Shown here: positions 1 to 32,000 of the stretch, piece by piece
Layout: every line of letters starts with the position of its first letter
How positions within the stretch are numbered: position 1 is the first letter of the stretch
Assembly (NCBI RefSeq): GCF_008000775.2
Contig: NZ_CP042905.2
Coordinates: forward strand, 2,400,001-2,432,000
Source: Promethearchaeum syntrophicum
Lineage (GTDB): Archaea > Asgardarchaeota > Lokiarchaeia > Sigyniarchaeales > Promethearchaeaceae
Length of the DNA stretch: 32,000 nucleotides
Reading direction: 5' to 3'
Position numbers and translations under genes: made by a program
The notes under the pieces: model-generated
The model's input: the letters and a program-made list of their open reading frames with translations, nothing else
Told to the model about the DNA's origin: nothing
Databases searched by the model: none

Positions 1-1
1 A

Positions 2-214
2 CCAGAAGTTATTATTAAAATTGTACCAGAAAAACTCTCAACTAAATCAAATTCTTCACAAAAACTAAAAACACGAAGTCATTATACATCAAGTAAAACT
101 TCAAATAATCAATTTGATAAGAAAAGAAGAAATCCTAAATTTAATAATAAGAAAAAGAAAAAGAAACAATTTTATTCAAAGAATCGACAGAAGATATCAT
201 CTTCTGCGAAATAA
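2..214 (+). CDS. 3' end of an ORF entering from the left edge; Lys/Ser-rich basic tail, function unknown (partial)
   Basis: Frame 2 is open from the window edge to TAA at 212-214 (PEVIIKIVPEKL...KKKKKKQFYSKNRQKISSSAK*). A T7 run at 215-221 follows immediately. It is absent from the ORF track because it has no start codon in the window. Confidence 0.35.
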   Translation, partial: PEVIIKIVPEKLSTKSNSSQKLKTRSHYTSSKTSNNQFDKKRRNPKFNNKKKKKKQFYSKNRQKISSSAK

Positions 215-249
215 TTTTTTTAGCTTTTCCTAAGATGTTTGAAAGCGTT

Positions 250-2040
250 TTAAGAAGATTGATCTCTTTTTCTTCTTTGCGAAACATAAAAGCGCGCTGC
301 TTTATTTATATCATCATCATTTAAGCTTTTCTTGTTTAATCTGATTCTTAGTTGCTCAACAAATTTTCGACATAAAGTAATCGAAAGAGATTCGCCTAAA
401 TTCCTGATTTCTTCCCCGAGTTTTTCCGCTTCAATTGAAATTGGAGTAATTTCCACTTTAGGTTGCAAAATGAAATCTCCTAACGGATTTTTCTCCACTT
501 TACTTGAAACTGGCTTAATTTTTCTGATTTCCGCTTTGGTTTGAGCGCGTACACCTTTACTAATTAAGGGAGACCGTTCTAGCGTAAGTTTTTTCTCTCT
601 TGTTTGACCAGATTTGTAATTTGATAAAGAACTTTCTAAAAATTTCTCTTTCATTTCAATCCGAGAAGAATCAGAGGTTCCATTCAATCTATCTATGTTA
701 ATTGGTGCGATTTTATGTGTTTTTATTTCAAAATCTTTAATTGGCGCCCCAGGAGGCATTTCTTTAATTGAATTATCTTTCTTGGTTATCAAATCACTAA
801 AAAATGGATTTTTTTGATCCAATTTAGAAAATGTGGGGTCATTTTTTCTTTTAATCGAATCAAGGTTAGAAACGGGCAATTTTTTAATCTTTGGGACCCC
901 AATTTTATCTCCAGGTAATTGATTTACCCCTCTAAAATCTTTAAATTGGACTTTTTCAGGAGCTTTAAACATATCCTTTTCCAATTTTTTCTTATCTAAT
1001 TGTAATTGCAATTTTTCTTCTAATTCTTTAATTTTATTTTGAAATACTTCTAAATATGCAAATTCTTGATAAATTTCACAAATTCCTATCAATTCTCTTA
1101 GAAGTTCTATCCCTTCTGTATATTTTTCTTCTGCTACAAAATTATTCGCTTCTATAAGTTTTTTTCTAAATTCTTGGGGAAGGGATTCCTTTAAACCAAG
1201 TATTTTGGTAAAAATCATTGATAAATTTCCTAAAACATTTTGATCAATAAGATTTATATCAAAAATTTCTACATCCTTTAAATAAACATGCCTTTCCTTT
1301 AAAGCAGAAGAAGATACGAAATTTTGATTATCAGCATGGGTTAGTATAATCGCCCAATTACTATATTTTCCTTCTCTTCGCTTTAAATTGATGAAAAATT
1401 TGATTTTTTCATCATTAAAATTTGAACCATCAATAATAAAAAATATTACATCAGATCCTCTCGTAAAATTATTCCAAAGAGGGGAAAAATCATCTCTTGC
1501 TATGAAATCCCAGAGATCAAAGAAAATATTGCCCATCTTAATCTTGTAATAAAAAGCAAAATCCATAATTTTATGACCATGAGATTTATCTTCTTGATTC
1601 AATATATTTACAATCGTAGATTTACCAGATCCTACTGGTCCAATCATGGTTATTTTAGGATGTAGGTAATAATGAGTTTCTTTTATGAAAATCGTGAATT
1701 CCTCTTTTTCTGGGGAAATTTCTTTAATTTTCTTTGGGTCTGGGAAATTTTTAAGAAATAATTTTGAAGCTCTCTCCACTTCTTTGGCAATTAATTTAGG
1801 TCTATCAGCCATATCTGTTACAAATAAAAAGAAAACGCCATTAGCGTAAACGAAATGCGTTTGGAAATCAAGTAAAGATTTGTTAAGAATTTTTCCTTCA
1901 ACTGGATTCGTAATATAGGATAGAAGTCTCTTTTTTAGTACTATTTCCAAAGCTTCCTTATCAAAAGCTTTAGCGAAGAAATATTGGAATACAATTTCAT
2001 TATCATAATATATAAAGACTTGTCTTAACATTTTTATCAT
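250..2040 (-). CDS. Longin-like N-terminal domain fused to an Arf-family-like small GTPase domain with degenerate G3/G4 motifs, then coiled-coil and a Lys/Pro-rich tail
   Basis: P-loop GPVGSGKST is present. 'FDLWDFIARDDFSPLWNNFTRGSDVIFFIIDGSN' lines up with the Arf interswitch/switch II signature (f.vWDvGGQ..iRplW....glIfVvDs.D). 'LTHAD' sits at the NKxD position. The first ~125 aa (VFIYYDNEIVFQYFF...GVFFLFVTDMADR...ASKLFLKNF) show a beta-beta-alpha-beta-beta-beta-alpha-alpha hydrophobic pattern as in longin/SRX/sigma-adaptin folds (inference). The ATG at 2040 overlaps the upstream gene's TGA by 1 nt; the track start at 2043 is a TTG. Confidence 0.75.
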   Translation of the reverse strand: MIKMLRQVFIYYDNEIVFQYFFAKAFDKEALEIVLKKRLLSYITNPVEGKILNKSLLDFQTHFVYANGVFFLFVTDMADRPKLIAKEVERASKLFLKNFPDPKKIKEISPEKEEFTIFIKETHYYLHPKITMIGPVGSGKSTIVNILNQEDKSHGHKIMDFAFYYKIKMGNIFFDLWDFIARDDFSPLWNNFTRGSDVIFFIIDGSNFNDEKIKFFINLKRREGKYSNWAIILTHADNQNFVSSSALKERHVYLKDVEIFDINLIDQNVLGNLSMIFTKILGLKESLPQEFRKKLIEANNFVAEEKYTEGIELLRELIGICEIYQEFAYLEVFQNKIKELEEKLQLQLDKKKLEKDMFKAPEKVQFKDFRGVNQLPGDKIGVPKIKKLPVSNLDSIKRKNDPTFSKLDQKNPFFSDLITKKDNSIKEMPPGAPIKDFEIKTHKIAPINIDRLNGTSDSSRIEMKEKFLESSLSNYKSGQTREKKLTLERSPLISKGVRAQTKAEIRKIKPVSSKVEKNPLGDFILQPKVEITPISIEAEKLGEEIRNLGESLSITLCRKFVEQLRIRLNKKSLNDDDINKAARFYVSQRRKRDQSS

Positions 2041-3458
2041 CAAATATGCGTTTTTTTTAACCTCGAAAGTGTTTGGCGTACGGCATCGATCCTTATGTCT
2101 TCAGCAGATATACTTTTAAGTAAATTTTCTGTTAAAGAGTATGCATCTTCAATTAAATGCATTTCTTCGAGTAGTTCGATAAGTTGTAATGAATGATCTG
2201 TGTTTAGTTGTTCAATTTCATTTTGTACTAACGCTTTTTCTAATATTTCCATTTCTTCATCAGTAACGACTATATCTTCATCAGTAAATTCTTCTTCTTC
2301 ATCAGGAATTTCTTCTTCTTCATCAGGAATTTCTCCTTCTTCATCAGAAACTTCTCTTTCTTCATCAGAAACTTCTCTTTCTTCATCAGAAACTTCTCTT
2401 TCTTCATCAGAAACTTCTCCCTCTTCTTCAGAACCTTCTTTTTTTAATACATGAATTATTTCTTTTTTAGGTTGCTCATAACCAAAAATATATTTCTGTA
2501 TTTCATCTCTAATTAAAAATTTTAAAGCTTCAGGTATATTTAATTCGTTTTTTGAAAAGGAACGAACTAATCCTTTAAATCCTTGTAAAATTGCATAGGG
2601 TTCTGTGTATTCAGAAATTCCTTGTAAAATTTCCTTTAAAAATATAACAGAATCATCATCATTTGCTCGAATAGATGAGTTAAATAATGTAATTAGACCT
2701 TGTTCTCGCAGAAATTTACTTTTGATGCTTGATACAATACTTTCTTGAGCAAATTTTATCAATTCGTTAAAATTTTGATTTGGAATTTTTTCAATTATAT
2801 CCGAAATAAATAATATTACTGTATTTTTTAATCTGTCATCATTTCTTGCTACTCCCGATGTATAATTGATTATTATATAGCGTATCCGTTCTATTCCTTC
2901 ATCGATTTTTGGAGGATCTTCAGTTAAAAGATAGAAAGTGCTTTCTAAAATCGATAATATTTTATCTTGGCTATCAATTTGGAATGGAATGTATTTAATC
3001 AATTCTGGTTGAGGTCCACCAGTAGGCTTTTTCATTTTTTTACTTCTTTTACTTTTTCCTGATTTTTTTGAAGGTTCTTTTGAGGTACTGCTTTTAGTTT
3101 TAACCAATGTTAATTCCTGAATTTGAAATTCTTGAATTGGTTGAAAAATAATTCTGGAATCTTGTTCCCAGCAAGCAAAGATTTGATTTTCAGTTAATTT
3201 TTCTCGGATTTTTTTTGGAACTGTTATACTACCACTTTTAGTAAGCTTAATTATCTCTACTGGTTGAGTTGGAAGATTTACTTTAGCAACTGGAATTTCA
3301 TTTTCTTCTTTTTTGACTTCCGATTCTGGTTTTTCTGCTGATGCTGGTTTATCCACTGTTTCTATTTTGTTTTTATTTGGTTTTTCACTTTGTATGGTCG
3401 ATGCATTTTCTTGATTTTTTTCTTTTTCTACAAAGTTATCAGCAATTTTTTCTCCCAT
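2040..3458 (-). CDS. SpoVT/AbrB-domain protein with a helical central domain and an acidic heptad-repeat region
   Basis: 472-aa ORF. 'IKLTKSGSITVPKKIREKLTENQIFACWEQDSRIIFQPI' matches the swapped-hairpin AbrB/MazE pattern (k.G.itiPk.iR..l....gd......i.l.P). It has K/E-rich disordered N-terminal and linker segments, a ~200-aa helical region, then (x-[S/P/T]-D-E-E-x-E) repeats. It is translationally coupled to the downstream GTPase gene. Confidence 0.7.
   Translation of the reverse strand: MGEKIADNFVEKEKNQENASTIQSEKPNKNKIETVDKPASAEKPESEVKKEENEIPVAKVNLPTQPVEIIKLTKSGSITVPKKIREKLTENQIFACWEQDSRIIFQPIQEFQIQELTLVKTKSSTSKEPSKKSGKSKRSKKMKKPTGGPQPELIKYIPFQIDSQDKILSILESTFYLLTEDPPKIDEGIERIRYIIINYTSGVARNDDRLKNTVILFISDIIEKIPNQNFNELIKFAQESIVSSIKSKFLREQGLITLFNSSIRANDDDSVIFLKEILQGISEYTEPYAILQGFKGLVRSFSKNELNIPEALKFLIRDEIQKYIFGYEQPKKEIIHVLKKEGSEEEGEVSDEEREVSDEEREVSDEEREVSDEEGEIPDEEEEIPDEEEEFTDEDIVVTDEEMEILEKALVQNEIEQLNTDHSLQLIELLEEMHLIEDAYSLTENLLKSISAEDIRIDAVRQTLSRLKKTHI
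2256..2436 (-). repeat. Intragenic tandem repeat, 21-bp unit, about 8.5 copies, encoding acidic heptapeptides (EEREVSD / EEEIPDE)
   Basis: 'ttcatcag' recurs at 2256, 2277, 2298, 2319, 2340, 2361, 2382 and 2403, an exact 21-nt period. The units at 2340, 2361 and 2382 are identical (ttcatcagaaacttctctttc). Confidence 0.9.
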
Positions 3459-3522
3459 ATTTCAAATATTTAAACTATTTCCCAAAAAGTTTTTTGTATT
3501 TAAACTATAACTATAATTAAAC
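3459..3522. promoter_or_regulatory. 64-bp divergent promoter region with two copies of a 12-nt TATA-like element
   Basis: 'tatttaaactat' occurs at 3467-3478 and 3497-3508, 30 bp apart. Each copy lies about 10-25 nt from one of the two divergent ATGs (3458 on the minus strand, 3523 on the plus strand), consistent with archaeal TATA boxes and short or absent leaders. Confidence 0.4.
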
Positions 3523-4512
3523 ATGGGCTTTAGTGAAGAGGATTTAGTAAATTATTTTTCTAAAGGAAAAAATTATGTCCCCAAAGAAGCCATGAAAAAG
3601 CTAAATCAATTGTTATTTAAAGAGTTAGGTGAATATTGTCAAGTCTGCGAAGAGGATCGAATGATTTGTGTATTATCTCCAATGTGTCCTAGGCGAATAT
3701 TACTTAAAGTTCGAATTCAATCAGGAGCTAATAAGGATGATCTTCCCAAATTTTGTTATTCCCAAGCAGTAAATAATTTGAAGAGATATATGAAAAAATT
3801 AACAACTCTCTATAAACCAGTTGATGAACTTGTTTATAATAAAGATTTCATAGATATTATGTTTCCCAAATTATATGATAAATTTGTATCATATTTTAAC
3901 ACCGATATTGATAGAATTCATCAATTAATTGAAAGCAGTAAAGTTCCTGCAGAAAAATTCGATATCAATAGTTTAGATAATCAAATATTTCGAAAGATTA
4001 TAAACCAAAATAAACTAATCCGAGAAGGAACGTTTATTTATCATATAACCGAGAATTTATTACTAATATGGTATGAAGAAGCGATATTTATAAGTGATTT
4101 TTCCGATGACTCACATCTCACCATATGTAATGCAAAATATGATGTCATTGTGAATTTGAAGATTATTCAAATTGTTTTTCAAATTTATTGTGCACAATAT
4201 GGAATCATTGGTCATTCAATTTTAAACAGCCCTAATCAAATTTCACTTGAAATGAAAGTCCCAAACTCAGAAATATCTCAAGATCTATTAGACAATAACT
4301 CTGTATTTTTTTCAGAAATAATTATATTCCTTCAAGAATTCTTTTCTGAGATTGAAATATCCCAAGATTCGGATAATTTCATGAGATTTTCTATAATATA
4401 CCAAAATGTTGAACATTTTTTAAAAAGGAATATGCTTAAACCTTTAACATATAAATCAATTGAATCCATGATAGAAAAGATTAATGGATTAAAAATCGAT
4501 AAAATAAAGTAA
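3523..4512 (+). CDS. Hypothetical protein with an N-terminal CxxC-x7-C-x5-C motif
   Basis: 329-aa ORF with no recognisable family. Contains 'CQVCEEDRMICVLSPMC'. It is divergent from the AbrB/GTPase operon and lies 37 nt upstream of the HEAT-repeat gene. Confidence 0.6.
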   Translation: MGFSEEDLVNYFSKGKNYVPKEAMKKLNQLLFKELGEYCQVCEEDRMICVLSPMCPRRILLKVRIQSGANKDDLPKFCYSQAVNNLKRYMKKLTTLYKPVDELVYNKDFIDIMFPKLYDKFVSYFNTDIDRIHQLIESSKVPAEKFDINSLDNQIFRKIINQNKLIREGTFIYHITENLLLIWYEEAIFISDFSDDSHLTICNAKYDVIVNLKIIQIVFQIYCAQYGIIGHSILNSPNQISLEMKVPNSEISQDLLDNNSVFFSEIIIFLQEFFSEIEISQDSDNFMRFSIIYQNVEHFLKRNMLKPLTYKSIESMIEKINGLKIDKIK

Positions 4513-4549
4513 TAATATATAAAAATAATACTGTAGGAGATAAATAATA

Positions 4550-5686
4550 ATGGGTCAAATAATGGAACAAATATTTGAATTTCTTGATAATCAAAAATAT
4601 AATGAGGCAATCCAATTAATTAAAGAGAACTTGGCTAAAAGAGATCCAGCATTCATCGAAGATCTGGTTCCGAGTTTGAATATTATAACAAGTAGTTCAA
4701 TCGAAGTTGCAGAATCTATTATGGCTCCCCTTTTAGGAATTTTAAACATTGATGATGATGTAATACGTTATTCAATTATACTTTCTATTAGAGATTTTGT
4801 AATAGAACATAAAGAGCTAATTTTCCCTTATGTTGAAGACTATTTAAAATATGGAACTCCAAAGAAAAGGGAAGGAATGTTATTACTTATCAAATACATT
4901 GCAGATACCGATCCAAAGGCATTAAAATCATTCTATAAATTACTCGCATACGAATTAAGTGATTCAATTGACTATATTCGTAAGAAAACCGTTGAAATTC
5001 TTCAAGCAATTGGTAAAGCGGATAGACACGAAATAGAAGCTTGCATTTTTGATTATTTAAAAGCGGAACAAGAAGAATCTGAAAAAAATATTGCTGATGA
5101 AGAATTATTGCTCGAAGCGGATAAAATTATGGCAAGTATTAAAGAATCCACCCAATTAAAACCTCAAGATAAGCTCGTAATTGATGTTGCAGATAAAATT
5201 CTTAAGAAAGGTGCAGATGGGGCTTCAAAACGTGCGGATAATGAGAAAATTACTCATGCTGCTGATACAGTCTTAAAAGATATCGTAGGTTTAAAAGCTT
5301 TGAATAAGGAAGAACTTGAAAAACGGCATTTAGAAGCTCAATCGAAAGCCATAAAAGAGAAATTATTGGAAGATAAGAAGAAGTTGGAGATTGAAAGGCT
5401 AGAATTAGAAGCTGAAAAGGAAAAAATCGATGAGGAACGTTTAAAACAAGAAAAATCTCATCTTGAAAAAGAGAAAACTTTGCTAGAGAAAAAAATGGAA
5501 TTATCTCAAGTCAAACAAGAACTTGAATTAAAAAAGATCGAAGAAGAAAAAATGAAAATAATTGAGGAAGAAGAAAGAAGAATTCAAGAAAAACTTAAAA
5601 AAAGTGAAGAATCAGAGGAATCAGAGGTATCAGAAGAAAATCATGAAGATACTGCGTCTAATAATAATCAAAACCATTTTGAATAA
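4550..5686 (+). CDS. HEAT/ARM-like alpha-solenoid N-terminal domain plus a long K/E-rich coiled coil and an acidic Ser/Glu tail
   Basis: 378-aa ORF. The first ~170 aa have repeated helix-turn-helix periodicity with HEAT-like segments (DDDVIRYSIILSIRDFV, KREGMLLLIKYIADTDP, YIRKKTVEILQAIGKAD). Residues ~250-350 are heptad-rich (LEIERLELEAEKEKIDEERLKQEK...). The tail reads SEESEESEVSEE. Confidence 0.6.
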   Translation: MGQIMEQIFEFLDNQKYNEAIQLIKENLAKRDPAFIEDLVPSLNIITSSSIEVAESIMAPLLGILNIDDDVIRYSIILSIRDFVIEHKELIFPYVEDYLKYGTPKKREGMLLLIKYIADTDPKALKSFYKLLAYELSDSIDYIRKKTVEILQAIGKADRHEIEACIFDYLKAEQEESEKNIADEELLLEADKIMASIKESTQLKPQDKLVIDVADKILKKGADGASKRADNEKITHAADTVLKDIVGLKALNKEELEKRHLEAQSKAIKEKLLEDKKKLEIERLELEAEKEKIDEERLKQEKSHLEKEKTLLEKKMELSQVKQELELKKIEEEKMKIIEEEERRIQEKLKKSEESEESEVSEENHEDTASNNNQNHFE

Positions 5687-5700
5687 AGGGGAAGAATAAA

Positions 5701-6999
5701 TTGAAAATTTCAAAAGGATGTATTTTAGCAGCAGGTAAAGGAACTAGATTATTACCCTTAACTGAAACGAAACCAAAACCACTCATTCCAATTGCAGGAA
5801 AACCATTACTTCAACATTCAATAGAAATGTTTCGGGAAAACAATATTACAAAAATCCTTTTAATAGTTGGTCATTACAAGGAAAAAATTGAAGAATTTTT
5901 TGGAAATGGCGCTGATTTTGGAGTCGAAATCTCGTATATAGAACAAAAGGAATTTTTGGGAACTGCTCATGCTACCAATCTTGCAAAAAATTTTGCTGAT
6001 CAAGATCCCTTCCTTCTTTTCTACGGAGATCAGTATATGGATTCACGCATTTTTGAAAAAATACTTGATGAGTTTTCTACAAATACATATGATGGGTTAA
6101 TTTCTGCTAAATATATGGAAGATCCGGAAAAATGGGGTATCTTAAAATCAAATAAAGAAGGATTTTTAGAAAACCTTATTGAAAAACCACCTGATAATCG
6201 ATATGGAAATCTAGCAAATGCAGGGGTATACATATTTAACCAAGATATCTTTGAGGGAATTGCTAACACAGAAAAATCTCTAAGAGGAGAATATGAATTA
6301 ACAGACTCGATTCAGTATTTAGTAGACAGAAATAAAAAAATAAAGATCGTAGATATTTCCAATTATTATTGGAATGGTGTTGGATATCCTTGGCAAATTC
6401 TTGAAACGAATCATCATATTATTTCAGAAATGAATACAGATTTAATTCATAGCAGTGTGGTAGAAGAAGGATCAGTGACTATCAAAGGAATTGTCGAGAT
6501 AGGAGAAAACACATTATTAAAAGCGGGAACTTATATCGAAGGTCCCTTGATTATCGGAAAAAACTGTGTTATAGGTCCAAATGCATATCTTCGTCCTTAT
6601 TCAACCATTGGTGATAATTGCAAAATCGGCAATTCTTCAGAGATTAAGGCATCTATAATAATGAATCATACAGCAGTGCCCCATCTTTCCTATGTTGGGG
6701 ATTCTATTATTGGAGAACATGTCAATTTAGGATGCGGTACAGTTACTGCAAATGTTCGCCTTGATAAGAAAAATATCTCCATGGAACTTAAAGGTAACTT
6801 AATTGAAACCCATAAAAGGAAATTAGGCGCATTTATTGGAGATTACGCAAGTATCGGAATAAATGTTAATATAATGCCAGGAAAATGCATAGGGTCTTAT
6901 TGTGAAATAGGCAGTAATACAATAATATCGAAAAACGTTCCCGCAAATTCATTGCTATTTACAAAACCAAAACAACAACAAATCCTAAGAAAAAAATAA
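5701..6999 (+). CDS. Bifunctional sugar-1-phosphate nucleotidyltransferase / hexapeptide-repeat acetyltransferase (archaeal GlmU-like)
   Basis: The N-terminus 'ILAAGKGTRLLPLTETKPKPLIPIAGKPLL' is the nucleotidyltransferase signature. The C-terminal ~170 aa are left-handed beta-helix hexapeptide repeats (IGKNCVIGPNAYL..IGDNCKIGNSSEI...IGEHVNLGCGT). TTG start preceded by GGGGA. Confidence 0.85.
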   Translation: MKISKGCILAAGKGTRLLPLTETKPKPLIPIAGKPLLQHSIEMFRENNITKILLIVGHYKEKIEEFFGNGADFGVEISYIEQKEFLGTAHATNLAKNFADQDPFLLFYGDQYMDSRIFEKILDEFSTNTYDGLISAKYMEDPEKWGILKSNKEGFLENLIEKPPDNRYGNLANAGVYIFNQDIFEGIANTEKSLRGEYELTDSIQYLVDRNKKIKIVDISNYYWNGVGYPWQILETNHHIISEMNTDLIHSSVVEEGSVTIKGIVEIGENTLLKAGTYIEGPLIIGKNCVIGPNAYLRPYSTIGDNCKIGNSSEIKASIIMNHTAVPHLSYVGDSIIGEHVNLGCGTVTANVRLDKKNISMELKGNLIETHKRKLGAFIGDYASIGINVNIMPGKCIGSYCEIGSNTIISKNVPANSLLFTKPKQQQILRKK

Positions 7000-7190
7000 A
7001 AATCAATAATTCAACACCAATTGGTTAATTTTTAGATATATAAATAGGAGGGGAATATCGGAGTGAAAGATTTCCATCATTGTTCTTAAGATTTAAATGG
7101 AAAAGAGATGAATTTCAATCTCAAAATAGTCACATTCTTTTTATTTACTTCTTTCCGCCTAAGAATCACTGAATAATTTTATAAATTAAG

Positions 7191-7997
7191 GTGAAAACGG
7201 TGACAATTAAATTACCCAAAATAGGTTTAGGAACTTGGCAATTAAAGAATAAAAAATGTCAAGATTCTGTATTGAAAGCTCTGGAAATTGGCTATCGGCT
7301 AGTTGACACAGCTCAAATGTATGGAAATGAAGAACAAGTCGGAAATGCACTAAGTGAAGGGACCGTGCCCCGCAATGAGATATTTCTTGCAACAAAGCTT
7401 TTCGTGAATGATTTATCTCCAAAAAAAGTAGCTAAAAAGACTCTGGAAAGCCTAAGTCGATTGAAAACCGAGTATCTTGATCTTCTCTATATTCATTGGC
7501 CTGCGGGAAAATACAATCCGAAGAAAACACTCTCAGCATTTGAAACATTGGTTGATGAAGGAAAGATTAAACATATCGGAATTTCAAATTTTACACCTAA
7601 ATTGATTGATGAAGCATTGCAGGTCATGAAAAAACCTATCTTTGCAAACCAAGTGGAAAACCACCCGCTGCTGAAGCAAGTTCCACTTCGCCAATATTTA
7701 AAAGAAAAAGAAATTAAGTTGGTTTCCTATTCTCCGCTTGCAAGGGGAAATGTAAGAGGTGTCCCGGAGCTGGAAGAAATCGCAAAGAATCACAACACAA
7801 ATCCATTTCAAGTGTCGATAGCCTGGGAAATCTCAAAAGGGGCGATCCCAATCCCAAAAGCTAGCAGTGAAGGGCATCTTCGGAACAATTTTGATGCCCA
7901 ATTTCTAACCCTCGATGCAGAAGAGATACAAAAAGTGGATTCTATCCAAACGGAAACCCGTTTTCTAAACCCCCCTTTCATTCGGCCCAAATGGTAA
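7191..7997 (+). CDS. Aldo/keto reductase (2,5-diketo-D-gluconate reductase-like)
   Basis: 'LGTWQL', 'GYRLVDTAQMYGNEEQVG', 'LDLLYIHWP', 'IGISNF' and 'VENHPLL' are classical AKR motifs. The start is uncertain: GTG at 7191, or in-frame GTG at 7200, which has a GGTGA Shine-Dalgarno at 7189-7193. Confidence 0.85.
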   Translation: MKTVTIKLPKIGLGTWQLKNKKCQDSVLKALEIGYRLVDTAQMYGNEEQVGNALSEGTVPRNEIFLATKLFVNDLSPKKVAKKTLESLSRLKTEYLDLLYIHWPAGKYNPKKTLSAFETLVDEGKIKHIGISNFTPKLIDEALQVMKKPIFANQVENHPLLKQVPLRQYLKEKEIKLVSYSPLARGNVRGVPELEEIAKNHNTNPFQVSIAWEISKGAIPIPKASSEGHLRNNFDAQFLTLDAEEIQKVDSIQTETRFLNPPFIRPKW

Positions 7998-8040
7998 AGT
8001 ATAGAGCGTAAATATTTTGGTATAATTCTCTTCAACCATC

Positions 8041-8047
8041 TTTTTTT
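8041..8047 (+). terminator. Oligo-T run downstream of the AKR gene (archaeal-type terminator candidate)
   Basis: T7 tract 44 nt after the stop codon at 7995-7997. Confidence 0.3.
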
Positions 8048-8332
8048 ATTTTGAAGAAATAAATTCTTTCTGAATAAAGGACTTGTCATTGCTCTGAGAA
8101 GAGCTTCGTAGTTTATTTCAAAACTAACTTCAGTCCCAAGCTTAAAATCGTTGTTATTTGTATCGATAATTAAATAATCACTTGAACCTCCGCGAAATTA
8201 CCGCGCTTTTTTTCTAGTATACAAATTTTAATTTTGGGTTTTGTCAATATTACGTCACATCTCCTTCCCTAATTAGATTTTTACAAATTGTGCGATATTA
8301 GGAAATTTCTAATTAAATTAAATAAAAAACAG

Positions 8333-8341
8333 AAAAAAAAA
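8333..8341 (-). terminator. Oligo-T (T9 on the minus strand) terminator candidate for the r-protein operon
   Basis: A9 on the plus strand, about 31 nt downstream of the S3Ae stop at 8372. Confidence 0.4.
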
Positions 8342-8371
8342 TTTAAACAAAAAGATTTAGAGTTTCTCAAT

Positions 8372-9142
8372 TTATTCTTTTTTCTCTGCAACAACTTCGG
8401 ACGGCTCTGAATCTTCAGGGCTGCCTTTTTCTTTTTTCTTCTTCAATTTCTTAGCTTTAATCGATTTACCATGTTCTCCTAAATCTAAAGAAACTTCATC
8501 AAAAACTAAATCTTCGGTAATAAAATCATCTTTAATGTTTTCTGGAACGTTAATTACTTTCACTTTACGGATTTTGCACTCTCTAAGTGGATAAATCGTT
8601 TTTGCAATTTTGGTAATGTTTGATGCAAATCTTCCACTAATGACACCTTGGATAAACTTCTCATGTGTCATGTTCTTTGCAAATTCAGTTAATACTTGAA
8701 AAATGATCTTTCTCATTGACTTCTGTTGAGATCGTTTAGCTCGTCGGCGAGTTACTAAGAAGGTACTAACACGATAAGTAACATTATCTGCAGTGGTAAA
8801 ATTGAAAATTCCGTCTACACGAGTAGCGCCTCTATGAATCAAAGACCGAATATAGTCTCTGGTTAATTCATGACCCCAGAAAATTGTATTACATCTTTTA
8901 CCAATGATTTTGGTTATCTTAAATTGAAGCATAATGCTTGCGTCATTATAACTTTTAGTGAAATCATAAAGTGAGATGGACATTATTCTTCCGACTAAAT
9001 TGTCTGGATTGCCCGATGGAATTTGTGCAATAAATTCTTCCTTAAATGTTTTTGGAGCGTATACATCATACCATTCTTTCATTTTCCATGAATCTATGGT
9101 CTTACCTCTTCCACGAGTTTTGCGTTTTGCTTTTTGTGACAT
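8372..9142 (-). CDS. rps3ae: 30S ribosomal protein S3Ae (eS1)
   Basis: 'GRGKTIDSWKMKEWYDVYAPKTF...' and the overall basic 256-aa protein match the archaeal S3Ae/eukaryotic S3a family. GGTGA Shine-Dalgarno (rc of 9148-9152) lies upstream of the ATG. The gene is 12 nt downstream of rps15. Confidence 0.9.
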   Translation of the reverse strand: MSQKAKRKTRGRGKTIDSWKMKEWYDVYAPKTFKEEFIAQIPSGNPDNLVGRIMSISLYDFTKSYNDASIMLQFKITKIIGKRCNTIFWGHELTRDYIRSLIHRGATRVDGIFNFTTADNVTYRVSTFLVTRRRAKRSQQKSMRKIIFQVLTEFAKNMTHEKFIQGVISGRFASNITKIAKTIYPLRECKIRKVKVINVPENIKDDFITEDLVFDEVSLDLGEHGKSIKAKKLKKKKEKGSPEDSEPSEVVAEKKE

Positions 9143-9154
9143 TTTGTTTCACCG

Positions 9155-9610
9155 TTATCGTAAGAAAATCTTAATTTTCTCTGGGTCATATTTGAAATCT
9201 GGTTCAAGAACGCCCTTCTTTCTATAGTATTTAACCAATCTTCTTATTTTTGCTTCTACCCTTCCTAATCCCTTCTTTGCTTCTAAATCTTTCTTATTTT
9301 CTTCCAAATGTCTTCTAACCTTAACCGCTTGGCGACTTAGGAAAGTTATATCTTCCGGGAGTTTCGGTGATAAATCATTTTCTTTTAGTATGGTAGAGAT
9401 AGTTTTGCCAGTAATAATTTTTACGAGCGGTGTACCAAACCCATCACGGAGTTGGAGCCCGATACTTGACATAGACTCACCTTTTTTGGCGAGTTCTATA
9501 ACTTTGGCCTCTACCTCTTCACTCGTATGTGGGTACCAGGGAAGGATTTCAAGTTTTGCCGGACGCTTTGATCCGGACTTACCTTTTTTTCTGCTATGCA
9601 TTCTGGCCAT
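9155..9610 (-). CDS. rps15: 30S ribosomal protein S15 (uS15; S13e-type)
   Basis: 'MARMHSRKKGKSGSKRP' is the conserved archaeal S15/S13e N-terminus, and the C-terminal 'RRLVKYYRKKGVLEPDFKYDP' matches the family. I prefer the ATG at 9610 over the track's GTG at 9619. Confidence 0.9.
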   Translation of the reverse strand: MARMHSRKKGKSGSKRPAKLEILPWYPHTSEEVEAKVIELAKKGESMSSIGLQLRDGFGTPLVKIITGKTISTILKENDLSPKLPEDITFLSRQAVKVRRHLEENKKDLEAKKGLGRVEAKIRRLVKYYRKKGVLEPDFKYDPEKIKIFLR

Positions 9611-9619
9611 TTTATTCAC

Positions 9620-9637
9620 TTTTATATTTAATTATAA
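9620..9637 (-). promoter_or_regulatory. TATA-like box for the rps15-rps3ae operon
   Basis: The minus strand reads 'ttataattaaatataaa' about 10-27 nt upstream of the ATG at 9610, implying a very short or absent leader. Confidence 0.35.
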
Positions 9638-9826
9638 TGGAATGTCTAACAAAAAGAGAAATACAGCAAAAATAATAAAATTTTCGATTTAAGCGATTTA
9701 AAGTGAAAAATTTGATATTAAATAAAGAAAAAGATGGGTAATTTCAACCTTCTTGGATGTATTATAGAAAAATCAGAAAATAAAGGTAATATTTTTAATC
9801 TCATTTTTTATTATAAGTTATAAGGT

Positions 9827-10069
9827 ATGGCTATAATATCGATTGAAAAAGAAATTCTGGAAAATCTTGTTTCGTTTAAACTGAAACGTATTCAAACAAT
9901 TATTCAAGAAATTTTAAATAGATGGAATGAAAATTCGACAACAACTTTTATTGAAAAAGCGAGAAATGGAACTTATGAAAATGCTGAGAATGATGCAATT
10001 GAATTAAGGCAACTTCTTCTTGAAGAGAAAAATCTAAATGAACTTATTAAAAAATATACTTCAGAATAA
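9827..10069 (+). CDS. Small all-helical hypothetical protein (80 aa), upstream partner of the DUF6516-like gene
   Basis: ORF with a TATA-like 'ttttattataag' about 12-25 nt upstream. It is separated by 17 nt (containing GGAG) from the next small ORF. No family recognised. Confidence 0.5.
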   Translation: MAIISIEKEILENLVSFKLKRIQTIIQEILNRWNENSTTTFIEKARNGTYENAENDAIELRQLLLEEKNLNELIKKYTSE

Positions 10070-10086
10070 TGGAGATTTTATAAAAA

Positions 10087-10443
10087 ATGGACGCTCTTCA
10101 GAAATTATATGTTGCACGGAGCGTTCTACTTTCAATTTTTTCCGATAAAATCTTGGAAATTTTCCTTTCTAAGGAACACTTTACTTTAAAGTTAGTTTTT
10201 ACTCATAATGAACGATTGTATATTAGATATAATGATTATAATGAATATTCCTATCAATTTTATTTTTCATCACAATTGGATGATTTCATTCGTTTTGATA
10301 ATTTTGACGATAGGTGGCCAATTTCTTCCCGTCCTCACCATTAACATACAAAAAGCAAAGATGTTATTGAAAGCATAATGAATGGAGATCCGAACCACGA
10401 TATTCCTTTATTGTCTCAAAAAGTTTTACAATTTCTTCACTAA
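10087..10443 (+). pseudogene. DUF6516/TumE-like small protein interrupted by an in-frame TAA (10345-10347)
   Basis: The track ORF ends '...YSYQFYFSSQLDDFIRFDNFDDRWPISSRPHH*'. The same frame continues 'HTKSKDVIESIMNGDPNHDIPLLSQKVLQFLH*' to 10441-10443. The joined 118-aa product fits my recollection of the family pattern (Y.yhw....iRwDNaPHh......PHH.H....v..s...). The family assignment is from memory and is not verified. Confidence 0.5.
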
Positions 10444-10464
10444 TTTTGATAAAAAAAATTTTAT

Positions 10465-10508
10465 AATCAGGTAAAATGGTTAAACATTCAGCAATATATT
10501 GGTGAACA
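10465..10508 (-). pseudogene. About 44-bp remnant resembling the 3' end of the HgcAB-like gene (encodes ...VHQYIAECLTILPD)
   Basis: 'aatcaggtaaaatggttaaacattcagc' (10465-10492) versus 'aatcgggtaaaattgtcaaacattgagc' (12436-12463). The peptide VHQYIAECLTILPD compares with VHRCLAQCLTILPD at the true gene end. Confidence 0.45.
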
Positions 10509-10536
10509 GAGGAGTATTTAAGCAAAAAAAAGATTG

Positions 10537-12342
10537 CTATAATTGACAATCTTCATCATCAGGGTCTAGTAATTGGTTCAAAATATTTGGGCCATCTCTG
10601 AGACCCCAAGGATCGGTAGAATATAGTAGGGGTAAAACTGGTGTGCCATCACTCCACAAACCCATACCGATCATATTTTCTCCACCACCTTGAAAGTAGG
10701 TTTTAGCATCATTCGCAACCACGGTTCCACTATTAGCATCCGCTACTAGAAAACTAGCCATGGCATCGATTCGTCGGTGATATCCGAATACCGAAAGCGT
10801 ATCAATTAAAGGATCATTTGGAAGGTAATGGGTTGCGACTAATCGGGGAAATCCGTATCGATCAGATCGAATCAAGAGGAAGGCGACCTGATCGGGATTC
10901 AGTTCGATTGAATTATCACGAGTAAAGAATCTTTCATGTTGGGCCATCCCATCGCAAGGGCTTAAAACTGTATCATCCTCATAACCTATAACATTCACCA
11001 TCGTATAATTAGGCAATATCGAGAGGTTTACATTGACAGAAGGCCATGTGGCACTAGTAGTTGGAGCTTCTAAATCAAAAATAAGCTGTTGTGAAGCCCA
11101 TCCTTCTGAAATAACTTGAGATCCGATAAAAAGAGTCATTCCTCCACCAACACTATGTCCTATAATTAAAATACGGCTAGTGTCTATCGTATAATCCGTT
11201 CCTAGCGTTTCATTAAGCTCGGACGAGGAGATAAGACTATTATTTCCTATGAGAGTATTTACTGCAGAAAACATCCCCGTCCAAGTCATATTATACTTAA
11301 TATAACTCGAAAAAGAATATGCTTCTGTATCATTTTCAACTTCAACTTTTTCTAGAATTTTAGTATAATTAAAACTCCGTGAGTATTGTACAAAAATAAC
11401 TGCCATTCCACGGGAAGCAAGAGCACGTAAGGAATAATCATATTCAACTACATCCTGTCCGCTATTTCCATGGCAATATAGTGCAATTGGGATATTTTGG
11501 GTAGAAGAAAGGGTTGCTACACTTAAGCGGGGAAGATAATAGTATATATACCATGAATTATTTTCATTGCGAGGGGTCACGAATGCAGTGATATTTTCAG
11601 GTAGATCATTTTCTACTTGAAATGTGTCTACCTCAAATGGACGATCTTGGCTACCATAACCAGAAGAAGGTTGAAGTTCAGAAGTTGGCGATAGCCCCAT
11701 TAAGGGAATCAAACTAGGAAAGATGATGATAAACCCGAGTATTACCCATACGAGATTTTTAGCCATTTTGATATAGTTTAGAGTAGGTTTATAGATGGTT
11801 AATTTAAGGGTTTCAGTTTTTTTTAATATTCTTTTAAAAAGAGGATACAGAATTATTTGAACTGTATGAAAATCGCTAAACGAAATCAAGCTTGTGCCAA
11901 TTATTATCCCGATGGAAAGAATAAAAGGTATTGAAACAAAAGCACCGTGAAAATACAGTTGGTTAATTATCAGGTAAATTATTAGTTCATAAATTAAATA
12001 TCCTATTCCAACTCCCCCCAATATTCGCAAGATATCCCAGGTGTACAATTTTTTTGCTTGTTTCTCCAGAAGATCTTTTTTGAAAATTCGATATTGATAA
12101 AAAATCAATCCAAAAATGACAATGAGGAGTAATAAAAATGTCAACCAGAATACTAACGGTGTATTAACTTGAATAACTCTTGCAAATTCCAGTGAAGAAC
12201 GCGCTTTATTAAATTCTACTCCAGTTCCCGATAGAAAACCAATCAAAAAGGGGACAAGACCTATCAGTAAGCCTAGAAGCTCGGCACTTACTAATAAAAT
12301 TTTAAGGATTTTTGAACGCTTGTATTCGATCATGTAAATCAA
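10537..12342 (-). CDS. Membrane-anchored alpha/beta-fold serine hydrolase (multi-TM N-terminal domain plus a predicted extracytoplasmic catalytic domain)
   Basis: 601 aa. About 6 hydrophobic helices lie in the first ~215 aa. The nucleophile elbow is 'IIGHSVGGG' (GxSxG), with candidate Asp in 'GYEDDTV' and His in 'VATHYLPND'. There are nine N-x-S/T sequons in the C-terminal domain (NIT, NNS, NYT, NDT, NMT, NNS, NET, NLS, NYT). Confidence 0.75.
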   Translation of the reverse strand: MIYMIEYKRSKILKILLVSAELLGLLIGLVPFLIGFLSGTGVEFNKARSSLEFARVIQVNTPLVFWLTFLLLLIVIFGLIFYQYRIFKKDLLEKQAKKLYTWDILRILGGVGIGYLIYELIIYLIINQLYFHGAFVSIPFILSIGIIIGTSLISFSDFHTVQIILYPLFKRILKKTETLKLTIYKPTLNYIKMAKNLVWVILGFIIIFPSLIPLMGLSPTSELQPSSGYGSQDRPFEVDTFQVENDLPENITAFVTPRNENNSWYIYYYLPRLSVATLSSTQNIPIALYCHGNSGQDVVEYDYSLRALASRGMAVIFVQYSRSFNYTKILEKVEVENDTEAYSFSSYIKYNMTWTGMFSAVNTLIGNNSLISSSELNETLGTDYTIDTSRILIIGHSVGGGMTLFIGSQVISEGWASQQLIFDLEAPTTSATWPSVNVNLSILPNYTMVNVIGYEDDTVLSPCDGMAQHERFFTRDNSIELNPDQVAFLLIRSDRYGFPRLVATHYLPNDPLIDTLSVFGYHRRIDAMASFLVADANSGTVVANDAKTYFQGGGENMIGMGLWSDGTPVLPLLYSTDPWGLRDGPNILNQLLDPDDEDCQL

Positions 12343-12433
12343 TTTACTCTTTGTAGAAGCTCTTAATAAATAATTTCTTTTATAATGATACAGAATTATG
12401 TTAGAATGGACTAAAAAAAGGAGTATTTCTAAT

Positions 12434-13531
12434 CTAATCGGGTAAAATTGTCAAACATTGAGCTAAACAGCGATGAACGCATGCATTACAATTGATACAT
12501 TTTATAGGATCGACCAAATCCACTTTTTTATCTGATTCATTCATTAGGTAAACATTACGGGGGCAAACATCTATACATACACCACATCCAATACAGATTT
12601 CACGGTTTATGGAAATCCTGCCATATGGATTCAGTTTGTATTCTGCAATTATGAAATTCATGGTTTTTTTCCCTTTTTTCCAATTAGCATTTCCCAATTC
12701 ACTTTTATAAATAGGGGTGAGCCCGTGGAGGTCCTCGCTTAATATAAACATAAAAAGTAGCGATAAAACTAAATTCCATATTAAAACAAATAAATCCAAC
12801 CAAATGAAGAAATAAAATAATAAAATTAAACCAATAATAAATACTTCAAATATTATCATCTTTTTACGACCAGATTTCAACTTAAGATATGGAACACTAA
12901 ACAGCGCGCCGTAATTCATGAGAGCACATAAACAAATCATATCTAAATACACAAACCAATCTAGTCTATCTATAAAAATTGCACAAATACCGTAAATAAT
13001 CGTTAATATAATAGTTAGCATAGCAAAATACATGTTTCCCATTTCTAAACGCGCTTTAATTGGAAAAATCACTTCCCTTTGGGATTTAGTTTTTTGTAAA
13101 TTGTTTTTTAAATAATCTGGAATATCTTTTGCGTAAACTGGTCCAAATTTAACATCCCAACCTGTTTTTTTTTTGATTTCTATAGGATCCAATCCACATG
13201 CACTTAACTGTGGAAGTATCAACCTTCGATGCTTTACCTTATTTCCGATATCTGATGTTTTCAAAATTGAAAGTACTGAGCTTGTTAAAAAATCATCTCC
13301 ACAAGCACCACACCAGACATTAATTCCATTGGATGGTGCAATCAAAAGCCAACAATCAGTATTTTTCAATGCTTTCATGACTCGATGCACTGTAATATTA
13401 AAATTTGATGTTAAGAAAACCGGACTATTTTCATCTGGTTGGCCAATTTTTTCTAATTTTGGTTCGACTGGAAAACCCGTCCATCTAAACAAGAACCCAC
13501 CATATAATTTTAAGGTATTTAATAAATTCAT
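12434..13531 (-). CDS. Fused HgcA-like corrinoid protein / HgcB-like 2x[4Fe-4S] ferredoxin membrane protein
   Basis: 'SPVFLTSNFNITVHRVMKAL...CWLLIAPSNGINVWCGACGDDF...HRRLILPQLSACGL...WDVKFGPVYAKDIPDYL' is collinear with the HgcA corrinoid-binding domain, including the NVWC cap-helix Cys. This is followed by about 4 TM helices and a C-terminal 'CIGCGVCIDVCP' + 'CINCNACVHRC' ferredoxin module. The ATG overlaps the upstream TGA (ATGA at 13528-13531). Confidence 0.85.
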   Translation of the reverse strand: MNLLNTLKLYGGFLFRWTGFPVEPKLEKIGQPDENSPVFLTSNFNITVHRVMKALKNTDCWLLIAPSNGINVWCGACGDDFLTSSVLSILKTSDIGNKVKHRRLILPQLSACGLDPIEIKKKTGWDVKFGPVYAKDIPDYLKNNLQKTKSQREVIFPIKARLEMGNMYFAMLTIILTIIYGICAIFIDRLDWFVYLDMICLCALMNYGALFSVPYLKLKSGRKKMIIFEVFIIGLILLFYFFIWLDLFVLIWNLVLSLLFMFILSEDLHGLTPIYKSELGNANWKKGKKTMNFIIAEYKLNPYGRISINREICIGCGVCIDVCPRNVYLMNESDKKVDLVDPIKCINCNACVHRCLAQCLTILPD

Positions 13532-14253
13532 TGTTTTTTCACTCGTATTAAACTTAAAGTCTCTAGCAAATATTTCTTTTCATCAATAATAATGAAATTA
13601 CTTTCTAGAAGGCGATGATTAATATTTTTTAAAGATTTGGTAGAAAGGTTAGTAAAGAGATACGTAAGAAATACTAAAGGCACTCTGATTGTAAAATAAA
13701 GGATTTTTTTCCACCATTTTTCCGGGATAGTTTCATCAACGATAATAAACTGGCCTTCAGCTTTTAAGACGCGATAAATTTGCTTAAAACAATAATCTTG
13801 CTCACTGCGATACATTTCGGATAATGAGAGAATGGCTATAACTTTATCAAAAGATTCATTAAGAAATTTACTATCTATTTCTACTGCAGCTAAGTGCATT
13901 GGATGCACATATTCCTGAACGTTTGCTTCATTTATATGTCGGTTAGCTACCACAAGCATTTTTTCTGATTGATCAATACCAACAACATTTACTTTTTTCA
14001 TACTTGCTGCAAGGACTGCGAAAGTTCCAGTTCCCATTCCGATATCTAAAATTTGGTCTGCAGAAGTGAGATATTTTTCAACAATCCATTTCTTAATCTT
14101 TGGTAATTTTCCTAGAGTTAGTAACTTAATACCCCTATCATATTTTTCTGCTTTTTTCTCCAGAGCTTTCATAAACACATACGACATTTTCTTTAACTCT
14201 TGACTGTGATAATTATTTTTAATGATATAAATTTTAATACGGTTTCGGAGCAA
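13528..14253 (-). CDS. Class I SAM-dependent methyltransferase (UbiE/Methyltransf_11-like) with a hydrophobic C-terminal helix
   Basis: Motif I 'ILDIGMGTGTFAV', the acidic post-I residue in 'VVGIDQSEKM', and 'LKAEGQFIIVD'. The more likely start is Met23 (ATG at 14187, MSYVFMKALEKK), which would leave an 86-bp divergent intergenic region. Confidence 0.8.
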   Translation of the reverse strand: MLRNRIKIYIIKNNYHSQELKKMSYVFMKALEKKAEKYDRGIKLLTLGKLPKIKKWIVEKYLTSADQILDIGMGTGTFAVLAASMKKVNVVGIDQSEKMLVVANRHINEANVQEYVHPMHLAAVEIDSKFLNESFDKVIAILSLSEMYRSEQDYCFKQIYRVLKAEGQFIIVDETIPEKWWKKILYFTIRVPLVFLTYLFTNLSTKSLKNINHRLLESNFIIIDEKKYLLETLSLIRVKKQ

Positions 14254-14273
14254 AAGTTCAAAGAAAAAGAAAT

Positions 14274-14885
14274 ATGAAAAAGGAAAAGAATTTTATAAGT
14301 ACCATGCTTGAAAAAAAGGCTCTTCGATTCGTAACCGGAAATCCTCATAAATATAAGGAGGTTAAAGAGGTTATTCAAAAAAATTTTCCAAATTTTGAAG
14401 TAATTCAATCAAATATTGAATTATTAGAACTCCAAGCAGATTCATTAGAAGAAGTAGCATTATTTAAAGTCAATAGCGTCAAAACTCAAGTAAAAATTCC
14501 TTATTTTATTGAGGATGCGGGATTTTTTGTGGATGATGTATGCAATGGATTTCCAGGAGTTTTTAGTTCTTATGTAATGAAAACTATTGGATATAATGGA
14601 ATATTAAAGATTTTAGGAGATGCAAAAATGCGTAAAGCTCATTTTGAAAGTGTTATTGCCTATATCGATGAAGATGAAAAAGTTTTTTTATTCAAGGGTG
14701 TTAATTATGGAAAAGTATCGATTAAAGCTCATGGGCATTCTGGATTTGGTTTTGATCCTATCTTTATCTCTGATGAAACACCTGGAAAAACATTTGCTGA
14801 GTTAAAATTGGAAGAAAAGAATGATATTTCTCATAGACGACGATCTTTAGATAAATTAATTACGTTTTTAAAAAATTATACATGA
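14274..14885 (+). CDS. Non-canonical purine NTP pyrophosphatase (RdgB/HAM1/ITPase family)
   Basis: 'FVTGNPHKYKEV', 'EDAGFFVD', 'GFPGVFSSY', 'GFGFDPIF' and 'ISHRRRSL' are family signatures. An alternative start at 14304 (MLEKKALRFVTGN) is plausible. Confidence 0.85.
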   Translation: MKKEKNFISTMLEKKALRFVTGNPHKYKEVKEVIQKNFPNFEVIQSNIELLELQADSLEEVALFKVNSVKTQVKIPYFIEDAGFFVDDVCNGFPGVFSSYVMKTIGYNGILKILGDAKMRKAHFESVIAYIDEDEKVFLFKGVNYGKVSIKAHGHSGFGFDPIFISDETPGKTFAELKLEEKNDISHRRRSLDKLITFLKNYT

Positions 14886-15254
14886 TAATTTAAAGAGAAA
14901 TAATAAAATATTAAATAAAATTTCCTAAAACATTTAATGTACTTCATTTTTTCACCAAAATTTATAAATTTTTAATTCTTTATATATTATGTAGGTAAAA
15001 ATATCTCTATTATATATTTTCGAAAAAAAATCATCCATATTGGAACTTAGCATTAATAATGATATGTTTCATTCACGGTAACGTGTATTTTATTTATACT
15101 TTTCTAACAATTTTAAATTTAGCAGAATAATGGAGGAAGAAATTGGAGATCTCTCATTTTTACTTTAAATAATATTTCTACAAATATAGCCAAAGATTCA
15201 AATTTAGAAAAATAAGGTCGTTTTTATTAAATTTAAAAAATTTAAGGTGAAATC

Positions 15255-15692
15255 ATGCAAAAAAGTTATTATCGAAATCTAAACCAAGGAAAAAAAGTTA
15301 TTAATGCGGAACATAAATTTACAATTTTACAGTACCAACAAAAAAGAGCAGAGTTGAATGGAATGATTTCAGAAATTTCAGATTTAAATATTGATCAACT
15401 TAAATCAGAAGTAAGAAAAACTATTTTTAGAGTTAATATAGAAAATATTAAAAAATCTATTAATTATCATTTTACTTCAAAAGCTCAAAGAACTTTACCA
15501 ATTTTAATGAAGAATTTTAAGAAAGCATTAAAGTTCGTTCATCATGAAATTAAATTTAAGCCATACTTCCAAACAAACACTGAGATTCAAAAAAAATTCA
15601 TTAATTATATCTCTATTATTCTACAAGAAAGTTTAAATCAAGATCTTTATCTACAAGATATTGAAATAGAACATCATAAATTAAATATTTAA
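15255..15692 (+). CDS. Hypothetical Lys-rich protein (145 aa)
   Basis: ORF with a GGTGA Shine-Dalgarno 7 nt upstream of the ATG. No family recognised. It is preceded by a 369-bp ORF-free AT-rich spacer. Confidence 0.5.
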   Translation: MQKSYYRNLNQGKKVINAEHKFTILQYQQKRAELNGMISEISDLNIDQLKSEVRKTIFRVNIENIKKSINYHFTSKAQRTLPILMKNFKKALKFVHHEIKFKPYFQTNTEIQKKFINYISIILQESLNQDLYLQDIEIEHHKLNI

Positions 15693-15781
15693 TATTTAAG
15701 TAGGGATATTTAGATTTTATTTGATTTCTTTGTTTGCTTATTTTACATAAACATTTATATTAGATAATTAGATATGTCTAA

Positions 15782-16351
15782 ATGATAATAATGAAATTTC
15801 TCCCAACAATTGATCCTTCTTTAGGAGGTATTTGGATATTTATCCTTCTATATGTAGTTATTTTAGGTTTGATTATGCTATCTGTTCCAAAGAATACCCG
15901 AATTCGATTGTATGATACATCTTCATTTAGTGGAAAACAATTGAAAATTAGCAAAGCACTGAAGATTTTTTTTTTATTTGATTTAATTTTATTAGCCCTC
16001 GTTCCAATACAGTTTGAGAGCTTTGAATTTATTGTTGGACTAGTTTTTATCATTATAGGCTTTACATTTTTCGGTGTTGCAATATACAATTTTGCTCAAA
16101 CTCCTCCCAATACTCCTGTCACTAAGGGAATATATCGCTATTCAAGAAATCCTCAAGTTTTGGGTCTAAGTTTACTCTTCATTGGAATAAATATCATAAG
16201 CAAGTCGATATTATTAATATTAATCTGTTTTTTGGGTATAATTGGTTCACATTTCCGAATATTACTTGAAGAAAAGCAATGTATTCTCCAATATGGGGAA
16301 TCGTATCAACAATATATGAAAAAAATTCCACGATATTTCTTATTCATTTAA
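15782..16351 (+). CDS. Membrane methyltransferase of the ICMT/PEMT (isoprenylcysteine carboxyl / phospholipid methyltransferase) family
   Basis: 4-5 TM helices. 'GIYRYSRNPQVLG' and 'EEKQCILQYGESYQQYMKKIPRY' match the family's C-terminal SAM-binding signature (G.Y...RhP.Y.g...EE..L...fG..Y..Y...v.r). Confidence 0.75.
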   Translation: MIIMKFLPTIDPSLGGIWIFILLYVVILGLIMLSVPKNTRIRLYDTSSFSGKQLKISKALKIFFLFDLILLALVPIQFESFEFIVGLVFIIIGFTFFGVAIYNFAQTPPNTPVTKGIYRYSRNPQVLGLSLLFIGINIISKSILLILICFLGIIGSHFRILLEEKQCILQYGESYQQYMKKIPRYFLFI

Positions 16352-16370
16352 AATGCGGAAATTTAAAAAA

Positions 16371-17519
16371 TTAATGGATGTGTTCAAATTTTGCTTTGGT
16401 TAGAATTTCAACTTTTCCATTTCGAATCATCACATCGTTTTCTATCCGAAAACCACCTTCTCCAGCAACATATGCTCCTGGTTCGATAGTAAAGACCATC
16501 CCTTCAGTTACTTTAATTTCTCGCCAATATTTCAGGCGAACAGGATCAGAAGGTTTTACACCTAAATATGGAAAATCATGTTCAGAAAGCCCAATTCCAT
16601 GACCTAATGCATAATTCATTGTATAACCTTCCGCTTCTAGTATTTTTTTAGCAGTTTCTGCAATTTTATAAAGTGGAACCCCAATATCAATGGCTTCTAT
16701 TGAAGCTTCATAGGCTTTTTCAGCAGTTTCAATCATTTTTTCTTGTGTTTGAGATAATTCTCCAAAAGCGAATGGTTGGGTAACATCACTGCAATATCCA
16801 TTCATTTTAGCTCCGTAATCGATAATAGATAATCCTTGCTTTGCAAATTTCGCATTGGAAGAATATGGGTGACAGTGAAGTTGATGTCCACGATCAGAAT
16901 TAGCTACTAAAGAAGGAAATGAGTTATCTTCAGCCCCTAATTCACGCATACGTTTCATAACTAGGAAAGAAAGGTCATTTTCTGATTCTTCGGTAGCGTT
17001 GTTAGCAAATTTAATAATATCCTTTAGAACTTCATCACTTAATTTTGTAACCTCAATTAACCTATCCAGTTCAAACGATGATTTAGTTGACCTAATATCG
17101 GAAAATATTTGTTCAAGATGCTTTGGTTCGTTATAAATTTTAGCTTCAGGCATATACTGCTCTATTGATTTCACACTTCGATAGGGAATAATTGGGAGTA
17201 CTCCGATTACTGGTGTTGTTTTTGAAATTTTACTCGAAATGAAATCTTTCAAAGCTAAATAAGATGAACGTTTAAATTTTGTCGCATCAATAACTTCATC
17301 TACTTGAGCATGCTCTTTTGCTAATAGAAGATCCCATGGGATAAGACAATTTTCTCCAGTCGAGGTAAGCGCATATAAGGCATCATTTGGGTGACCAGAG
17401 AGATATTGTAAATTAACATCTCGTGACGTTTCAGAATCGTCAATCAGTAATAAATCGATTTGGTTTTCCTGCAAAAAGGAAAGTAATTGATTAAATTTTT
17501 CATCAGATATAGAGCGCAT
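16371..17519 (-). CDS. M24-family Xaa-Pro aminopeptidase/dipeptidase
   Basis: Creatinase-like N-terminal domain plus a pita-bread domain with 'IIDYGAKMNGYCSDVT', 'GHGIGLSEHDFP', 'FTIEPGAY' and 'RIENDV' (metal-ligand positions). Confidence 0.85.
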   Translation of the reverse strand: MRSISDEKFNQLLSFLQENQIDLLLIDDSETSRDVNLQYLSGHPNDALYALTSTGENCLIPWDLLLAKEHAQVDEVIDATKFKRSSYLALKDFISSKISKTTPVIGVLPIIPYRSVKSIEQYMPEAKIYNEPKHLEQIFSDIRSTKSSFELDRLIEVTKLSDEVLKDIIKFANNATEESENDLSFLVMKRMRELGAEDNSFPSLVANSDRGHQLHCHPYSSNAKFAKQGLSIIDYGAKMNGYCSDVTQPFAFGELSQTQEKMIETAEKAYEASIEAIDIGVPLYKIAETAKKILEAEGYTMNYALGHGIGLSEHDFPYLGVKPSDPVRLKYWREIKVTEGMVFTIEPGAYVAGEGGFRIENDVMIRNGKVEILTKAKFEHIH

Positions 17520-17575
17520 GGTACACTTGAATTTTAGAATCTATAAATAAATTTTGAAAAAAAAAACTCGTGAGC

Positions 17576-18430
17576 TCATTTTTCATATTTCTTTGGTCTA
17601 AAATCACCTAATGGACCGTGCCATCGAAATTTTCCTATAGTTTTTTTTCCAATTTGAACTGCTTCTGCTGGACATTGGTGAATGCATCTCAGACACATAA
17701 TACACTGGTCACCAAAAACAATTTTCCTATCAATAATAGAAATATTTTGAACAGGGCAATTTTTCACACATAATTCACAGAGGGTGCAATCTTCTGATGC
17801 TTTGAATTTCTTTTTCATAAACTTAACCATAATAAGATATATCAAATGGAAAGGTGGACCGATAATTGTAGAAGCTATTTTAAATGGAGGTTTTATTGAT
17901 ATCTCTTCTAATTTTTCACCAGATGATAATTTTTCAGCAATTTCTATTATTCGGGAAGTGAACTTATCGACTTTTAGTAAATTTTTATAATCCTTTTCTA
18001 ATGCTTTTTTTACATATTTAGAATTCTTATTCAACATGGCAAGACCATCTGTTCCAGGCATGATTATACTCATAGATCCTAATAATTTATATCCGTTTTT
18101 CTTAAAAGGTTTGTAAATTTTCCTAATAGCATTACCTTCCCATAATCCCATTGTACAAAAAATAAAAACTCCTTTATTTTGAATAGGGGATAGTTTTGCG
18201 AGAAAATTTCTTACAATTACTGGAGAATTTAATTCAAAAACTGGAAATCCAAAGCAAATAATATCATATTCCATAATTTCATCGGGAGAACAATTTTCAA
18301 TAGATAGAAGTGATATGTCTATTATTGGAGAGTTAAATTTTAGTTTTTTTTTTAGATATCGTGCAATGTAATCCGTATTTCCTGTTCCACTAAAATATAG
18401 AATCAGTAATCTCATATCTTTGTTCATCAT
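17576..18430 (-). CDS. Flavodoxin-domain / 2x[4Fe-4S] ferredoxin fusion (EFR1-type)
   Basis: 'LILYFSGTGNTDYIARYL' flavodoxin-like N-terminus. The C-terminus carries 'CTLCELCVKNCP' and 'CIMCLRCIHQCP'. Confidence 0.8.
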   Translation of the reverse strand: MMNKDMRLLILYFSGTGNTDYIARYLKKKLKFNSPIIDISLLSIENCSPDEIMEYDIICFGFPVFELNSPVIVRNFLAKLSPIQNKGVFIFCTMGLWEGNAIRKIYKPFKKNGYKLLGSMSIIMPGTDGLAMLNKNSKYVKKALEKDYKNLLKVDKFTSRIIEIAEKLSSGEKLEEISIKPPFKIASTIIGPPFHLIYLIMVKFMKKKFKASEDCTLCELCVKNCPVQNISIIDRKIVFGDQCIMCLRCIHQCPAEAVQIGKKTIGKFRWHGPLGDFRPKKYEK

Positions 18431-18529
18431 TAATTTGTTAGGGATAAAATTTAAAGTGATTTATATTCTTTTGAGAAAATTAAGATAGAATTCAAAAAAA
18501 TGAGTACAAAAAAAAAATAAAAAATTATA

Positions 18530-19246
18530 TTATTTCTTGGCTCCCCGAGTTATTATAAGTAAAAATGTAAAGAATATCACTCCAAATAACACAAGGAAAA
18601 CCCATATTAATGCTGGATCAGGCGCCCAAATGAATGCAAGGTATGTAAATGGGAGCAAGAATACAACAGTAAGAATAACCAAAGCAGCTAGAGTAACCTT
18701 GGCATCTTTCAAATCTAAAACTATCGGGACTATTATAGCAATGGTTAATACAGTAACCAGAATCTTATAGGTTAAAATAATCCCCAATAAAGGAGCATCT
18801 GCTGCTAAAGGATCCAAAAGTGGAATATAAAAGAAATTCCAAATAGCGTCTGCTCCTTCATTCATGTTATTATTCACCCCTTGTAATGAAGGTAATACCG
18901 CTGAAAGGATCAAATTTATTACAATTCCAATAATCAACATCAATGCAACATCATCTGCATCTTTGAATCCTTTTTCTTTATCTTTTATGAAAATATCACG
19001 TATTACGGCAAGTAACCAAAAGATTGCTAGTACCATCATCGATCCGGTTAATCCAAATTCATATAATTCTTTCTTTGTCACTGCATACCAAAGATAATTA
19101 GTTGGTAAAAGAGCAGCGATATACGCGATTGAACCATATTTATCTCCTCGTTTAAAAAGATCATAAAATAAGAACACCAAGTAGATAAGAGTGAAGGATA
19201 TCAACAAAATAAGGTCGGCTAAGTCTATGGGTAACTGATTTAACAT
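18530..19246 (-). CDS. Polytopic (about 7 TM) membrane protein of unknown function
   Basis: 238-aa ORF with seven hydrophobic stretches. No catalytic or transport motif recognised. Confidence 0.6.
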   Translation of the reverse strand: MLNQLPIDLADLILLISFTLIYLVFLFYDLFKRGDKYGSIAYIAALLPTNYLWYAVTKKELYEFGLTGSMMVLAIFWLLAVIRDIFIKDKEKGFKDADDVALMLIIGIVINLILSAVLPSLQGVNNNMNEGADAIWNFFYIPLLDPLAADAPLLGIILTYKILVTVLTIAIIVPIVLDLKDAKVTLAALVILTVVFLLPFTYLAFIWAPDPALIWVFLVLFGVIFFTFLLIITRGAKK

Positions 19247-19390
19247 ATTTATTCACATTTTTTTAATTTAATTTAGAGTTATTAAAAATATGTTATTTTC
19301 GGATATTTTAAATATTTTAGGTCTGATTCTTAGCAACAGAAAATTTTTTTCAAAACTTTTAAACCCATTTAAAGATAAATTCATATATTC

Positions 19391-20005
19391 ATGGATGTAA
19401 AACGAGAAATTATTGGATTAAGAATTTTCACGGGATCTTTTCTTGCTGAAGTTGAAAAAATCTTTGGAACTGCAACTATAAAAGCGATTTTAAACAGATT
19501 AGGTCAAAAACCCGCTGAAATCGTAGCAGAGCATATGTTAGAAAAATATGAAAAAACTGTGAAAAAACCATTTGAAAATATTGGAGCTGTTTATACAATT
19601 TTTGAAAATACCATAACTCAATTATACGATTCAGAAATTATTTCTCAAGAAGATTTTGAAGATAAATTTATCATTCGGATAAAAAATGTTTGTGCTTTTA
19701 GACATTCTATAAGGGTTCGCGATGATCTATCCTATGGAGGAACTCTCTGTGAATTCACGATTGGATATTTTGAAACAGCATTAAAAATGCTAACAGGACT
19801 CAAAGTTGAATATCAATACTTGAAAAAAGAATCAACCGATGATCATTGTGTTATCGATTTAGTATTTTGGAAGAAAAAAAAACCAGAAGAGATCTTAGAG
19901 ATTAAAGAACCCTCAGAATCAGAAGAACTTTCCAAGATTGAAGATTCTACTGAAAGTAAAGACCTAAACGAAGCAAATAAAATAAATAATAAAAATGAGA
20001 GTTAA
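19391..20005 (+). CDS. V4R (4-vinyl reductase-like) domain protein with an acidic C-terminal tail
   Basis: 'GGTLCEFTIGYFETALKMLTGLKVEYQYLKKESTDDHCVIDLVF' resembles the V4R C-terminal pattern (C.f..Gy..G.....g..v.v.E..C...G...C.f.v). The functional call is tentative. Confidence 0.5.
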   Translation: MDVKREIIGLRIFTGSFLAEVEKIFGTATIKAILNRLGQKPAEIVAEHMLEKYEKTVKKPFENIGAVYTIFENTITQLYDSEIISQEDFEDKFIIRIKNVCAFRHSIRVRDDLSYGGTLCEFTIGYFETALKMLTGLKVEYQYLKKESTDDHCVIDLVFWKKKKPEEILEIKEPSESEELSKIEDSTESKDLNEANKINNKNES

Positions 20006-20060
20006 GAAAATCATAAAGCATTTAAAATGCTTATTATATTAAGTTTTAAAGAGAAATTTT

Positions 20061-21011
20061 GTGAATCAGATGTTACCCAGCACTTTTTACGATTTCCCAA
20101 TTGGAGATTTAGATAAATCATTTCGTTTTGCTATTATTGGAATTCCATGGGATGGAAATTCTACACATGTTATTGGAAATACCAGAAATGCTCCCAGTGA
20201 ACTCAGAACTTTAACAACATTTTTAGGTAGAGCGACCGAAAATGGAAATAACATCATGGATTTTAACGCAGTGGATTTTGGGGATGTTTCAGTCTATCCA
20301 TCATTACCCGATTTGACACGTGACAATATTTCCATAATGATAAAAGAATTAATCCCATGGAACAAACCTTATCCCATTCCCATTATGATTGGAGGGGATC
20401 ATTATTGTTCATATCCAGTTATCAAAGCATTAAATGAGAAACGCTCAGAATTAAAGCAAGAGAAGTTCGGCGTTTTAATTTTTGATGCTCATTTGGATTA
20501 TTATGATAAATGGCTAGATGTAGAAGAACATTTTCACTGTACCGTATCCAAGCGAATATCAGAAATACCAAATATTTCAGCAGAAAATATGGCAATTGTG
20601 GGTGTTAGGGATTTGGATACAATAGAAATTGAAGAAGCAAAGAAAGACAATCTATTTTTTATCCCATCATATAAATTCTCTCCAAAAGGCGCTTCCAGTG
20701 GAATAGAGGAGCAAGTAGTAACGATTATAAATCATTTTCGTAAACAAAAAATATCACATCTTTATATTTCAATTGATATCGATAGCATTGATGGAGCTTT
20801 AGCACCGGGCACCCCTTACGCAATACCTGGAGGGTTTAAATATCGTGAGCTTTGGTATATGCTTCAAAAAATTATTGAACAGTTTGAAATTGTAGGTTTA
20901 GATGTAGTAGAAGTCGCTCCCGATCTAGATACATCTTCCAAAATTACTCAAATTACTGCAATTAAATTAATTACGGAATTAATGGGATTTATAACTCAAA
21001 AAATTAAGTGA
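20061..21011 (+). CDS. speB: Agmatinase (ureohydrolase/arginase family)
   Basis: Mn-ligand motifs 'GGDHYCSYP', 'FDAHLDYYD' and 'SIDIDSIDGALAPGT', plus 'GLDVVEVAP'. The track start is a GTG; an in-frame ATG lies at 20070. Confidence 0.85.
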   Translation: MNQMLPSTFYDFPIGDLDKSFRFAIIGIPWDGNSTHVIGNTRNAPSELRTLTTFLGRATENGNNIMDFNAVDFGDVSVYPSLPDLTRDNISIMIKELIPWNKPYPIPIMIGGDHYCSYPVIKALNEKRSELKQEKFGVLIFDAHLDYYDKWLDVEEHFHCTVSKRISEIPNISAENMAIVGVRDLDTIEIEEAKKDNLFFIPSYKFSPKGASSGIEEQVVTIINHFRKQKISHLYISIDIDSIDGALAPGTPYAIPGGFKYRELWYMLQKIIEQFEIVGLDVVEVAPDLDTSSKITQITAIKLITELMGFITQKIK

Positions 21012-21021
21012 GTCTAAAAAA

Positions 21022-21984
21022 ATGAAAGAAATCGAAGACACAAAGAATTATCGCCCTATTGAGCAAATTGATGTTTCTGCAAGCCAAGATATTGTAGAAT
21101 TAATGGATAAATTTAATAATATGGGATTTAATGCTAAAAGATTAGCACAAGCTTGTCAGATATATGAAAATATGTGTAAAGAAAAAGAATGCGTTAAATT
21201 TTTCTCCTTATCGGGAGCACTAGTTCCTGTTGGATTACAGAAAGTAATTTATGATTTTATTAAGGAAGGTTTTATTGATGTTCTAGTCACTACTGGTGCA
21301 AATTTAACTCATGATGTTGGAGAAGCTTTAGGAGACCATCATTTACAAGGATTTTCTTCAGATGATATAAAAATTGATTCACATCTACATGAAGAACACC
21401 TTAATCGAATTTTTGATGTATTTATGCCCAATAAAATCTATGAAAACATGGAAGATTGGATTCATTCCTTTAAAATTGATCATAAAGCTTCCGTAAAGGA
21501 AACTCTATGGGCATTGGGGGCAAAATTACCTAAAGAGAGTCATTCGATTCTTCAAATTTGTTCAGAGAAAAAAATCCCGATTTATTGCCCCGCTTTTACT
21601 GATTCAGGTTTGGGTATGCAATTATCTTTCGCCTATCCTAGTATGAACCTTAATCAATTTGAAGATTTGCAAGAAATGATAAATAAAGCATGGGATACAA
21701 AAGTTGCGGGAGTGTTTATTGCAGGAGGGGGAGTCCCTAAGAATTTTATTTTTCAAGCGCTCCAGTTTTCACCAAATTCAGGAAAATATGTTGTACAAGT
21801 TACCACCGATGCTCAAGTCTCTGCGGGTGGTTTATCGTCTGCATCGTTAAGTGAAGCAATATCATGGGGAAAAGTAGCAGCTAATGGTAAAAGTGAGACT
21901 GTGCAAGTTCATATGGATTGTACTATTGCACTTCCTATAATACTAGCTTTTTTAAAACAAAAAAAACAACTAGGAATAATTTAG
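21022..21984 (+). CDS. dys: Deoxyhypusine synthase
   Basis: 'LSGALVPVGL', 'LVTTGANLTHD', 'FTDSGLG' and 'SLSEAISWGK' (the catalytic Lys region) fit the DHS family. Length is 320 aa. Confidence 0.9.
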   Translation: MKEIEDTKNYRPIEQIDVSASQDIVELMDKFNNMGFNAKRLAQACQIYENMCKEKECVKFFSLSGALVPVGLQKVIYDFIKEGFIDVLVTTGANLTHDVGEALGDHHLQGFSSDDIKIDSHLHEEHLNRIFDVFMPNKIYENMEDWIHSFKIDHKASVKETLWALGAKLPKESHSILQICSEKKIPIYCPAFTDSGLGMQLSFAYPSMNLNQFEDLQEMINKAWDTKVAGVFIAGGGVPKNFIFQALQFSPNSGKYVVQVTTDAQVSAGGLSSASLSEAISWGKVAANGKSETVQVHMDCTIALPIILAFLKQKKQLGII

Positions 21985-21996
21985 AGGAATAAAAAA

Positions 21997-23184
21997 ATGA
22001 AATATCGAAAAATGGGATCTTTGGATTGGGAAGTTTCCGCTTTGGGCTTTGGAGCTATGCGCCTTCCAATGCTCAAAGAAGGTGACACTGAAAAAGTCGA
22101 TGTTCAAGAAGCAATTAGAATAATAAGATATGGAATTGATAATGGAATAAATTATGTTGATACTGCTTGGCCATATCATGGAGGAGAAAGTGAAAAAATT
22201 GTTGGACAAGCATTAAAAGATGGATACAGAGAAAAAGTAAAATTGGTTTCTAAGCTTCCAATGTGGGAAGTTAATAAAGCTGAAGATTTCGATATATTTC
22301 TTTCGAAACAACTTGAAAAATTGCAAACTGATCATTTAGATATCTATCTCTTTCATGGTTTGACGAAGAACCGATTTAAAAAATTAAAAAATCTCAATTT
22401 AATCGAAAAAATGGAACAAGCTCGTGAAAAAGGTCTCATTCACCATATTGGATTTTCGTTTCATGATACGAGAGAGGTATTTAAAGAAATAATTGATTTC
22501 TATCACTGGGATATGGCTCAAATTCAACATAATTATATTGATATTGAATATCAAGCCTCAATTGAGGGATTGCAATATGCAGCTAATAAGGGGATTGCAG
22601 TTGTTATTATGGAACCCATTAAAGGGGGTAAATTAGCTAATCCTACACCTGGAGTTACAGAAATTTTAGAAAAATCTGCTATTAAACGATCACCAGTTGA
22701 TTGGGCACTTCAATTTTTATGGAATAAAAAAGAAGTTTCTGTTGTTCTTAGTGGAATGGGGTCCTATCAAATGGTTAAAGAAAATGTCAAGAGTGCAAGT
22801 AATTCTGGAATTGGTCTATTAACTCCTTCAGAAAAAGAAACTCTTAAACAGCTAGCAGTTGCATTTCGAAAAGTTCTTAAAATTCCTTGTACAACTTGTG
22901 GTTATTGCCTTCCTTGTCCAAATGGAGTAAATATTCCCGGAAGCTTAGGATACATTAATGAATTAGCATGGGGACGGAAAAGAAAAGAGCTGGAAACTTG
23001 GTATAACTTTATGGCAAAAACTGAAGAAGAACTGAAAGAGAGACCAAATGAAGGTAATGCAAGTTTTTGTATAAAATGTGGAGAATGCCTTGAAAAATGT
23101 CCTCAATCGATTGATATTCCAACAGAATTAGAAAAAATAAATGAAATCTTTGGTAATGGAAAAACCTTTGAAGAATTTTATTAA
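21997..23184 (+). CDS. Aldo/keto reductase with a C-terminal Fe-S cluster domain (COG1453-type oxidoreductase)
   Basis: The N-terminus 'LGFGAMRLP', 'GINYVDTAWPYHGGESE' and 'LDIYLFHG' are AKR motifs. The C-terminus carries 'CTTCGYCLPCP' and 'CIKCGECLEKCP'. Confidence 0.85.
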   Translation: MKYRKMGSLDWEVSALGFGAMRLPMLKEGDTEKVDVQEAIRIIRYGIDNGINYVDTAWPYHGGESEKIVGQALKDGYREKVKLVSKLPMWEVNKAEDFDIFLSKQLEKLQTDHLDIYLFHGLTKNRFKKLKNLNLIEKMEQAREKGLIHHIGFSFHDTREVFKEIIDFYHWDMAQIQHNYIDIEYQASIEGLQYAANKGIAVVIMEPIKGGKLANPTPGVTEILEKSAIKRSPVDWALQFLWNKKEVSVVLSGMGSYQMVKENVKSASNSGIGLLTPSEKETLKQLAVAFRKVLKIPCTTCGYCLPCPNGVNIPGSLGYINELAWGRKRKELETWYNFMAKTEEELKERPNEGNASFCIKCGECLEKCPQSIDIPTELEKINEIFGNGKTFEEFY

Positions 23185-23253
23185 AGATTAAGATCAAATA
23201 TCCTATAAAAAATAATAAAAAAGATTTAAGGTTCCACAAATTTCAACAAAATA

Positions 23254-24066
23254 ATGAAGATCGGAATAATTTATCATAGCGGGACAGGTACAACTGCAAG
23301 ATTAGCCCAAGAAATAAAATCTGGATTTGAAGAAAAAGGAAATGCAGTACAAATTTTTCGCATCCCAAAATTCAGAATCGAAGATATTGAAGATTTTGAT
23401 ATTCTTGGGATTGGCACTCCAACAATGGGATTTCGAACTCCCAGTTTCGTCATGGATTTTATCAAATTATTTCCCACGAAAAATCAACCTTATTTTCTCT
23501 TTAATACTTGTTCAGGTACACTTGTGAATACGTTTTCACGGATCTATAGGCACCTAAAGAAGAAAAATTGGAAATTACTTGATGTTCTGAGTTTAAAGGG
23601 CCAAGGTACAACAAATATTAAAGCATGGAGACCTAAAATCACCGAAGAACTTTCCAAAATGGATGGGATTGCAGAAAGTGAATTTGAAAAAGCTAAACAA
23701 TTTACTTCATCAATTCTTGAGAATTATACTCAAATAATCCAAGAAAAAACATCTCCTGCAAAAACGGTCAAATTAAAATATTTAATGACTGTAATGTTCT
23801 TATTATCAGACAACCTGCTAGCTAAAGGTACCATAGGTAAAAAAGTAGTTAATTTGGAGAGATGCACCAAATGCGGTTTATGTGCAACGAAAATTTGCCC
23901 TTCTGGATGTATCACATTGAATTCGGAATCAATCCCAGAATTTAATGAAAAATTGTGTATTTCGTGTCAAGGTTGCGTGAATCTCTGTCCGGAGTTGGCA
24001 ATCACAGGAAAAGGAAAAAAAAATTACCCATACACTACCTACAATAAATATATTATTCAATCTTAA
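23254..24066 (+). CDS. Flavodoxin-domain / 2x[4Fe-4S] ferredoxin fusion (EFR1-type), paralogue of 17576-18430
   Basis: 'MKIGIIYHSGTGTTARLA' flavodoxin-like N-terminus, with 'CTKCGLCATKICP' and 'CISCQGCVNLCP' in the C-terminus. Confidence 0.8.
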   Translation: MKIGIIYHSGTGTTARLAQEIKSGFEEKGNAVQIFRIPKFRIEDIEDFDILGIGTPTMGFRTPSFVMDFIKLFPTKNQPYFLFNTCSGTLVNTFSRIYRHLKKKNWKLLDVLSLKGQGTTNIKAWRPKITEELSKMDGIAESEFEKAKQFTSSILENYTQIIQEKTSPAKTVKLKYLMTVMFLLSDNLLAKGTIGKKVVNLERCTKCGLCATKICPSGCITLNSESIPEFNEKLCISCQGCVNLCPELAITGKGKKNYPYTTYNKYIIQS

Positions 24067-24305
24067 ATTCTCTTTTTTTAATTAATAATCAACCTAATTT
24101 TTATTTAGACACCCATAACAAGTAAAGGCAATGTCTCGTATTTTGGGTTTCGCAGAATAAATTATGACAAATCAGCATGCTAAAGGATTTTCGTTATTTT
24201 CCATTGATAAATGACTTCTTAGTGAAATAAGTTGATGGAAGTTTATGGAGTCGGTAGGTAAGGAAAAATAGAAATTTTATTAATTTGAGAAAAAAATAAA
24301 AAAAA

Positions 24306-24327
24306 TCATGATTTTTCAAGTTAATCT
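24306..24327. repeat. IS terminal inverted repeat (left)
   Basis: Perfect 22-nt match to the reverse complement of 26055-26076. Confidence 0.9.
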
Positions 24328-25989
24328 TTTTTCATAAAATTGTGCTTGGACTTTACTAATTCCTAAAAATTTCAATGTTTTTTTTAACCAATTTTCACTT
24401 AAAACCTTCTTACGTCCATCATGCATAGATTTAAGCAACCGCCAATTTAGATTACTCGCTTCTTCCCAAATATCACTTTCTAATTCTTCATCTCTACAGA
24501 ATACAAAACGCAAATGGTAATCTCCTTCAGTAAGGATCAGCCTTCCCACTTGTTTCTTAGCACTACGACTGTAAAAATGCGATTTTTGGCGTCCAAAGGC
24601 TTGCTCTAAAGTATTATTTGTCAAAATCGGTTTTTCAAATTTACGATAACTGAATAGACCATTACGATAACTTTCCCACAATCTTAGCCACTCTCCCATT
24701 ATTTCCAAATATGTACTAGACGATCGCGGTAAATAGGCCCGCAAATTCGTTTTAACAAAATTTTGATCGGTTTCAAGTAGTTTTTGCTCCAAATTGACAA
24801 ATAATGTTGCCATGTTGTCCTCGATCTCTGATGAACTTACATTTTTTGCAAAGTATCCTGAATAAATTTCTTTGAAGATCTCAAAAAGTTCGTTACAATC
24901 AGAATAGAGAGAATATAATGAACTTAATGATTCTGTCCATTTTTCTCCCTCTCTACGATATATTTTGTGAATTCGATAGTTTTGAGGTACTTGACTCATG
25001 ATTTCAAACATTTGAGCTGTGTAATCGTCTAAATGTTCGAAAAATTTAATCCCCCTAAGTTGTTCAAATTTTTTGTTTCTGAAGCGTTTCATTTTTTTTA
25101 AATCAGCAATTATCGGAGAAAAAACCGTTTTTGGGGCAATTTTTCCATGTTCTTCAATATATATTGGGGAATTAGGACCTGTGTTCAAAAAATAGCTATT
25201 TTGTATTACTTGAGATAATCTTTTATGGAGTTTTCCATCAAGTAATTCCAAATGATTCCAAATATTATTCATAAAATGGTACCCACAGTATTGATGGGGT
25301 ATTTTGGGATAATATTTGGAGATGCAACTCGTTATATTGTTTTGTTTATCGCTAATAAATCCACTTATCTTCACAGAATAAAGAGAGATAATTTTTTCAA
25401 TCTCATCATGCAGAATATCTGCTGTTGCACTTTCTAGGTAAACCGTGGATAGTAATCGGTTCGAAATTAAATCAACAAAGAGCCACAATCCTGGACCCTC
25501 AACCAATGGATCCTCTCCATCTAAACCCATTAAAATGACTTTTTGTTTCTTTATAATTTCTAAAGTTTTTTGATCAATAGCTTCAGATTTGACTACAGTC
25601 ACCACATTAATCATTCTTCGGATTGTACTTTCAGAAATTTTCAATTTATATTCTGTTTGAAGCACATCTAAAATATATGCTGCCTTAAAATGTTTCTTCA
25701 AAGCGTAAAATGCTACCTTTTGTACAACATCTTTTCCATAATAGAAACCTTCAAATTCAAACCGAGATTGAGGATTAAATACAATATCGTGCATTTTACA
25801 ATTTGGATTAATGCAATGATAATAGATTGTGATTTGATTTATGTCTCCAGCAAGAGAATGCACGATTTTACCATTGTCTGCATATTTTTTGATTACTTTT
25901 TCCTGACAGACAGGACATTCTTTTGGTAAATTCTGGGGCCATTTTAGATAAACGGTACAATAATCCCCCGACTGAGCATGATATTTCAT
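24316..25989 (-). CDS. Transposase (probable DDE type) with an N-terminal Cys-rich zinc-finger region
   Basis: The N-terminus has 'CPVCQEK...HCINPNCKMH'. The central 'VILMGLDGEDP...LWLFVDL...ISGFISDKQNNITSCISKYYPKIPHQYCGYHFMNN' resembles the D...D...(C.H..N) layout of IS256/Mutator-like or ISLre2/ISKra4-like transposases. It is bounded by terminal IRs. Confidence 0.75.
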   Translation of the reverse strand: MKYHAQSGDYCTVYLKWPQNLPKECPVCQEKVIKKYADNGKIVHSLAGDINQITIYYHCINPNCKMHDIVFNPQSRFEFEGFYYGKDVVQKVAFYALKKHFKAAYILDVLQTEYKLKISESTIRRMINVVTVVKSEAIDQKTLEIIKKQKVILMGLDGEDPLVEGPGLWLFVDLISNRLLSTVYLESATADILHDEIEKIISLYSVKISGFISDKQNNITSCISKYYPKIPHQYCGYHFMNNIWNHLELLDGKLHKRLSQVIQNSYFLNTGPNSPIYIEEHGKIAPKTVFSPIIADLKKMKRFRNKKFEQLRGIKFFEHLDDYTAQMFEIMSQVPQNYRIHKIYRREGEKWTESLSSLYSLYSDCNELFEIFKEIYSGYFAKNVSSSEIEDNMATLFVNLEQKLLETDQNFVKTNLRAYLPRSSSTYLEIMGEWLRLWESYRNGLFSYRKFEKPILTNNTLEQAFGRQKSHFYSRSAKKQVGRLILTEGDYHLRFVFCRDEELESDIWEEASNLNWRLLKSMHDGRKKVLSENWLKKTLKFLGISKVQAQFYEKRLT

Positions 25990-26054
25990 TAATTTAACAA
26001 AAGAAAAAAAGTGATTTATAGTTTTTGTTTTGTTCCAATCTTTTTGTCGGATGG

Positions 26055-26076
26055 AGATTAACTTGAAAAATCATGA
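26055..26076. repeat. IS terminal inverted repeat (right)
   Basis: Perfect 22-nt match to the reverse complement of 24306-24327. Confidence 0.9.
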
Positions 26077-26296
26077 AAAAATAGAATTTAGTTCTTTTCT
26101 ATTGTAGAATATTTATAAACTGGCTCTTGGAGCTTATTAAATTTTGTCTGGAGTTGGGAATCAAAGGAAAATACAAGAAAATTCATACATTTACCACTTA
26201 CAAAAATATCTAGGTTAGCCTTAAATTCTTTTTTTTTGTAAATTATTAAAAACATTTTTGCTTTTTACATTCTTTGAAAAATTAAAAAAAAAAGAC

Positions 26297-26866
26297 TTAA
26301 TTCACACTTTTAAAAAAGAAAAGATATTTTGTAGCTTTTTCTCTTTTAAATATTCTTAAATTTTCAATCTTATTAACGTAGTGTTCAGCATCGTGATGTT
26401 CAACTAATAAAATTAGTTTACCAGACGGTTTTAAAACTCTCTTAAATTCATTCAGATGTTGTTGTAAATTTTCTAAGTGATGTATTACATCGAATATAAA
26501 AACATAGTCAATTGATTTATCATTAATATATAATTCACAATCTGTTGTAATTGTTGTTATATTTGATATTCCATTTGATTCAGTTTTTTTTTGAACATAT
26601 TTTTCAGCTAAAGGATGTATATCAGCAGAAAAAACATGTCCATTAGGTAAAACCATTCTCGCAGCTTCAATTGCATAATCTCCAGGACCAGCACCATAAT
26701 CTAAAATAATATCGCCAGTCTTTAATGGAATTTCATTTAGGATTTTGATAATCTTTTCTTTTTTTCGAATAAATCTGAAAAGAAATACCATGCTCCTAAA
26801 CCCAAAATTACTAAATTTTCTTTTTTTTTTCATTTTTTTCATTTTTTTCATTTCATTCATCCACAA
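26297..26866 (-). CDS. Class I SAM-dependent methyltransferase
   Basis: Motif I 'ILDYGAGPGDYAIEAA', 'VFSADIHP', 'IDYVFIFDVIHHL' and 'LKPSGKLILL'. The start is uncertain: the N-terminus MWMNEMKKMKKMKKKRKF comes from (ATGAAAAAA)x3 plus an A10 run, and an alternative ATG lies at 26791 (MVFLFRF...). Confidence 0.8.
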   Translation of the reverse strand: MWMNEMKKMKKMKKKRKFSNFGFRSMVFLFRFIRKKEKIIKILNEIPLKTGDIILDYGAGPGDYAIEAARMVLPNGHVFSADIHPLAEKYVQKKTESNGISNITTITTDCELYINDKSIDYVFIFDVIHHLENLQQHLNEFKRVLKPSGKLILLVEHHDAEHYVNKIENLRIFKREKATKYLFFFKSVN

Positions 26867-26988
26867 AATATTTTTAAATTTTAATAAAATTAATAAAAAT
26901 AAGATTTTGTATTATTAAAATCCAAAAGTCGTATATTTAGGAGTAAGTATTAAAAAAAATACCTATATATCAACCGGAAGAGGATATA

Positions 26989-27495
26989 ATGAGTTTTATT
27001 CACGATATAGAAAATTGGAAAGACGTTTTAGAATTGATTCCAAAACTACAAAATGCAGTTTTTAAAAATTTACAGAAACATCTAAATAAACAGTTTGATA
27101 CAGCGGAAATATCCCGCTCAGAATTACTTGAAAGACACAAAGAAAAAGATCCAGAAAAAAATCCAGTAAAGGAGGAGATGAAGGTCTTCTCATCGACCGC
27201 CAAAATATTCCAAGGTAAATATACTATGGAAATAATTTTCGTTTTGAGTGGGTTTAAATTTGCATTTTTTAATGAACTAAAACAAGCACTAGGAAATATA
27301 ACTTCCAGTTCTCTATCAAATAGATTACATTTATTAGAAAACTCAGGGATAGTAAAAAGAACTGTTCACGAAGGAACCCCAATTCGAGTTTCATATCATT
27401 TAACAAAGACTGGTTGGGGAGTTTATGGATTACTCTTACCACTTCTAATTTATACTGCAACAATAATAGAAACAGATAATAAAATGAAGAAATAA
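26989..27495 (+). CDS. HxlR-type winged-helix transcriptional regulator with a ~70-aa N-terminal extension
   Basis: 'GKYTMEIIFVLS...FNELKQALGNITSSSLSNRLHLLENSGIVKRTVHEGTPIRVSYHLTKTG' matches the HxlR pattern (GkW...Il..L....rF.eL.....gis...Ls..Lk.Le..Glv.R........v.Y.LT..G). It is divergent from the methyltransferase at 26297-26866. Confidence 0.8.
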   Translation: MSFIHDIENWKDVLELIPKLQNAVFKNLQKHLNKQFDTAEISRSELLERHKEKDPEKNPVKEEMKVFSSTAKIFQGKYTMEIIFVLSGFKFAFFNELKQALGNITSSSLSNRLHLLENSGIVKRTVHEGTPIRVSYHLTKTGWGVYGLLLPLLIYTATIIETDNKMKK

Positions 27496-27531
27496 AAAAA
27501 AGATCTATGGACCAAATAATTTTGTAAATCT

Positions 27532-28362
27532 TTACATGAAAACTAATGTAATCACATAATAAATGGTTACTGCAATAATATCAGATGCATTATGAGCTAT
27601 CATGGGTCCAAGTAAGCTTTTACTTCTTTCTAACAACACTCCATAAAATAATCCCAGTCCCATTGAAAAACAAATTTGCATTAAATTGAAATAAGTAATT
27701 TGAAACGGAAATAAAGTAAATCCAATATGTGCTGCAGAAAATATTACAGCTGCAAAGAAATTACTAAAAGTAATCTCAGTTTTTCCGATTTTAAACTTCC
27801 CTGACCAATGTCGAGAAAGTATTCCCAAAACCATAGCTCTAAAAACAATTTCTTCAGATAAACCAGGCATTGTTCCAGAAAAGCTTATAGTCCTTAAGTA
27901 ATCATTCAAATTTCTTTCATGTTGAATTATTGGTGGCCATCCTGAGATTATTTGAGTAATTAATGTACCTATTGATAAGGCAACAATGTAAATTATAATA
28001 AACTCTAAAACAGTTCTTAATGCCCATCTCCAATTTTTAAAATTAAGACCAAATTCTTTCAGAGATTTTTTCCAAATCGGGAGAGATATCACGAGTAAAG
28101 CAAATGCCAATTGCAAAATATGATGAGTAAAATCCCATGCTGAAGTACCAAATTCAAAAAGAATATCTGATATAAAAAAAGCTAGTTTAGGGATAAAAAT
28201 CCCTAAAAAAAGAACTATTATACCATCCAAAATTTTTATAGCTATGCTTATTTCCACTTTTTCTATGTTTTCACTCTCAACACCATTTCTTTCTTGACTA
28301 GATGTCTGCAAAATAGAACTATTGATATCCTTTAAGTGATAATCATTCGCATTTGTATCCAT
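27532..28362 (-). CDS. CPBP-family intramembrane glutamic endopeptidase (CAAX protease/Abi family)
   Basis: Motifs 'SEEIVFRAMV' (EExxxR), 'FSAAHIG' (FxxxH) and 'AHNASD' (HxxxD) sit in a polytopic membrane protein. Confidence 0.8.
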   Translation of the reverse strand: MDTNANDYHLKDINSSILQTSSQERNGVESENIEKVEISIAIKILDGIIVLFLGIFIPKLAFFISDILFEFGTSAWDFTHHILQLAFALLVISLPIWKKSLKEFGLNFKNWRWALRTVLEFIIIYIVALSIGTLITQIISGWPPIIQHERNLNDYLRTISFSGTMPGLSEEIVFRAMVLGILSRHWSGKFKIGKTEITFSNFFAAVIFSAAHIGFTLFPFQITYFNLMQICFSMGLGLFYGVLLERSKSLLGPMIAHNASDIIAVTIYYVITLVFM

Positions 28363-28391
28363 AATTATTCAAATCCAGTGTGATTTGTCTA

Positions 28392-29702
28392 TTATTCTTT
28401 GATGCAGATCTCCGAATTTATTTTTCTTTGATAATTTTCTTTTGATTTCTTCTTTTGTAAATAGGGAAACATTCCGAAACCTAATGCACATAAAGCAATT
28501 AATCCAGAACATAATCCAAAGAATGAATTTGGTGCAAAAGTTATTAATAATCCTCCGAATAATGGACCAAATAATTGACCTAAAGAATCTAAAGCTGATT
28601 TAAACCCTTGAATTTTCCCTTGTTCATATGATTCTACTGATTTTGAAATTTGTGATGATAAAACACTTCTAACGAGAGCCGCAGCTACCCCTTGAAAAAG
28701 TATAATACATATTAACTGCCATTTTTGATTAATAAGTGTTAAACTGAAATATATTACACAACTTATAATTAAACCTACTAAAGCAGATTTTTTTTCTCCT
28801 AATTTTCTTATTATTGGCATAAATAGAGTCATTCTGAACAAAATTTGAAATATCCCGGCTGTCATCAATAAAATTCCTAAAGATTCCGCTGATAGGTGAA
28901 AATTTTCATATGCATAAAGTGAAATGCTTGAATACACTAATGTCAAAGCTAAAGTGTAAAAAGCCCATTGAATTAATTTGAATTTTGGAAAATTATTTTT
29001 TTCTACTCTTGTATATGTTAATTTGTTTGAATTACTCTCATTGTTTAATTCTAGTGTAGGAATTTTAGATTCGCATTTCTTTAATGTTTCAGGTAAGAAG
29101 AAGATCGAACTAATTATTGATAAGCCAGATAAAATCATACCAAATAATCCTGGAAATAACATTCCTTGACCTAATGAAATTAATAATGCACTTATTCCTG
29201 GCCCCAATATATTTGAAAGTGCAAAAATTAAACTAATATTACCCATAAATTTAATTCGATCTTTTTTGTCAACAACGTCTCCGATTATTGCATTAGCAAT
29301 TAAAAAATTTCCTCCAAAAATTCCATCCAAAATTCTTGATAGTAATAAAATTTTATAGTTTTGACCTATGGCAAATATCAGAAAACTCAATAAAGTTCCC
29401 GTTTGACATATAATTAAAGTTGGCTTTCTTCCATATTTATCTGACAATTTTCCCCAAATAGGTCCAAAAATTATCCCAAACATAGCATTTGATGATAATA
29501 ATAATGTTGCTTGAAAACTTGTGGTGTTAAATGAGTTATTAACTTCAGGTAATAATGAAACCATGAAAGAAAAACCCAAAATATCTGCAAAAATTCCCAT
29601 CCAAATAGCATTCAATTGAGAATATTTTTTTTTTTTATTCGTTTTAATTTTTTTATCTTGCATTTTTTTCACGACATTTTTCTTTTTCTTAATATCTATC
29701 AT
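28392..29702 (-). CDS. MFS transporter
   Basis: About 12 TM segments. Motif A 'GKLSDKYGRKP' lies between TM2 and TM3. There is a central hydrophilic loop. Confidence 0.85.
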   Translation of the reverse strand: MIDIKKKKNVVKKMQDKKIKTNKKKKYSQLNAIWMGIFADILGFSFMVSLLPEVNNSFNTTSFQATLLLSSNAMFGIIFGPIWGKLSDKYGRKPTLIICQTGTLLSFLIFAIGQNYKILLLSRILDGIFGGNFLIANAIIGDVVDKKDRIKFMGNISLIFALSNILGPGISALLISLGQGMLFPGLFGMILSGLSIISSIFFLPETLKKCESKIPTLELNNESNSNKLTYTRVEKNNFPKFKLIQWAFYTLALTLVYSSISLYAYENFHLSAESLGILLMTAGIFQILFRMTLFMPIIRKLGEKKSALVGLIISCVIYFSLTLINQKWQLICIILFQGVAAALVRSVLSSQISKSVESYEQGKIQGFKSALDSLGQLFGPLFGGLLITFAPNSFFGLCSGLIALCALGFGMFPYLQKKKSKENYQRKINSEICIKE

Positions 29703-29876
29703 TTTCCCTTTCCTTGAGTCCTATAAACAATATGATTCAATTAGAAAGGAATTGATTAAATTAAGATAAAAATATGATTTAAATTAATAAGTAAAAAGGA
29801 ATGGAGTAAGTATTGGATTTGATACCTAGTAGTAGAAAAAAGATTTAATATTCATAAATAAAAATTTGAAAAAAAA

Positions 29877-31031
29877 TTATATCTCTTTTATCGCAGAATC
29901 TTGATATACATGCTCTTGGAGCTTTTTAAATGCATATTGCGATGTAGAAAAGACGGTAGCTCCGAATTTTTTCATAATCGGTCCTAATTCTTCATCAAAT
30001 ATTCTTGTGTACACTTTTATACTAGGATATTTTTGATGAAAATGTGAAGTTAATTTAATGGTATCTGAAAACTCATCTTCTTCTTTCCAACAAATAAAAA
30101 TTTGGGAAACTGTATTTAAATCGACGTGTTCTTCCAAGGCGTTTAAAATTGTTGCCTTATCGCTGATTAATGTAATAGTTGGATCATCATCGTAAAAACT
30201 TTCATCAATATCAGGATCGATTAGGAAAGTTTCACGATGTTGTTCTCTACCTAAATATTCTGTAATTCGTTGAGCAAGGCTATCCCTTCCTAATACAACT
30301 ACTTTTCCTCTTTCTCCTCTTGTCCATTCGCGTACTGATTCTAATGCCCAAGTTGATGTAGAAAAAGATAAAGCATTAAATGGTTCTCTTGCTAAATAGT
30401 CAGAATAACTTTCTCCCAAAATTCGAGTATATATTGTGCATTTATTATTCAATTCCCTCACTTTCTCACAAACAACAATAATTTCTCGAACATCATTTAC
30501 AACTAGAAATATTTCTTTTGCATGCTGTACACCAGCGAATTCAAGATTAGTAATATCGGTCGGGTCTCCAACAATAACGGGTTCTCCTTCAGAAATTAAA
30601 AAATCAACATTTTCTTCATTTTCTTCAATTACTGTATAAGGTTTATTATGTTTTTGAAGATAATCCACAATTCTCCTACCAAAATGGTGATATCCGATAA
30701 TAACTGAATGATTTCGTTGATTTTCGGCTACTAATTTTGAGGTTAAAACTGGATTAAACTTTTCGATTAAAGCTCCAAAGATAAACCCGATTACGATAAC
30801 TTCTATTAAAATTGGCCACATTAACTGATAAAATCCTGAAAAATCCGATACAAAATTTGGGGACCGAATTCCAAAAGTGATTGCTATTAGGTGCCAAATG
30901 TTTTGATCTGTTTCAAAAGCAATATAGTATGCAAAACCAATAATCCAAAATATAATACAGATGATGAACGGCCATTTATTATGCTTGATTTTTAATTTAA
31001 GATCAATCAATATACTTTTAATTCTTGACAT
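29877..31031 (-). CDS. Two-TM channel-like membrane domain fused to tandem TrkA-N/RCK-type domains (K+ channel-like, non-canonical pore)
   Basis: The N-terminus has TM - 'ITFGIRSP' re-entrant-like segment - TM. This is followed by 'VIIGYHHFGRRIVDYL' and 'VVVLGRDSLAQRITEYL' Rossmann-like beta-alpha starts. No TVGYG filter is present. Confidence 0.65.
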   Translation of the reverse strand: MSRIKSILIDLKLKIKHNKWPFIICIIFWIIGFAYYIAFETDQNIWHLIAITFGIRSPNFVSDFSGFYQLMWPILIEVIVIGFIFGALIEKFNPVLTSKLVAENQRNHSVIIGYHHFGRRIVDYLQKHNKPYTVIEENEENVDFLISEGEPVIVGDPTDITNLEFAGVQHAKEIFLVVNDVREIIVVCEKVRELNNKCTIYTRILGESYSDYLAREPFNALSFSTSTWALESVREWTRGERGKVVVLGRDSLAQRITEYLGREQHRETFLIDPDIDESFYDDDPTITLISDKATILNALEEHVDLNTVSQIFICWKEEDEFSDTIKLTSHFHQKYPSIKVYTRIFDEELGPIMKKFGATVFSTSQYAFKKLQEHVYQDSAIKEI

Positions 31032-31107
31032 GATTATAAAATTGTATTAGTTTCATTTAATTGTTTTTCAAGAAATTTGAGAAAATGATAGAATTCGTGA
31101 TTATAAA

Positions 31108-32000
31108 ATGATTGATGCATCTTGGATCTTAAAAAATTTTAGTTTGCAATCAATCTCTTTCACGAGTTTTCTCAAAAATTGTCAAAATTTGGATGATAGT
31201 TTATTCTATAAGACTGCGTTTGATAATTGGAAAAAAAAATTTAGTCTAAAATTTATGATAACAAATAATTCTCATTTAGGATCTTATAATGATATTTCAT
31301 CAGAAAAAGATGTTTTTATTCGCTATAGTTATGCTGCATGGGTCATTTATAAAATTTCTACAATTATTAATATAGATTTTAAATTCCCTGAGAAAATATG
31401 GCAATTTTTTGAATGGTTTTCCAAACTAGAACCAAATCTTACAGCAATTTATCAAAAAAATATAATAGAACTACTTGAATTGAATAAACCATTAAAAATT
31501 TCAACTGAAGATTTATTTGGGGTTTTTTTAAATCACGTTTTAGAAAGGGATATTCAAGAAGAAAAGGGAATGTTCTACACTCCTGATATATTAGCTCATT
31601 TTTTATCTACTCAAGTAATTAAAATACAAAATTTACATCCACAATCTAATATTCTTGACCCAACTTGTGGTACTGGTAACATATTGATCGGATTATTGCA
31701 CAATATAGAAGCCTCGCCTTTATCCCCTCAAATTAAAAGGAAGTTTTATCAGCAAATTTATGGATTTGATGAAAATCCTGTTGCTATTTTGGCTACGATT
31801 ACAAATTTATCCAATAATCTACTTCAATTGGATTATGATATTGAAATTATTACAAAAATAGCGAAAAATTTTCGTTGTTTAGATGTTTTTACATTCTTTC
31901 AACTTGAAGAAAATCATGAATTTTTTAGATTCTTTGATTTGGTCATTGGAAATCTCCCCTGGAATGTTTTTAATAATATCCAAAACACAACTGTTAAATC
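31108..32000 (+). CDS. N6-adenine DNA methyltransferase (gamma-class, Eco57I/TaqI-like), 5' part; continues beyond the right edge
   Basis: Hand translation of the frame starting at ATG 31108 shows no stop to the window end. It contains 'GMFYTPDILAHFL' (motif X), 'ILDPTCGTGNILIG' (motif I, SAM binding), 'GFDENPVAILAT' and 'DLVIGNLPW' (motif IV, an NPPW variant). It is absent from the ORF track because no stop lies in the window. Confidence 0.8.
   Translation, partial: MIDASWILKNFSLQSISFTSFLKNCQNLDDSLFYKTAFDNWKKKFSLKFMITNNSHLGSYNDISSEKDVFIRYSYAAWVIYKISTIINIDFKFPEKIWQFFEWFSKLEPNLTAIYQKNIIELLELNKPLKISTEDLFGVFLNHVLERDIQEEKGMFYTPDILAHFLSTQVIKIQNLHPQSNILDPTCGTGNILIGLLHNIEASPLSPQIKRKFYQQIYGFDENPVAILATITNLSNNLLQLDYDIEIITKIAKNFRCLDVFTFFQLEENHEFFRFFDLVIGNLPWNVFNNIQNTTVK

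Follow-up and report, generated by a model that had tools for sequence, protein, structure and literature searches.

The locus and its four genes

The locus described here lies in Promethearchaeum syntrophicum MK-D1, a cultured Asgard archaeon, within an analysed stretch of 32,000 nucleotides (hereafter the window). The ORF list of the window confirms four ORFs of 597, 472, 329 and 378 aa at the coordinates given in a preliminary description of this DNA, and the 64-bp divergent spacer is likewise present as described there (Table 1). The spacer is a putative shared promoter region, in which two direct copies of the 12-bp repeat unit TATTTAAACTAT (3467-3478 and 3498-3509) each enclose a palindromic TATA-like TTTAAA core. 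No transmembrane (TM) segment is found in any of the four proteins, whose maximum Kyte-Doolittle 19-mer score is at most 1.34.

Table 1. Genes, domains and other features of the locus, in window coordinates
Feature	Position	Strand	Remarks
LGX GTPase gene	250..2031	-	DSAG12_02715 (tag deduced from those of adjacent genes); WP_162306730.1; 593 aa, MLRQ start
C-terminal three-helix domain of LGX	253..444	-	residues 530-593; in all orthologues
Low-confidence K/P-rich linker of LGX	445..969	-	residues ~355-529, roughly 160 aa; pLDDT<50
Post-G helical region of LGX	970..1176	-	residues 286-354; conserved family-wide; long helix at end
Arf-like (ArfL-class) G domain of LGX	1198..1659	-	residues ~125-278
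N-terminal longin domain of LGX	1666..2031	-	residues 1-122; AF2 topology, profile matches
AbrB-fold/helical protein gene	2040..3458	-	DSAG12_02716, QEE16886, 472 aa
21-bp x 9.1 tandem repeat	2252..2443	-	encodes acidic heptads (EVSDEER...)
SpoVT/AbrB-type domain	3114..3263	-	residues ~66-115
Divergent spacer	3459..3522		64 bp; putative promoter
Cys5 orphan gene	3523..4512	+	DSAG12_02717, 329 aa
Five conserved cysteines C39, C42, C49, C55, C78	3637..3756	+	probable Zn site
HEAT + long E/K-helix protein gene	4550..5686	+	DSAG12_02718, QEE16888, 378 aa
HEAT/adaptin-N-like repeat region	4550..5074	+	residues ~1-175; most conserved portion of protein
E/K-rich long helix	5285..5599	+	residues ~246-350; coiled coil or single alpha-helix

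The mechanical GTPase ORF (250-2043, minus strand, 597 aa) reaches a TTG at 2043, and the TGA/ATG overlap from which translational coupling to the AbrB-fold gene had been proposed does exist. The conserved start, however, is not at the overlap: nearly all orthologues begin with MLRQ, corresponding to the ATG at 2031, 8 nt past the AbrB stop, and the current NCBI model has 593 aa. The distance from AbrB stop to GTPase start in the window is thus at most 8 nt.

Domains of the longin-GTPase

The GTPase has been published as ‘LGX’, of a Rag-like/Arf-annotated class (Tran et al. 2024, Commun Biol, PMC10933270). Its AF2 model is confident over residues 1-355 and 530-592. The intervening linker is variable and disordered, and carries clade-specific short motifs in the alignments (NPFF, GAPI..FEIKTHKI.PINI, KSGQTR.KKLT.ERSP); in the C-terminal domain I542, G546, L549, C554, D574 and A578 are conserved among orthologues.

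The N-terminus has a longin fold, as first suggested. In the AF2 model its elements (E2-9, E12-18, H25-35, E49-53, E56-63, E66-72, H78-95, H107-122; block-mean pLDDT 84-94) follow the longin order bb-a-bbb-a-a, and the same domain was annotated independently as the ‘L’ of LGX (Tran et al. 2024, PMC10933270). The domain begins directly at strand beta-1 (MLRQVF), and at least 97% of 64 orthologues retain M1-L2-R3-Q4, D73 and D76. Against the PDB, longin proteins account for eight of the ten top matches of its profile; AP-2 sigma comes first (E=0.013, with residues 19-100 of both in register), and VAMP7 longins are found at E=0.12-0.33. Pfam Longin matches one of 20 sequences (1.2e-5) and Clat_adaptor_s two of 20 (0.013), and hhalign of the domain against AP2S1 returns a probability of 21%.

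The ‘Arf signature’ attributed to the G domain stands as far as profile and fold are concerned. Pfam Arf (PF00025) is the best Pfam model for the GTPase (E=1e-8, residues 128-250), with 35.3 bits against a curated cut-off of 22.3 bits, and the top Foldseek matches in the PDB are mainly Arl3, Arl1, Arl8 (ARL10B/C), Arf6 and Arf1; some orthologues also give weak SRPRB Pfam matches. The signature fails in the motifs beyond the P-loop. The P-loop itself is intact (GPVGSGKST), and GxxxxGK[ST] is kept in nearly all orthologues. Switch I, by contrast, reads IMDFA in the window and IM[DN]FA in orthologues, with no Thr, and G3 reads WDFIAR and WDFQ[LI]K, respectively, with no Gly or Gln of DxxGQ. G4 is THAD in the window protein, and its clade has THAD, THKN or SHSK in place of the NKxD that most orthologues keep (N231 and K232 at 92%). 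The assignment by class points the same way: WP_162306730.1 is listed as ArfL, assigned by BLAST, in Table S3 of Vargova et al. (2024 preprint, published 2025), where ArfL is reported not to be directly related to eukaryotic Arf and ArfR is the reported sister group. The N-terminal amphipathic helix that in Arf is coupled to the interswitch toggle is not there, the GTPase N-terminus being occupied in the AF2 model by the 122-aa longin domain.

The AbrB-fold, Cys5 and HEAT proteins

The AbrB domain proposed for the 472-aa protein is upheld at family level. PF04014 (SpoVT/AbrB/MazE) matches eight of 18 aligned family sequences (best E=1.9e-7), and K74, G76, P81, K82 and R85 are conserved in the family alignment; the window protein alone matches only TIGR01439, at E=0.0044 and under the cut-off. 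A basic linker with a net charge of +11 per 30 aa follows directly. The acidic heptads noted earlier are present as the product of the tandem DNA repeat, which is absent in the 366-aa Lokiarchaeum ossiferum orthologue and is a lineage-specific insertion.

The Cys5 protein, the second chain modelled with AF2, consists of an N-terminal helical region and a C-terminal alpha/beta region. The protein has no significant fold match, MHD-like folds included, and Foldseek gives no DENN match for it. Its cysteine motif is present with a spacing of x6 rather than the x7 first given, and with a fifth cysteine (C39-x2-C42-x6-C49-x5-C55 plus C78). Each of the five is kept in 77 or more of the 80 orthologues aligned, and together they are a probable metal (Zn) site.

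For the fourth protein, HEAT character emerges from orthologue profiles; the window protein alone has no Pfam match and stays below significance, and the HEAT part of the predicted solenoid is just ~175 aa long. Among 21 orthologues, Pfam detects HEAT in 12, HEAT_EZ in 11, HEAT_2 in 11 and Adaptin_N in nine (best 1.1e-7). Setting aside alphaRep designed repeats and an archaeal hypothetical protein of P. horikoshii (2db0, 8.7e-7), the best named PDB matches of the family profile are AP-3 delta (7.6e-4) and AP-4 epsilon (about 1e-3). Both are sigma-binding large subunits. With E-values between about 1e-2 and 1e-3 against the PDB, the likeness of the HEAT and longin domains to specific eukaryotic families is weak. 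In the tail of the protein Glu makes up 30% and Lys 21% of the residues, and heptad periodicity is only weak.

Conservation of the four-gene neighbourhood

All four genes occur together in 59 of 79 non-duplicate related loci, in two orders: gtp- cys+ heat+ abrb- (55 loci) and gtp- abrb- cys+ heat+ (four loci). This co-localisation effectively refutes a chance adjacency; the condition under which the preliminary description would have dropped its reading, that the four genes never lie together elsewhere, decisively fails to hold. A third order has GTPase, Cys and HEAT genes colinear, with AbrB missing. Five to six sequence clusters, whose Cys proteins are less than 30% identical to one another, share this synteny, and it persists despite rearrangements, while the unrelated flanking genes vary between clades. 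The Cys gene lies directly upstream of the HEAT gene at every locus with downstream sequence, the exceptions being two distant Thor-labelled loci, and the gap between them (-13 to +63 nt, median 21 nt) is consistent with co-translation. In 55 of the 59 complete loci the AbrB gene lies outside the GTPase operon and convergent to HEAT, which it overlaps in 25 of 55, and an ORF of ~198 aa stands just upstream of it on the same strand in 51 large-clade loci. Some genomes with full flanks have the Cys-HEAT pair only (L009, L010, L011) or have no GTPase nearby (L055, L056, L072); GTPase and AbrB may therefore be separable from the pair. By contrast, two LG-type relatives in other MAGs (P0032, P0033), with canonical DFAGQ and NKQD, are flanked by neither HEAT nor Cys nor AbrB genes. 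The module is conserved among divergent Lokiarchaeia and occurs in MK-D1 as well as L. ossiferum, the two cultured species.

A model for the four-gene module

The four genes stay neighbours across dozens of related genomes, and from this we infer, with confidence just short of even, that they encode the subunits of one soluble, Lokiarchaeia-specific assembly around an atypical small GTPase. We picture a nucleotide-gated scaffold complex in which the Cys and HEAT proteins would be a constitutive pair and LGX would bind nucleotide via its intact P-loop. Its own longin domain might serve the G domain as a regulatory or dimerisation platform, as longin and roadblock domains do for SR-beta, Rag, MglA, Rab and Arf; it is a matter of speculation that R3 and Q4 of the longin domain may replace the missing catalytic Gln. 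The nucleotide state would then govern docking of the HEAT solenoid, HEAT solenoids being the usual effector type of Arf, Arl and Ran GTPases. Dimerising via a swapped-hairpin barrel, the AbrB-fold subunit would link the assembly to its target, which might be DNA, contacted through the neighbouring basic linker, or a further protein. Against this model, the missing switch-I Thr and G3 Gly/Gln, and here also the missing NKxD, put GTP binding and switching in doubt. The G4 motif has decayed (THAD) in the MK-D1 clade, where the G domain may be a nucleotide-bound structural module rather than a fast switch.

What are the implications of such a module? In Asgard genomes, eukaryote-like small GTPases, longin domains and HEAT proteins number in the hundreds, and hardly any has a known partner. 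The module names three candidate partners (HEAT, Cys5 and AbrB-fold) for one longin-GTPase, and with two cultured hosts the statement that the building blocks are present therefore becomes a concrete, testable set; the assembly is now accessible to experiment in Asgard cultures. Moreover, a P-loop that is kept while canonical switch residues are lost, beside a longin domain with invariant residues, bears on the evolution of longin-GTPase regulation.

Alternative explanations

The module might instead be a GTPase-controlled transcription switch, with the AbrB-fold protein as a DNA-binding regulator set by LGX and the Cys-HEAT pair. We regard this as unlikely, if the best placed of the alternatives. 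The family-level AbrB/SpoVT/MazE domain followed by a basic linker would suit such a role, as would the tight coupling of AbrB and GTPase genes in the window clade, and the 12-bp direct repeat of the spacer is a candidate operator. That repeat, however, can be read simply as TATA boxes, and a swapped-hairpin barrel can also be a pure dimerisation or protein-binding module. The gene order argues in the same direction, since AbrB is outside the GTPase operon in nearly all complete loci and is mostly preceded there by the ~198-aa ORF.

The G domain of LGX could also be a pseudo-GTPase, and the module a static, structural scaffold that does not switch with nucleotide. That the whole family lacks the switch-I Thr and the DxxG Gly/Gln favours this reading, as does the altered G4 of the window clade, but nearly all orthologues retain the P-loop and most retain NKxD, a pattern that points to nucleotide binding being under selection across the family; we consider a static scaffold distinctly unlikely.

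A proto-adaptor or coat hemicomplex is, in our judgement, improbable. In that case the module would correspond, in archaea, to the large-subunit/small-subunit/Arf unit of the AP and COPI coats and would act on membranes, for instance at the cell protrusions of Lokiarchaeia. Three fold types are indeed common to the module and the AP/COPI unit (PDB 3TJZ, Arf1-gamma/zeta-COP; 9C59, AP-3 with Arf1), namely a sigma/zeta-type longin, an adaptin-type HEAT and an Arf-like G domain, and the weak best matches of all three point to the families of that unit: AP-2 sigma for the longin profile, AP-3 delta and AP-4 epsilon, with Adaptin_N in nine of 21 orthologues, for HEAT, and Arl and Arf proteins as structurally nearest to the G domain. 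These similarities, at E=0.013 and about 1e-3 and with an hhalign probability of 21%, are weak, and those of HEAT are generic; they do not establish homology. Furthermore, the longin and G domains here form one chain, the HEAT region is short, and Cys5 and AbrB-fold subunits are extra; the GTPase is classed as ArfL, a group that Vargova et al. separate from Arf/ArfR. In the cluster we see no mu or beta subunits, mu-homology domain, appendages, membrane anchor or further subunits of the AP/COPI type. Nothing found ties the module to membranes, there being no TM segment and, at the GTPase N-terminus, a longin domain and not an Arf-type amphipathic helix, and neither MK-D1 nor L. ossiferum has been seen to contain internal membrane compartments (PMC10933270), which also speaks against a coat. 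That a surviving ‘proto-adaptor’, a relative or forerunner of AP/COPI, is at hand, with LGX docking nucleotide-dependently on a HEAT protein with long spacer helix, and with Asgard-specific Cys5 and AbrB-fold subunits, at membranes or protrusions of Lokiarchaeia, has a slimmer chance still.

Chance adjacency of unrelated genes, to which the few genomes that split GTPase and AbrB from Cys-HEAT might be taken to point, has next to no likelihood given a linkage that survives in 59 loci across such divergent and rearranged clusters with differing flanking genes.

Relation to known systems

The preliminary description did not recognise the arrangement as characterised. The longin-GTPase fusion, however, is already published, as LGX; of the four-gene module we found no description in the literature. 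A longin or roadblock domain joined to a small GTPase as a regulatory or docking platform is familiar from SRX-SR-beta, MglB-MglA and Ragulator/Rag. SRX-SR-beta and MglB-MglA are separate chains and Rag has its roadblock at the C-terminus, whereas in LGX the like pairing is fused at the N-terminus. The cluster encodes no TM anchor, SRP54-type NG domain or Ragulator-like partners, and so does not qualify as an SRP receptor.

Among Asgard proteins, 26 of 74 MK-D1 small GTPases are combined with roadblock or longin domains (PMC10933270), and longin N-termini in Asgard Arfs were noted by Zhu et al. 2025. The LG, LGX, LGR and GR fusions of Tran et al. (2024, PMC10933270) include this same protein, with the same longin-then-GTPase order, but that work does not report the conserved HEAT, Cys and AbrB partners; MK-D1 GTPase genes generally lie outside operons of likely regulators, according to published work. 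LGX shares with the ArfL group (Klinger 2016; Vargova et al.), to which it is assigned, Arf as best Pfam model, but its orthologue group additionally lacks DxxGQ and the switch-I Thr.

The AbrB-fold protein has the N-terminal ...TKxGxITIPKxIRE... motif of the AbrB/SpoVT/MazE swapped-hairpin proteins (PF04014, TIGR01439), fused here, however, to a ~170-aa helical core without detectable relatives, a basic linker and the acidic tandem repeat. A precedent for a small GTPase encoded with longin-superfamily regulators is the conserved Asgard LAMTOR1-like/Rab-like GTPase/DENN operon (Liu et al. 2020 preprint, 10.1101/2020.10.19.343400), in which the GTPase is Rab-like rather than ArfL and the partners differ.

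Conserved linkage of the four genes

The genes for the GTPase, the AbrB protein, the Cys protein and the HEAT protein are kept together beyond chance. With each GTDB species represented by a single genome, a Cys-family profile search returned 77 loci, and HMMs of the four families were run on all ORFs of 79 non-duplicate loci, including the window and the earlier loci; all four genes are found in 59 of these. The order GTPase(-) / Cys(+) HEAT(+) AbrB(-) occurs in 55 loci, with a tail-to-tail HEAT/AbrB overlap in 25 of them, and the order GTPase(-) AbrB(-) / Cys(+) HEAT(+) in four, the window among them. The layout in L. ossiferum is that of the window, down to the NTP-transferase gene after HEAT; in the large clade AbrB sits there instead. 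In every locus that extends downstream of Cys, HEAT is the next gene, with -13 to +63 nt between the two, the exceptions being two distant Thor-labelled loci. Truncation at a contig end accounts for about half of the incomplete loci. Where the flanks suffice, Cys and HEAT stand alone in L009-L011 (L numbers denote Cys-family loci of other genomes), the GTPase is missing from L055, L056 and L072, and AbrB from L002 and L037. In L002, a distant MAG (JAFGBS01), GTPase, Cys and HEAT are colinear; the 345-aa gene after HEAT was rejected as an AbrB-family member (15% identity, no HMM match). An actin-family gene (PF00022) lies ~2.5 kb downstream of this block on the same strand. Two LG-type relatives with canonical motifs, in other MAGs, have neighbours unrelated to the module, and the linkage is therefore specific to this GTPase orthologue group.

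How wide is the distribution? The Cys proteins form six clusters at 50% identity, with less than 30% identity between clusters. A pan-Asgard range was rejected. The JBHL-series loci (L023, L026, L027, L032, L043, L044, L049, L056, L059, L072, L075, L079; G+C 26-32%) come from records titled Thor-, Hod-, Hermod- or Odinarchaeota, and these labels are not credible because, whatever the label, the Cys proteins share 55-90% identity among themselves and with that of Lokiarchaeota Loki_b32. Our claim for the module is accordingly restricted to Lokiarchaeia. Thor-labelled MAGs of other series (L081 and L082, G+C 39-40%) hold just a distant Cys-like ORF, a 266-aa protein common to the Cys family at its N-terminal Cys region only (E ~1e-18); GTPase, HEAT and AbrB neighbours were not detected beside it, and it may represent the Cys module in another context.

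Layout of the locus

The four ORFs and the 64-bp divergent spacer lie where the preliminary description placed them. Its TGATG overlap stands insofar as the AbrB stop TGA (2042-2040) shares bases with an ATG; the start supported by orthologues is MLRQ, the N-terminus of almost all of them. The 597-aa product with a TTG start has no exact database match because the catalogued protein begins at MLRQ: the module GTPase is 100% identical to WP_162306730.1/QEE16885 of Promethearchaeum syntrophicum MK-D1, the source of the window, and the current NCBI model has 593 aa. Under either start the AbrB and GTPase genes are tightly coupled, at most 8 nt apart.

Features of the window and of comparison loci
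Feature	Position	Strand	Remark
GTPase	250-2043	-	
GTPase start, MLRQ	2031	-	ATG
AbrB protein	2040-3458	-	
Tandem repeat in AbrB gene	2252-2443		21 bp x 9.1, 88% matches
Divergent spacer	3459-3522		TATTTAAACTAT twice, as a direct repeat; palindromic TATA-like core in both
Cys protein	3523-4512	+	
HEAT protein	4550-5686	+	
Sugar-nucleotidyltransferase (NTP-transferase)	5701-6999	+	15 nt downstream of HEAT gene; hexapeptide-repeat C-terminus
601-aa ORF	10537-12342	-	
145-aa ORF	15255-15692	+	
Low-G+C stretches	15001-16000; 26001-27000		
Actin-family gene	L002:14347-15450	+	
~198-aa ORF	L015:10216-10824	-	CxxC...HxGH
~198-aa ORF	L017:11132-11728		CxxC...HxGH
~198-aa ORF	L026:11320-11916		CxxC...HxGH
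266-aa protein	L081:3593-4393		
266-aa protein	L082:6336-7136		

Composition of the four proteins

The AbrB domain is confirmed at family level: eight of the 18 sequences in the alignment match PF04014 (best 1.9e-7), and the motif TKxGxITIPKxIRE is kept. The acidic heptads (EVSDEER) are indeed there and derive from a tandem DNA repeat. This repeat is lineage-specific and missing from the L. ossiferum orthologue, and is therefore a recent expansion within a conserved gene. No relatives of the helical core were found in the PDB, and with hhalign probabilities of 0.5-0.7% a paralogous relation to the HEAT protein or the GTPase was rejected. A transcription switch based on the AbrB protein seems unlikely. 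In 51 loci of the large Loki_b32-like clade, the AbrB gene is immediately preceded, on its own strand, by an ORF of ~198 aa; this ORF has no Pfam match above threshold, tblastn of the 32-kb window returned no homologue, and it could belong to the module as a fifth gene.

The AF2 model of the GTPase (31 input sequences; mean pLDDT 74.5; confident at residues 1-355 and 530-592) begins with a bb-a-bbb-a-a topology, the longin order, followed by a Ras-like G domain, conserved helices at 286-354, a low-confidence K/P-rich linker of ~160 aa and a C-terminal three-helix domain. Both domains proposed earlier from sequence are upheld: the longin fold was independently published as the 'L' of LGX, the architecture label of WP_162306730.1 in Tran et al. 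2024 (PMC10933270), and the best Pfam family of the G domain is Arf (E=1e-8, over the gathering score). Top Foldseek matches in the PDB are mainly Arl3, Arl1, Arl8 (ARL10B/C), Arf6 and Arf1. The N-terminal profile first meets AP-2 sigma (E=0.013, residues 19-100 against 19-100) and then VAMP7 longins; Pfam Longin matches one sequence of the alignment at 1.2e-5, and hhalign against AP2S1 is weak (probability 21%). In MK-D1, 26 of 74 small GTPases are joined to roadblock or longin domains (Tran et al. 2024), Asgard Arfs with longin N-termini are mentioned by Zhu et al. 2025, and Vargova et al. (preprint 2024, Table S3; published 2025) assign WP_162306730.1 to ArfL, a group set apart from the true Arf/ArfR clade.

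The G motifs are atypical. Among 64 non-redundant orthologues the P-loop is kept in nearly all; switch I reads IM[DN]FA, without Thr, and G3 reads WDFQ[LI] or WDFIA, without Gly or Gln. At G4 most carry NKxD, but the clade of the window has THAD, THKN or SHSK. D73 and D76 of the longin domain do not vary, and its M1-L2-R3-Q4 is kept in no fewer than 97%. A static scaffold with a pseudo-GTPase is distinctly unlikely.

By itself the window HEAT protein gives no Pfam match, and the HEAT call was vindicated through its orthologues (HEAT 12/21, HEAT_EZ/HEAT_2 11/21, Adaptin_N 9/21, best 1.1e-7). The family profile matches a Pyrococcus horikoshii hypothetical protein (2db0, 8.7e-7), AP-3 delta (7.6e-4) and AP-4 epsilon (4.8e-3). 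The conserved part covers just ~175 aa; C-terminal to it are two AADxxLK motifs and a helix of 30% Glu and 21% Lys with weak heptad periodicity.

The Cys protein has a good AF2 model (pLDDT 83, pTM 0.83), with a helical N-terminal region and an alpha/beta region. Of 80 sequences in the alignment, 77 or more keep C39, C42, C49, C55 and C78, and a metal site is therefore likely. Nothing significant emerged from Foldseek against the PDB (best E=0.037, TM ~0.2) or BFVD (best E=2.2e-3, TM ~0.2), or from a PDB sequence profile (best E=0.38). DENN, mu-homology and longin identities were discarded, with no such matches in fold or profile searches, as were SUKH_6 (weak, 2/27) and DUF7026, which fell under the cut-off.

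A proto-adaptor working on membranes would make coherent the best matches, weak as they are, to sigma and delta/epsilon adaptins and to Arf; however, no TM-like segment was found in any of the four proteins, a membrane feature is absent and the GTPase is an ArfL, so this reading is very unlikely. Given the recurrence of all four genes, adjacency by chance is barely credible.

Proposed mechanism

What might the module do? Its domain composition, solubility and conserved linkage are plain. We tentatively propose, at slightly less than even confidence, that the four products form one assembly in which the nucleotide state of LGX gates docking onto the HEAT solenoid and the AbrB-fold subunit acts as connector. 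The Cys and HEAT proteins would be a constitutive pair; LGX would hold nucleotide via its P-loop, and would be regulated from its own longin domain, a platform acting in cis or as a dimer that might provide R3/Q4. The AbrB-fold subunit would dimerise and link the assembly to DNA or another protein. Analogies with Arl2/tubulin-cofactor-D and SRX/SR-beta were kept as leads only, w​ithout specific support.

The arrangement had not been recognised as a characterised one. The LGX fusion and the ArfL assignment are already published, as are the domain families of the module: the ESP lists in PMC9834061 have adaptin-N HEAT, Arf-like GTPase and longin categories. For the four-gene module and its three partner proteins no description was found in the literature; main-text searches by accession or locus tag of the GTPase and partners returned nothing, and the GTPase accession appears solely in the supplements of Tran et al. 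and Vargova et al. MK-D1 GTPase genes are generally without such operons (Tran et al. 2024). The interest of the module is that it offers a candidate complex for testing in two Asgard archaea available in culture.

Flanking sequence

The sugar-nucleotidyltransferase has a sub-threshold eIF2B-epsilon LbH-like match. The 601-aa and 145-aa ORFs have no Pfam matches at E<=0.001. The G+C content of the window is ~30%, and falls locally to 0.23-0.24 in two stretches, against ~0.30-0.33 elsewhere.

Follow-up and report, generated by a model that had tools for sequence, protein, structure and literature searches.

A candidate non-switching pseudoGTPase of the longin-fused ArfL family and its conserved gene neighbourhood in Lokiarchaea

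Introduction

What is left for a small-GTPase fold to do once the residues that drive its switch have been replaced? This question is raised by a gene at the start of the window analysed here, a 32,000-nucleotide stretch of Promethearchaeum syntrophicum MK-D1 (contig NZ_CP042905.2), whose product combines a longin-like domain with a G domain of degenerate sequence. Dozens of small GTPases are encoded by Asgard archaea and, along with longin and roadblock domains, they are central to arguments on the origin of eukaryotic membrane trafficking; almost none of them has an assigned partner or function. The universal switch of canonical GTPases is driven by contacts that the switch-I Thr and the backbone NH of the DxxG Gly make with the gamma-phosphate, and a Gln positions the attacking water. 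The loaded-spring model of this switch is reportedly due to Vetter and Wittinghofer.

The protein itself has already been catalogued, as 'LGX' by Tran et al. 2024 (Suppl. Fig. 6b) and as 'ArfL' by Vargova et al. 2024 (Table S3), the latter placing it by BLAST only and leaving it out of the tree. We found no discussion of its degenerate motifs, its clade or its gene module in the searchable literature, and as far as that literature shows, the archaeal pseudoGTPase lineage described below, with its stepwise loss of G2 and G3 first and G4 later, is undescribed.

Results

Domain architecture of the longin-G protein

The open reading frame occupies 250..2043 on the minus strand, encodes 597 amino acids when read from a TTG codon and ends with a stop codon at 250-252. 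Its product is 100% identical to WP_162306730.1 (QEE16885) of P. syntrophicum MK-D1. An ATG at 2040 or at 2031 is more likely to be the true start than the TTG. The ATG at 2040 would overlap the TGA of the upstream gene by 1 nt and the ATG at 2031 gives the 593-aa form of the NCBI annotation; MLRQVF is the N-terminus of nearly all homologues. A longin domain at the N-terminus is followed by an Arf-like G domain and helical hairpins; a disordered linker of 170 residues then leads to a C-terminal helical bundle. The AlphaFold2 (AF2) model has a pLDDT of about 90 across aa 4-360.

Longin domains are a dimerisation and GTPase-platform fold. In the present protein, the domain spans aa 5-127 (1663..2031, minus strand; pLDDT 85-93) and the model has the topology beta-beta-alpha-beta-beta-beta-alpha-alpha required for a longin fold, with DSSP assigning strands and helices at E6-13, E16-22, H29-45, E53-57, E60-67, E70-76, H82-99 and H111-126; a roadblock domain would run alpha-beta-beta-alpha-beta-beta-beta. 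A family-invariant MLRQ lies in the first strand and is followed by a conserved FLFVTDxADRP. Profile searches with this domain returned weak matches only, namely AP-3 sigma (E=0.07), AP-2 sigma (0.18-0.6) and the VAMP7 longin domain (1.1), with identical residue positions aligned, and hhalign against AP2S1 was likewise weak (P=0.0019). That a longin-like domain and the G domain are permanently joined, as the earlier note claimed, is supported by the model topology, by the weak sigma-adaptin and VAMP7 longin matches and by the 'LGX' label of Tran et al., in which the N-terminal part is the 'L'.

Downstream of the G domain, a clade-specific motif LGLKxxLPxxF (aa 282-292) precedes the helical hairpins, which end in a long helix (aa 290-358; 970..1176, minus strand; AF2 model). 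The disordered linker (aa 359-533; 445..969, minus strand; pLDDT < 50) carries three conserved short motifs, KAPEKxxF, in which P362 and F367 are near-invariant, NPFF (nt 799-810) and LTLERSPL. The C-terminal three-helix domain (aa 534-597; 253..444, minus strand) is conserved across the clade, with the pattern LGESLSxxLCxKF...AAxLYV.

An Arf-like G domain with replaced switch residues

The G domain covers aa 128-283 (1195..1662, minus strand) and is of an Arf-like (ArfL) type; Pfam, Foldseek and a clade profile searched against the PDB all point to Arf/Arl proteins. Pfam Arf (PF00025) matched with E=1e-8 (35.3 bits, cutoff 22.3), the best PDB sequence matches by phmmer were Arl8, Arf1 and Arf6, and all of the top 60 profile matches in the PDB were Arf, Arl or ArfR proteins, the best reaching 4e-14 for the degenerate clade and 8e-23 for its canonical sister clade. 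Foldseek of the AF2 model returned Arl1, Arl3, Arf6 and Arf1 (E about 1e-7 to 4e-8, target-normalised TM 0.65-0.75), Arf/Arl structures making up all of the top 48 matches. The assignment is far above chance. GTP-form Arf structures had higher Foldseek TM scores than GDP forms, which we did not use as evidence because target lengths differ.

With its Walker A motif GPVGSGKST and Walker B D179, the domain has the hallmarks of the Ras-superfamily (TRAFAC P-loop) fold. The G1 P-loop (aa 135-143; 1615..1641, minus strand) is canonical and conserved in the clade (G135 100%, G140 98%, K141 94%). By contrast with Arf/ArfR, the protein is without WDxGGQ, switch-I Thr and NKxD. Switch I reads HGHKIMDFAFYY (aa 155-166; 1546..1581, minus strand), with D161 at the position of the G2 Thr and one residue deleted. 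The G3 and switch-II segment LWDFIARDDFSPLW (aa 177-190; 1474..1515, minus strand) keeps the Walker-B Asp179 but has DFIAR at the Gly-Gln site, so that A182 and R183 occupy the Gly and Gln positions. At the G4 position, THAD stands for NKxD (aa 235-238; 1330..1341, minus strand), and at the G5 position FDINLID (1243..1263, minus strand) lacks the canonical Ala of SA/CAT, which is present in 94% of the sister clade.

These motif positions rest on four independent, agreeing alignments. The phmmer alignment to Arl8A sets LWDIGGQPRFRSMW opposite LWDFIARDDFSPLW; MAFFT with human ARF1 sets FANKQDL opposite ILTHADN and the canonical PT(I) opposite MD(F); and both the family profile against yeast Arf3p and the structure-based alignment in Suppl. 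Fig. 6b of Tran et al. show the same pairing. No canonical G2, G3 or G4 residues were found elsewhere in the sequence of WP_162306730.1; their presence there would, according to the earlier note, have refuted its claim. All strings quoted in that note occur in the protein, and its observation of an intact P-loop next to a missing switch-I Thr, a replaced switch-II Gly-Gln and a THAD in place of NKxD is confirmed. Lacking the G2 Thr, the DxxG Gly, the catalytic Gln and a [NT]KxD at G4, the protein falls, by its motifs, outside the functional switch GTPases, and motif conservation soundly predicts that it binds nucleotide and is impaired in hydrolysis.

Relation to ArfL, Arf and Rag GTPases

The ArfL group goes back to Klinger et al. 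2016, as relayed in Dey 2016 and Vargova et al. 2024. WP_162306730.1 aligns with the canonical LG/LGX members P0032, P0033 and WP_147664160.1, and shares with canonical ArfL/LGX proteins such as the last, also from MK-D1, a longin domain with MLRQVF at its start, the fold of the G domain and the helical region that follows. The canonical longin-GTPases keep GFSGVGKTT, IPTITGD, DFAGQ, NKQD and SMIA, whereas the degenerate clade has lost G2, G3, G5 and partly G4 and has gained switch motifs of its own.

By profile and fold, the closest solved relatives are the eukaryotic Arf/Arl proteins and Asgard ArfR (HodArfR1, GerdArfR1). An xPLW motif in switch II is common to these proteins and WP_162306730.1, and the G2 position and the G3 Asp lie 18 residues apart, an Arf-like spacing, compared to 19 in ARF1 and the canonical sisters. 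In contrast, the N-terminal amphipathic helix that Arf/ArfR proteins couple to the interswitch toggle is missing, its place being taken by the 123-residue longin domain, followed by helices. The string W-D-x7-[RS]-P-L-W, which the earlier note had read as an Arf-specific signature, is indeed present, but its specificity was over-interpreted, as the canonical sisters read LWDFAGQEQFSYLW. Moreover, in published phylogenies ArfL falls near Rag/Rup2 and not within the Arf+ArfR(+SRbeta) clade, and it is reported not to be directly related to true Arfs.

The proteins were also compared with the Rag family. Rag/Gtr GTPases are marked by an HKxD motif at G4 and by a roadblock domain at the C-terminus, through which they dimerise. 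In WP_162306730.1, we found no roadblock domain, the C-terminus being helical or disordered, no Gtr1_RagA Pfam match and no Rag among the top PDB matches. The Rag-like classification that Tran et al. suggest for this GTPase class was rejected because only Arf/Arl proteins top the sequence and profile searches.

Motif loss in the degenerate clade

The earlier note had left it to homologues to decide whether the replaced motifs are conserved or reflect the decay of one lineage. We surveyed 142 longin-G domains, the family profile collecting 140 cluster representatives at E<=1e-30. The G3 Gly is missing in 57 of the 142. A neighbour-joining tree (Poisson distances, motif columns masked) resolves a degenerate clade as a well-supported group inside the longin-fused ArfL set (bootstrap 97/100), within which a TH/SH subclade (80/100) and a main NK-retaining clade (83/100) can be told apart; the canonical sister clade has all canonical G motifs. 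Neither the G2 Thr nor the G3 Gly-Gln survives anywhere in the 56-sequence degenerate clade, drawn from about 50 species. Because every orthologue lacks both, decay in a single lineage does not account for the state of G2 and G3. The individual substitutions fared differently, in that the losses at G2 and G3 are clade-wide, but the 'IAR' string itself is variable, the G3 +2 to +4 positions, including the Gly and Gln sites, being free to vary, and THAD is confined to the subclade, NKxD being kept by 27 of the 57 members without the G3 Gly. Within the TH/SH subclade, the G4 variants are THAD, THKN and SHSK, the Lys of NKxD being replaced by a conserved His. Mapped on this tree, the motif states show a single loss of Thr and Gly-Gln in the clade ancestor and a later loss of NKxD in the subclade that includes WP_162306730.1.

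In the degenerate clade, conserved columns are K130, G135, G140, K141, D179, W190 and D198, and lost are P160, T161, A181, G182, Q183 and A265. The columns gained are H128, P136, I159, M160, F162 (100%), A163, D176, D184 and S187, among them residues of a conserved clade-specific switch-I motif IM[ND]FA and of a conserved switch-II motif D[DN]FSPLWNN, where D184, S187 and W190 are conserved. GxxxxGK[ST] persists in 54 of the 57 members without the G3 Gly, at about 30% sequence identity, and Walker-B Asp179 in 96% of the clade. At the level of sequence, this demonstrates strong purifying selection on the P-loop Lys and Ser/Thr and on the Mg-linked Walker-B Asp. The P-loop Lys has been lost in four relatives (P0074, P0093, P0094 and L039), so that some lineages can evidently do without nucleotide binding, and the eroded base-recognition motif makes guanine specificity, or any tight binding, uncertain in the TH/SH subclade.

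A conserved gene neighbourhood

Three further genes, all orphans, accompany the longin-G gene. Upstream and co-oriented is a 472-aa gene (2040..3458, minus strand), which ends 1 nt inside or 8 nt ahead of the GTPase start, depending on the ATG used, and encodes a weakly AbrB/SpoVT-like hairpin (AbrB-type NCBIfam match, E 0.0044), a Lys-rich linker and a helical domain; it gave no Pfam or PDB profile matches. The divergent 329-aa gene (3523..4512, plus strand) belongs to an orphan family with a Cys cluster (C39, C42, C49, C55, C78) and an alpha/beta C-terminal half. Its AF2 model has a pTM of 0.82, and searches of the PDB gave no significant fold match (best E 0.016, TM 0.22) and no profile match. 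The 378-aa gene (4550..5686, plus strand) encodes about 180 aa of N-terminal HEAT repeats together with a long charged coiled coil. Its matches of the Adaptin_N, AP-4 epsilon and AP-3 delta type are generic for HEAT repeats, and adaptin homology was rejected since the best PDB matches are designed alphaRep proteins and CAND1.

The module was first seen in MK-D1, L. ossiferum and three distant MAGs. In a scan of 50 loci of the degenerate clade, the 329-aa family lies nearby in 44, the 378-aa family in 43 and the 472-aa family in 39, and the gene order 472+ 378- 329- LG+ recurs in 33 loci. At the 13 loci of canonical type, none of the partner genes was found; the three-gene neighbourhood is thus a property of the degenerate clade and not of canonical ArfL. 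For comparison, Tran et al. report that MK-D1 GTPase genes are generally not in operons with their regulators.

Discussion

With moderate confidence, we favour the reading that WP_162306730.1 is a nucleotide-holding, non-switching pseudoGTPase, derived from Lokiarchaeal longin-fused ArfL GTPases, that scaffolds the four-gene module. One ancestral event stripped the G domain of its two universal gamma-phosphate sensors (the Thr of switch I and the Gly of G3) and of the catalytic Gln. The Lys and Ser/Thr of the P-loop stayed in place, as did the Walker-B Asp, while new switch-I and switch-II motifs arose; NKxD was lost later, in the one subclade that includes this protein. To judge by the conservation of the P-loop, the G domain would keep GTP or GDP bound in a structural role, with neither a loaded-spring GTP/GDP switch nor canonical hydrolysis, and its remodelled switch surface would thus be fixed. 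Together with this surface, the longin domain, the motif-bearing linker and the C-terminal helical domain may scaffold a complex whose other members would be the Cys-cluster protein, the HEAT/coiled-coil protein and the AbrB-like protein, to which synteny points as partners.

An alternative that we regard as unlikely is a working GTPase with unconventional catalysis, in which catalytic or sensing residues would come from the Arg-Gln of MLRQ in the longin domain, whether of the same chain or of a dimer partner, or from one of the conserved neighbour proteins. Eukaryotes offer an established precedent in the longin-domain GAPs FLCN, NPRL2 and SMCR8, which use arginine fingers. The P-loop and Walker-B Asp are retained, the L-R-Q at the longin N-terminus is invariant in both clades, and conserved acidic or polar switch residues have been gained ([ND]161, D176, D184). 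However, the canonical sister clade, which has a Gln of its own, shows the same invariance of MLRQ, and this motif is therefore not a compensating gain; also, both gamma-phosphate sensors are gone and G3 +2 to +4 vary freely. Known non-canonical GTPases, of the HAS-GTPase and Rap type, retain both the Thr of G2 and the Gly of G3. A mechanism of this type was rejected because the degenerate clade lacks both residues.

It is also improbable that the protein is a nucleotide-free pure scaffold, comparable to CENP-M or the pG domains of p190RhoGAP, in which the P-loop would serve folding or a non-nucleotide ligand. The degradation of G2, G3, G4 and G5 in the subclade of WP_162306730.1 and the four relatives without the P-loop Lys would fit such a scaffold, but the near-complete retention of GxxxxGK[ST] and of the Walker-B Asp at this degree of divergence speaks against it, as does the NKxD kept in about half of the clade, a motif for which we know of no role besides guanine binding.

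Quite unlikely, in our estimate, is a changed base specificity of the TH/SH subclade, by which the MK-D1 protein would bind ATP or another nucleotide instead of GTP. The replacement of the G4 Asn and Lys throughout a monophyletic subclade, the conserved His and the variability of the G4 Asp itself (THKN, SHSK) would be in line with such a change, whereas the Asp is kept in the THAD of WP_162306730.1 and in most of the subclade, and a new conserved motif for base binding is not apparent. Decay of a relic paralogue into a pseudogene might explain the loss of several catalytic motifs in one protein, but its probability is negligible and we reject it on the clade-wide data: about 50 species have an intact reading frame, new motifs have been gained, linker motifs, C-terminal domain and synteny are conserved, and the losses go back to the origin of an old clade.

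The favoured reading, a non-switching pseudoGTPase scaffold, has counterparts among the nucleotide-binding pseudoGTPases and constitutively loaded GTPases of eukaryotes. Rnd/RhoH, RGK proteins and the SEPT6-group septins, which are without the switch-I Thr, retain the P-loop and have substituted catalytic or switch residues. WP_162306730.1 is likewise predicted to behave as a non-cycling scaffold or adaptor. The eukaryotic proteins belong to another lineage and usually keep the G3 Gly and NKxD, the likeness being convergent; the protein described here is archaeal, longin-fused and without either gamma-phosphate sensor. A longin or roadblock fold is combined with a G domain, as here, in SRalpha SRX-SRbeta, Rag-Ragulator, MglA-MglB and the AP sigma/mu longins with Arf1, although here both sit in one polypeptide and the likeness is at the level of fold and repeat only. 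A resemblance to AP-type assemblies lies in the weak similarity of the longin domain to sigma-adaptins and in the HEAT partner encoded alongside.

Going further, the four genes might encode a Lokiarchaea-specific, eukaryote-like complex of the adaptor or coat type, built around a permanently 'on-like' pseudoGTPase with a sigma-adaptin-like longin domain. The longin domain would then mediate pairing with itself or with a canonical LGX paralogue, comparable to active/pseudo-active Rag heterodimers, and the remodelled switch face and the linker motifs, NPFF among them, would recruit the adaptin-trunk-like HEAT/coiled-coil, the Cys-cluster and the AbrB-like proteins. Taken as a whole, including pairing and recruitment, we consider this proposal distinctly unlikely; if true, it would represent a prokaryotic GTPase-to-scaffold conversion within a proto-trafficking assembly. 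More generally, the motif history suggests that such conversion, known so far from eukaryotes, may also have occurred in their archaeal relatives. The conserved four-gene neighbourhood names concrete candidate partners, which makes this one of the few Asgard small-GTPase systems that could be reconstituted directly from genomic predictions, and two cultured hosts, MK-D1 and L. ossiferum, carry the module.

A degenerate Arf-like G domain fused to a longin domain

The longin-GTPase is encoded by a single open reading frame at 250-2043 (-), which yields 597 residues when read from the TTG at 2043. The encoded protein matches WP_162306730.1/QEE16885 of Promethearchaeum syntrophicum MK-D1, the first Lokiarchaeon in culture, at 100% identity and is annotated in databases as 'ADP-ribosylation factor-like protein' or 'Rab family GTPase'. 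Within the DNA around the start (...CAT ATT TGA TGA TAA AAA TGT TAA GAC AA...), an in-frame ATG at 2040-2038 shares one base with the TGA stop (2042-2040) of the neighboring 472-aa gene, and a further ATG lies at 2031; GenBank versions begin at ATG 2040 (older, 596 aa) or ATG 2031 (NCBI, 593 aa). Because MLRQVF forms the N-terminus of nearly all homologues, the true start should be one of these two ATG codons, with the homologues favoring ATG 2031. Residues are numbered here according to the 597-aa form; subtracting 4 gives the NCBI numbering.

The assignment of the G domain is well above chance. In Pfam, the Arf family scored 35.3 bits (E=1e-8, gathering cutoff 22.3), followed by Roc with 31.7 bits and Ras with merely 13.9, and phmmer against the PDB returned Arl8A/B, Arf1, Arf6, Arl3 and similar proteins. 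An AlphaFold2 (AF2) model made from 28 family sequences reached a pLDDT of ~90 over residues 4-360 and 534-596. Foldseek searches with its G domain retrieved Arl1, Arl3, Arf6, Arl8 and Arf1 (E 4e-8 to 5e-7, target-normalised TM 0.6-0.75), with the Asgard GerdArfR1 structure at rank 46.

All four sequence strings quoted in the earlier note were located, at residues 135-143, 155-166, 177-190 and 235-238. Phmmer aligned LWDIGGQPRFRSMW opposite LWDFIARDDFSPLW of Arl8A, and the same motif correspondence emerged from four independent alignments, namely phmmer, a MAFFT run on human ARF1 together with 142 G domains, the match of the clade profile to yeast Arf3p, and the published structure-based alignment (Tran et al., Suppl. 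Fig. 6b). In agreement with the note, the P-loop (G1) is canonical, the switch-I Thr is replaced by D161, which is flanked by a one-residue deletion, G3 retains D179 but has its Gly and Gln exchanged for A182 and R183, and G4 reads T-H-A-D where N-K-x-D is expected. The Ala of G5 is also gone. Canonical motifs had no alternative placement elsewhere in the sequence.

The 'Arf signature' claimed in the note is overstated. In profile searches, the solved structures nearest to the degenerate clade, comprising longin-GTPases without the switch-I Thr and the G3 Gly-Gln, were Arf/Arl proteins and Asgard ArfR, as they were for its canonical sister clade, and the G domain looks, and would work, like one of the Arf type. 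Membership in the Arf family proper is not supported, since the protein lacks GGQ and an amphipathic helix, and published phylogeny places ArfL outside the Arfs. Vargova et al. (2024) entered the protein by BLAST as 'ArfL', outside their tree, and described ArfL as an Asgard-only group without direct relation to eukaryotic Arfs. Another study puts 'Arfl' near Rag/Rup2.

Motif losses are a clade trait acquired stepwise

A word-indexed search identified 33 relatives, all in Lokiarchaeal genomes or metagenomes, and searching 1.84 billion cluster representatives with a profile returned 140 sequences at E<=1e-30. When aligned, the 142 sequences covering the G domain split into two groups. The canonical group of ~85 representatives carries all motifs (GFSGVGKTT, IPTITGDI, LWDFAGQEQFSYLW, NKQD, SMIA). 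The degenerate group (n=57) lacks the G3 Gly; GxxxxGK[ST] is present in 54 of its 57 members and NKxD in 27, the remainder carrying [TS]Hxx, e.g. THAD, THSD, THQD, THKN or SHSK. The residues replacing Gly and Gln are free to vary (IAR, QLK, VFP, ILE and others). What is conserved is the Gly-Gln loss and not 'IAR'; of the two substitutions that the note had singled out for a homologue survey, the loss at G3 proved clade-wide, whereas IAR is variable and THAD a subclade feature.

In a neighbor-joining tree computed after masking the columns of G2, G3 and G4, the degenerate group formed a single clade of 56 sequences (97/100 bootstraps), within which the [TS]H group was a 30-sequence subclade (80/100) and most NKxD keepers a separate clade of 21 sequences (83/100). 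The losses were therefore stepwise: the switch-I Thr disappeared in the clade ancestor together with the G3 Gly-Gln and the G5 Ala, and NKxD was lost later, in the subclade containing MK-D1 and L. ossiferum. Lineage-specific decay amid canonical close homologues, the alternative raised in the note, fails on the G2 and G3 losses shared by all 56 sequences.

Per-column conservation over 48 non-redundant clade members revealed that K130 (100%), G135 (100%), G140 (98%), K141 (94%), Thr/Ser 142, D179 (96%), W190 (98%) and D198 (100%) are retained. Newly fixed positions, not found in the sister clade, are H128, P136, I159, M160, [N/D]161, F162 (100%) and A163, further on D176, D184 and S187, and in the post-G linker L284-K285-x-x-L288-P289-x-x-F292. 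This pattern amounts to neofunctionalisation under purifying selection and not to erosion. Four clade members (P0074, P0093, P0094 and L039:6998-8569) have additionally lost the P-loop Lys, reading GPSPFDRQK, GPSKSGRTT, GPKDGGRTT and GPAYAGRT, a hint that some lineages have decayed further, towards nucleotide-free forms.

A conserved four-gene module

In MK-D1, the 472-aa gene (2040-3458 (-)) precedes the GTPase gene on the same strand and nearly without a gap, and the 329-aa (3523-4512 (+)) and 378-aa (4550-5686 (+)) genes lie upstream of this pair on the opposite strand. L. ossiferum has all four genes in identical arrangement, with identities to MK-D1 of 46%, 52% and 60% for the partner products and 42% for the GTPase. 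In three distant MAGs, where the GTPase is ~30% identical, homologues of the 329-aa (E 1e-28 to 1e-42) and 378-aa (E 1e-20 to 1e-34) proteins adjoin it, as does a 472-aa homologue in one of the three.

We then classified 63 loci fetched from one genome per GTDB species. A degenerate-clade gene was present at 50, with the 329-aa family within 7 kb in 44, the 378-aa family in 43, the 472-aa family in 39 and all three in 35; of the six loci where the 329-aa family is missing, three are truncated by a contig end. The order 472(+) 378(-) 329(-) LG(+), with LG the longin-GTPase gene, occurred in 33 loci. None of the 13 loci with canonical or other longin-GTPases contained a partner gene. Because the NK-retaining clade shares these neighbors, the association is older than the NKxD loss.

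The complete module was also found in MAGs labelled by their submitters as Hodarchaeota (L017, L031), Thorarchaeota (L030) and Odinarchaeota (L053); either labels or binning are wrong, or the module extends beyond Lokiarchaeia. In the distant MAGs L002 (14347-15450) and L005 (16557-17548), it lies a few genes upstream of PIG-L deacetylase and actin-family genes, and a GARS (purD) gene is nearby in L002, L004 and L005. In MK-D1 (5701-6999 (+)) and L. ossiferum (L001:3214-4539), the module is flanked by a gene for an NTP-transferase with hexapeptide repeats (GlmU/eIF2B-epsilon-like LbH); this gene was not seen beside the module in the distant MAGs examined.

Architecture of the GTPase and its partners

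In the AF2 model, residues 5-127 adopt a beta-beta-alpha-beta-beta-beta-alpha-alpha topology, which is that of longin and not of roadblock domains, in line with the fusion proposed in the note and the classification of Tran et al. The longin-domain profile gave weak PDB matches, 7 of 12 being longin proteins aligned at the same residue positions (E: AP-3 sigma 0.07, AP-2 sigma 0.18-0.64, VAMP7 longin 1.1), and hhalign against AP2S1 gave P=0.0019, the alignment spanning residues 21-98 in each sequence. C-terminal to the G domain, helical hairpins and a long helix (residues 290-358) are followed by a disordered stretch of ~170 residues containing the conserved short motifs KAPEKxxF (P362 and F367 near-invariant), NPFF and LTLERSPL, and then by a conserved three-helix domain.

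The 378-aa protein comprises ~180 residues of HEAT repeats and a charged coiled coil. Its homologues match HEAT_2, HEAT_EZ and Adaptin_N in Pfam, and the PDB matches of its profile (alphaRep designs, CAND1, AP-4 epsilon, AP-3 delta) reflect generic HEAT similarity. The 329-aa orphan has a cluster of conserved cysteines (C39, C42, C49, C55, C78) that may bind metal; its confident AF2 model (pTM 0.82) had no Foldseek match in the PDB (best E 0.016, TM 0.22) and may represent a new fold. The 472-aa protein combines a helical domain and a Lys-rich linker with a weak AbrB/SpoVT-type hairpin, its only match. Its gene contains a 21-nt tandem repeat (2252-2443, 9.1 copies, 88% match) encoding an acidic heptad array (EEREVSD/EEEEIPD); this insert is absent from L. 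ossiferum and distant homologues, and L009 and L012 carry other acidic inserts at the same site.

A candidate non-switching pseudoGTPase

In the universal 'loaded-spring' switch, the two driving contacts to the gamma-phosphate come from the side chain of the switch-I Thr and the backbone NH of the DxxG Gly, and the Gln orients the attacking water in GTP hydrolysis. As all three are missing, canonical GTP/GDP conformational coupling and canonical hydrolysis should be impossible, and the protein would lack hydrolysis. A rival reading has catalysis supplied in trans or in cis by non-canonical residues, such as the longin domain's invariant Arg-Gln in MLRQ. Given that the P-loop, the Mg-binding Ser/Thr, the Walker-B Asp and, in half of the clade, NKxD are kept, guanine nucleotide would still be held, at least ancestrally. 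For the [TS]H subclade, where NKxD is replaced, changed base specificity is a further rival. A wholly nucleotide-free scaffold would suit the members without the P-loop Lys and sits poorly with the nucleotide-binding residues kept elsewhere in the clade. We favor a nucleotide-holding, non-switching pseudoGTPase, whose remodelled, newly conserved switch surfaces would form a fixed interaction face. The longin domain would, together with the motifs of the linker and the C-terminal domain, assemble a complex with the three syntenic gene products, and we infer that the GTPase contacts them physically.

The protein and its architecture were already known. Fusions between a longin domain and 'Arf-like' GTPases of Lokiarchaea, five of them in Lokiarchaeum, were reported in 2016 (Klinger et al., cited in Dey et al.). 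In their survey of all 74 MK-D1 small GTPases, Tran et al. (2024) found 26 with a roadblock or longin fusion; their alignment shows WP_162306730.1 as 'LGX', with its motifs left uncommented, and the legend states only that the MglA-type switch-I Arg is missing from the longin paralogues. As a full-text literature search combining Asgard or archaea with pseudoGTPase found nothing relevant, the degenerate clade, the order of its losses and the conserved four-gene module appear to be undescribed. The module would offer a concrete complex that can be tested in two Asgard archaea available in culture.

Other genes in the window

G+C content across the window is 25-35%, and the remaining genes are ordinary housekeeping genes, including those for ribosomal proteins S3Ae and S15/S13 (8372-9619). 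ORFs at 10537-12342 (-) (601 aa), 18530-19246 (-) (238 aa) and 19391-20005 (+) (204 aa) had no Pfam match. A 557-aa ORF (24316-25989 (-)) with a weak MULE transposase match (E=2e-4, under the Pfam cutoff) may be a mobile-element remnant. The genome is rich in small GTPases, and a Rce1-like type II CAAX prenyl endopeptidase family protein is encoded at 27532-28362 (-) (Pfam E=1e-12); the family is widespread in prokaryotes, and a link to GTPase processing may be absent. An arginase-family (agmatinase-like) gene directly adjoins the deoxyhypusine synthase gene (20061-21984 (+)), plausibly as a pair for polyamine supply and hypusination.

Follow-up and report, generated by a model that had tools for sequence, protein, structure and literature searches.

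A conserved four-gene module with a longin-domain Arf-like GTPase and a HEAT/coiled-coil protein in Lokiarchaeial Asgard archaea

Four neighbouring genes at positions 250-5686 of the window, by which we mean the whole 32,000-nucleotide stretch of Promethearchaeum syntrophicum DNA analysed here (contig NZ_CP042905.2, positions 2,400,001 to 2,432,000), constitute a conserved module that is order-specific to Lokiarchaeial Asgard archaea. They encode a longin-domain Arf-like GTPase (P0001), a mostly helical protein with an AbrB-like segment (P0002), a novel Cys-cluster protein (P0003) and a HEAT/coiled-coil protein (P0004). Judged from sequences and structural models, the four products could form a multi-protein scaffold with AP/COPI-like domain types, centred on an Arf-like GTPase that is atypical and may not hydrolyse GTP; we put the probability of this reading at roughly 0.35.

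The genes are organized as two divergent pairs (Table 1). A preliminary description of this DNA had listed four ORFs, a 64-bp gap between the pairs and a TGATG overlap coupling P0002 to P0001. The coordinates and lengths of the ORFs are correct, the length of the gap is exact and the overlap was found at 2042-2038, so that P0001 is translationally coupled to P0002. A scan for sigma-70 promoters, a model inapplicable to archaea, gave results at chance level (37 matches versus 36.3 expected from shuffles). Every word sampled from the 5.6 kb region was present in one RNA-seq run (X1), a result that is silent on strand and co-transcription. We rejected an 84-aa ORF on the + strand (2200-2454) as a gene; it is read from the strand opposite the acidic repeat of P0002.

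Table 1. Positions of the genes, domains and other features of the module in the window
Feature	Position	Strand	Basis or remark
P0001 gene, longin-domain Arf-like GTPase	250..2043	-	597 aa from TTG; conserved start is ATG at 2040 or 2031 (M2 or M5)
P0001 longin domain, residues 1-126	1666..2043	-	AF2 topology; profile and Pfam matches
P0001 Arf/Sar-like G domain, residues 127-285	1189..1665	-	Pfam Arf, Foldseek, VIA, motif table
P0001 conserved helical segment after the G domain, residues 290-358	970..1176	-	AF2; alignment conservation
P0001 variable disordered P/K-rich linker, residues 359-533	445..969	-	pLDDT <50; length and sequence vary among orthologs
P0001 conserved C-terminal three-helix motif, residues 534-597 (LGxEIRxLGESLS...LC...AAxLYVxQRRK)	253..444	-	conservation; pLDDT ~90
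P0002 gene	2040..3458	-	472 aa
P0002 AbrB/SpoVT/MazE-like segment, residues ~65-117 (conserved IIKKTKTGITFPKELRE...EKDKIIL)	3108..3266	-	conservation; weak Pfam and structural matches
P0002 acidic heptad repeat, EVSDEERE x ~9	2252..2443	-	TRF
TGATG overlap, P0002 TGA stop / P0001 ATG	2038..2042	-	translational coupling
Divergent intergenic region	3459..3522	.	64 bp; two TTTAAA archaeal TATA-like boxes
P0003 gene	3523..4512	+	329 aa
P0003 Cys cluster C39-x2-C42-x6-C49-x5-C55 ... C78	3637..3756	+	invariant alignment columns
P0004 gene	4550..5686	+	378 aa
P0004 HEAT-repeat solenoid, residues 1-220	4550..5209	+	Atlas features and structure
P0004 K/E-rich coiled coil	5210..5683	+	alignment

The four genes occur together in ~20 genomes from two families of one Lokiarchaeial order, with arrangement and orientation kept. 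Because of this co-occurrence their adjacency is not due to chance, the outcome that the preliminary description had left to a synteny comparison across related genomes. Most genomes hold all four genes within ~5 kb and in conserved order. The cultured Lokiarchaeum ossiferum carries the module as NEF87_000113-116 and has also retained its GlmU neighbour. P0004 follows P0003 co-directionally in every case, and this is the sole invariant co-direction. Two genomes (G007 and G013) have the module split into a GTPase-P0002 pair and a P0003-P0004 pair, up to ~88 kb apart, and in the f3 family the genes for P0001 and P0002 do not neighbour each other. Synteny as tight as that of most genomes, kept across families, usually goes with functional linkage.

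The N-terminus of P0001 is a longin domain. In the AF2 model, residues 6-126 are arranged as β1-β2-α1-β3-β4-β5-α2-α3, without an N-terminal helix and with a profilin-like five-stranded sheet; the longin topology was compared as defined in PMC10933270 (Fig. 7). Searched against the PDB, the family profile matched AP-2 σ (E 0.018) as well as synaptobrevin-like and VAMP7 longins (E 0.035-0.12), and in members of the family Pfam detected Longin (E 2.1e-4) and Clat_adaptor_s (E 2.8e-4), all of these matches being weak individually. The longin assignment draws on topology and sequence profiles without a direct structural match, because the G domain dominated the matches when the whole P0001 model was searched with Foldseek and VIA. 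The topology and the similarity to σ-adaptin and VAMP7 profiles bear out the longin-like fold proposed earlier.

The adjoining G domain had been described as carrying an Arf signature, and its fold is closest to Sar1, Arf and Arl. Pfam assigned Arf (E 1e-8), the top Foldseek matches were Arl1, Arf6 and Arl10, and VIA returned Sar1 (Z 15.8), Arf6 (Z 15.7), Arl13B (Z 15.1) and SRβ (2fh5_B; Z 14.5). The P-loop is intact. Both the switch-I Thr and the DxxGQ motif are missing in 31/31 family members according to the motif table, and the G4 motif NKxD has become THxD/SHSK in the clade of the window, while it is retained as NKRD in the f3 clade. Because of these losses, family-wide for switch-I Thr and DxxGQ and clade-wide for NKxD, we doubt the GTPase-controlled switch of the canonical kind that had been suggested. 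The motifs suggest that the domain is an atypical, possibly non-hydrolysing Arf-like GTPase, and their loss may even mean that there is no switching of any kind. Arf and Sar proteins are marked by an N-terminal amphipathic helix or a myristoylated N-terminus that serves membrane binding. Neither an N-terminal amphipathic helix nor a TM anchor is present in the AF2 model of P0001, whose N-terminus is the longin domain.

Downstream of the G domain, a coiled-coil/Lys-Pro-rich tail had been proposed for P0001. A P/K-rich stretch does exist, but it is a disordered and variable linker (359-533), and it is followed by the conserved three-helix motif (534-596).

P0004 begins with a HEAT-like solenoid that most resembles the adaptin-N/PDS5 clusters, in agreement with the earlier reading of this 378-aa protein. 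Its Atlas features scored 0.93 to HEAT/PDS5 clusters, its structure gave TM values of 0.56-0.67 to HEAT clusters including an adaptin-N cluster, and its L. ossiferum ortholog is named 'HEAT repeat domain-containing' in UniRef. Pfam contained no matching family at E≤1 save a spurious ribosomal L16, and no Adaptin_N signature. The alignment confirmed the K/E coiled coil that had been noted in this protein.

P0002 consists, in this order, of a disordered N-terminal region, the AbrB/MazE-like segment, a helical domain, the acidic repeats and a conserved C-terminal helix. AbrB is a DNA-binding fold in other proteins. The segment is kept in the alignment of 19 orthologs and its conserved motif resembles AbrB-N, which may fit the AbrB domain claimed in the preliminary description; the further matches are weak: Pfam MazE_antitoxin was found at E 0.11 in one family member only, and residues ~65-117 of the Atlas model reached TM 0.45-0.49 over ~50 residues to MazE/AbrB clusters. 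The L. ossiferum ortholog bears the UniRef name 'SpoVT-AbrB domain-containing', and the family profile had no match in the PDB except a spurious ETS domain (E 0.58). Sequence and model thus weakly suggest an AbrB-like domain. The acidic heptad repeats, also described before, consist of a 21-nt unit repeated 9.1 times in tandem (TRF score 237); they are lineage-specific, being absent from the aligned orthologs.

In its AF2 model (pLDDT 80.6, pTM 0.80), P0003 has a helical N-terminal domain with an invariant Cys cluster, followed by a C-terminal α/β domain. The Cys motif reported earlier as CxxC-x7-C-x5-C is real and invariant, but its second spacing is x6 instead of x7, and C78 is a further invariant residue. 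Phylum-wide matches span residues 25-125, and the CxxC-xx-DR motif is conserved across the phylum and was seen in distant loci. Foldseek, VIA-wide and Atlas structure searches yielded nothing above noise for the fold. A DENN domain, as in the Asgard DENN operon, was considered and rejected for this family, as the PDB has DENN structures and none matched. Outside this Lokiarchaeial order the family adjoins a TrmB-HTH coiled-coil protein and not the four-gene module, a neighbour that could hint at a DNA-related role.

The domain identities, the co-localization in ~20 genomes and the translational coupling of the module are findings; complex formation, a membrane location and switching are what we infer. 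In the proposed scaffold, P0001 would occupy the centre, and its σ-adaptin-like longin domain would bind a partner, most plausibly P0004, while P0002 and P0003 would join as additional subunits. Because its P-loop is kept but the catalytic residues switch-I Thr and DxxGQ are lost, the G domain would more likely be a nucleotide-bound element with a structural or slow-switching role than a hydrolytic switch of the classic type. A plausible site would be the membrane or the cell-surface cytoskeleton. For the scaffold speak the co-localization and orientation kept in ~20 genomes, the coupling of P0002 and P0001, the longin, Arf-like and HEAT domains, the degenerate switch I and G3 of the GTPase family and the ESP enrichment of L. 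ossiferum described below; against it speak the short HEAT region of P0004, the missing μ-homology domain, the unmatched fold of P0003 and its TrmB-HTH neighbour elsewhere, the AbrB-like segment of P0002, the lack of a membrane anchor in P0001 and the chance that the motif losses abolish switching. A complex prediction by AlphaFold/ESMFold with P0001 1-360 (31-row MSA) and P0004 1-240 (20-row MSA) scored 0.00 against a mark of 0.32 and counts neither way. A more specific version would be an archaeal proto-coat heterocomplex, in which the σ-adaptin-like longin of P0001 docks on the P0004 solenoid as σ does on the large-adaptin trunk, the hydrolysis-deficient Arf-like domain is a non-catalytic membrane-targeting module and P0003 is a subunit with a new fold; such a forerunner of Arf-adaptor coat architecture in prokaryotes seems to us quite improbable.

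Other roles have to be weighed against the scaffold. The four genes might be co-regulated without their products entering a single complex, P0001 serving a different pathway by itself as a longin-gated small GTPase, and P0003 with P0004 forming a pair of their own. The split into two distant pairs in G007 and G013 and the invariant co-direction of P0003 and P0004 alone fit such an arrangement, but most genomes keep all four genes close together and in order, with the GlmU neighbour kept in L. ossiferum, and we regard it as unlikely. A nucleotide-sensing transcriptional regulatory module would draw on the same genes differently: the AbrB/MazE-like segment would bind DNA, perhaps at the promoter between the module's two gene pairs, P0001 would modulate it and P0003 and P0004 would be accessory. 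This appears rather improbable. The segment is shared by 19 orthologs, has weak Pfam and structural support along with its UniRef naming, belongs to a protein translationally coupled to P0001, and the P0003 family adjoins a TrmB-HTH protein elsewhere; however, the segment makes up just ~50 aa of a mostly helical protein of ~340-470 aa, P0002 is not next to P0001 in the f3 family, and HEAT, longin and Arf-like domains are of scaffold and membrane-traffic types, not transcription-factor types. Very unlikely, in our estimate, is a role in cytoskeleton or protrusion assembly, with the coiled-coil and HEAT scaffolds organizing surface or actin-based protrusions and the longin-GTPase as an assembly factor. 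The long coiled coils of P0004, the disordered linkers of P0001 and P0002 and the elaborate protrusions of L. ossiferum (PMC9834061) would suit this purely speculative role, but no actin-binding or cytoskeletal motif was found in the module.

The preliminary description had regarded the arrangement as uncharacterized. This holds for the four-gene module, of which we found no published description in the literature, but not for the fusion itself: Asgard Rag- and Arf-family GTPases with an N-terminal longin have been published (Liu et al. bioRxiv 10.1101/2020.10.19.343400; Tran et al. Commun Biol 2024 PMC10933270; Vargová et al. Nat Commun 2025 PMC11914678). P0001 resembles these proteins in its longin domain N-terminal to a small GTPase domain and in its Arf-like structural class. 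It differs from them in that its family is without switch-I Thr and DxxGQ throughout, in its long disordered linker and conserved C-terminal three-helix motif, and in its place within a conserved module that also encodes a HEAT/coiled-coil, an AbrB-like and a novel Cys protein. The loss of catalytic residues across the family is notable, as it would point to an Arf-like domain used early on in a switch-less or GAP-dependent way.

Two further prokaryotic systems are comparable. Asgard archaea have a conserved operon of DENN, LAMTOR1-like and Rab-like genes (Liu et al. bioRxiv 10.1101/2020.10.19.343400), which, like the module, is a conserved neighbourhood of a small GTPase and regulator-type domains; its roadblock LAMTOR1-like and DENN genes, however, are not those of the module. 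In bacterial MglA-MglB, a prokaryotic small GTPase is likewise paired with a profilin/roadblock-like fold, but the partner is a roadblock and not a longin, the two are separate proteins and the catalytic machinery is intact, MglB being the GAP.

Among eukaryotic systems, the SRP receptor also pairs a longin (SRX of SRα) with an Arf-like GTPase (SRβ). Unlike P0001, which is fused and has neither a TM segment nor SRP-type partners, this receptor consists of two chains with a TM-anchored SRβ. The AP/COPI cores, with σ/μ longins and HEAT-solenoid large adaptins recruited by Arf1, combine the same three fold types as the module, a likeness in fold types as read from genes and models. The HEAT region of P0004 is ~220 aa long versus the ~600-aa adaptin trunk, none of the four proteins contains a μ-homology domain, and longin and GTPase form one chain. 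The domain types of the module are those of eukaryotic vesicle-coat and membrane-traffic machinery, and ESP families of the adaptin-N HEAT, Arf-like, Gtr/Rag and longin types are enriched in L. ossiferum (PMC9834061). With a longin-fused Arf-like GTPase and a HEAT/coiled-coil protein in one operon-like unit, the module would be a concrete candidate, open to experiment, for an Arf-adaptor assembly that predates eukaryotes, and its orthologs in the cultured L. ossiferum make co-purification, localization and structural work feasible.

The window (G000:C1:2400001-2432000; GC ~0.29) lies in a 4.32 Mb single-contig Asgard genome. ORF calls reproduced the layout of the preliminary description: P0001 (longin-domain Arf-like GTPase) and P0002 (AbrB-like segment) diverge from P0003 (Cys cluster) and P0004 (HEAT/coiled coil), with the shared 64 bp intergenic region and the TGATG overlap both present. 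Neighbours include archaeal GlmU, an HgcAB-like fusion and PepQ.

Features of the window and of the Lokiarchaeum ossiferum locus (L001)
Feature	Position	Strand	Basis or remark
P0001 gene	250-2043	-	ORF call
TGATG overlap	2042-2038	-	P0002 stop/P0001 start
P0002 gene	2040-3458	-	ORF call
84-aa Ser-rich ORF	2200-2454	+	rejected as gene
Divergent intergenic region	3459-3522		64 bp; two TTTAAA archaeal TATA-like boxes
P0003 gene	3523-4512	+	ORF call
P0004 gene	4550-5686	+	ORF call
Archaeal bifunctional GlmU	5701-6999	+	TIGR03992, E 8e-140
Archaeal bifunctional GlmU, L001	3214-4539	-	TIGR03992, E 8e-140
HgcAB-like fusion	12434-13531	-	NCBIfam NF043039, E 2.8e-111, above cutoff
557-aa ORF	24316-25989	-	IS256 transposase-like, E 4e-5, below cutoff
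MFS transporter	28392-29702	-	Tet(A/B/C)-family efflux models, E 2e-45

The HgcAB-like protein joins a corrinoid mercury-methylation HgcA to an HgcB ferredoxin. The MFS gene scores far below the equivalog cutoff and probably encodes a generic MFS efflux pump rather than tetracycline resistance. The 557-aa ORF, with its weak transposase match, is possibly a degraded mobile element.

Across 41 related genomes and 20 re-extracted loci, protein searches located the four genes as a neighbourhood of conserved order in two families that belong to a single order. G008 and G012 (L. ossiferum), of the window's family, share the gene order of the window; in the second family (f3) it is P0002(+)–P0004(-)–P0003(-)–GTPase(+); occasional genomes (G007, G013) have the module split. 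Chance adjacency, for which the preliminary description had proposed this synteny check, is excluded. The L. ossiferum orthologs (NEF87_000113-116) are named 'Rab family GTPase', 'SpoVT-AbrB domain-containing', 'Uncharacterized' and 'HEAT repeat domain-containing' in UniRef/NCBI. GlmU directly follows P0004 in the host and is also kept there in L. ossiferum; conservation of the neighbourhood thus extends past the module itself.

The P0003 family also ranges widely beyond the order (141 of 201 phylum genomes), with the Cys/CxxC-DR region as its conserved core, and there it does not adjoin the other three genes. We conclude that the four-gene module is an order-level assembly. Elsewhere the family adjoins a ~1300-aa TrmB-HTH/apolipoprotein-like coiled-coil protein. 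In L022, L023 and L028 (loci of other Asgard families) this neighbour combines a TrmB-like HTH at its N-terminus with long, amphipathic coiled-coil repeats of apolipoprotein-like type, and a ~343-aa coiled-coil protein lies alongside; the two may be an alternative and more ancient set of partners for the P0003 family.

P0001 has its nearest homologs among Lokiarchaeial proteins, with up to 87% identity in MAGs and 42% in L. ossiferum. A paralogous longin/GTPase-like protein (31% identity, 582-aa frame) is encoded outside the window at G000:C1:2848808-2849761. In the AlphaFold2 model (31-sequence MSA; pLDDT 73.7), residues 1-126 follow β1-β2-α1-β3-β4-β5-α2-α3 without an N-terminal helix, the order of the published longin definition (PMC10933270). 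An HMM of the N-terminal alignment (22 sequences) matched AP-2 σ (E 0.018) and VAMP7/synaptobrevin-like longins, and family members matched Pfam Longin (E 2.1e-4) and Clat_adaptor_s (E 2.8e-4), which bears out the longin-like assignment. Also borne out was the G domain (residues 127-285), which is Arf/Sar-like by Pfam Arf, Foldseek (Arl1/Arf) and VIA-wide matches to Sar1 (Z 15.8), Arf6 (15.7), Arl13B (15.1) and SRβ (14.5). Across 31 family members the P-loop (GPxxxGK[ST]) is intact, the switch-I Thr is not present and G3 reads D-x-W-D-F; the DxxG glycine and catalytic Gln occur in 0/31. G4 NKxD has become THxD/SHSK in the window's clade, whereas the f3 clade retains NKRD. A helical segment (290-358) follows. 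The supposed coiled-coil/Lys-Pro-rich tail proved to be a variable, disordered P/K-rich linker (359-533) and, after it, a conserved C-terminal three-helix motif (534-596; pLDDT ~90).

The N-terminal P0002 motif IIKKTKTGITFPKELRE...EKDKIIL is conserved in 19 orthologs and resembles the AbrB/MazE swapped-hairpin domain, weakly in sequence (Pfam MazE 0.11, one member) and partially in structure (Atlas model, residues 65-117, TM 0.45-0.49 to MazE/AbrB clusters); the family profile had no match in the PDB. A conserved helical region and a C-terminal helix follow the motif. The acidic heptads noted earlier are present as 9.1 × 21 nt tandem copies encoding EVSDEERE, a lineage-specific insertion; the 84-aa ORF is the antisense of this repeat.

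P0003 was modelled confidently (AlphaFold2; pLDDT 80.6, pTM 0.80) as a helical N-terminal domain bearing the Cys cluster and an α/β C-terminal domain. The invariant cluster is C39-x2-C42-x6-C49-x5-C55 plus C78; of the spacings first read, CxxC and x5 held, but the x7 is x6. No fold match was found in the PDB (Foldseek; VIA-wide maximum Z 6.3) or the ESM Atlas. As predicted, P0004 has a HEAT solenoid in its N-terminal ~220 aa: against the Atlas, its features scored 0.93 to HEAT/PDS5 clusters, and its structure gave TM 0.56-0.67 with an adaptin-N cluster among the matches. A K/E-rich coiled coil follows in the alignment.

The components belong to known classes of Asgard eukaryotic-signature proteins; L. 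ossiferum is reported to be enriched in adaptin-N HEAT, Arf-like, Gtr/Rag and longin families (PMC9834061). Asgard longin-GTPase fusions are already published (Liu et al. bioRxiv 2020, 10.1101/2020.10.19.343400; Tran et al. 2024, PMC10933270; Vargová et al. 2025, PMC11914678), so the fusion in P0001 is not itself new. In the literature searched we found no description of this conserved four-gene module with its family-wide loss of G3/switch-I catalytic residues and its novel-fold Cys protein.

Our preferred, tentative reading (probability about 0.35) is that the products form a heteromeric scaffold. That the conserved genes are co-regulated and encode separate proteins seems doubtful. A transcriptional regulator centred on P0002, with its partial AbrB/MazE likeness, is rather less probable, and a cytoskeletal or protrusion scaffold is the least likely of these. 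In the heteromeric scaffold, the P-loop of the Arf-like domain is predicted to bind nucleotide; because this domain lacks canonical hydrolytic and switch residues, it may be a constitutive or GAP-dependent element instead of a classic switch. Docking would rest mainly on P0001's longin domain and P0004's HEAT solenoid, on the pattern of σ-adaptin with the large-adaptin trunks of AP complexes and of SRX with SRβ.

Follow-up and report, generated by a model that had tools for sequence, protein, structure and literature searches.

A near-obligate pairing of the SAM methyltransferase CpaM with an HgcAB-like corrinoid/ferredoxin fusion protein in Promethearchaeum syntrophicum and related loci

The window considered here, which is the whole stretch of DNA that was analysed (32,000 nucleotides of the Promethearchaeum syntrophicum genome), holds on its minus strand, within positions 12434-14187, a two-gene operon: cpaM, followed by an hgcAB-like fusion gene. 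The leading gene (13528..14187, minus strand) encodes a corrinoid protein-associated class I SAM methyltransferase of 219 aa with a Coq5/UbiE-like fold, and the second (12434..13531, minus strand) encodes a protein of 365 aa. The two share four bases, ATGA (13528..13531, minus strand; read directly as ...aaa caA TGA at...), so that the start of the second gene lies on the stop of the first, just as an initial annotation of this DNA had placed it (13531-13528). Such an overlap is a sign of an operon, and the two genes are probably translationally coupled; among the 80 related loci described below, some 25 show the same 4-base overlap, and the gaps at the others are mostly shorter than 40 nt. 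The signals that flank the operon were read from the sequence alone. Upstream, a divergent, AT-rich intergenic region of 86 bp (14188..14273, assigned to neither strand) separates cpaM from a Ham1 gene, and it probably holds the promoter; a TATA-like TTTATAT stands at 14231-14225. Downstream, a run of seven T residues (12413..12419, minus strand) lies 15-21 nt past the hgcAB-like stop codon. Archaeal transcription generally terminates at oligo-T tracts, and on this basis the run is probably the terminator that ends the two-gene operon. A tRNA search of the window found none.

The CpaM of the window matches QEE16897.1/WP_147663823.1 exactly and scores 240.3-240.8 bits against the NCBIfam profile NF043040 (cutoff 180), which NCBI names “corrinoid protein-associated methyltransferase CpaM”; the model is of the type “hypoth_equivalog,” and neither it nor its companion NF043039 carries an experimentally defined function. 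The initial annotation had called this upstream reading frame a class I SAM methyltransferase, and the identity holds: the SAM motif G50-x-G52-x-G54 is intact here and invariant in 69 family members, and at least 90% of them have the acidic D72. The start did not hold. A TTG at 14253 (241 aa) had been proposed, and it gives way to an ATG at 14187 (219 aa), which is almost certainly the true start because the match to the NCBIfam profile sets in only with residue 24 when the long reading frame is translated, because the recovered homologues are mostly 212-226 aa, and because the deposited QEE16897.1 is itself the 219-aa form. The family also has conserved motifs of its own, an N-terminal E-x5-Y-D-x-G, F-S-E, D-E, and an R-x-P within a hydrophobic helix. 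The window protein has a single Cys, and a metal(loid)-binding site is not evident in it. In a comparison of a fused homologue with solved structures, its CpaM domain superposed best on SAM-bound yeast Coq5 (4obw, TMt 0.75).

The partner protein, an exact match to QEE16896.1/WP_147663822.1, belongs to NF043039, the “HgcAB-like fusion protein” of NCBI (372.5 bits, cutoff 285; residues 12-360 on profile positions 6-349 of 350). It had been described as three parts on one chain (a corrinoid domain, a transmembrane bundle, and a 2x[4Fe-4S] module), and Pfam, an AlphaFold2 model (pLDDT 91.3, pTM 0.84), and Foldseek all bear this out. Pfam places CdhD (PF03599) at residues 22-140 and 4Fe-4S dicluster/Fer4 domains at 305-360. 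[quoted passage not shown] In a sequence search of solved structures, where no HgcA chain was among the matches, the CFeSP large subunit 4djd_C (residues 320-444) aligned to residues 21-145 with E=1.5e-14, and CFeSP structures superpose on the model at an rmsd of 2.3-2.8 Å over ~130 residues. Foldseek gave as top match 9a0b_A, followed by CFeSP structures, and paired the ferredoxin tail with 9a0b_B (HgcB; 30% identity over 63 columns), where 9a0b is a 2020 computational model of HgcAB and the sole HgcAB entry of the library. By NCBIfam, 4djd_C, and Foldseek, then, the N-terminal domain is related to HgcA and CFeSP, as had been supposed.

Within that domain, the cap-helix region GINVWCGACGDDF (residues 69-81; 13289..13327, minus strand) contains the putative cobalt-ligating Cys74. 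The initial annotation had noted a retained Cys in a divergent context, and so it is: W73 does not vary among the homologues, at least 90% of which keep C74. The signature of the clade, NVWC[AGS][AS]xG[GDE], is one residue longer than the motif of true HgcA. In the cofactor-free models of both the window protein (where it has lower pLDDT) and a triple-fusion homologue, this stretch is coil. A transmembrane domain of four predicted helices follows (residues 158-265; 12737..13060, minus strand), with DSSP on the model giving helices at 158-186, 192-215, 221-242, and 247-265 and hydropathy concurring. The chain closes with the HgcB-like 2x[4Fe-4S] ferredoxin domain identified by Pfam Fer4 and Foldseek (residues 290-363; 12443..12664, minus strand), whose two CX2CX2CX3C motifs (C313/316/319/323, followed by P, and C345/348/351/355) contribute eight Cys, all invariant among homologues. 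From these domains and conserved Cys, the protein is predicted to bind a corrinoid and Fe-S clusters.

How constant is the company of these two genes? A pattern scan of species-representative genomes, which may include true hgcA, returned at least 594 related stretches, and the “few archaea and bacteria” of the initial annotation was therefore too low a count. We surveyed the neighborhoods of the best 80 of these at least 594 stretches, drawn from Asgard archaea, Bathyarchaeia, Hadarchaeota, Chloroflexota, Desulfobacterota, Acidobacteriota, Aminicenantes, and other archaea and bacteria. At 69 of the 80, CpaM is encoded upstream in the same orientation, immediately next to the corrinoid gene at 68 and separated from it by a second methyltransferase gene at L062; at 8 more, it is fused to the N terminus of the corrinoid protein. 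Two loci end at a contig edge, and one, L069, whose corrinoid gene lies on a 6.6-kb contig, is clearly without it. CpaM thus adjoins or is fused to the corrinoid protein at 77 of 78 assessable loci, and the conserved neighboring methyltransferase on which the earlier proposal depended is there. Every upstream neighbor long enough for the test (68/68) matches NF043040, and in the reverse direction, the genes of the three CpaM relatives that have diverged furthest (33-37% identity) each directly precede a CdhD+Fer4 gene. The distance matrix of CpaM is correlated with that of its partner (r=0.85; Mantel 0/999).

The genes are arranged in one of three ways: cpaM beside hgcAB-like, a triple fusion cpaM::hgcA::hgcB, or a cpaM::hgcA fusion with a separate HgcB-like ferredoxin after it, which at the loci L086 and L087 carries the HgcB hallmark C(M/I)ECGA. 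The model of a triple-fusion homologue (pLDDT 92.9, pTM 0.90) implies that the domains are arranged in a definite way. Apart from CpaM, no neighbor is broadly conserved across the 80 loci, and the S3Ae, S15, 601-aa membrane protein, Ham1, and M24 peptidase genes of the window do not recur at related loci. A neighbor seen at 10 loci (cluster 3) was rejected as a candidate partner; its members are generic ABC-transporter ATPases. The only other window neighbor that recurs at related loci is a gene for a PEMT-family membrane methyltransferase.

The pairing is almost universal, or near-obligate, and it is already known in the sense that NCBI curates CpaM and that both window proteins are so named in GenBank/RefSeq; both genes were correctly named beforehand, and there is no annotation to be gained. 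In the library of papers searched, there was none on CpaM (an acronym also used for unrelated things), none with an assay of methyl transfer by it, and none describing the association of a methyltransferase with HgcAB-like proteins, and the preprint of Haft and Gwadz covers the Sec/Cys motifs of true HgcA and HgcB and not CpaM or the fusions.

Given the domain identities, family memberships, operon structure, near-obligate co-occurrence, and fusions established here, what might such a system do? We hold, with moderate confidence, that SAM methyltransferase, corrinoid/membrane module, and ferredoxin form a three-module system in which CpaM loads Co(I) and the methyl group goes to an acceptor other than mercury. 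In this scheme, the C-terminal 2x[4Fe-4S] domain would donate low-potential electrons to the corrinoid, held “Cys-on” by the putative ligand Cys74 in the N-terminal CFeSP-type domain, and so bring it to Co(I); CpaM, with SAM bound, would use it to methylate Co(I) to methyl-Co(III); and the methyl would then pass to its acceptor at the four-helix membrane domain or close to it, probably either a membrane-associated molecule or a soft electrophile, metal or metalloid, other than mercury. We infer the direction of methyl flow, the place of CpaM as the loader on the SAM side, and the kind of acceptor. The SAM motifs of CpaM, the cap-helix Cys, and the eight cluster Cys are all conserved, which speaks for this scheme, as does the homologous CFeSP system, where the methyltransferase that loads the corrinoid is a separate protein; and in purified true HgcAB, SAM methylates Co(I), with methylcob(III)alamin as the intermediate and a thiolate as ligand of the cobalt (PMC11588087). 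The same work also counts against us, since true HgcAB takes SAM without an additional methyltransferase (PMC11588087) and a dedicated loader is therefore not chemically necessary; the CpaM-less locus L069 and the coil at the cap helix in the cofactor-free models count against us as well.

Might the fusion protein simply be a genuine mercury methylase, a fused HgcAB that produces methylmercury? It has the HgcA architecture and the cap-helix Cys, and the HgcAB model 9a0b is its top structural match, yet it passes none of the tests for the true enzymes, and we regard this as very improbable. The window protein reaches 151.9 bits against the HgcA profile NF040863 (cutoff 275) and 43.9 against the HgcB profile NF040864 (cutoff 99). 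Its cap helix reads NVWCGACG and fails the N[V/I]WC[A/S][A/G/S]GK of the true-HgcA/Hg-MATE criteria, a motif found at 0 of the 80 related loci. Neither of its cluster motifs, CIGCGV(C) and CINCNA(C), fits the C(M/I)ECGA of HgcB, whose homologous counterpart is the second of them, CINCNAC. The chain ends ...RCLAQCLTILPD, without the C-terminal Cys pair, it has no N-terminal Cys-rich extension, and it has four transmembrane helices by prediction only, against the five described for true HgcA. Finally, the two organisms with fused hgcAB that have been assayed according to the literature, P. furiosus and M. methylutens, were both negative for mercury methylation, in line with what the initial annotation had stated of fused forms.

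Two further alternatives leave the HgcAB-like protein its corrinoid and give CpaM another task. It is unlikely, in our judgment, that the two proteins merely share a pathway, with CpaM methylating the final substrate or an intermediate straight from SAM, and the HgcAB-like protein carrying out some other corrinoid reaction (reductive dehalogenation or a reduction of another kind, or a methyl transfer that does not start from SAM). This arrangement gains from the nearest relatives of CpaM, UbiE/MenG, Coq5, and PmtA, which are small-molecule or lipid methyltransferases, from the unaided use of SAM by true HgcAB, and from the report that true HgcAB, expressed heterologously, dechlorinates CCl4 besides methylating mercury (bioRxiv 10.64898/2026.04.26.720869), so that the corrinoid chemistry of the superfamily is wider than methyl transfer. 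It loses by the repeated fusion of CpaM onto the corrinoid domain, in two architectures, which points to cooperation within one catalytic cycle rather than to successive steps of a pathway; the pTM of 0.90 for the modeled fused form would likewise point to direct cooperation, and the single Cys of the window CpaM, with no evident metal(loid)-binding site, also counts against this arrangement. A role in which CpaM serves the cofactor or the protein itself, by tailoring the corrinoid (for example, by methylation of its lower ligand) or by posttranslational methylation of the HgcAB-like protein, has the tight genetic association as its sole support, and we give it hardly any credence. Class I SAM methyltransferases do participate in the biosynthesis of benzimidazole lower ligands. 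Enzymes that tailor a cofactor during its biosynthesis do not usually share a chain with the apoprotein that employs it, however, and no other conserved cobamide-biosynthesis genes were found nearby.

A wider evolutionary reading also suggests itself, which we put forward tentatively and would not call probable. The triad of CpaM, HgcA-like domain, and ferredoxin may be an ancient and widespread SAM-dependent corrinoid methyltransferase with a native acceptor other than mercury (for example, another soft metal(loid) or a membrane-bound molecule), and the mercury-methylating HgcAB may have branched off from it, losing the dedicated methyltransferase and coming to use SAM on its own. The cpaM::hgcA forms with a separate hgcB would then be evolutionary intermediates, since the ferredoxins of L086 and L087 already bear C(M/I)ECGA. 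The recurring PEMT-family membrane methyltransferase may belong to the same pathway as the triad.

These matters touch two questions in mercury biogeochemistry: why do microbes have HgcAB-type enzymes at all, and what is the role of the nonmethylating “fused” branch? The obligate link to a SAM methyltransferase, whether this is encoded next door, joined to both other domains, or joined to HgcA alone beside a separate ferredoxin, agrees with a SAM-fed HgcAB. It also delimits the minimal unit, two or three components suited to expression and to screens of candidate acceptors, and the system occurs in a cultured Asgard archaeon, P. syntrophicum. Pyrococcus furiosus is genetically tractable. According to the literature, it has a fused hgcAB gene. 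HgcAB itself was found in 2024 to be fed by SAM and not by methyl-folate.

Where, then, does the pair stand among known systems? It does not differ from the families NF043039 and NF043040, to which its two members belong with scores above the cutoffs. On the methyltransferase side, the best relatives of CpaM in sequence and fold are the Coq5/UbiE/MenG C-methyltransferases and bacterial PmtA (TIGR01934, E~1e-16; Coq5 4obw, TMt 0.75), which are, like CpaM, class I SAM enzymes at the membrane surface; CpaM falls far under their cutoffs (61 vs 158 bits), and it is linked to a corrinoid protein, whereas they are linked to quinone or lipid pathways.

On the corrinoid side, a parallel in logic is the Wood-Ljungdahl pair of CFeSP (AcsC/AcsD) and its methyltransferase MeTr (AcsE), which has a homologous corrinoid-binding domain (4djd_C, E=1.5e-14) and in which the Co(I) corrinoid is loaded by a separate methyltransferase and reactivated by an Fe-S cluster on the corrinoid protein. 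Unlike the HgcAB-like protein, CFeSP is soluble and heterodimeric, with TIM-barrel domains and one [4Fe-4S] cluster, and it lacks the cap-helix Cys (LSVLTA/TSVLTA aligned to NVWCGA); its methyltransferase is a methyl-folate-binding TIM barrel, whereas CpaM is a SAM enzyme of the Rossmann-fold type. The window protein is not a member of the CFeSP large subunit family NF003195 (AcsC/CdhE), scoring 90.9 bits against a cutoff of 306, in an alignment limited to the corrinoid domain (profile 324-449 of 450) that leaves the N-terminal [4Fe-4S] and TIM-barrel regions uncovered.

With HgcA/HgcB of the Pseudodesulfovibrio mercurii ND132 type, the HgcAB-like protein has in common the CFeSP-type corrinoid domain, a cap-helix Cys that is the presumed cobalt ligand, a helical membrane domain C-terminal to the corrinoid domain, and a ferredoxin partner of the 2x[4Fe-4S] kind; that the methyl group comes from SAM is shown for HgcAB and implied by CpaM for the HgcAB-like protein. 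It differs from them in carrying A and B on a single chain, in lacking C(M/I)ECGA, the CC pair at the C terminus, and the Cys/Sec extension at the N terminus, and in having a dedicated SAM methyltransferase upstream of it or fused to it. The chemistry that we propose for the CpaM step, methylation of cob(I)alamin from SAM, is that of MetH reactivation and of TsrM and the class B radical-SAM enzymes. Their folds and domain organization are unrelated to those of the present pair, and neither cpaM nor hgcAB-like encodes the radical-SAM CX3CX2C cluster; what would be shared is an SN2 attack of Co(I) on the methyl group of SAM, together with a low-potential electron donor.

On the minus strand, two overlapping genes read as ORFs occupy positions 14187-12434: cpaM, which by Pfam encodes a class I SAM methyltransferase, and downstream of it an hgcAB-like fusion gene (13531..12434, minus strand) encoding 365 aa. 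The cpaM stop codon overlaps the hgcAB-like ATG as ATGA, just as the initial annotation had read it. That annotation was also right about the upstream methyltransferase but not about its start, which it placed at 14253, where the longest ORF call begins with TTG. We place the start at the ATG at 14187 (219 aa) because the CpaM profile (NF043040) first matches the long ORF at its residue 24, recovered homologues are mostly 212-226 aa, and the deposited protein has 219 aa. Two further ORFs, 13173-13589 (plus strand, 138 aa) and 14193-14408 (minus strand, 71 aa), are artefacts lying across the two genes, antisense or in a different frame; similar antisense ORFs cluster across related loci (clusters 1 and 2) only through shadowing conserved genes.

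The pair is already known, curated and named by NCBIfam. Its products match exactly two deposited proteins of P. syntrophicum (4.32-Mb genome), the "HgcAB-like fusion protein" QEE16896.1/WP_147663822.1 and the "corrinoid protein-associated methyltransferase CpaM" QEE16897.1/WP_147663823.1; they score 372.5 bits on the equivalog model NF043039 (cutoff 285) and 240 bits on the hypoth_equivalog model NF043040 (cutoff 180), respectively. The pairing, being embodied in the name CpaM, is thus not new at the level of annotation; a search of the available literature found no paper on CpaM or its association with the corrinoid protein. The interest that remains is in function: what does the cpaM/hgcAB-like system do?

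That the 365-aa protein carries a corrinoid domain, a transmembrane (TM) bundle and a 2x[4Fe-4S] tail on one chain is agreed by Pfam, hydropathy, AlphaFold2 and Foldseek. Pfam assigns residues 22-140 to the corrinoid domain (CdhD/PF03599) and residues 305-360 to 4Fe-4S dicluster domains, with two complete CX2CX2CX3C motifs (C313-C323 and C345-C355); the motif GINVWCGACGDDF lies at residues 69-81. The AlphaFold2 model (107 homologues; pLDDT 91.3, pTM 0.84) has an alpha/beta domain, long helices at 158-186, 192-215, 221-242 and 247-265, with which hydropathy is consistent, and a small ferredoxin fold; with an even number of helices, corrinoid domain and ferredoxin tail would face the same side of the membrane. 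The proposed kinship of the N-terminal domain with HgcA and CFeSP holds: among PDB structures, the top Foldseek match is 9a0b_A, the published HgcAB model (308 columns). Five structures of the CFeSP large subunit come next (rmsd 2.3-2.8 A across ~130 residues), followed by 9a0b_B (HgcB) against the ferredoxin tail. The nearest solved protein by sequence is CFeSP 4djd_C (E=1.5e-14), which unlike the window protein has a non-Cys residue at the position of Cys74. After TM4, between the membrane and ferredoxin domains, sits the strongly conserved motif D267-x2-G270-x-T-P-x2-K-S277-x-L-G (alignment A4 residues 267-280; entry labelled window 13076-13474), in which D267 and S277 do not vary. This motif could serve as a substrate or docking site, and we found no description of it in the literature examined.

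By each test applied, this protein does not qualify as a true mercury methylase. It scores 151.9 bits on the HgcA model (cutoff 275) and 43.9 on the HgcB model (cutoff 99), and in place of the Hg-MATE high-stringency motifs, N[V/I]WC[A/S][A/G/S]GK and C(M/I)ECGA, it has NVWCGACG and the cluster motifs CIGCGVC and CINCNAC. Missing too are HgcB's C-terminal Cys pair and the N-terminal Cys/Sec extension of HgcA, and four TM helices are predicted against five in HgcA. Nor is it a CFeSP (90.9 bits, cutoff 306; the corrinoid domain alone aligns). Fused HgcAB proteins form a clade of their own, Asgard archaea among its members (PMC10083202), and throughout the HgcAB-like clade the cap helix reads NVWC[AGS][AS]xG[GDE], one residue longer than the true-HgcA motif, which occurs in 0 of 80 related loci. 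The literature on the two tested cultured carriers, Pyrococcus furiosus and Methanococcoides methylutens, bears out the statement that fused HgcAB, where tested, does not methylate mercury.

How general is the pairing? A pattern scan of one genome per species, which could also match true hgcA, put the number of stretches that encode a relative at 594 or more. The best 80 loci were characterised; they cover Asgard lineages, Bathyarchaeia, Hadarchaeota, Methanofastidiosia, Chloroflexota, Desulfobacterota, Acidobacteriota, Aminicenantes, Spirochaetota and others. On re-annotation, a CpaM homologue lies upstream on the same strand in 69 loci (directly adjacent in 68, with the window's 4-base overlap in ~25 of the adjacent pairs) and in eight more is the N-terminal part of one chain with the corrinoid protein (590-640 aa, one cut by a contig end); in two a contig end is too near for assessment. 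All 68 upstream neighbours long enough for testing match NF043040, and no other gene is conserved around the 80 loci. In the reverse direction, the three most divergent CpaM relatives (33-37% identity) each lie immediately upstream of a CdhD+Fer4 gene (355-380 aa). Over 75 pairs, the CpaM distance matrix correlates with that of the partner protein at r=0.85 (Mantel 0/999), a figure to which shared ancestry contributes. Because CpaM is thus conserved beside the hgcAB-like gene, the interpretation of the initial annotation is supported, and comparative genomics strongly supports functional coupling of the two. The sole assessable locus without CpaM (L069:3783-4964, on a 6.6-kb contig of a Thorarchaeota MAG) has divergent upstream genes; that genome may encode CpaM elsewhere or lack it. 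In the one same-strand pair that is not directly adjacent, from a Methanofastidiosia MAG (L062:3656-6117), another class I methyltransferase (209 aa, Methyltransf_11) separates the two genes.

CpaM is a small family: phmmer, run exhaustively against 1.84 billion representatives, gave 37 clusters with E<=1e-30 and 213 with E<=1e-10. Among the top 150 matches, roughly 17 are long N-terminal fusions, and ten of the long proteins were scanned for domains. Five are triple fusions in which CpaM is joined to a corrinoid domain, a TM domain and a ferredoxin; the other five (P0253, P0276, P0304, P0331 and P0373) join CpaM to an HgcA-like protein without a ferredoxin tail. The two of these placed on contigs (P0373, L086:3001-4835; P0331, L087:3001-4998) are followed immediately by a separate 2x[4Fe-4S] ferredoxin gene (80 or 116 aa) with the HgcB hallmark CMECGA or CIECGA. 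Against the true-HgcA model, with its cutoff of 275, the HgcA parts of the CpaM::HgcA-like fusions score 179-220 bits; the window protein, at 152, is further off. CpaM (M), the HgcA-like part (A) and the ferredoxin (B) therefore occur as M with AB, as MAB, and as MA with B, a pattern typical of parts of one enzyme. The predicted structure of a natural triple-fusion homologue (pLDDT 92.9) has a pTM of 0.90, hard to reach if its methyltransferase domain were placed arbitrarily.

The remaining genes of the window resemble those of an ordinary Asgard chromosome; they encode ribosomal proteins, Ham1, an M24 peptidase, an arginase-family protein and, at 250-2043 (minus), a 597-aa protein whose Arf/Roc small-GTPase domain (residues 128-250) is a eukaryote-like signature typical of Asgard genomes. 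At 10537-12342 (minus), 91 nt downstream of the hgcAB-like gene on the same strand, is a 601-aa protein with several N-terminal hydrophobic segments and a GHSVG nucleophile-elbow-like motif; it has no Pfam match and is not conserved beside the pair in other loci. A 284-aa flavodoxin-like/4Fe-4S dicluster fusion 3.4 kb from cpaM (17576-18430, minus) could, judged from its domains, be a low-potential electron carrier. Finally, 1.5 kb from cpaM, at 15782-16351 (plus), there is a gene for an integral-membrane SAM methyltransferase of the PEMT family (PF04191). Such genes occur no more than a few kb from the pair in eight of the 80 loci, from at least five lineages (L021:4501-5073, L057:4633-5202, L037:4613-5089, L006:156-791 and 6016-6885, L066:341-976, L004:12405-13085, L009:8210-8818 and L047:10494-11099), against a rough chance expectation, phylogeny uncontrolled, of ~1; in L021 and L057 the gene is directly upstream on the same strand. 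The family may supply a third, facultative partner.

The reading we consider probable is a methyl cycle in which the ferredoxin domain would reduce the Cys-on corrinoid to Co(I), CpaM would methylate Co(I) from SAM, and an acceptor near the membrane domain would receive the methyl group. The SAM site of CpaM is intact in its conserved motifs, and by structure comparison its fold is Coq5/UbiE-like; what the analysis establishes is the identity of the domains, the operon, the co-occurrence of its genes and their fusions, whereas the direction of transfer and the role of CpaM as corrinoid loader we infer by analogy. In the main alternative, which we rate as unlikely, CpaM would methylate a small molecule directly and the corrinoid protein would perform other chemistry, such as reduction. 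In its favor, true HgcAB uses SAM without a helper and reportedly dechlorinates CCl4; the repeated direct fusion of CpaM to the corrinoid protein speaks against it. As to the acceptor in the methyl cycle, we speculate that it is a soft electrophile other than mercury, or else a substrate associated with the membrane, given the Cys-on ligand that is conserved, the presence of a membrane domain and the negative results for mercury methylation.

What this analysis adds to the existing annotation is synteny that is near-universal whether one starts from CpaM or from its partner, three fusion architectures (one of them CpaM::HgcA beside an HgcB with the canonical motif) and a cap-helix signature specific to the clade; combined with the 2024 result that purified true HgcAB takes SAM, not methyl-folate, as donor, through a Cys-ligated methylcob(III)alamin intermediate (PMC11588087), these make the question of function directly testable. 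The proposed cycle is itself modelled on two known systems, CFeSP with its methyltransferase MeTr and the SAM-dependent HgcAB.
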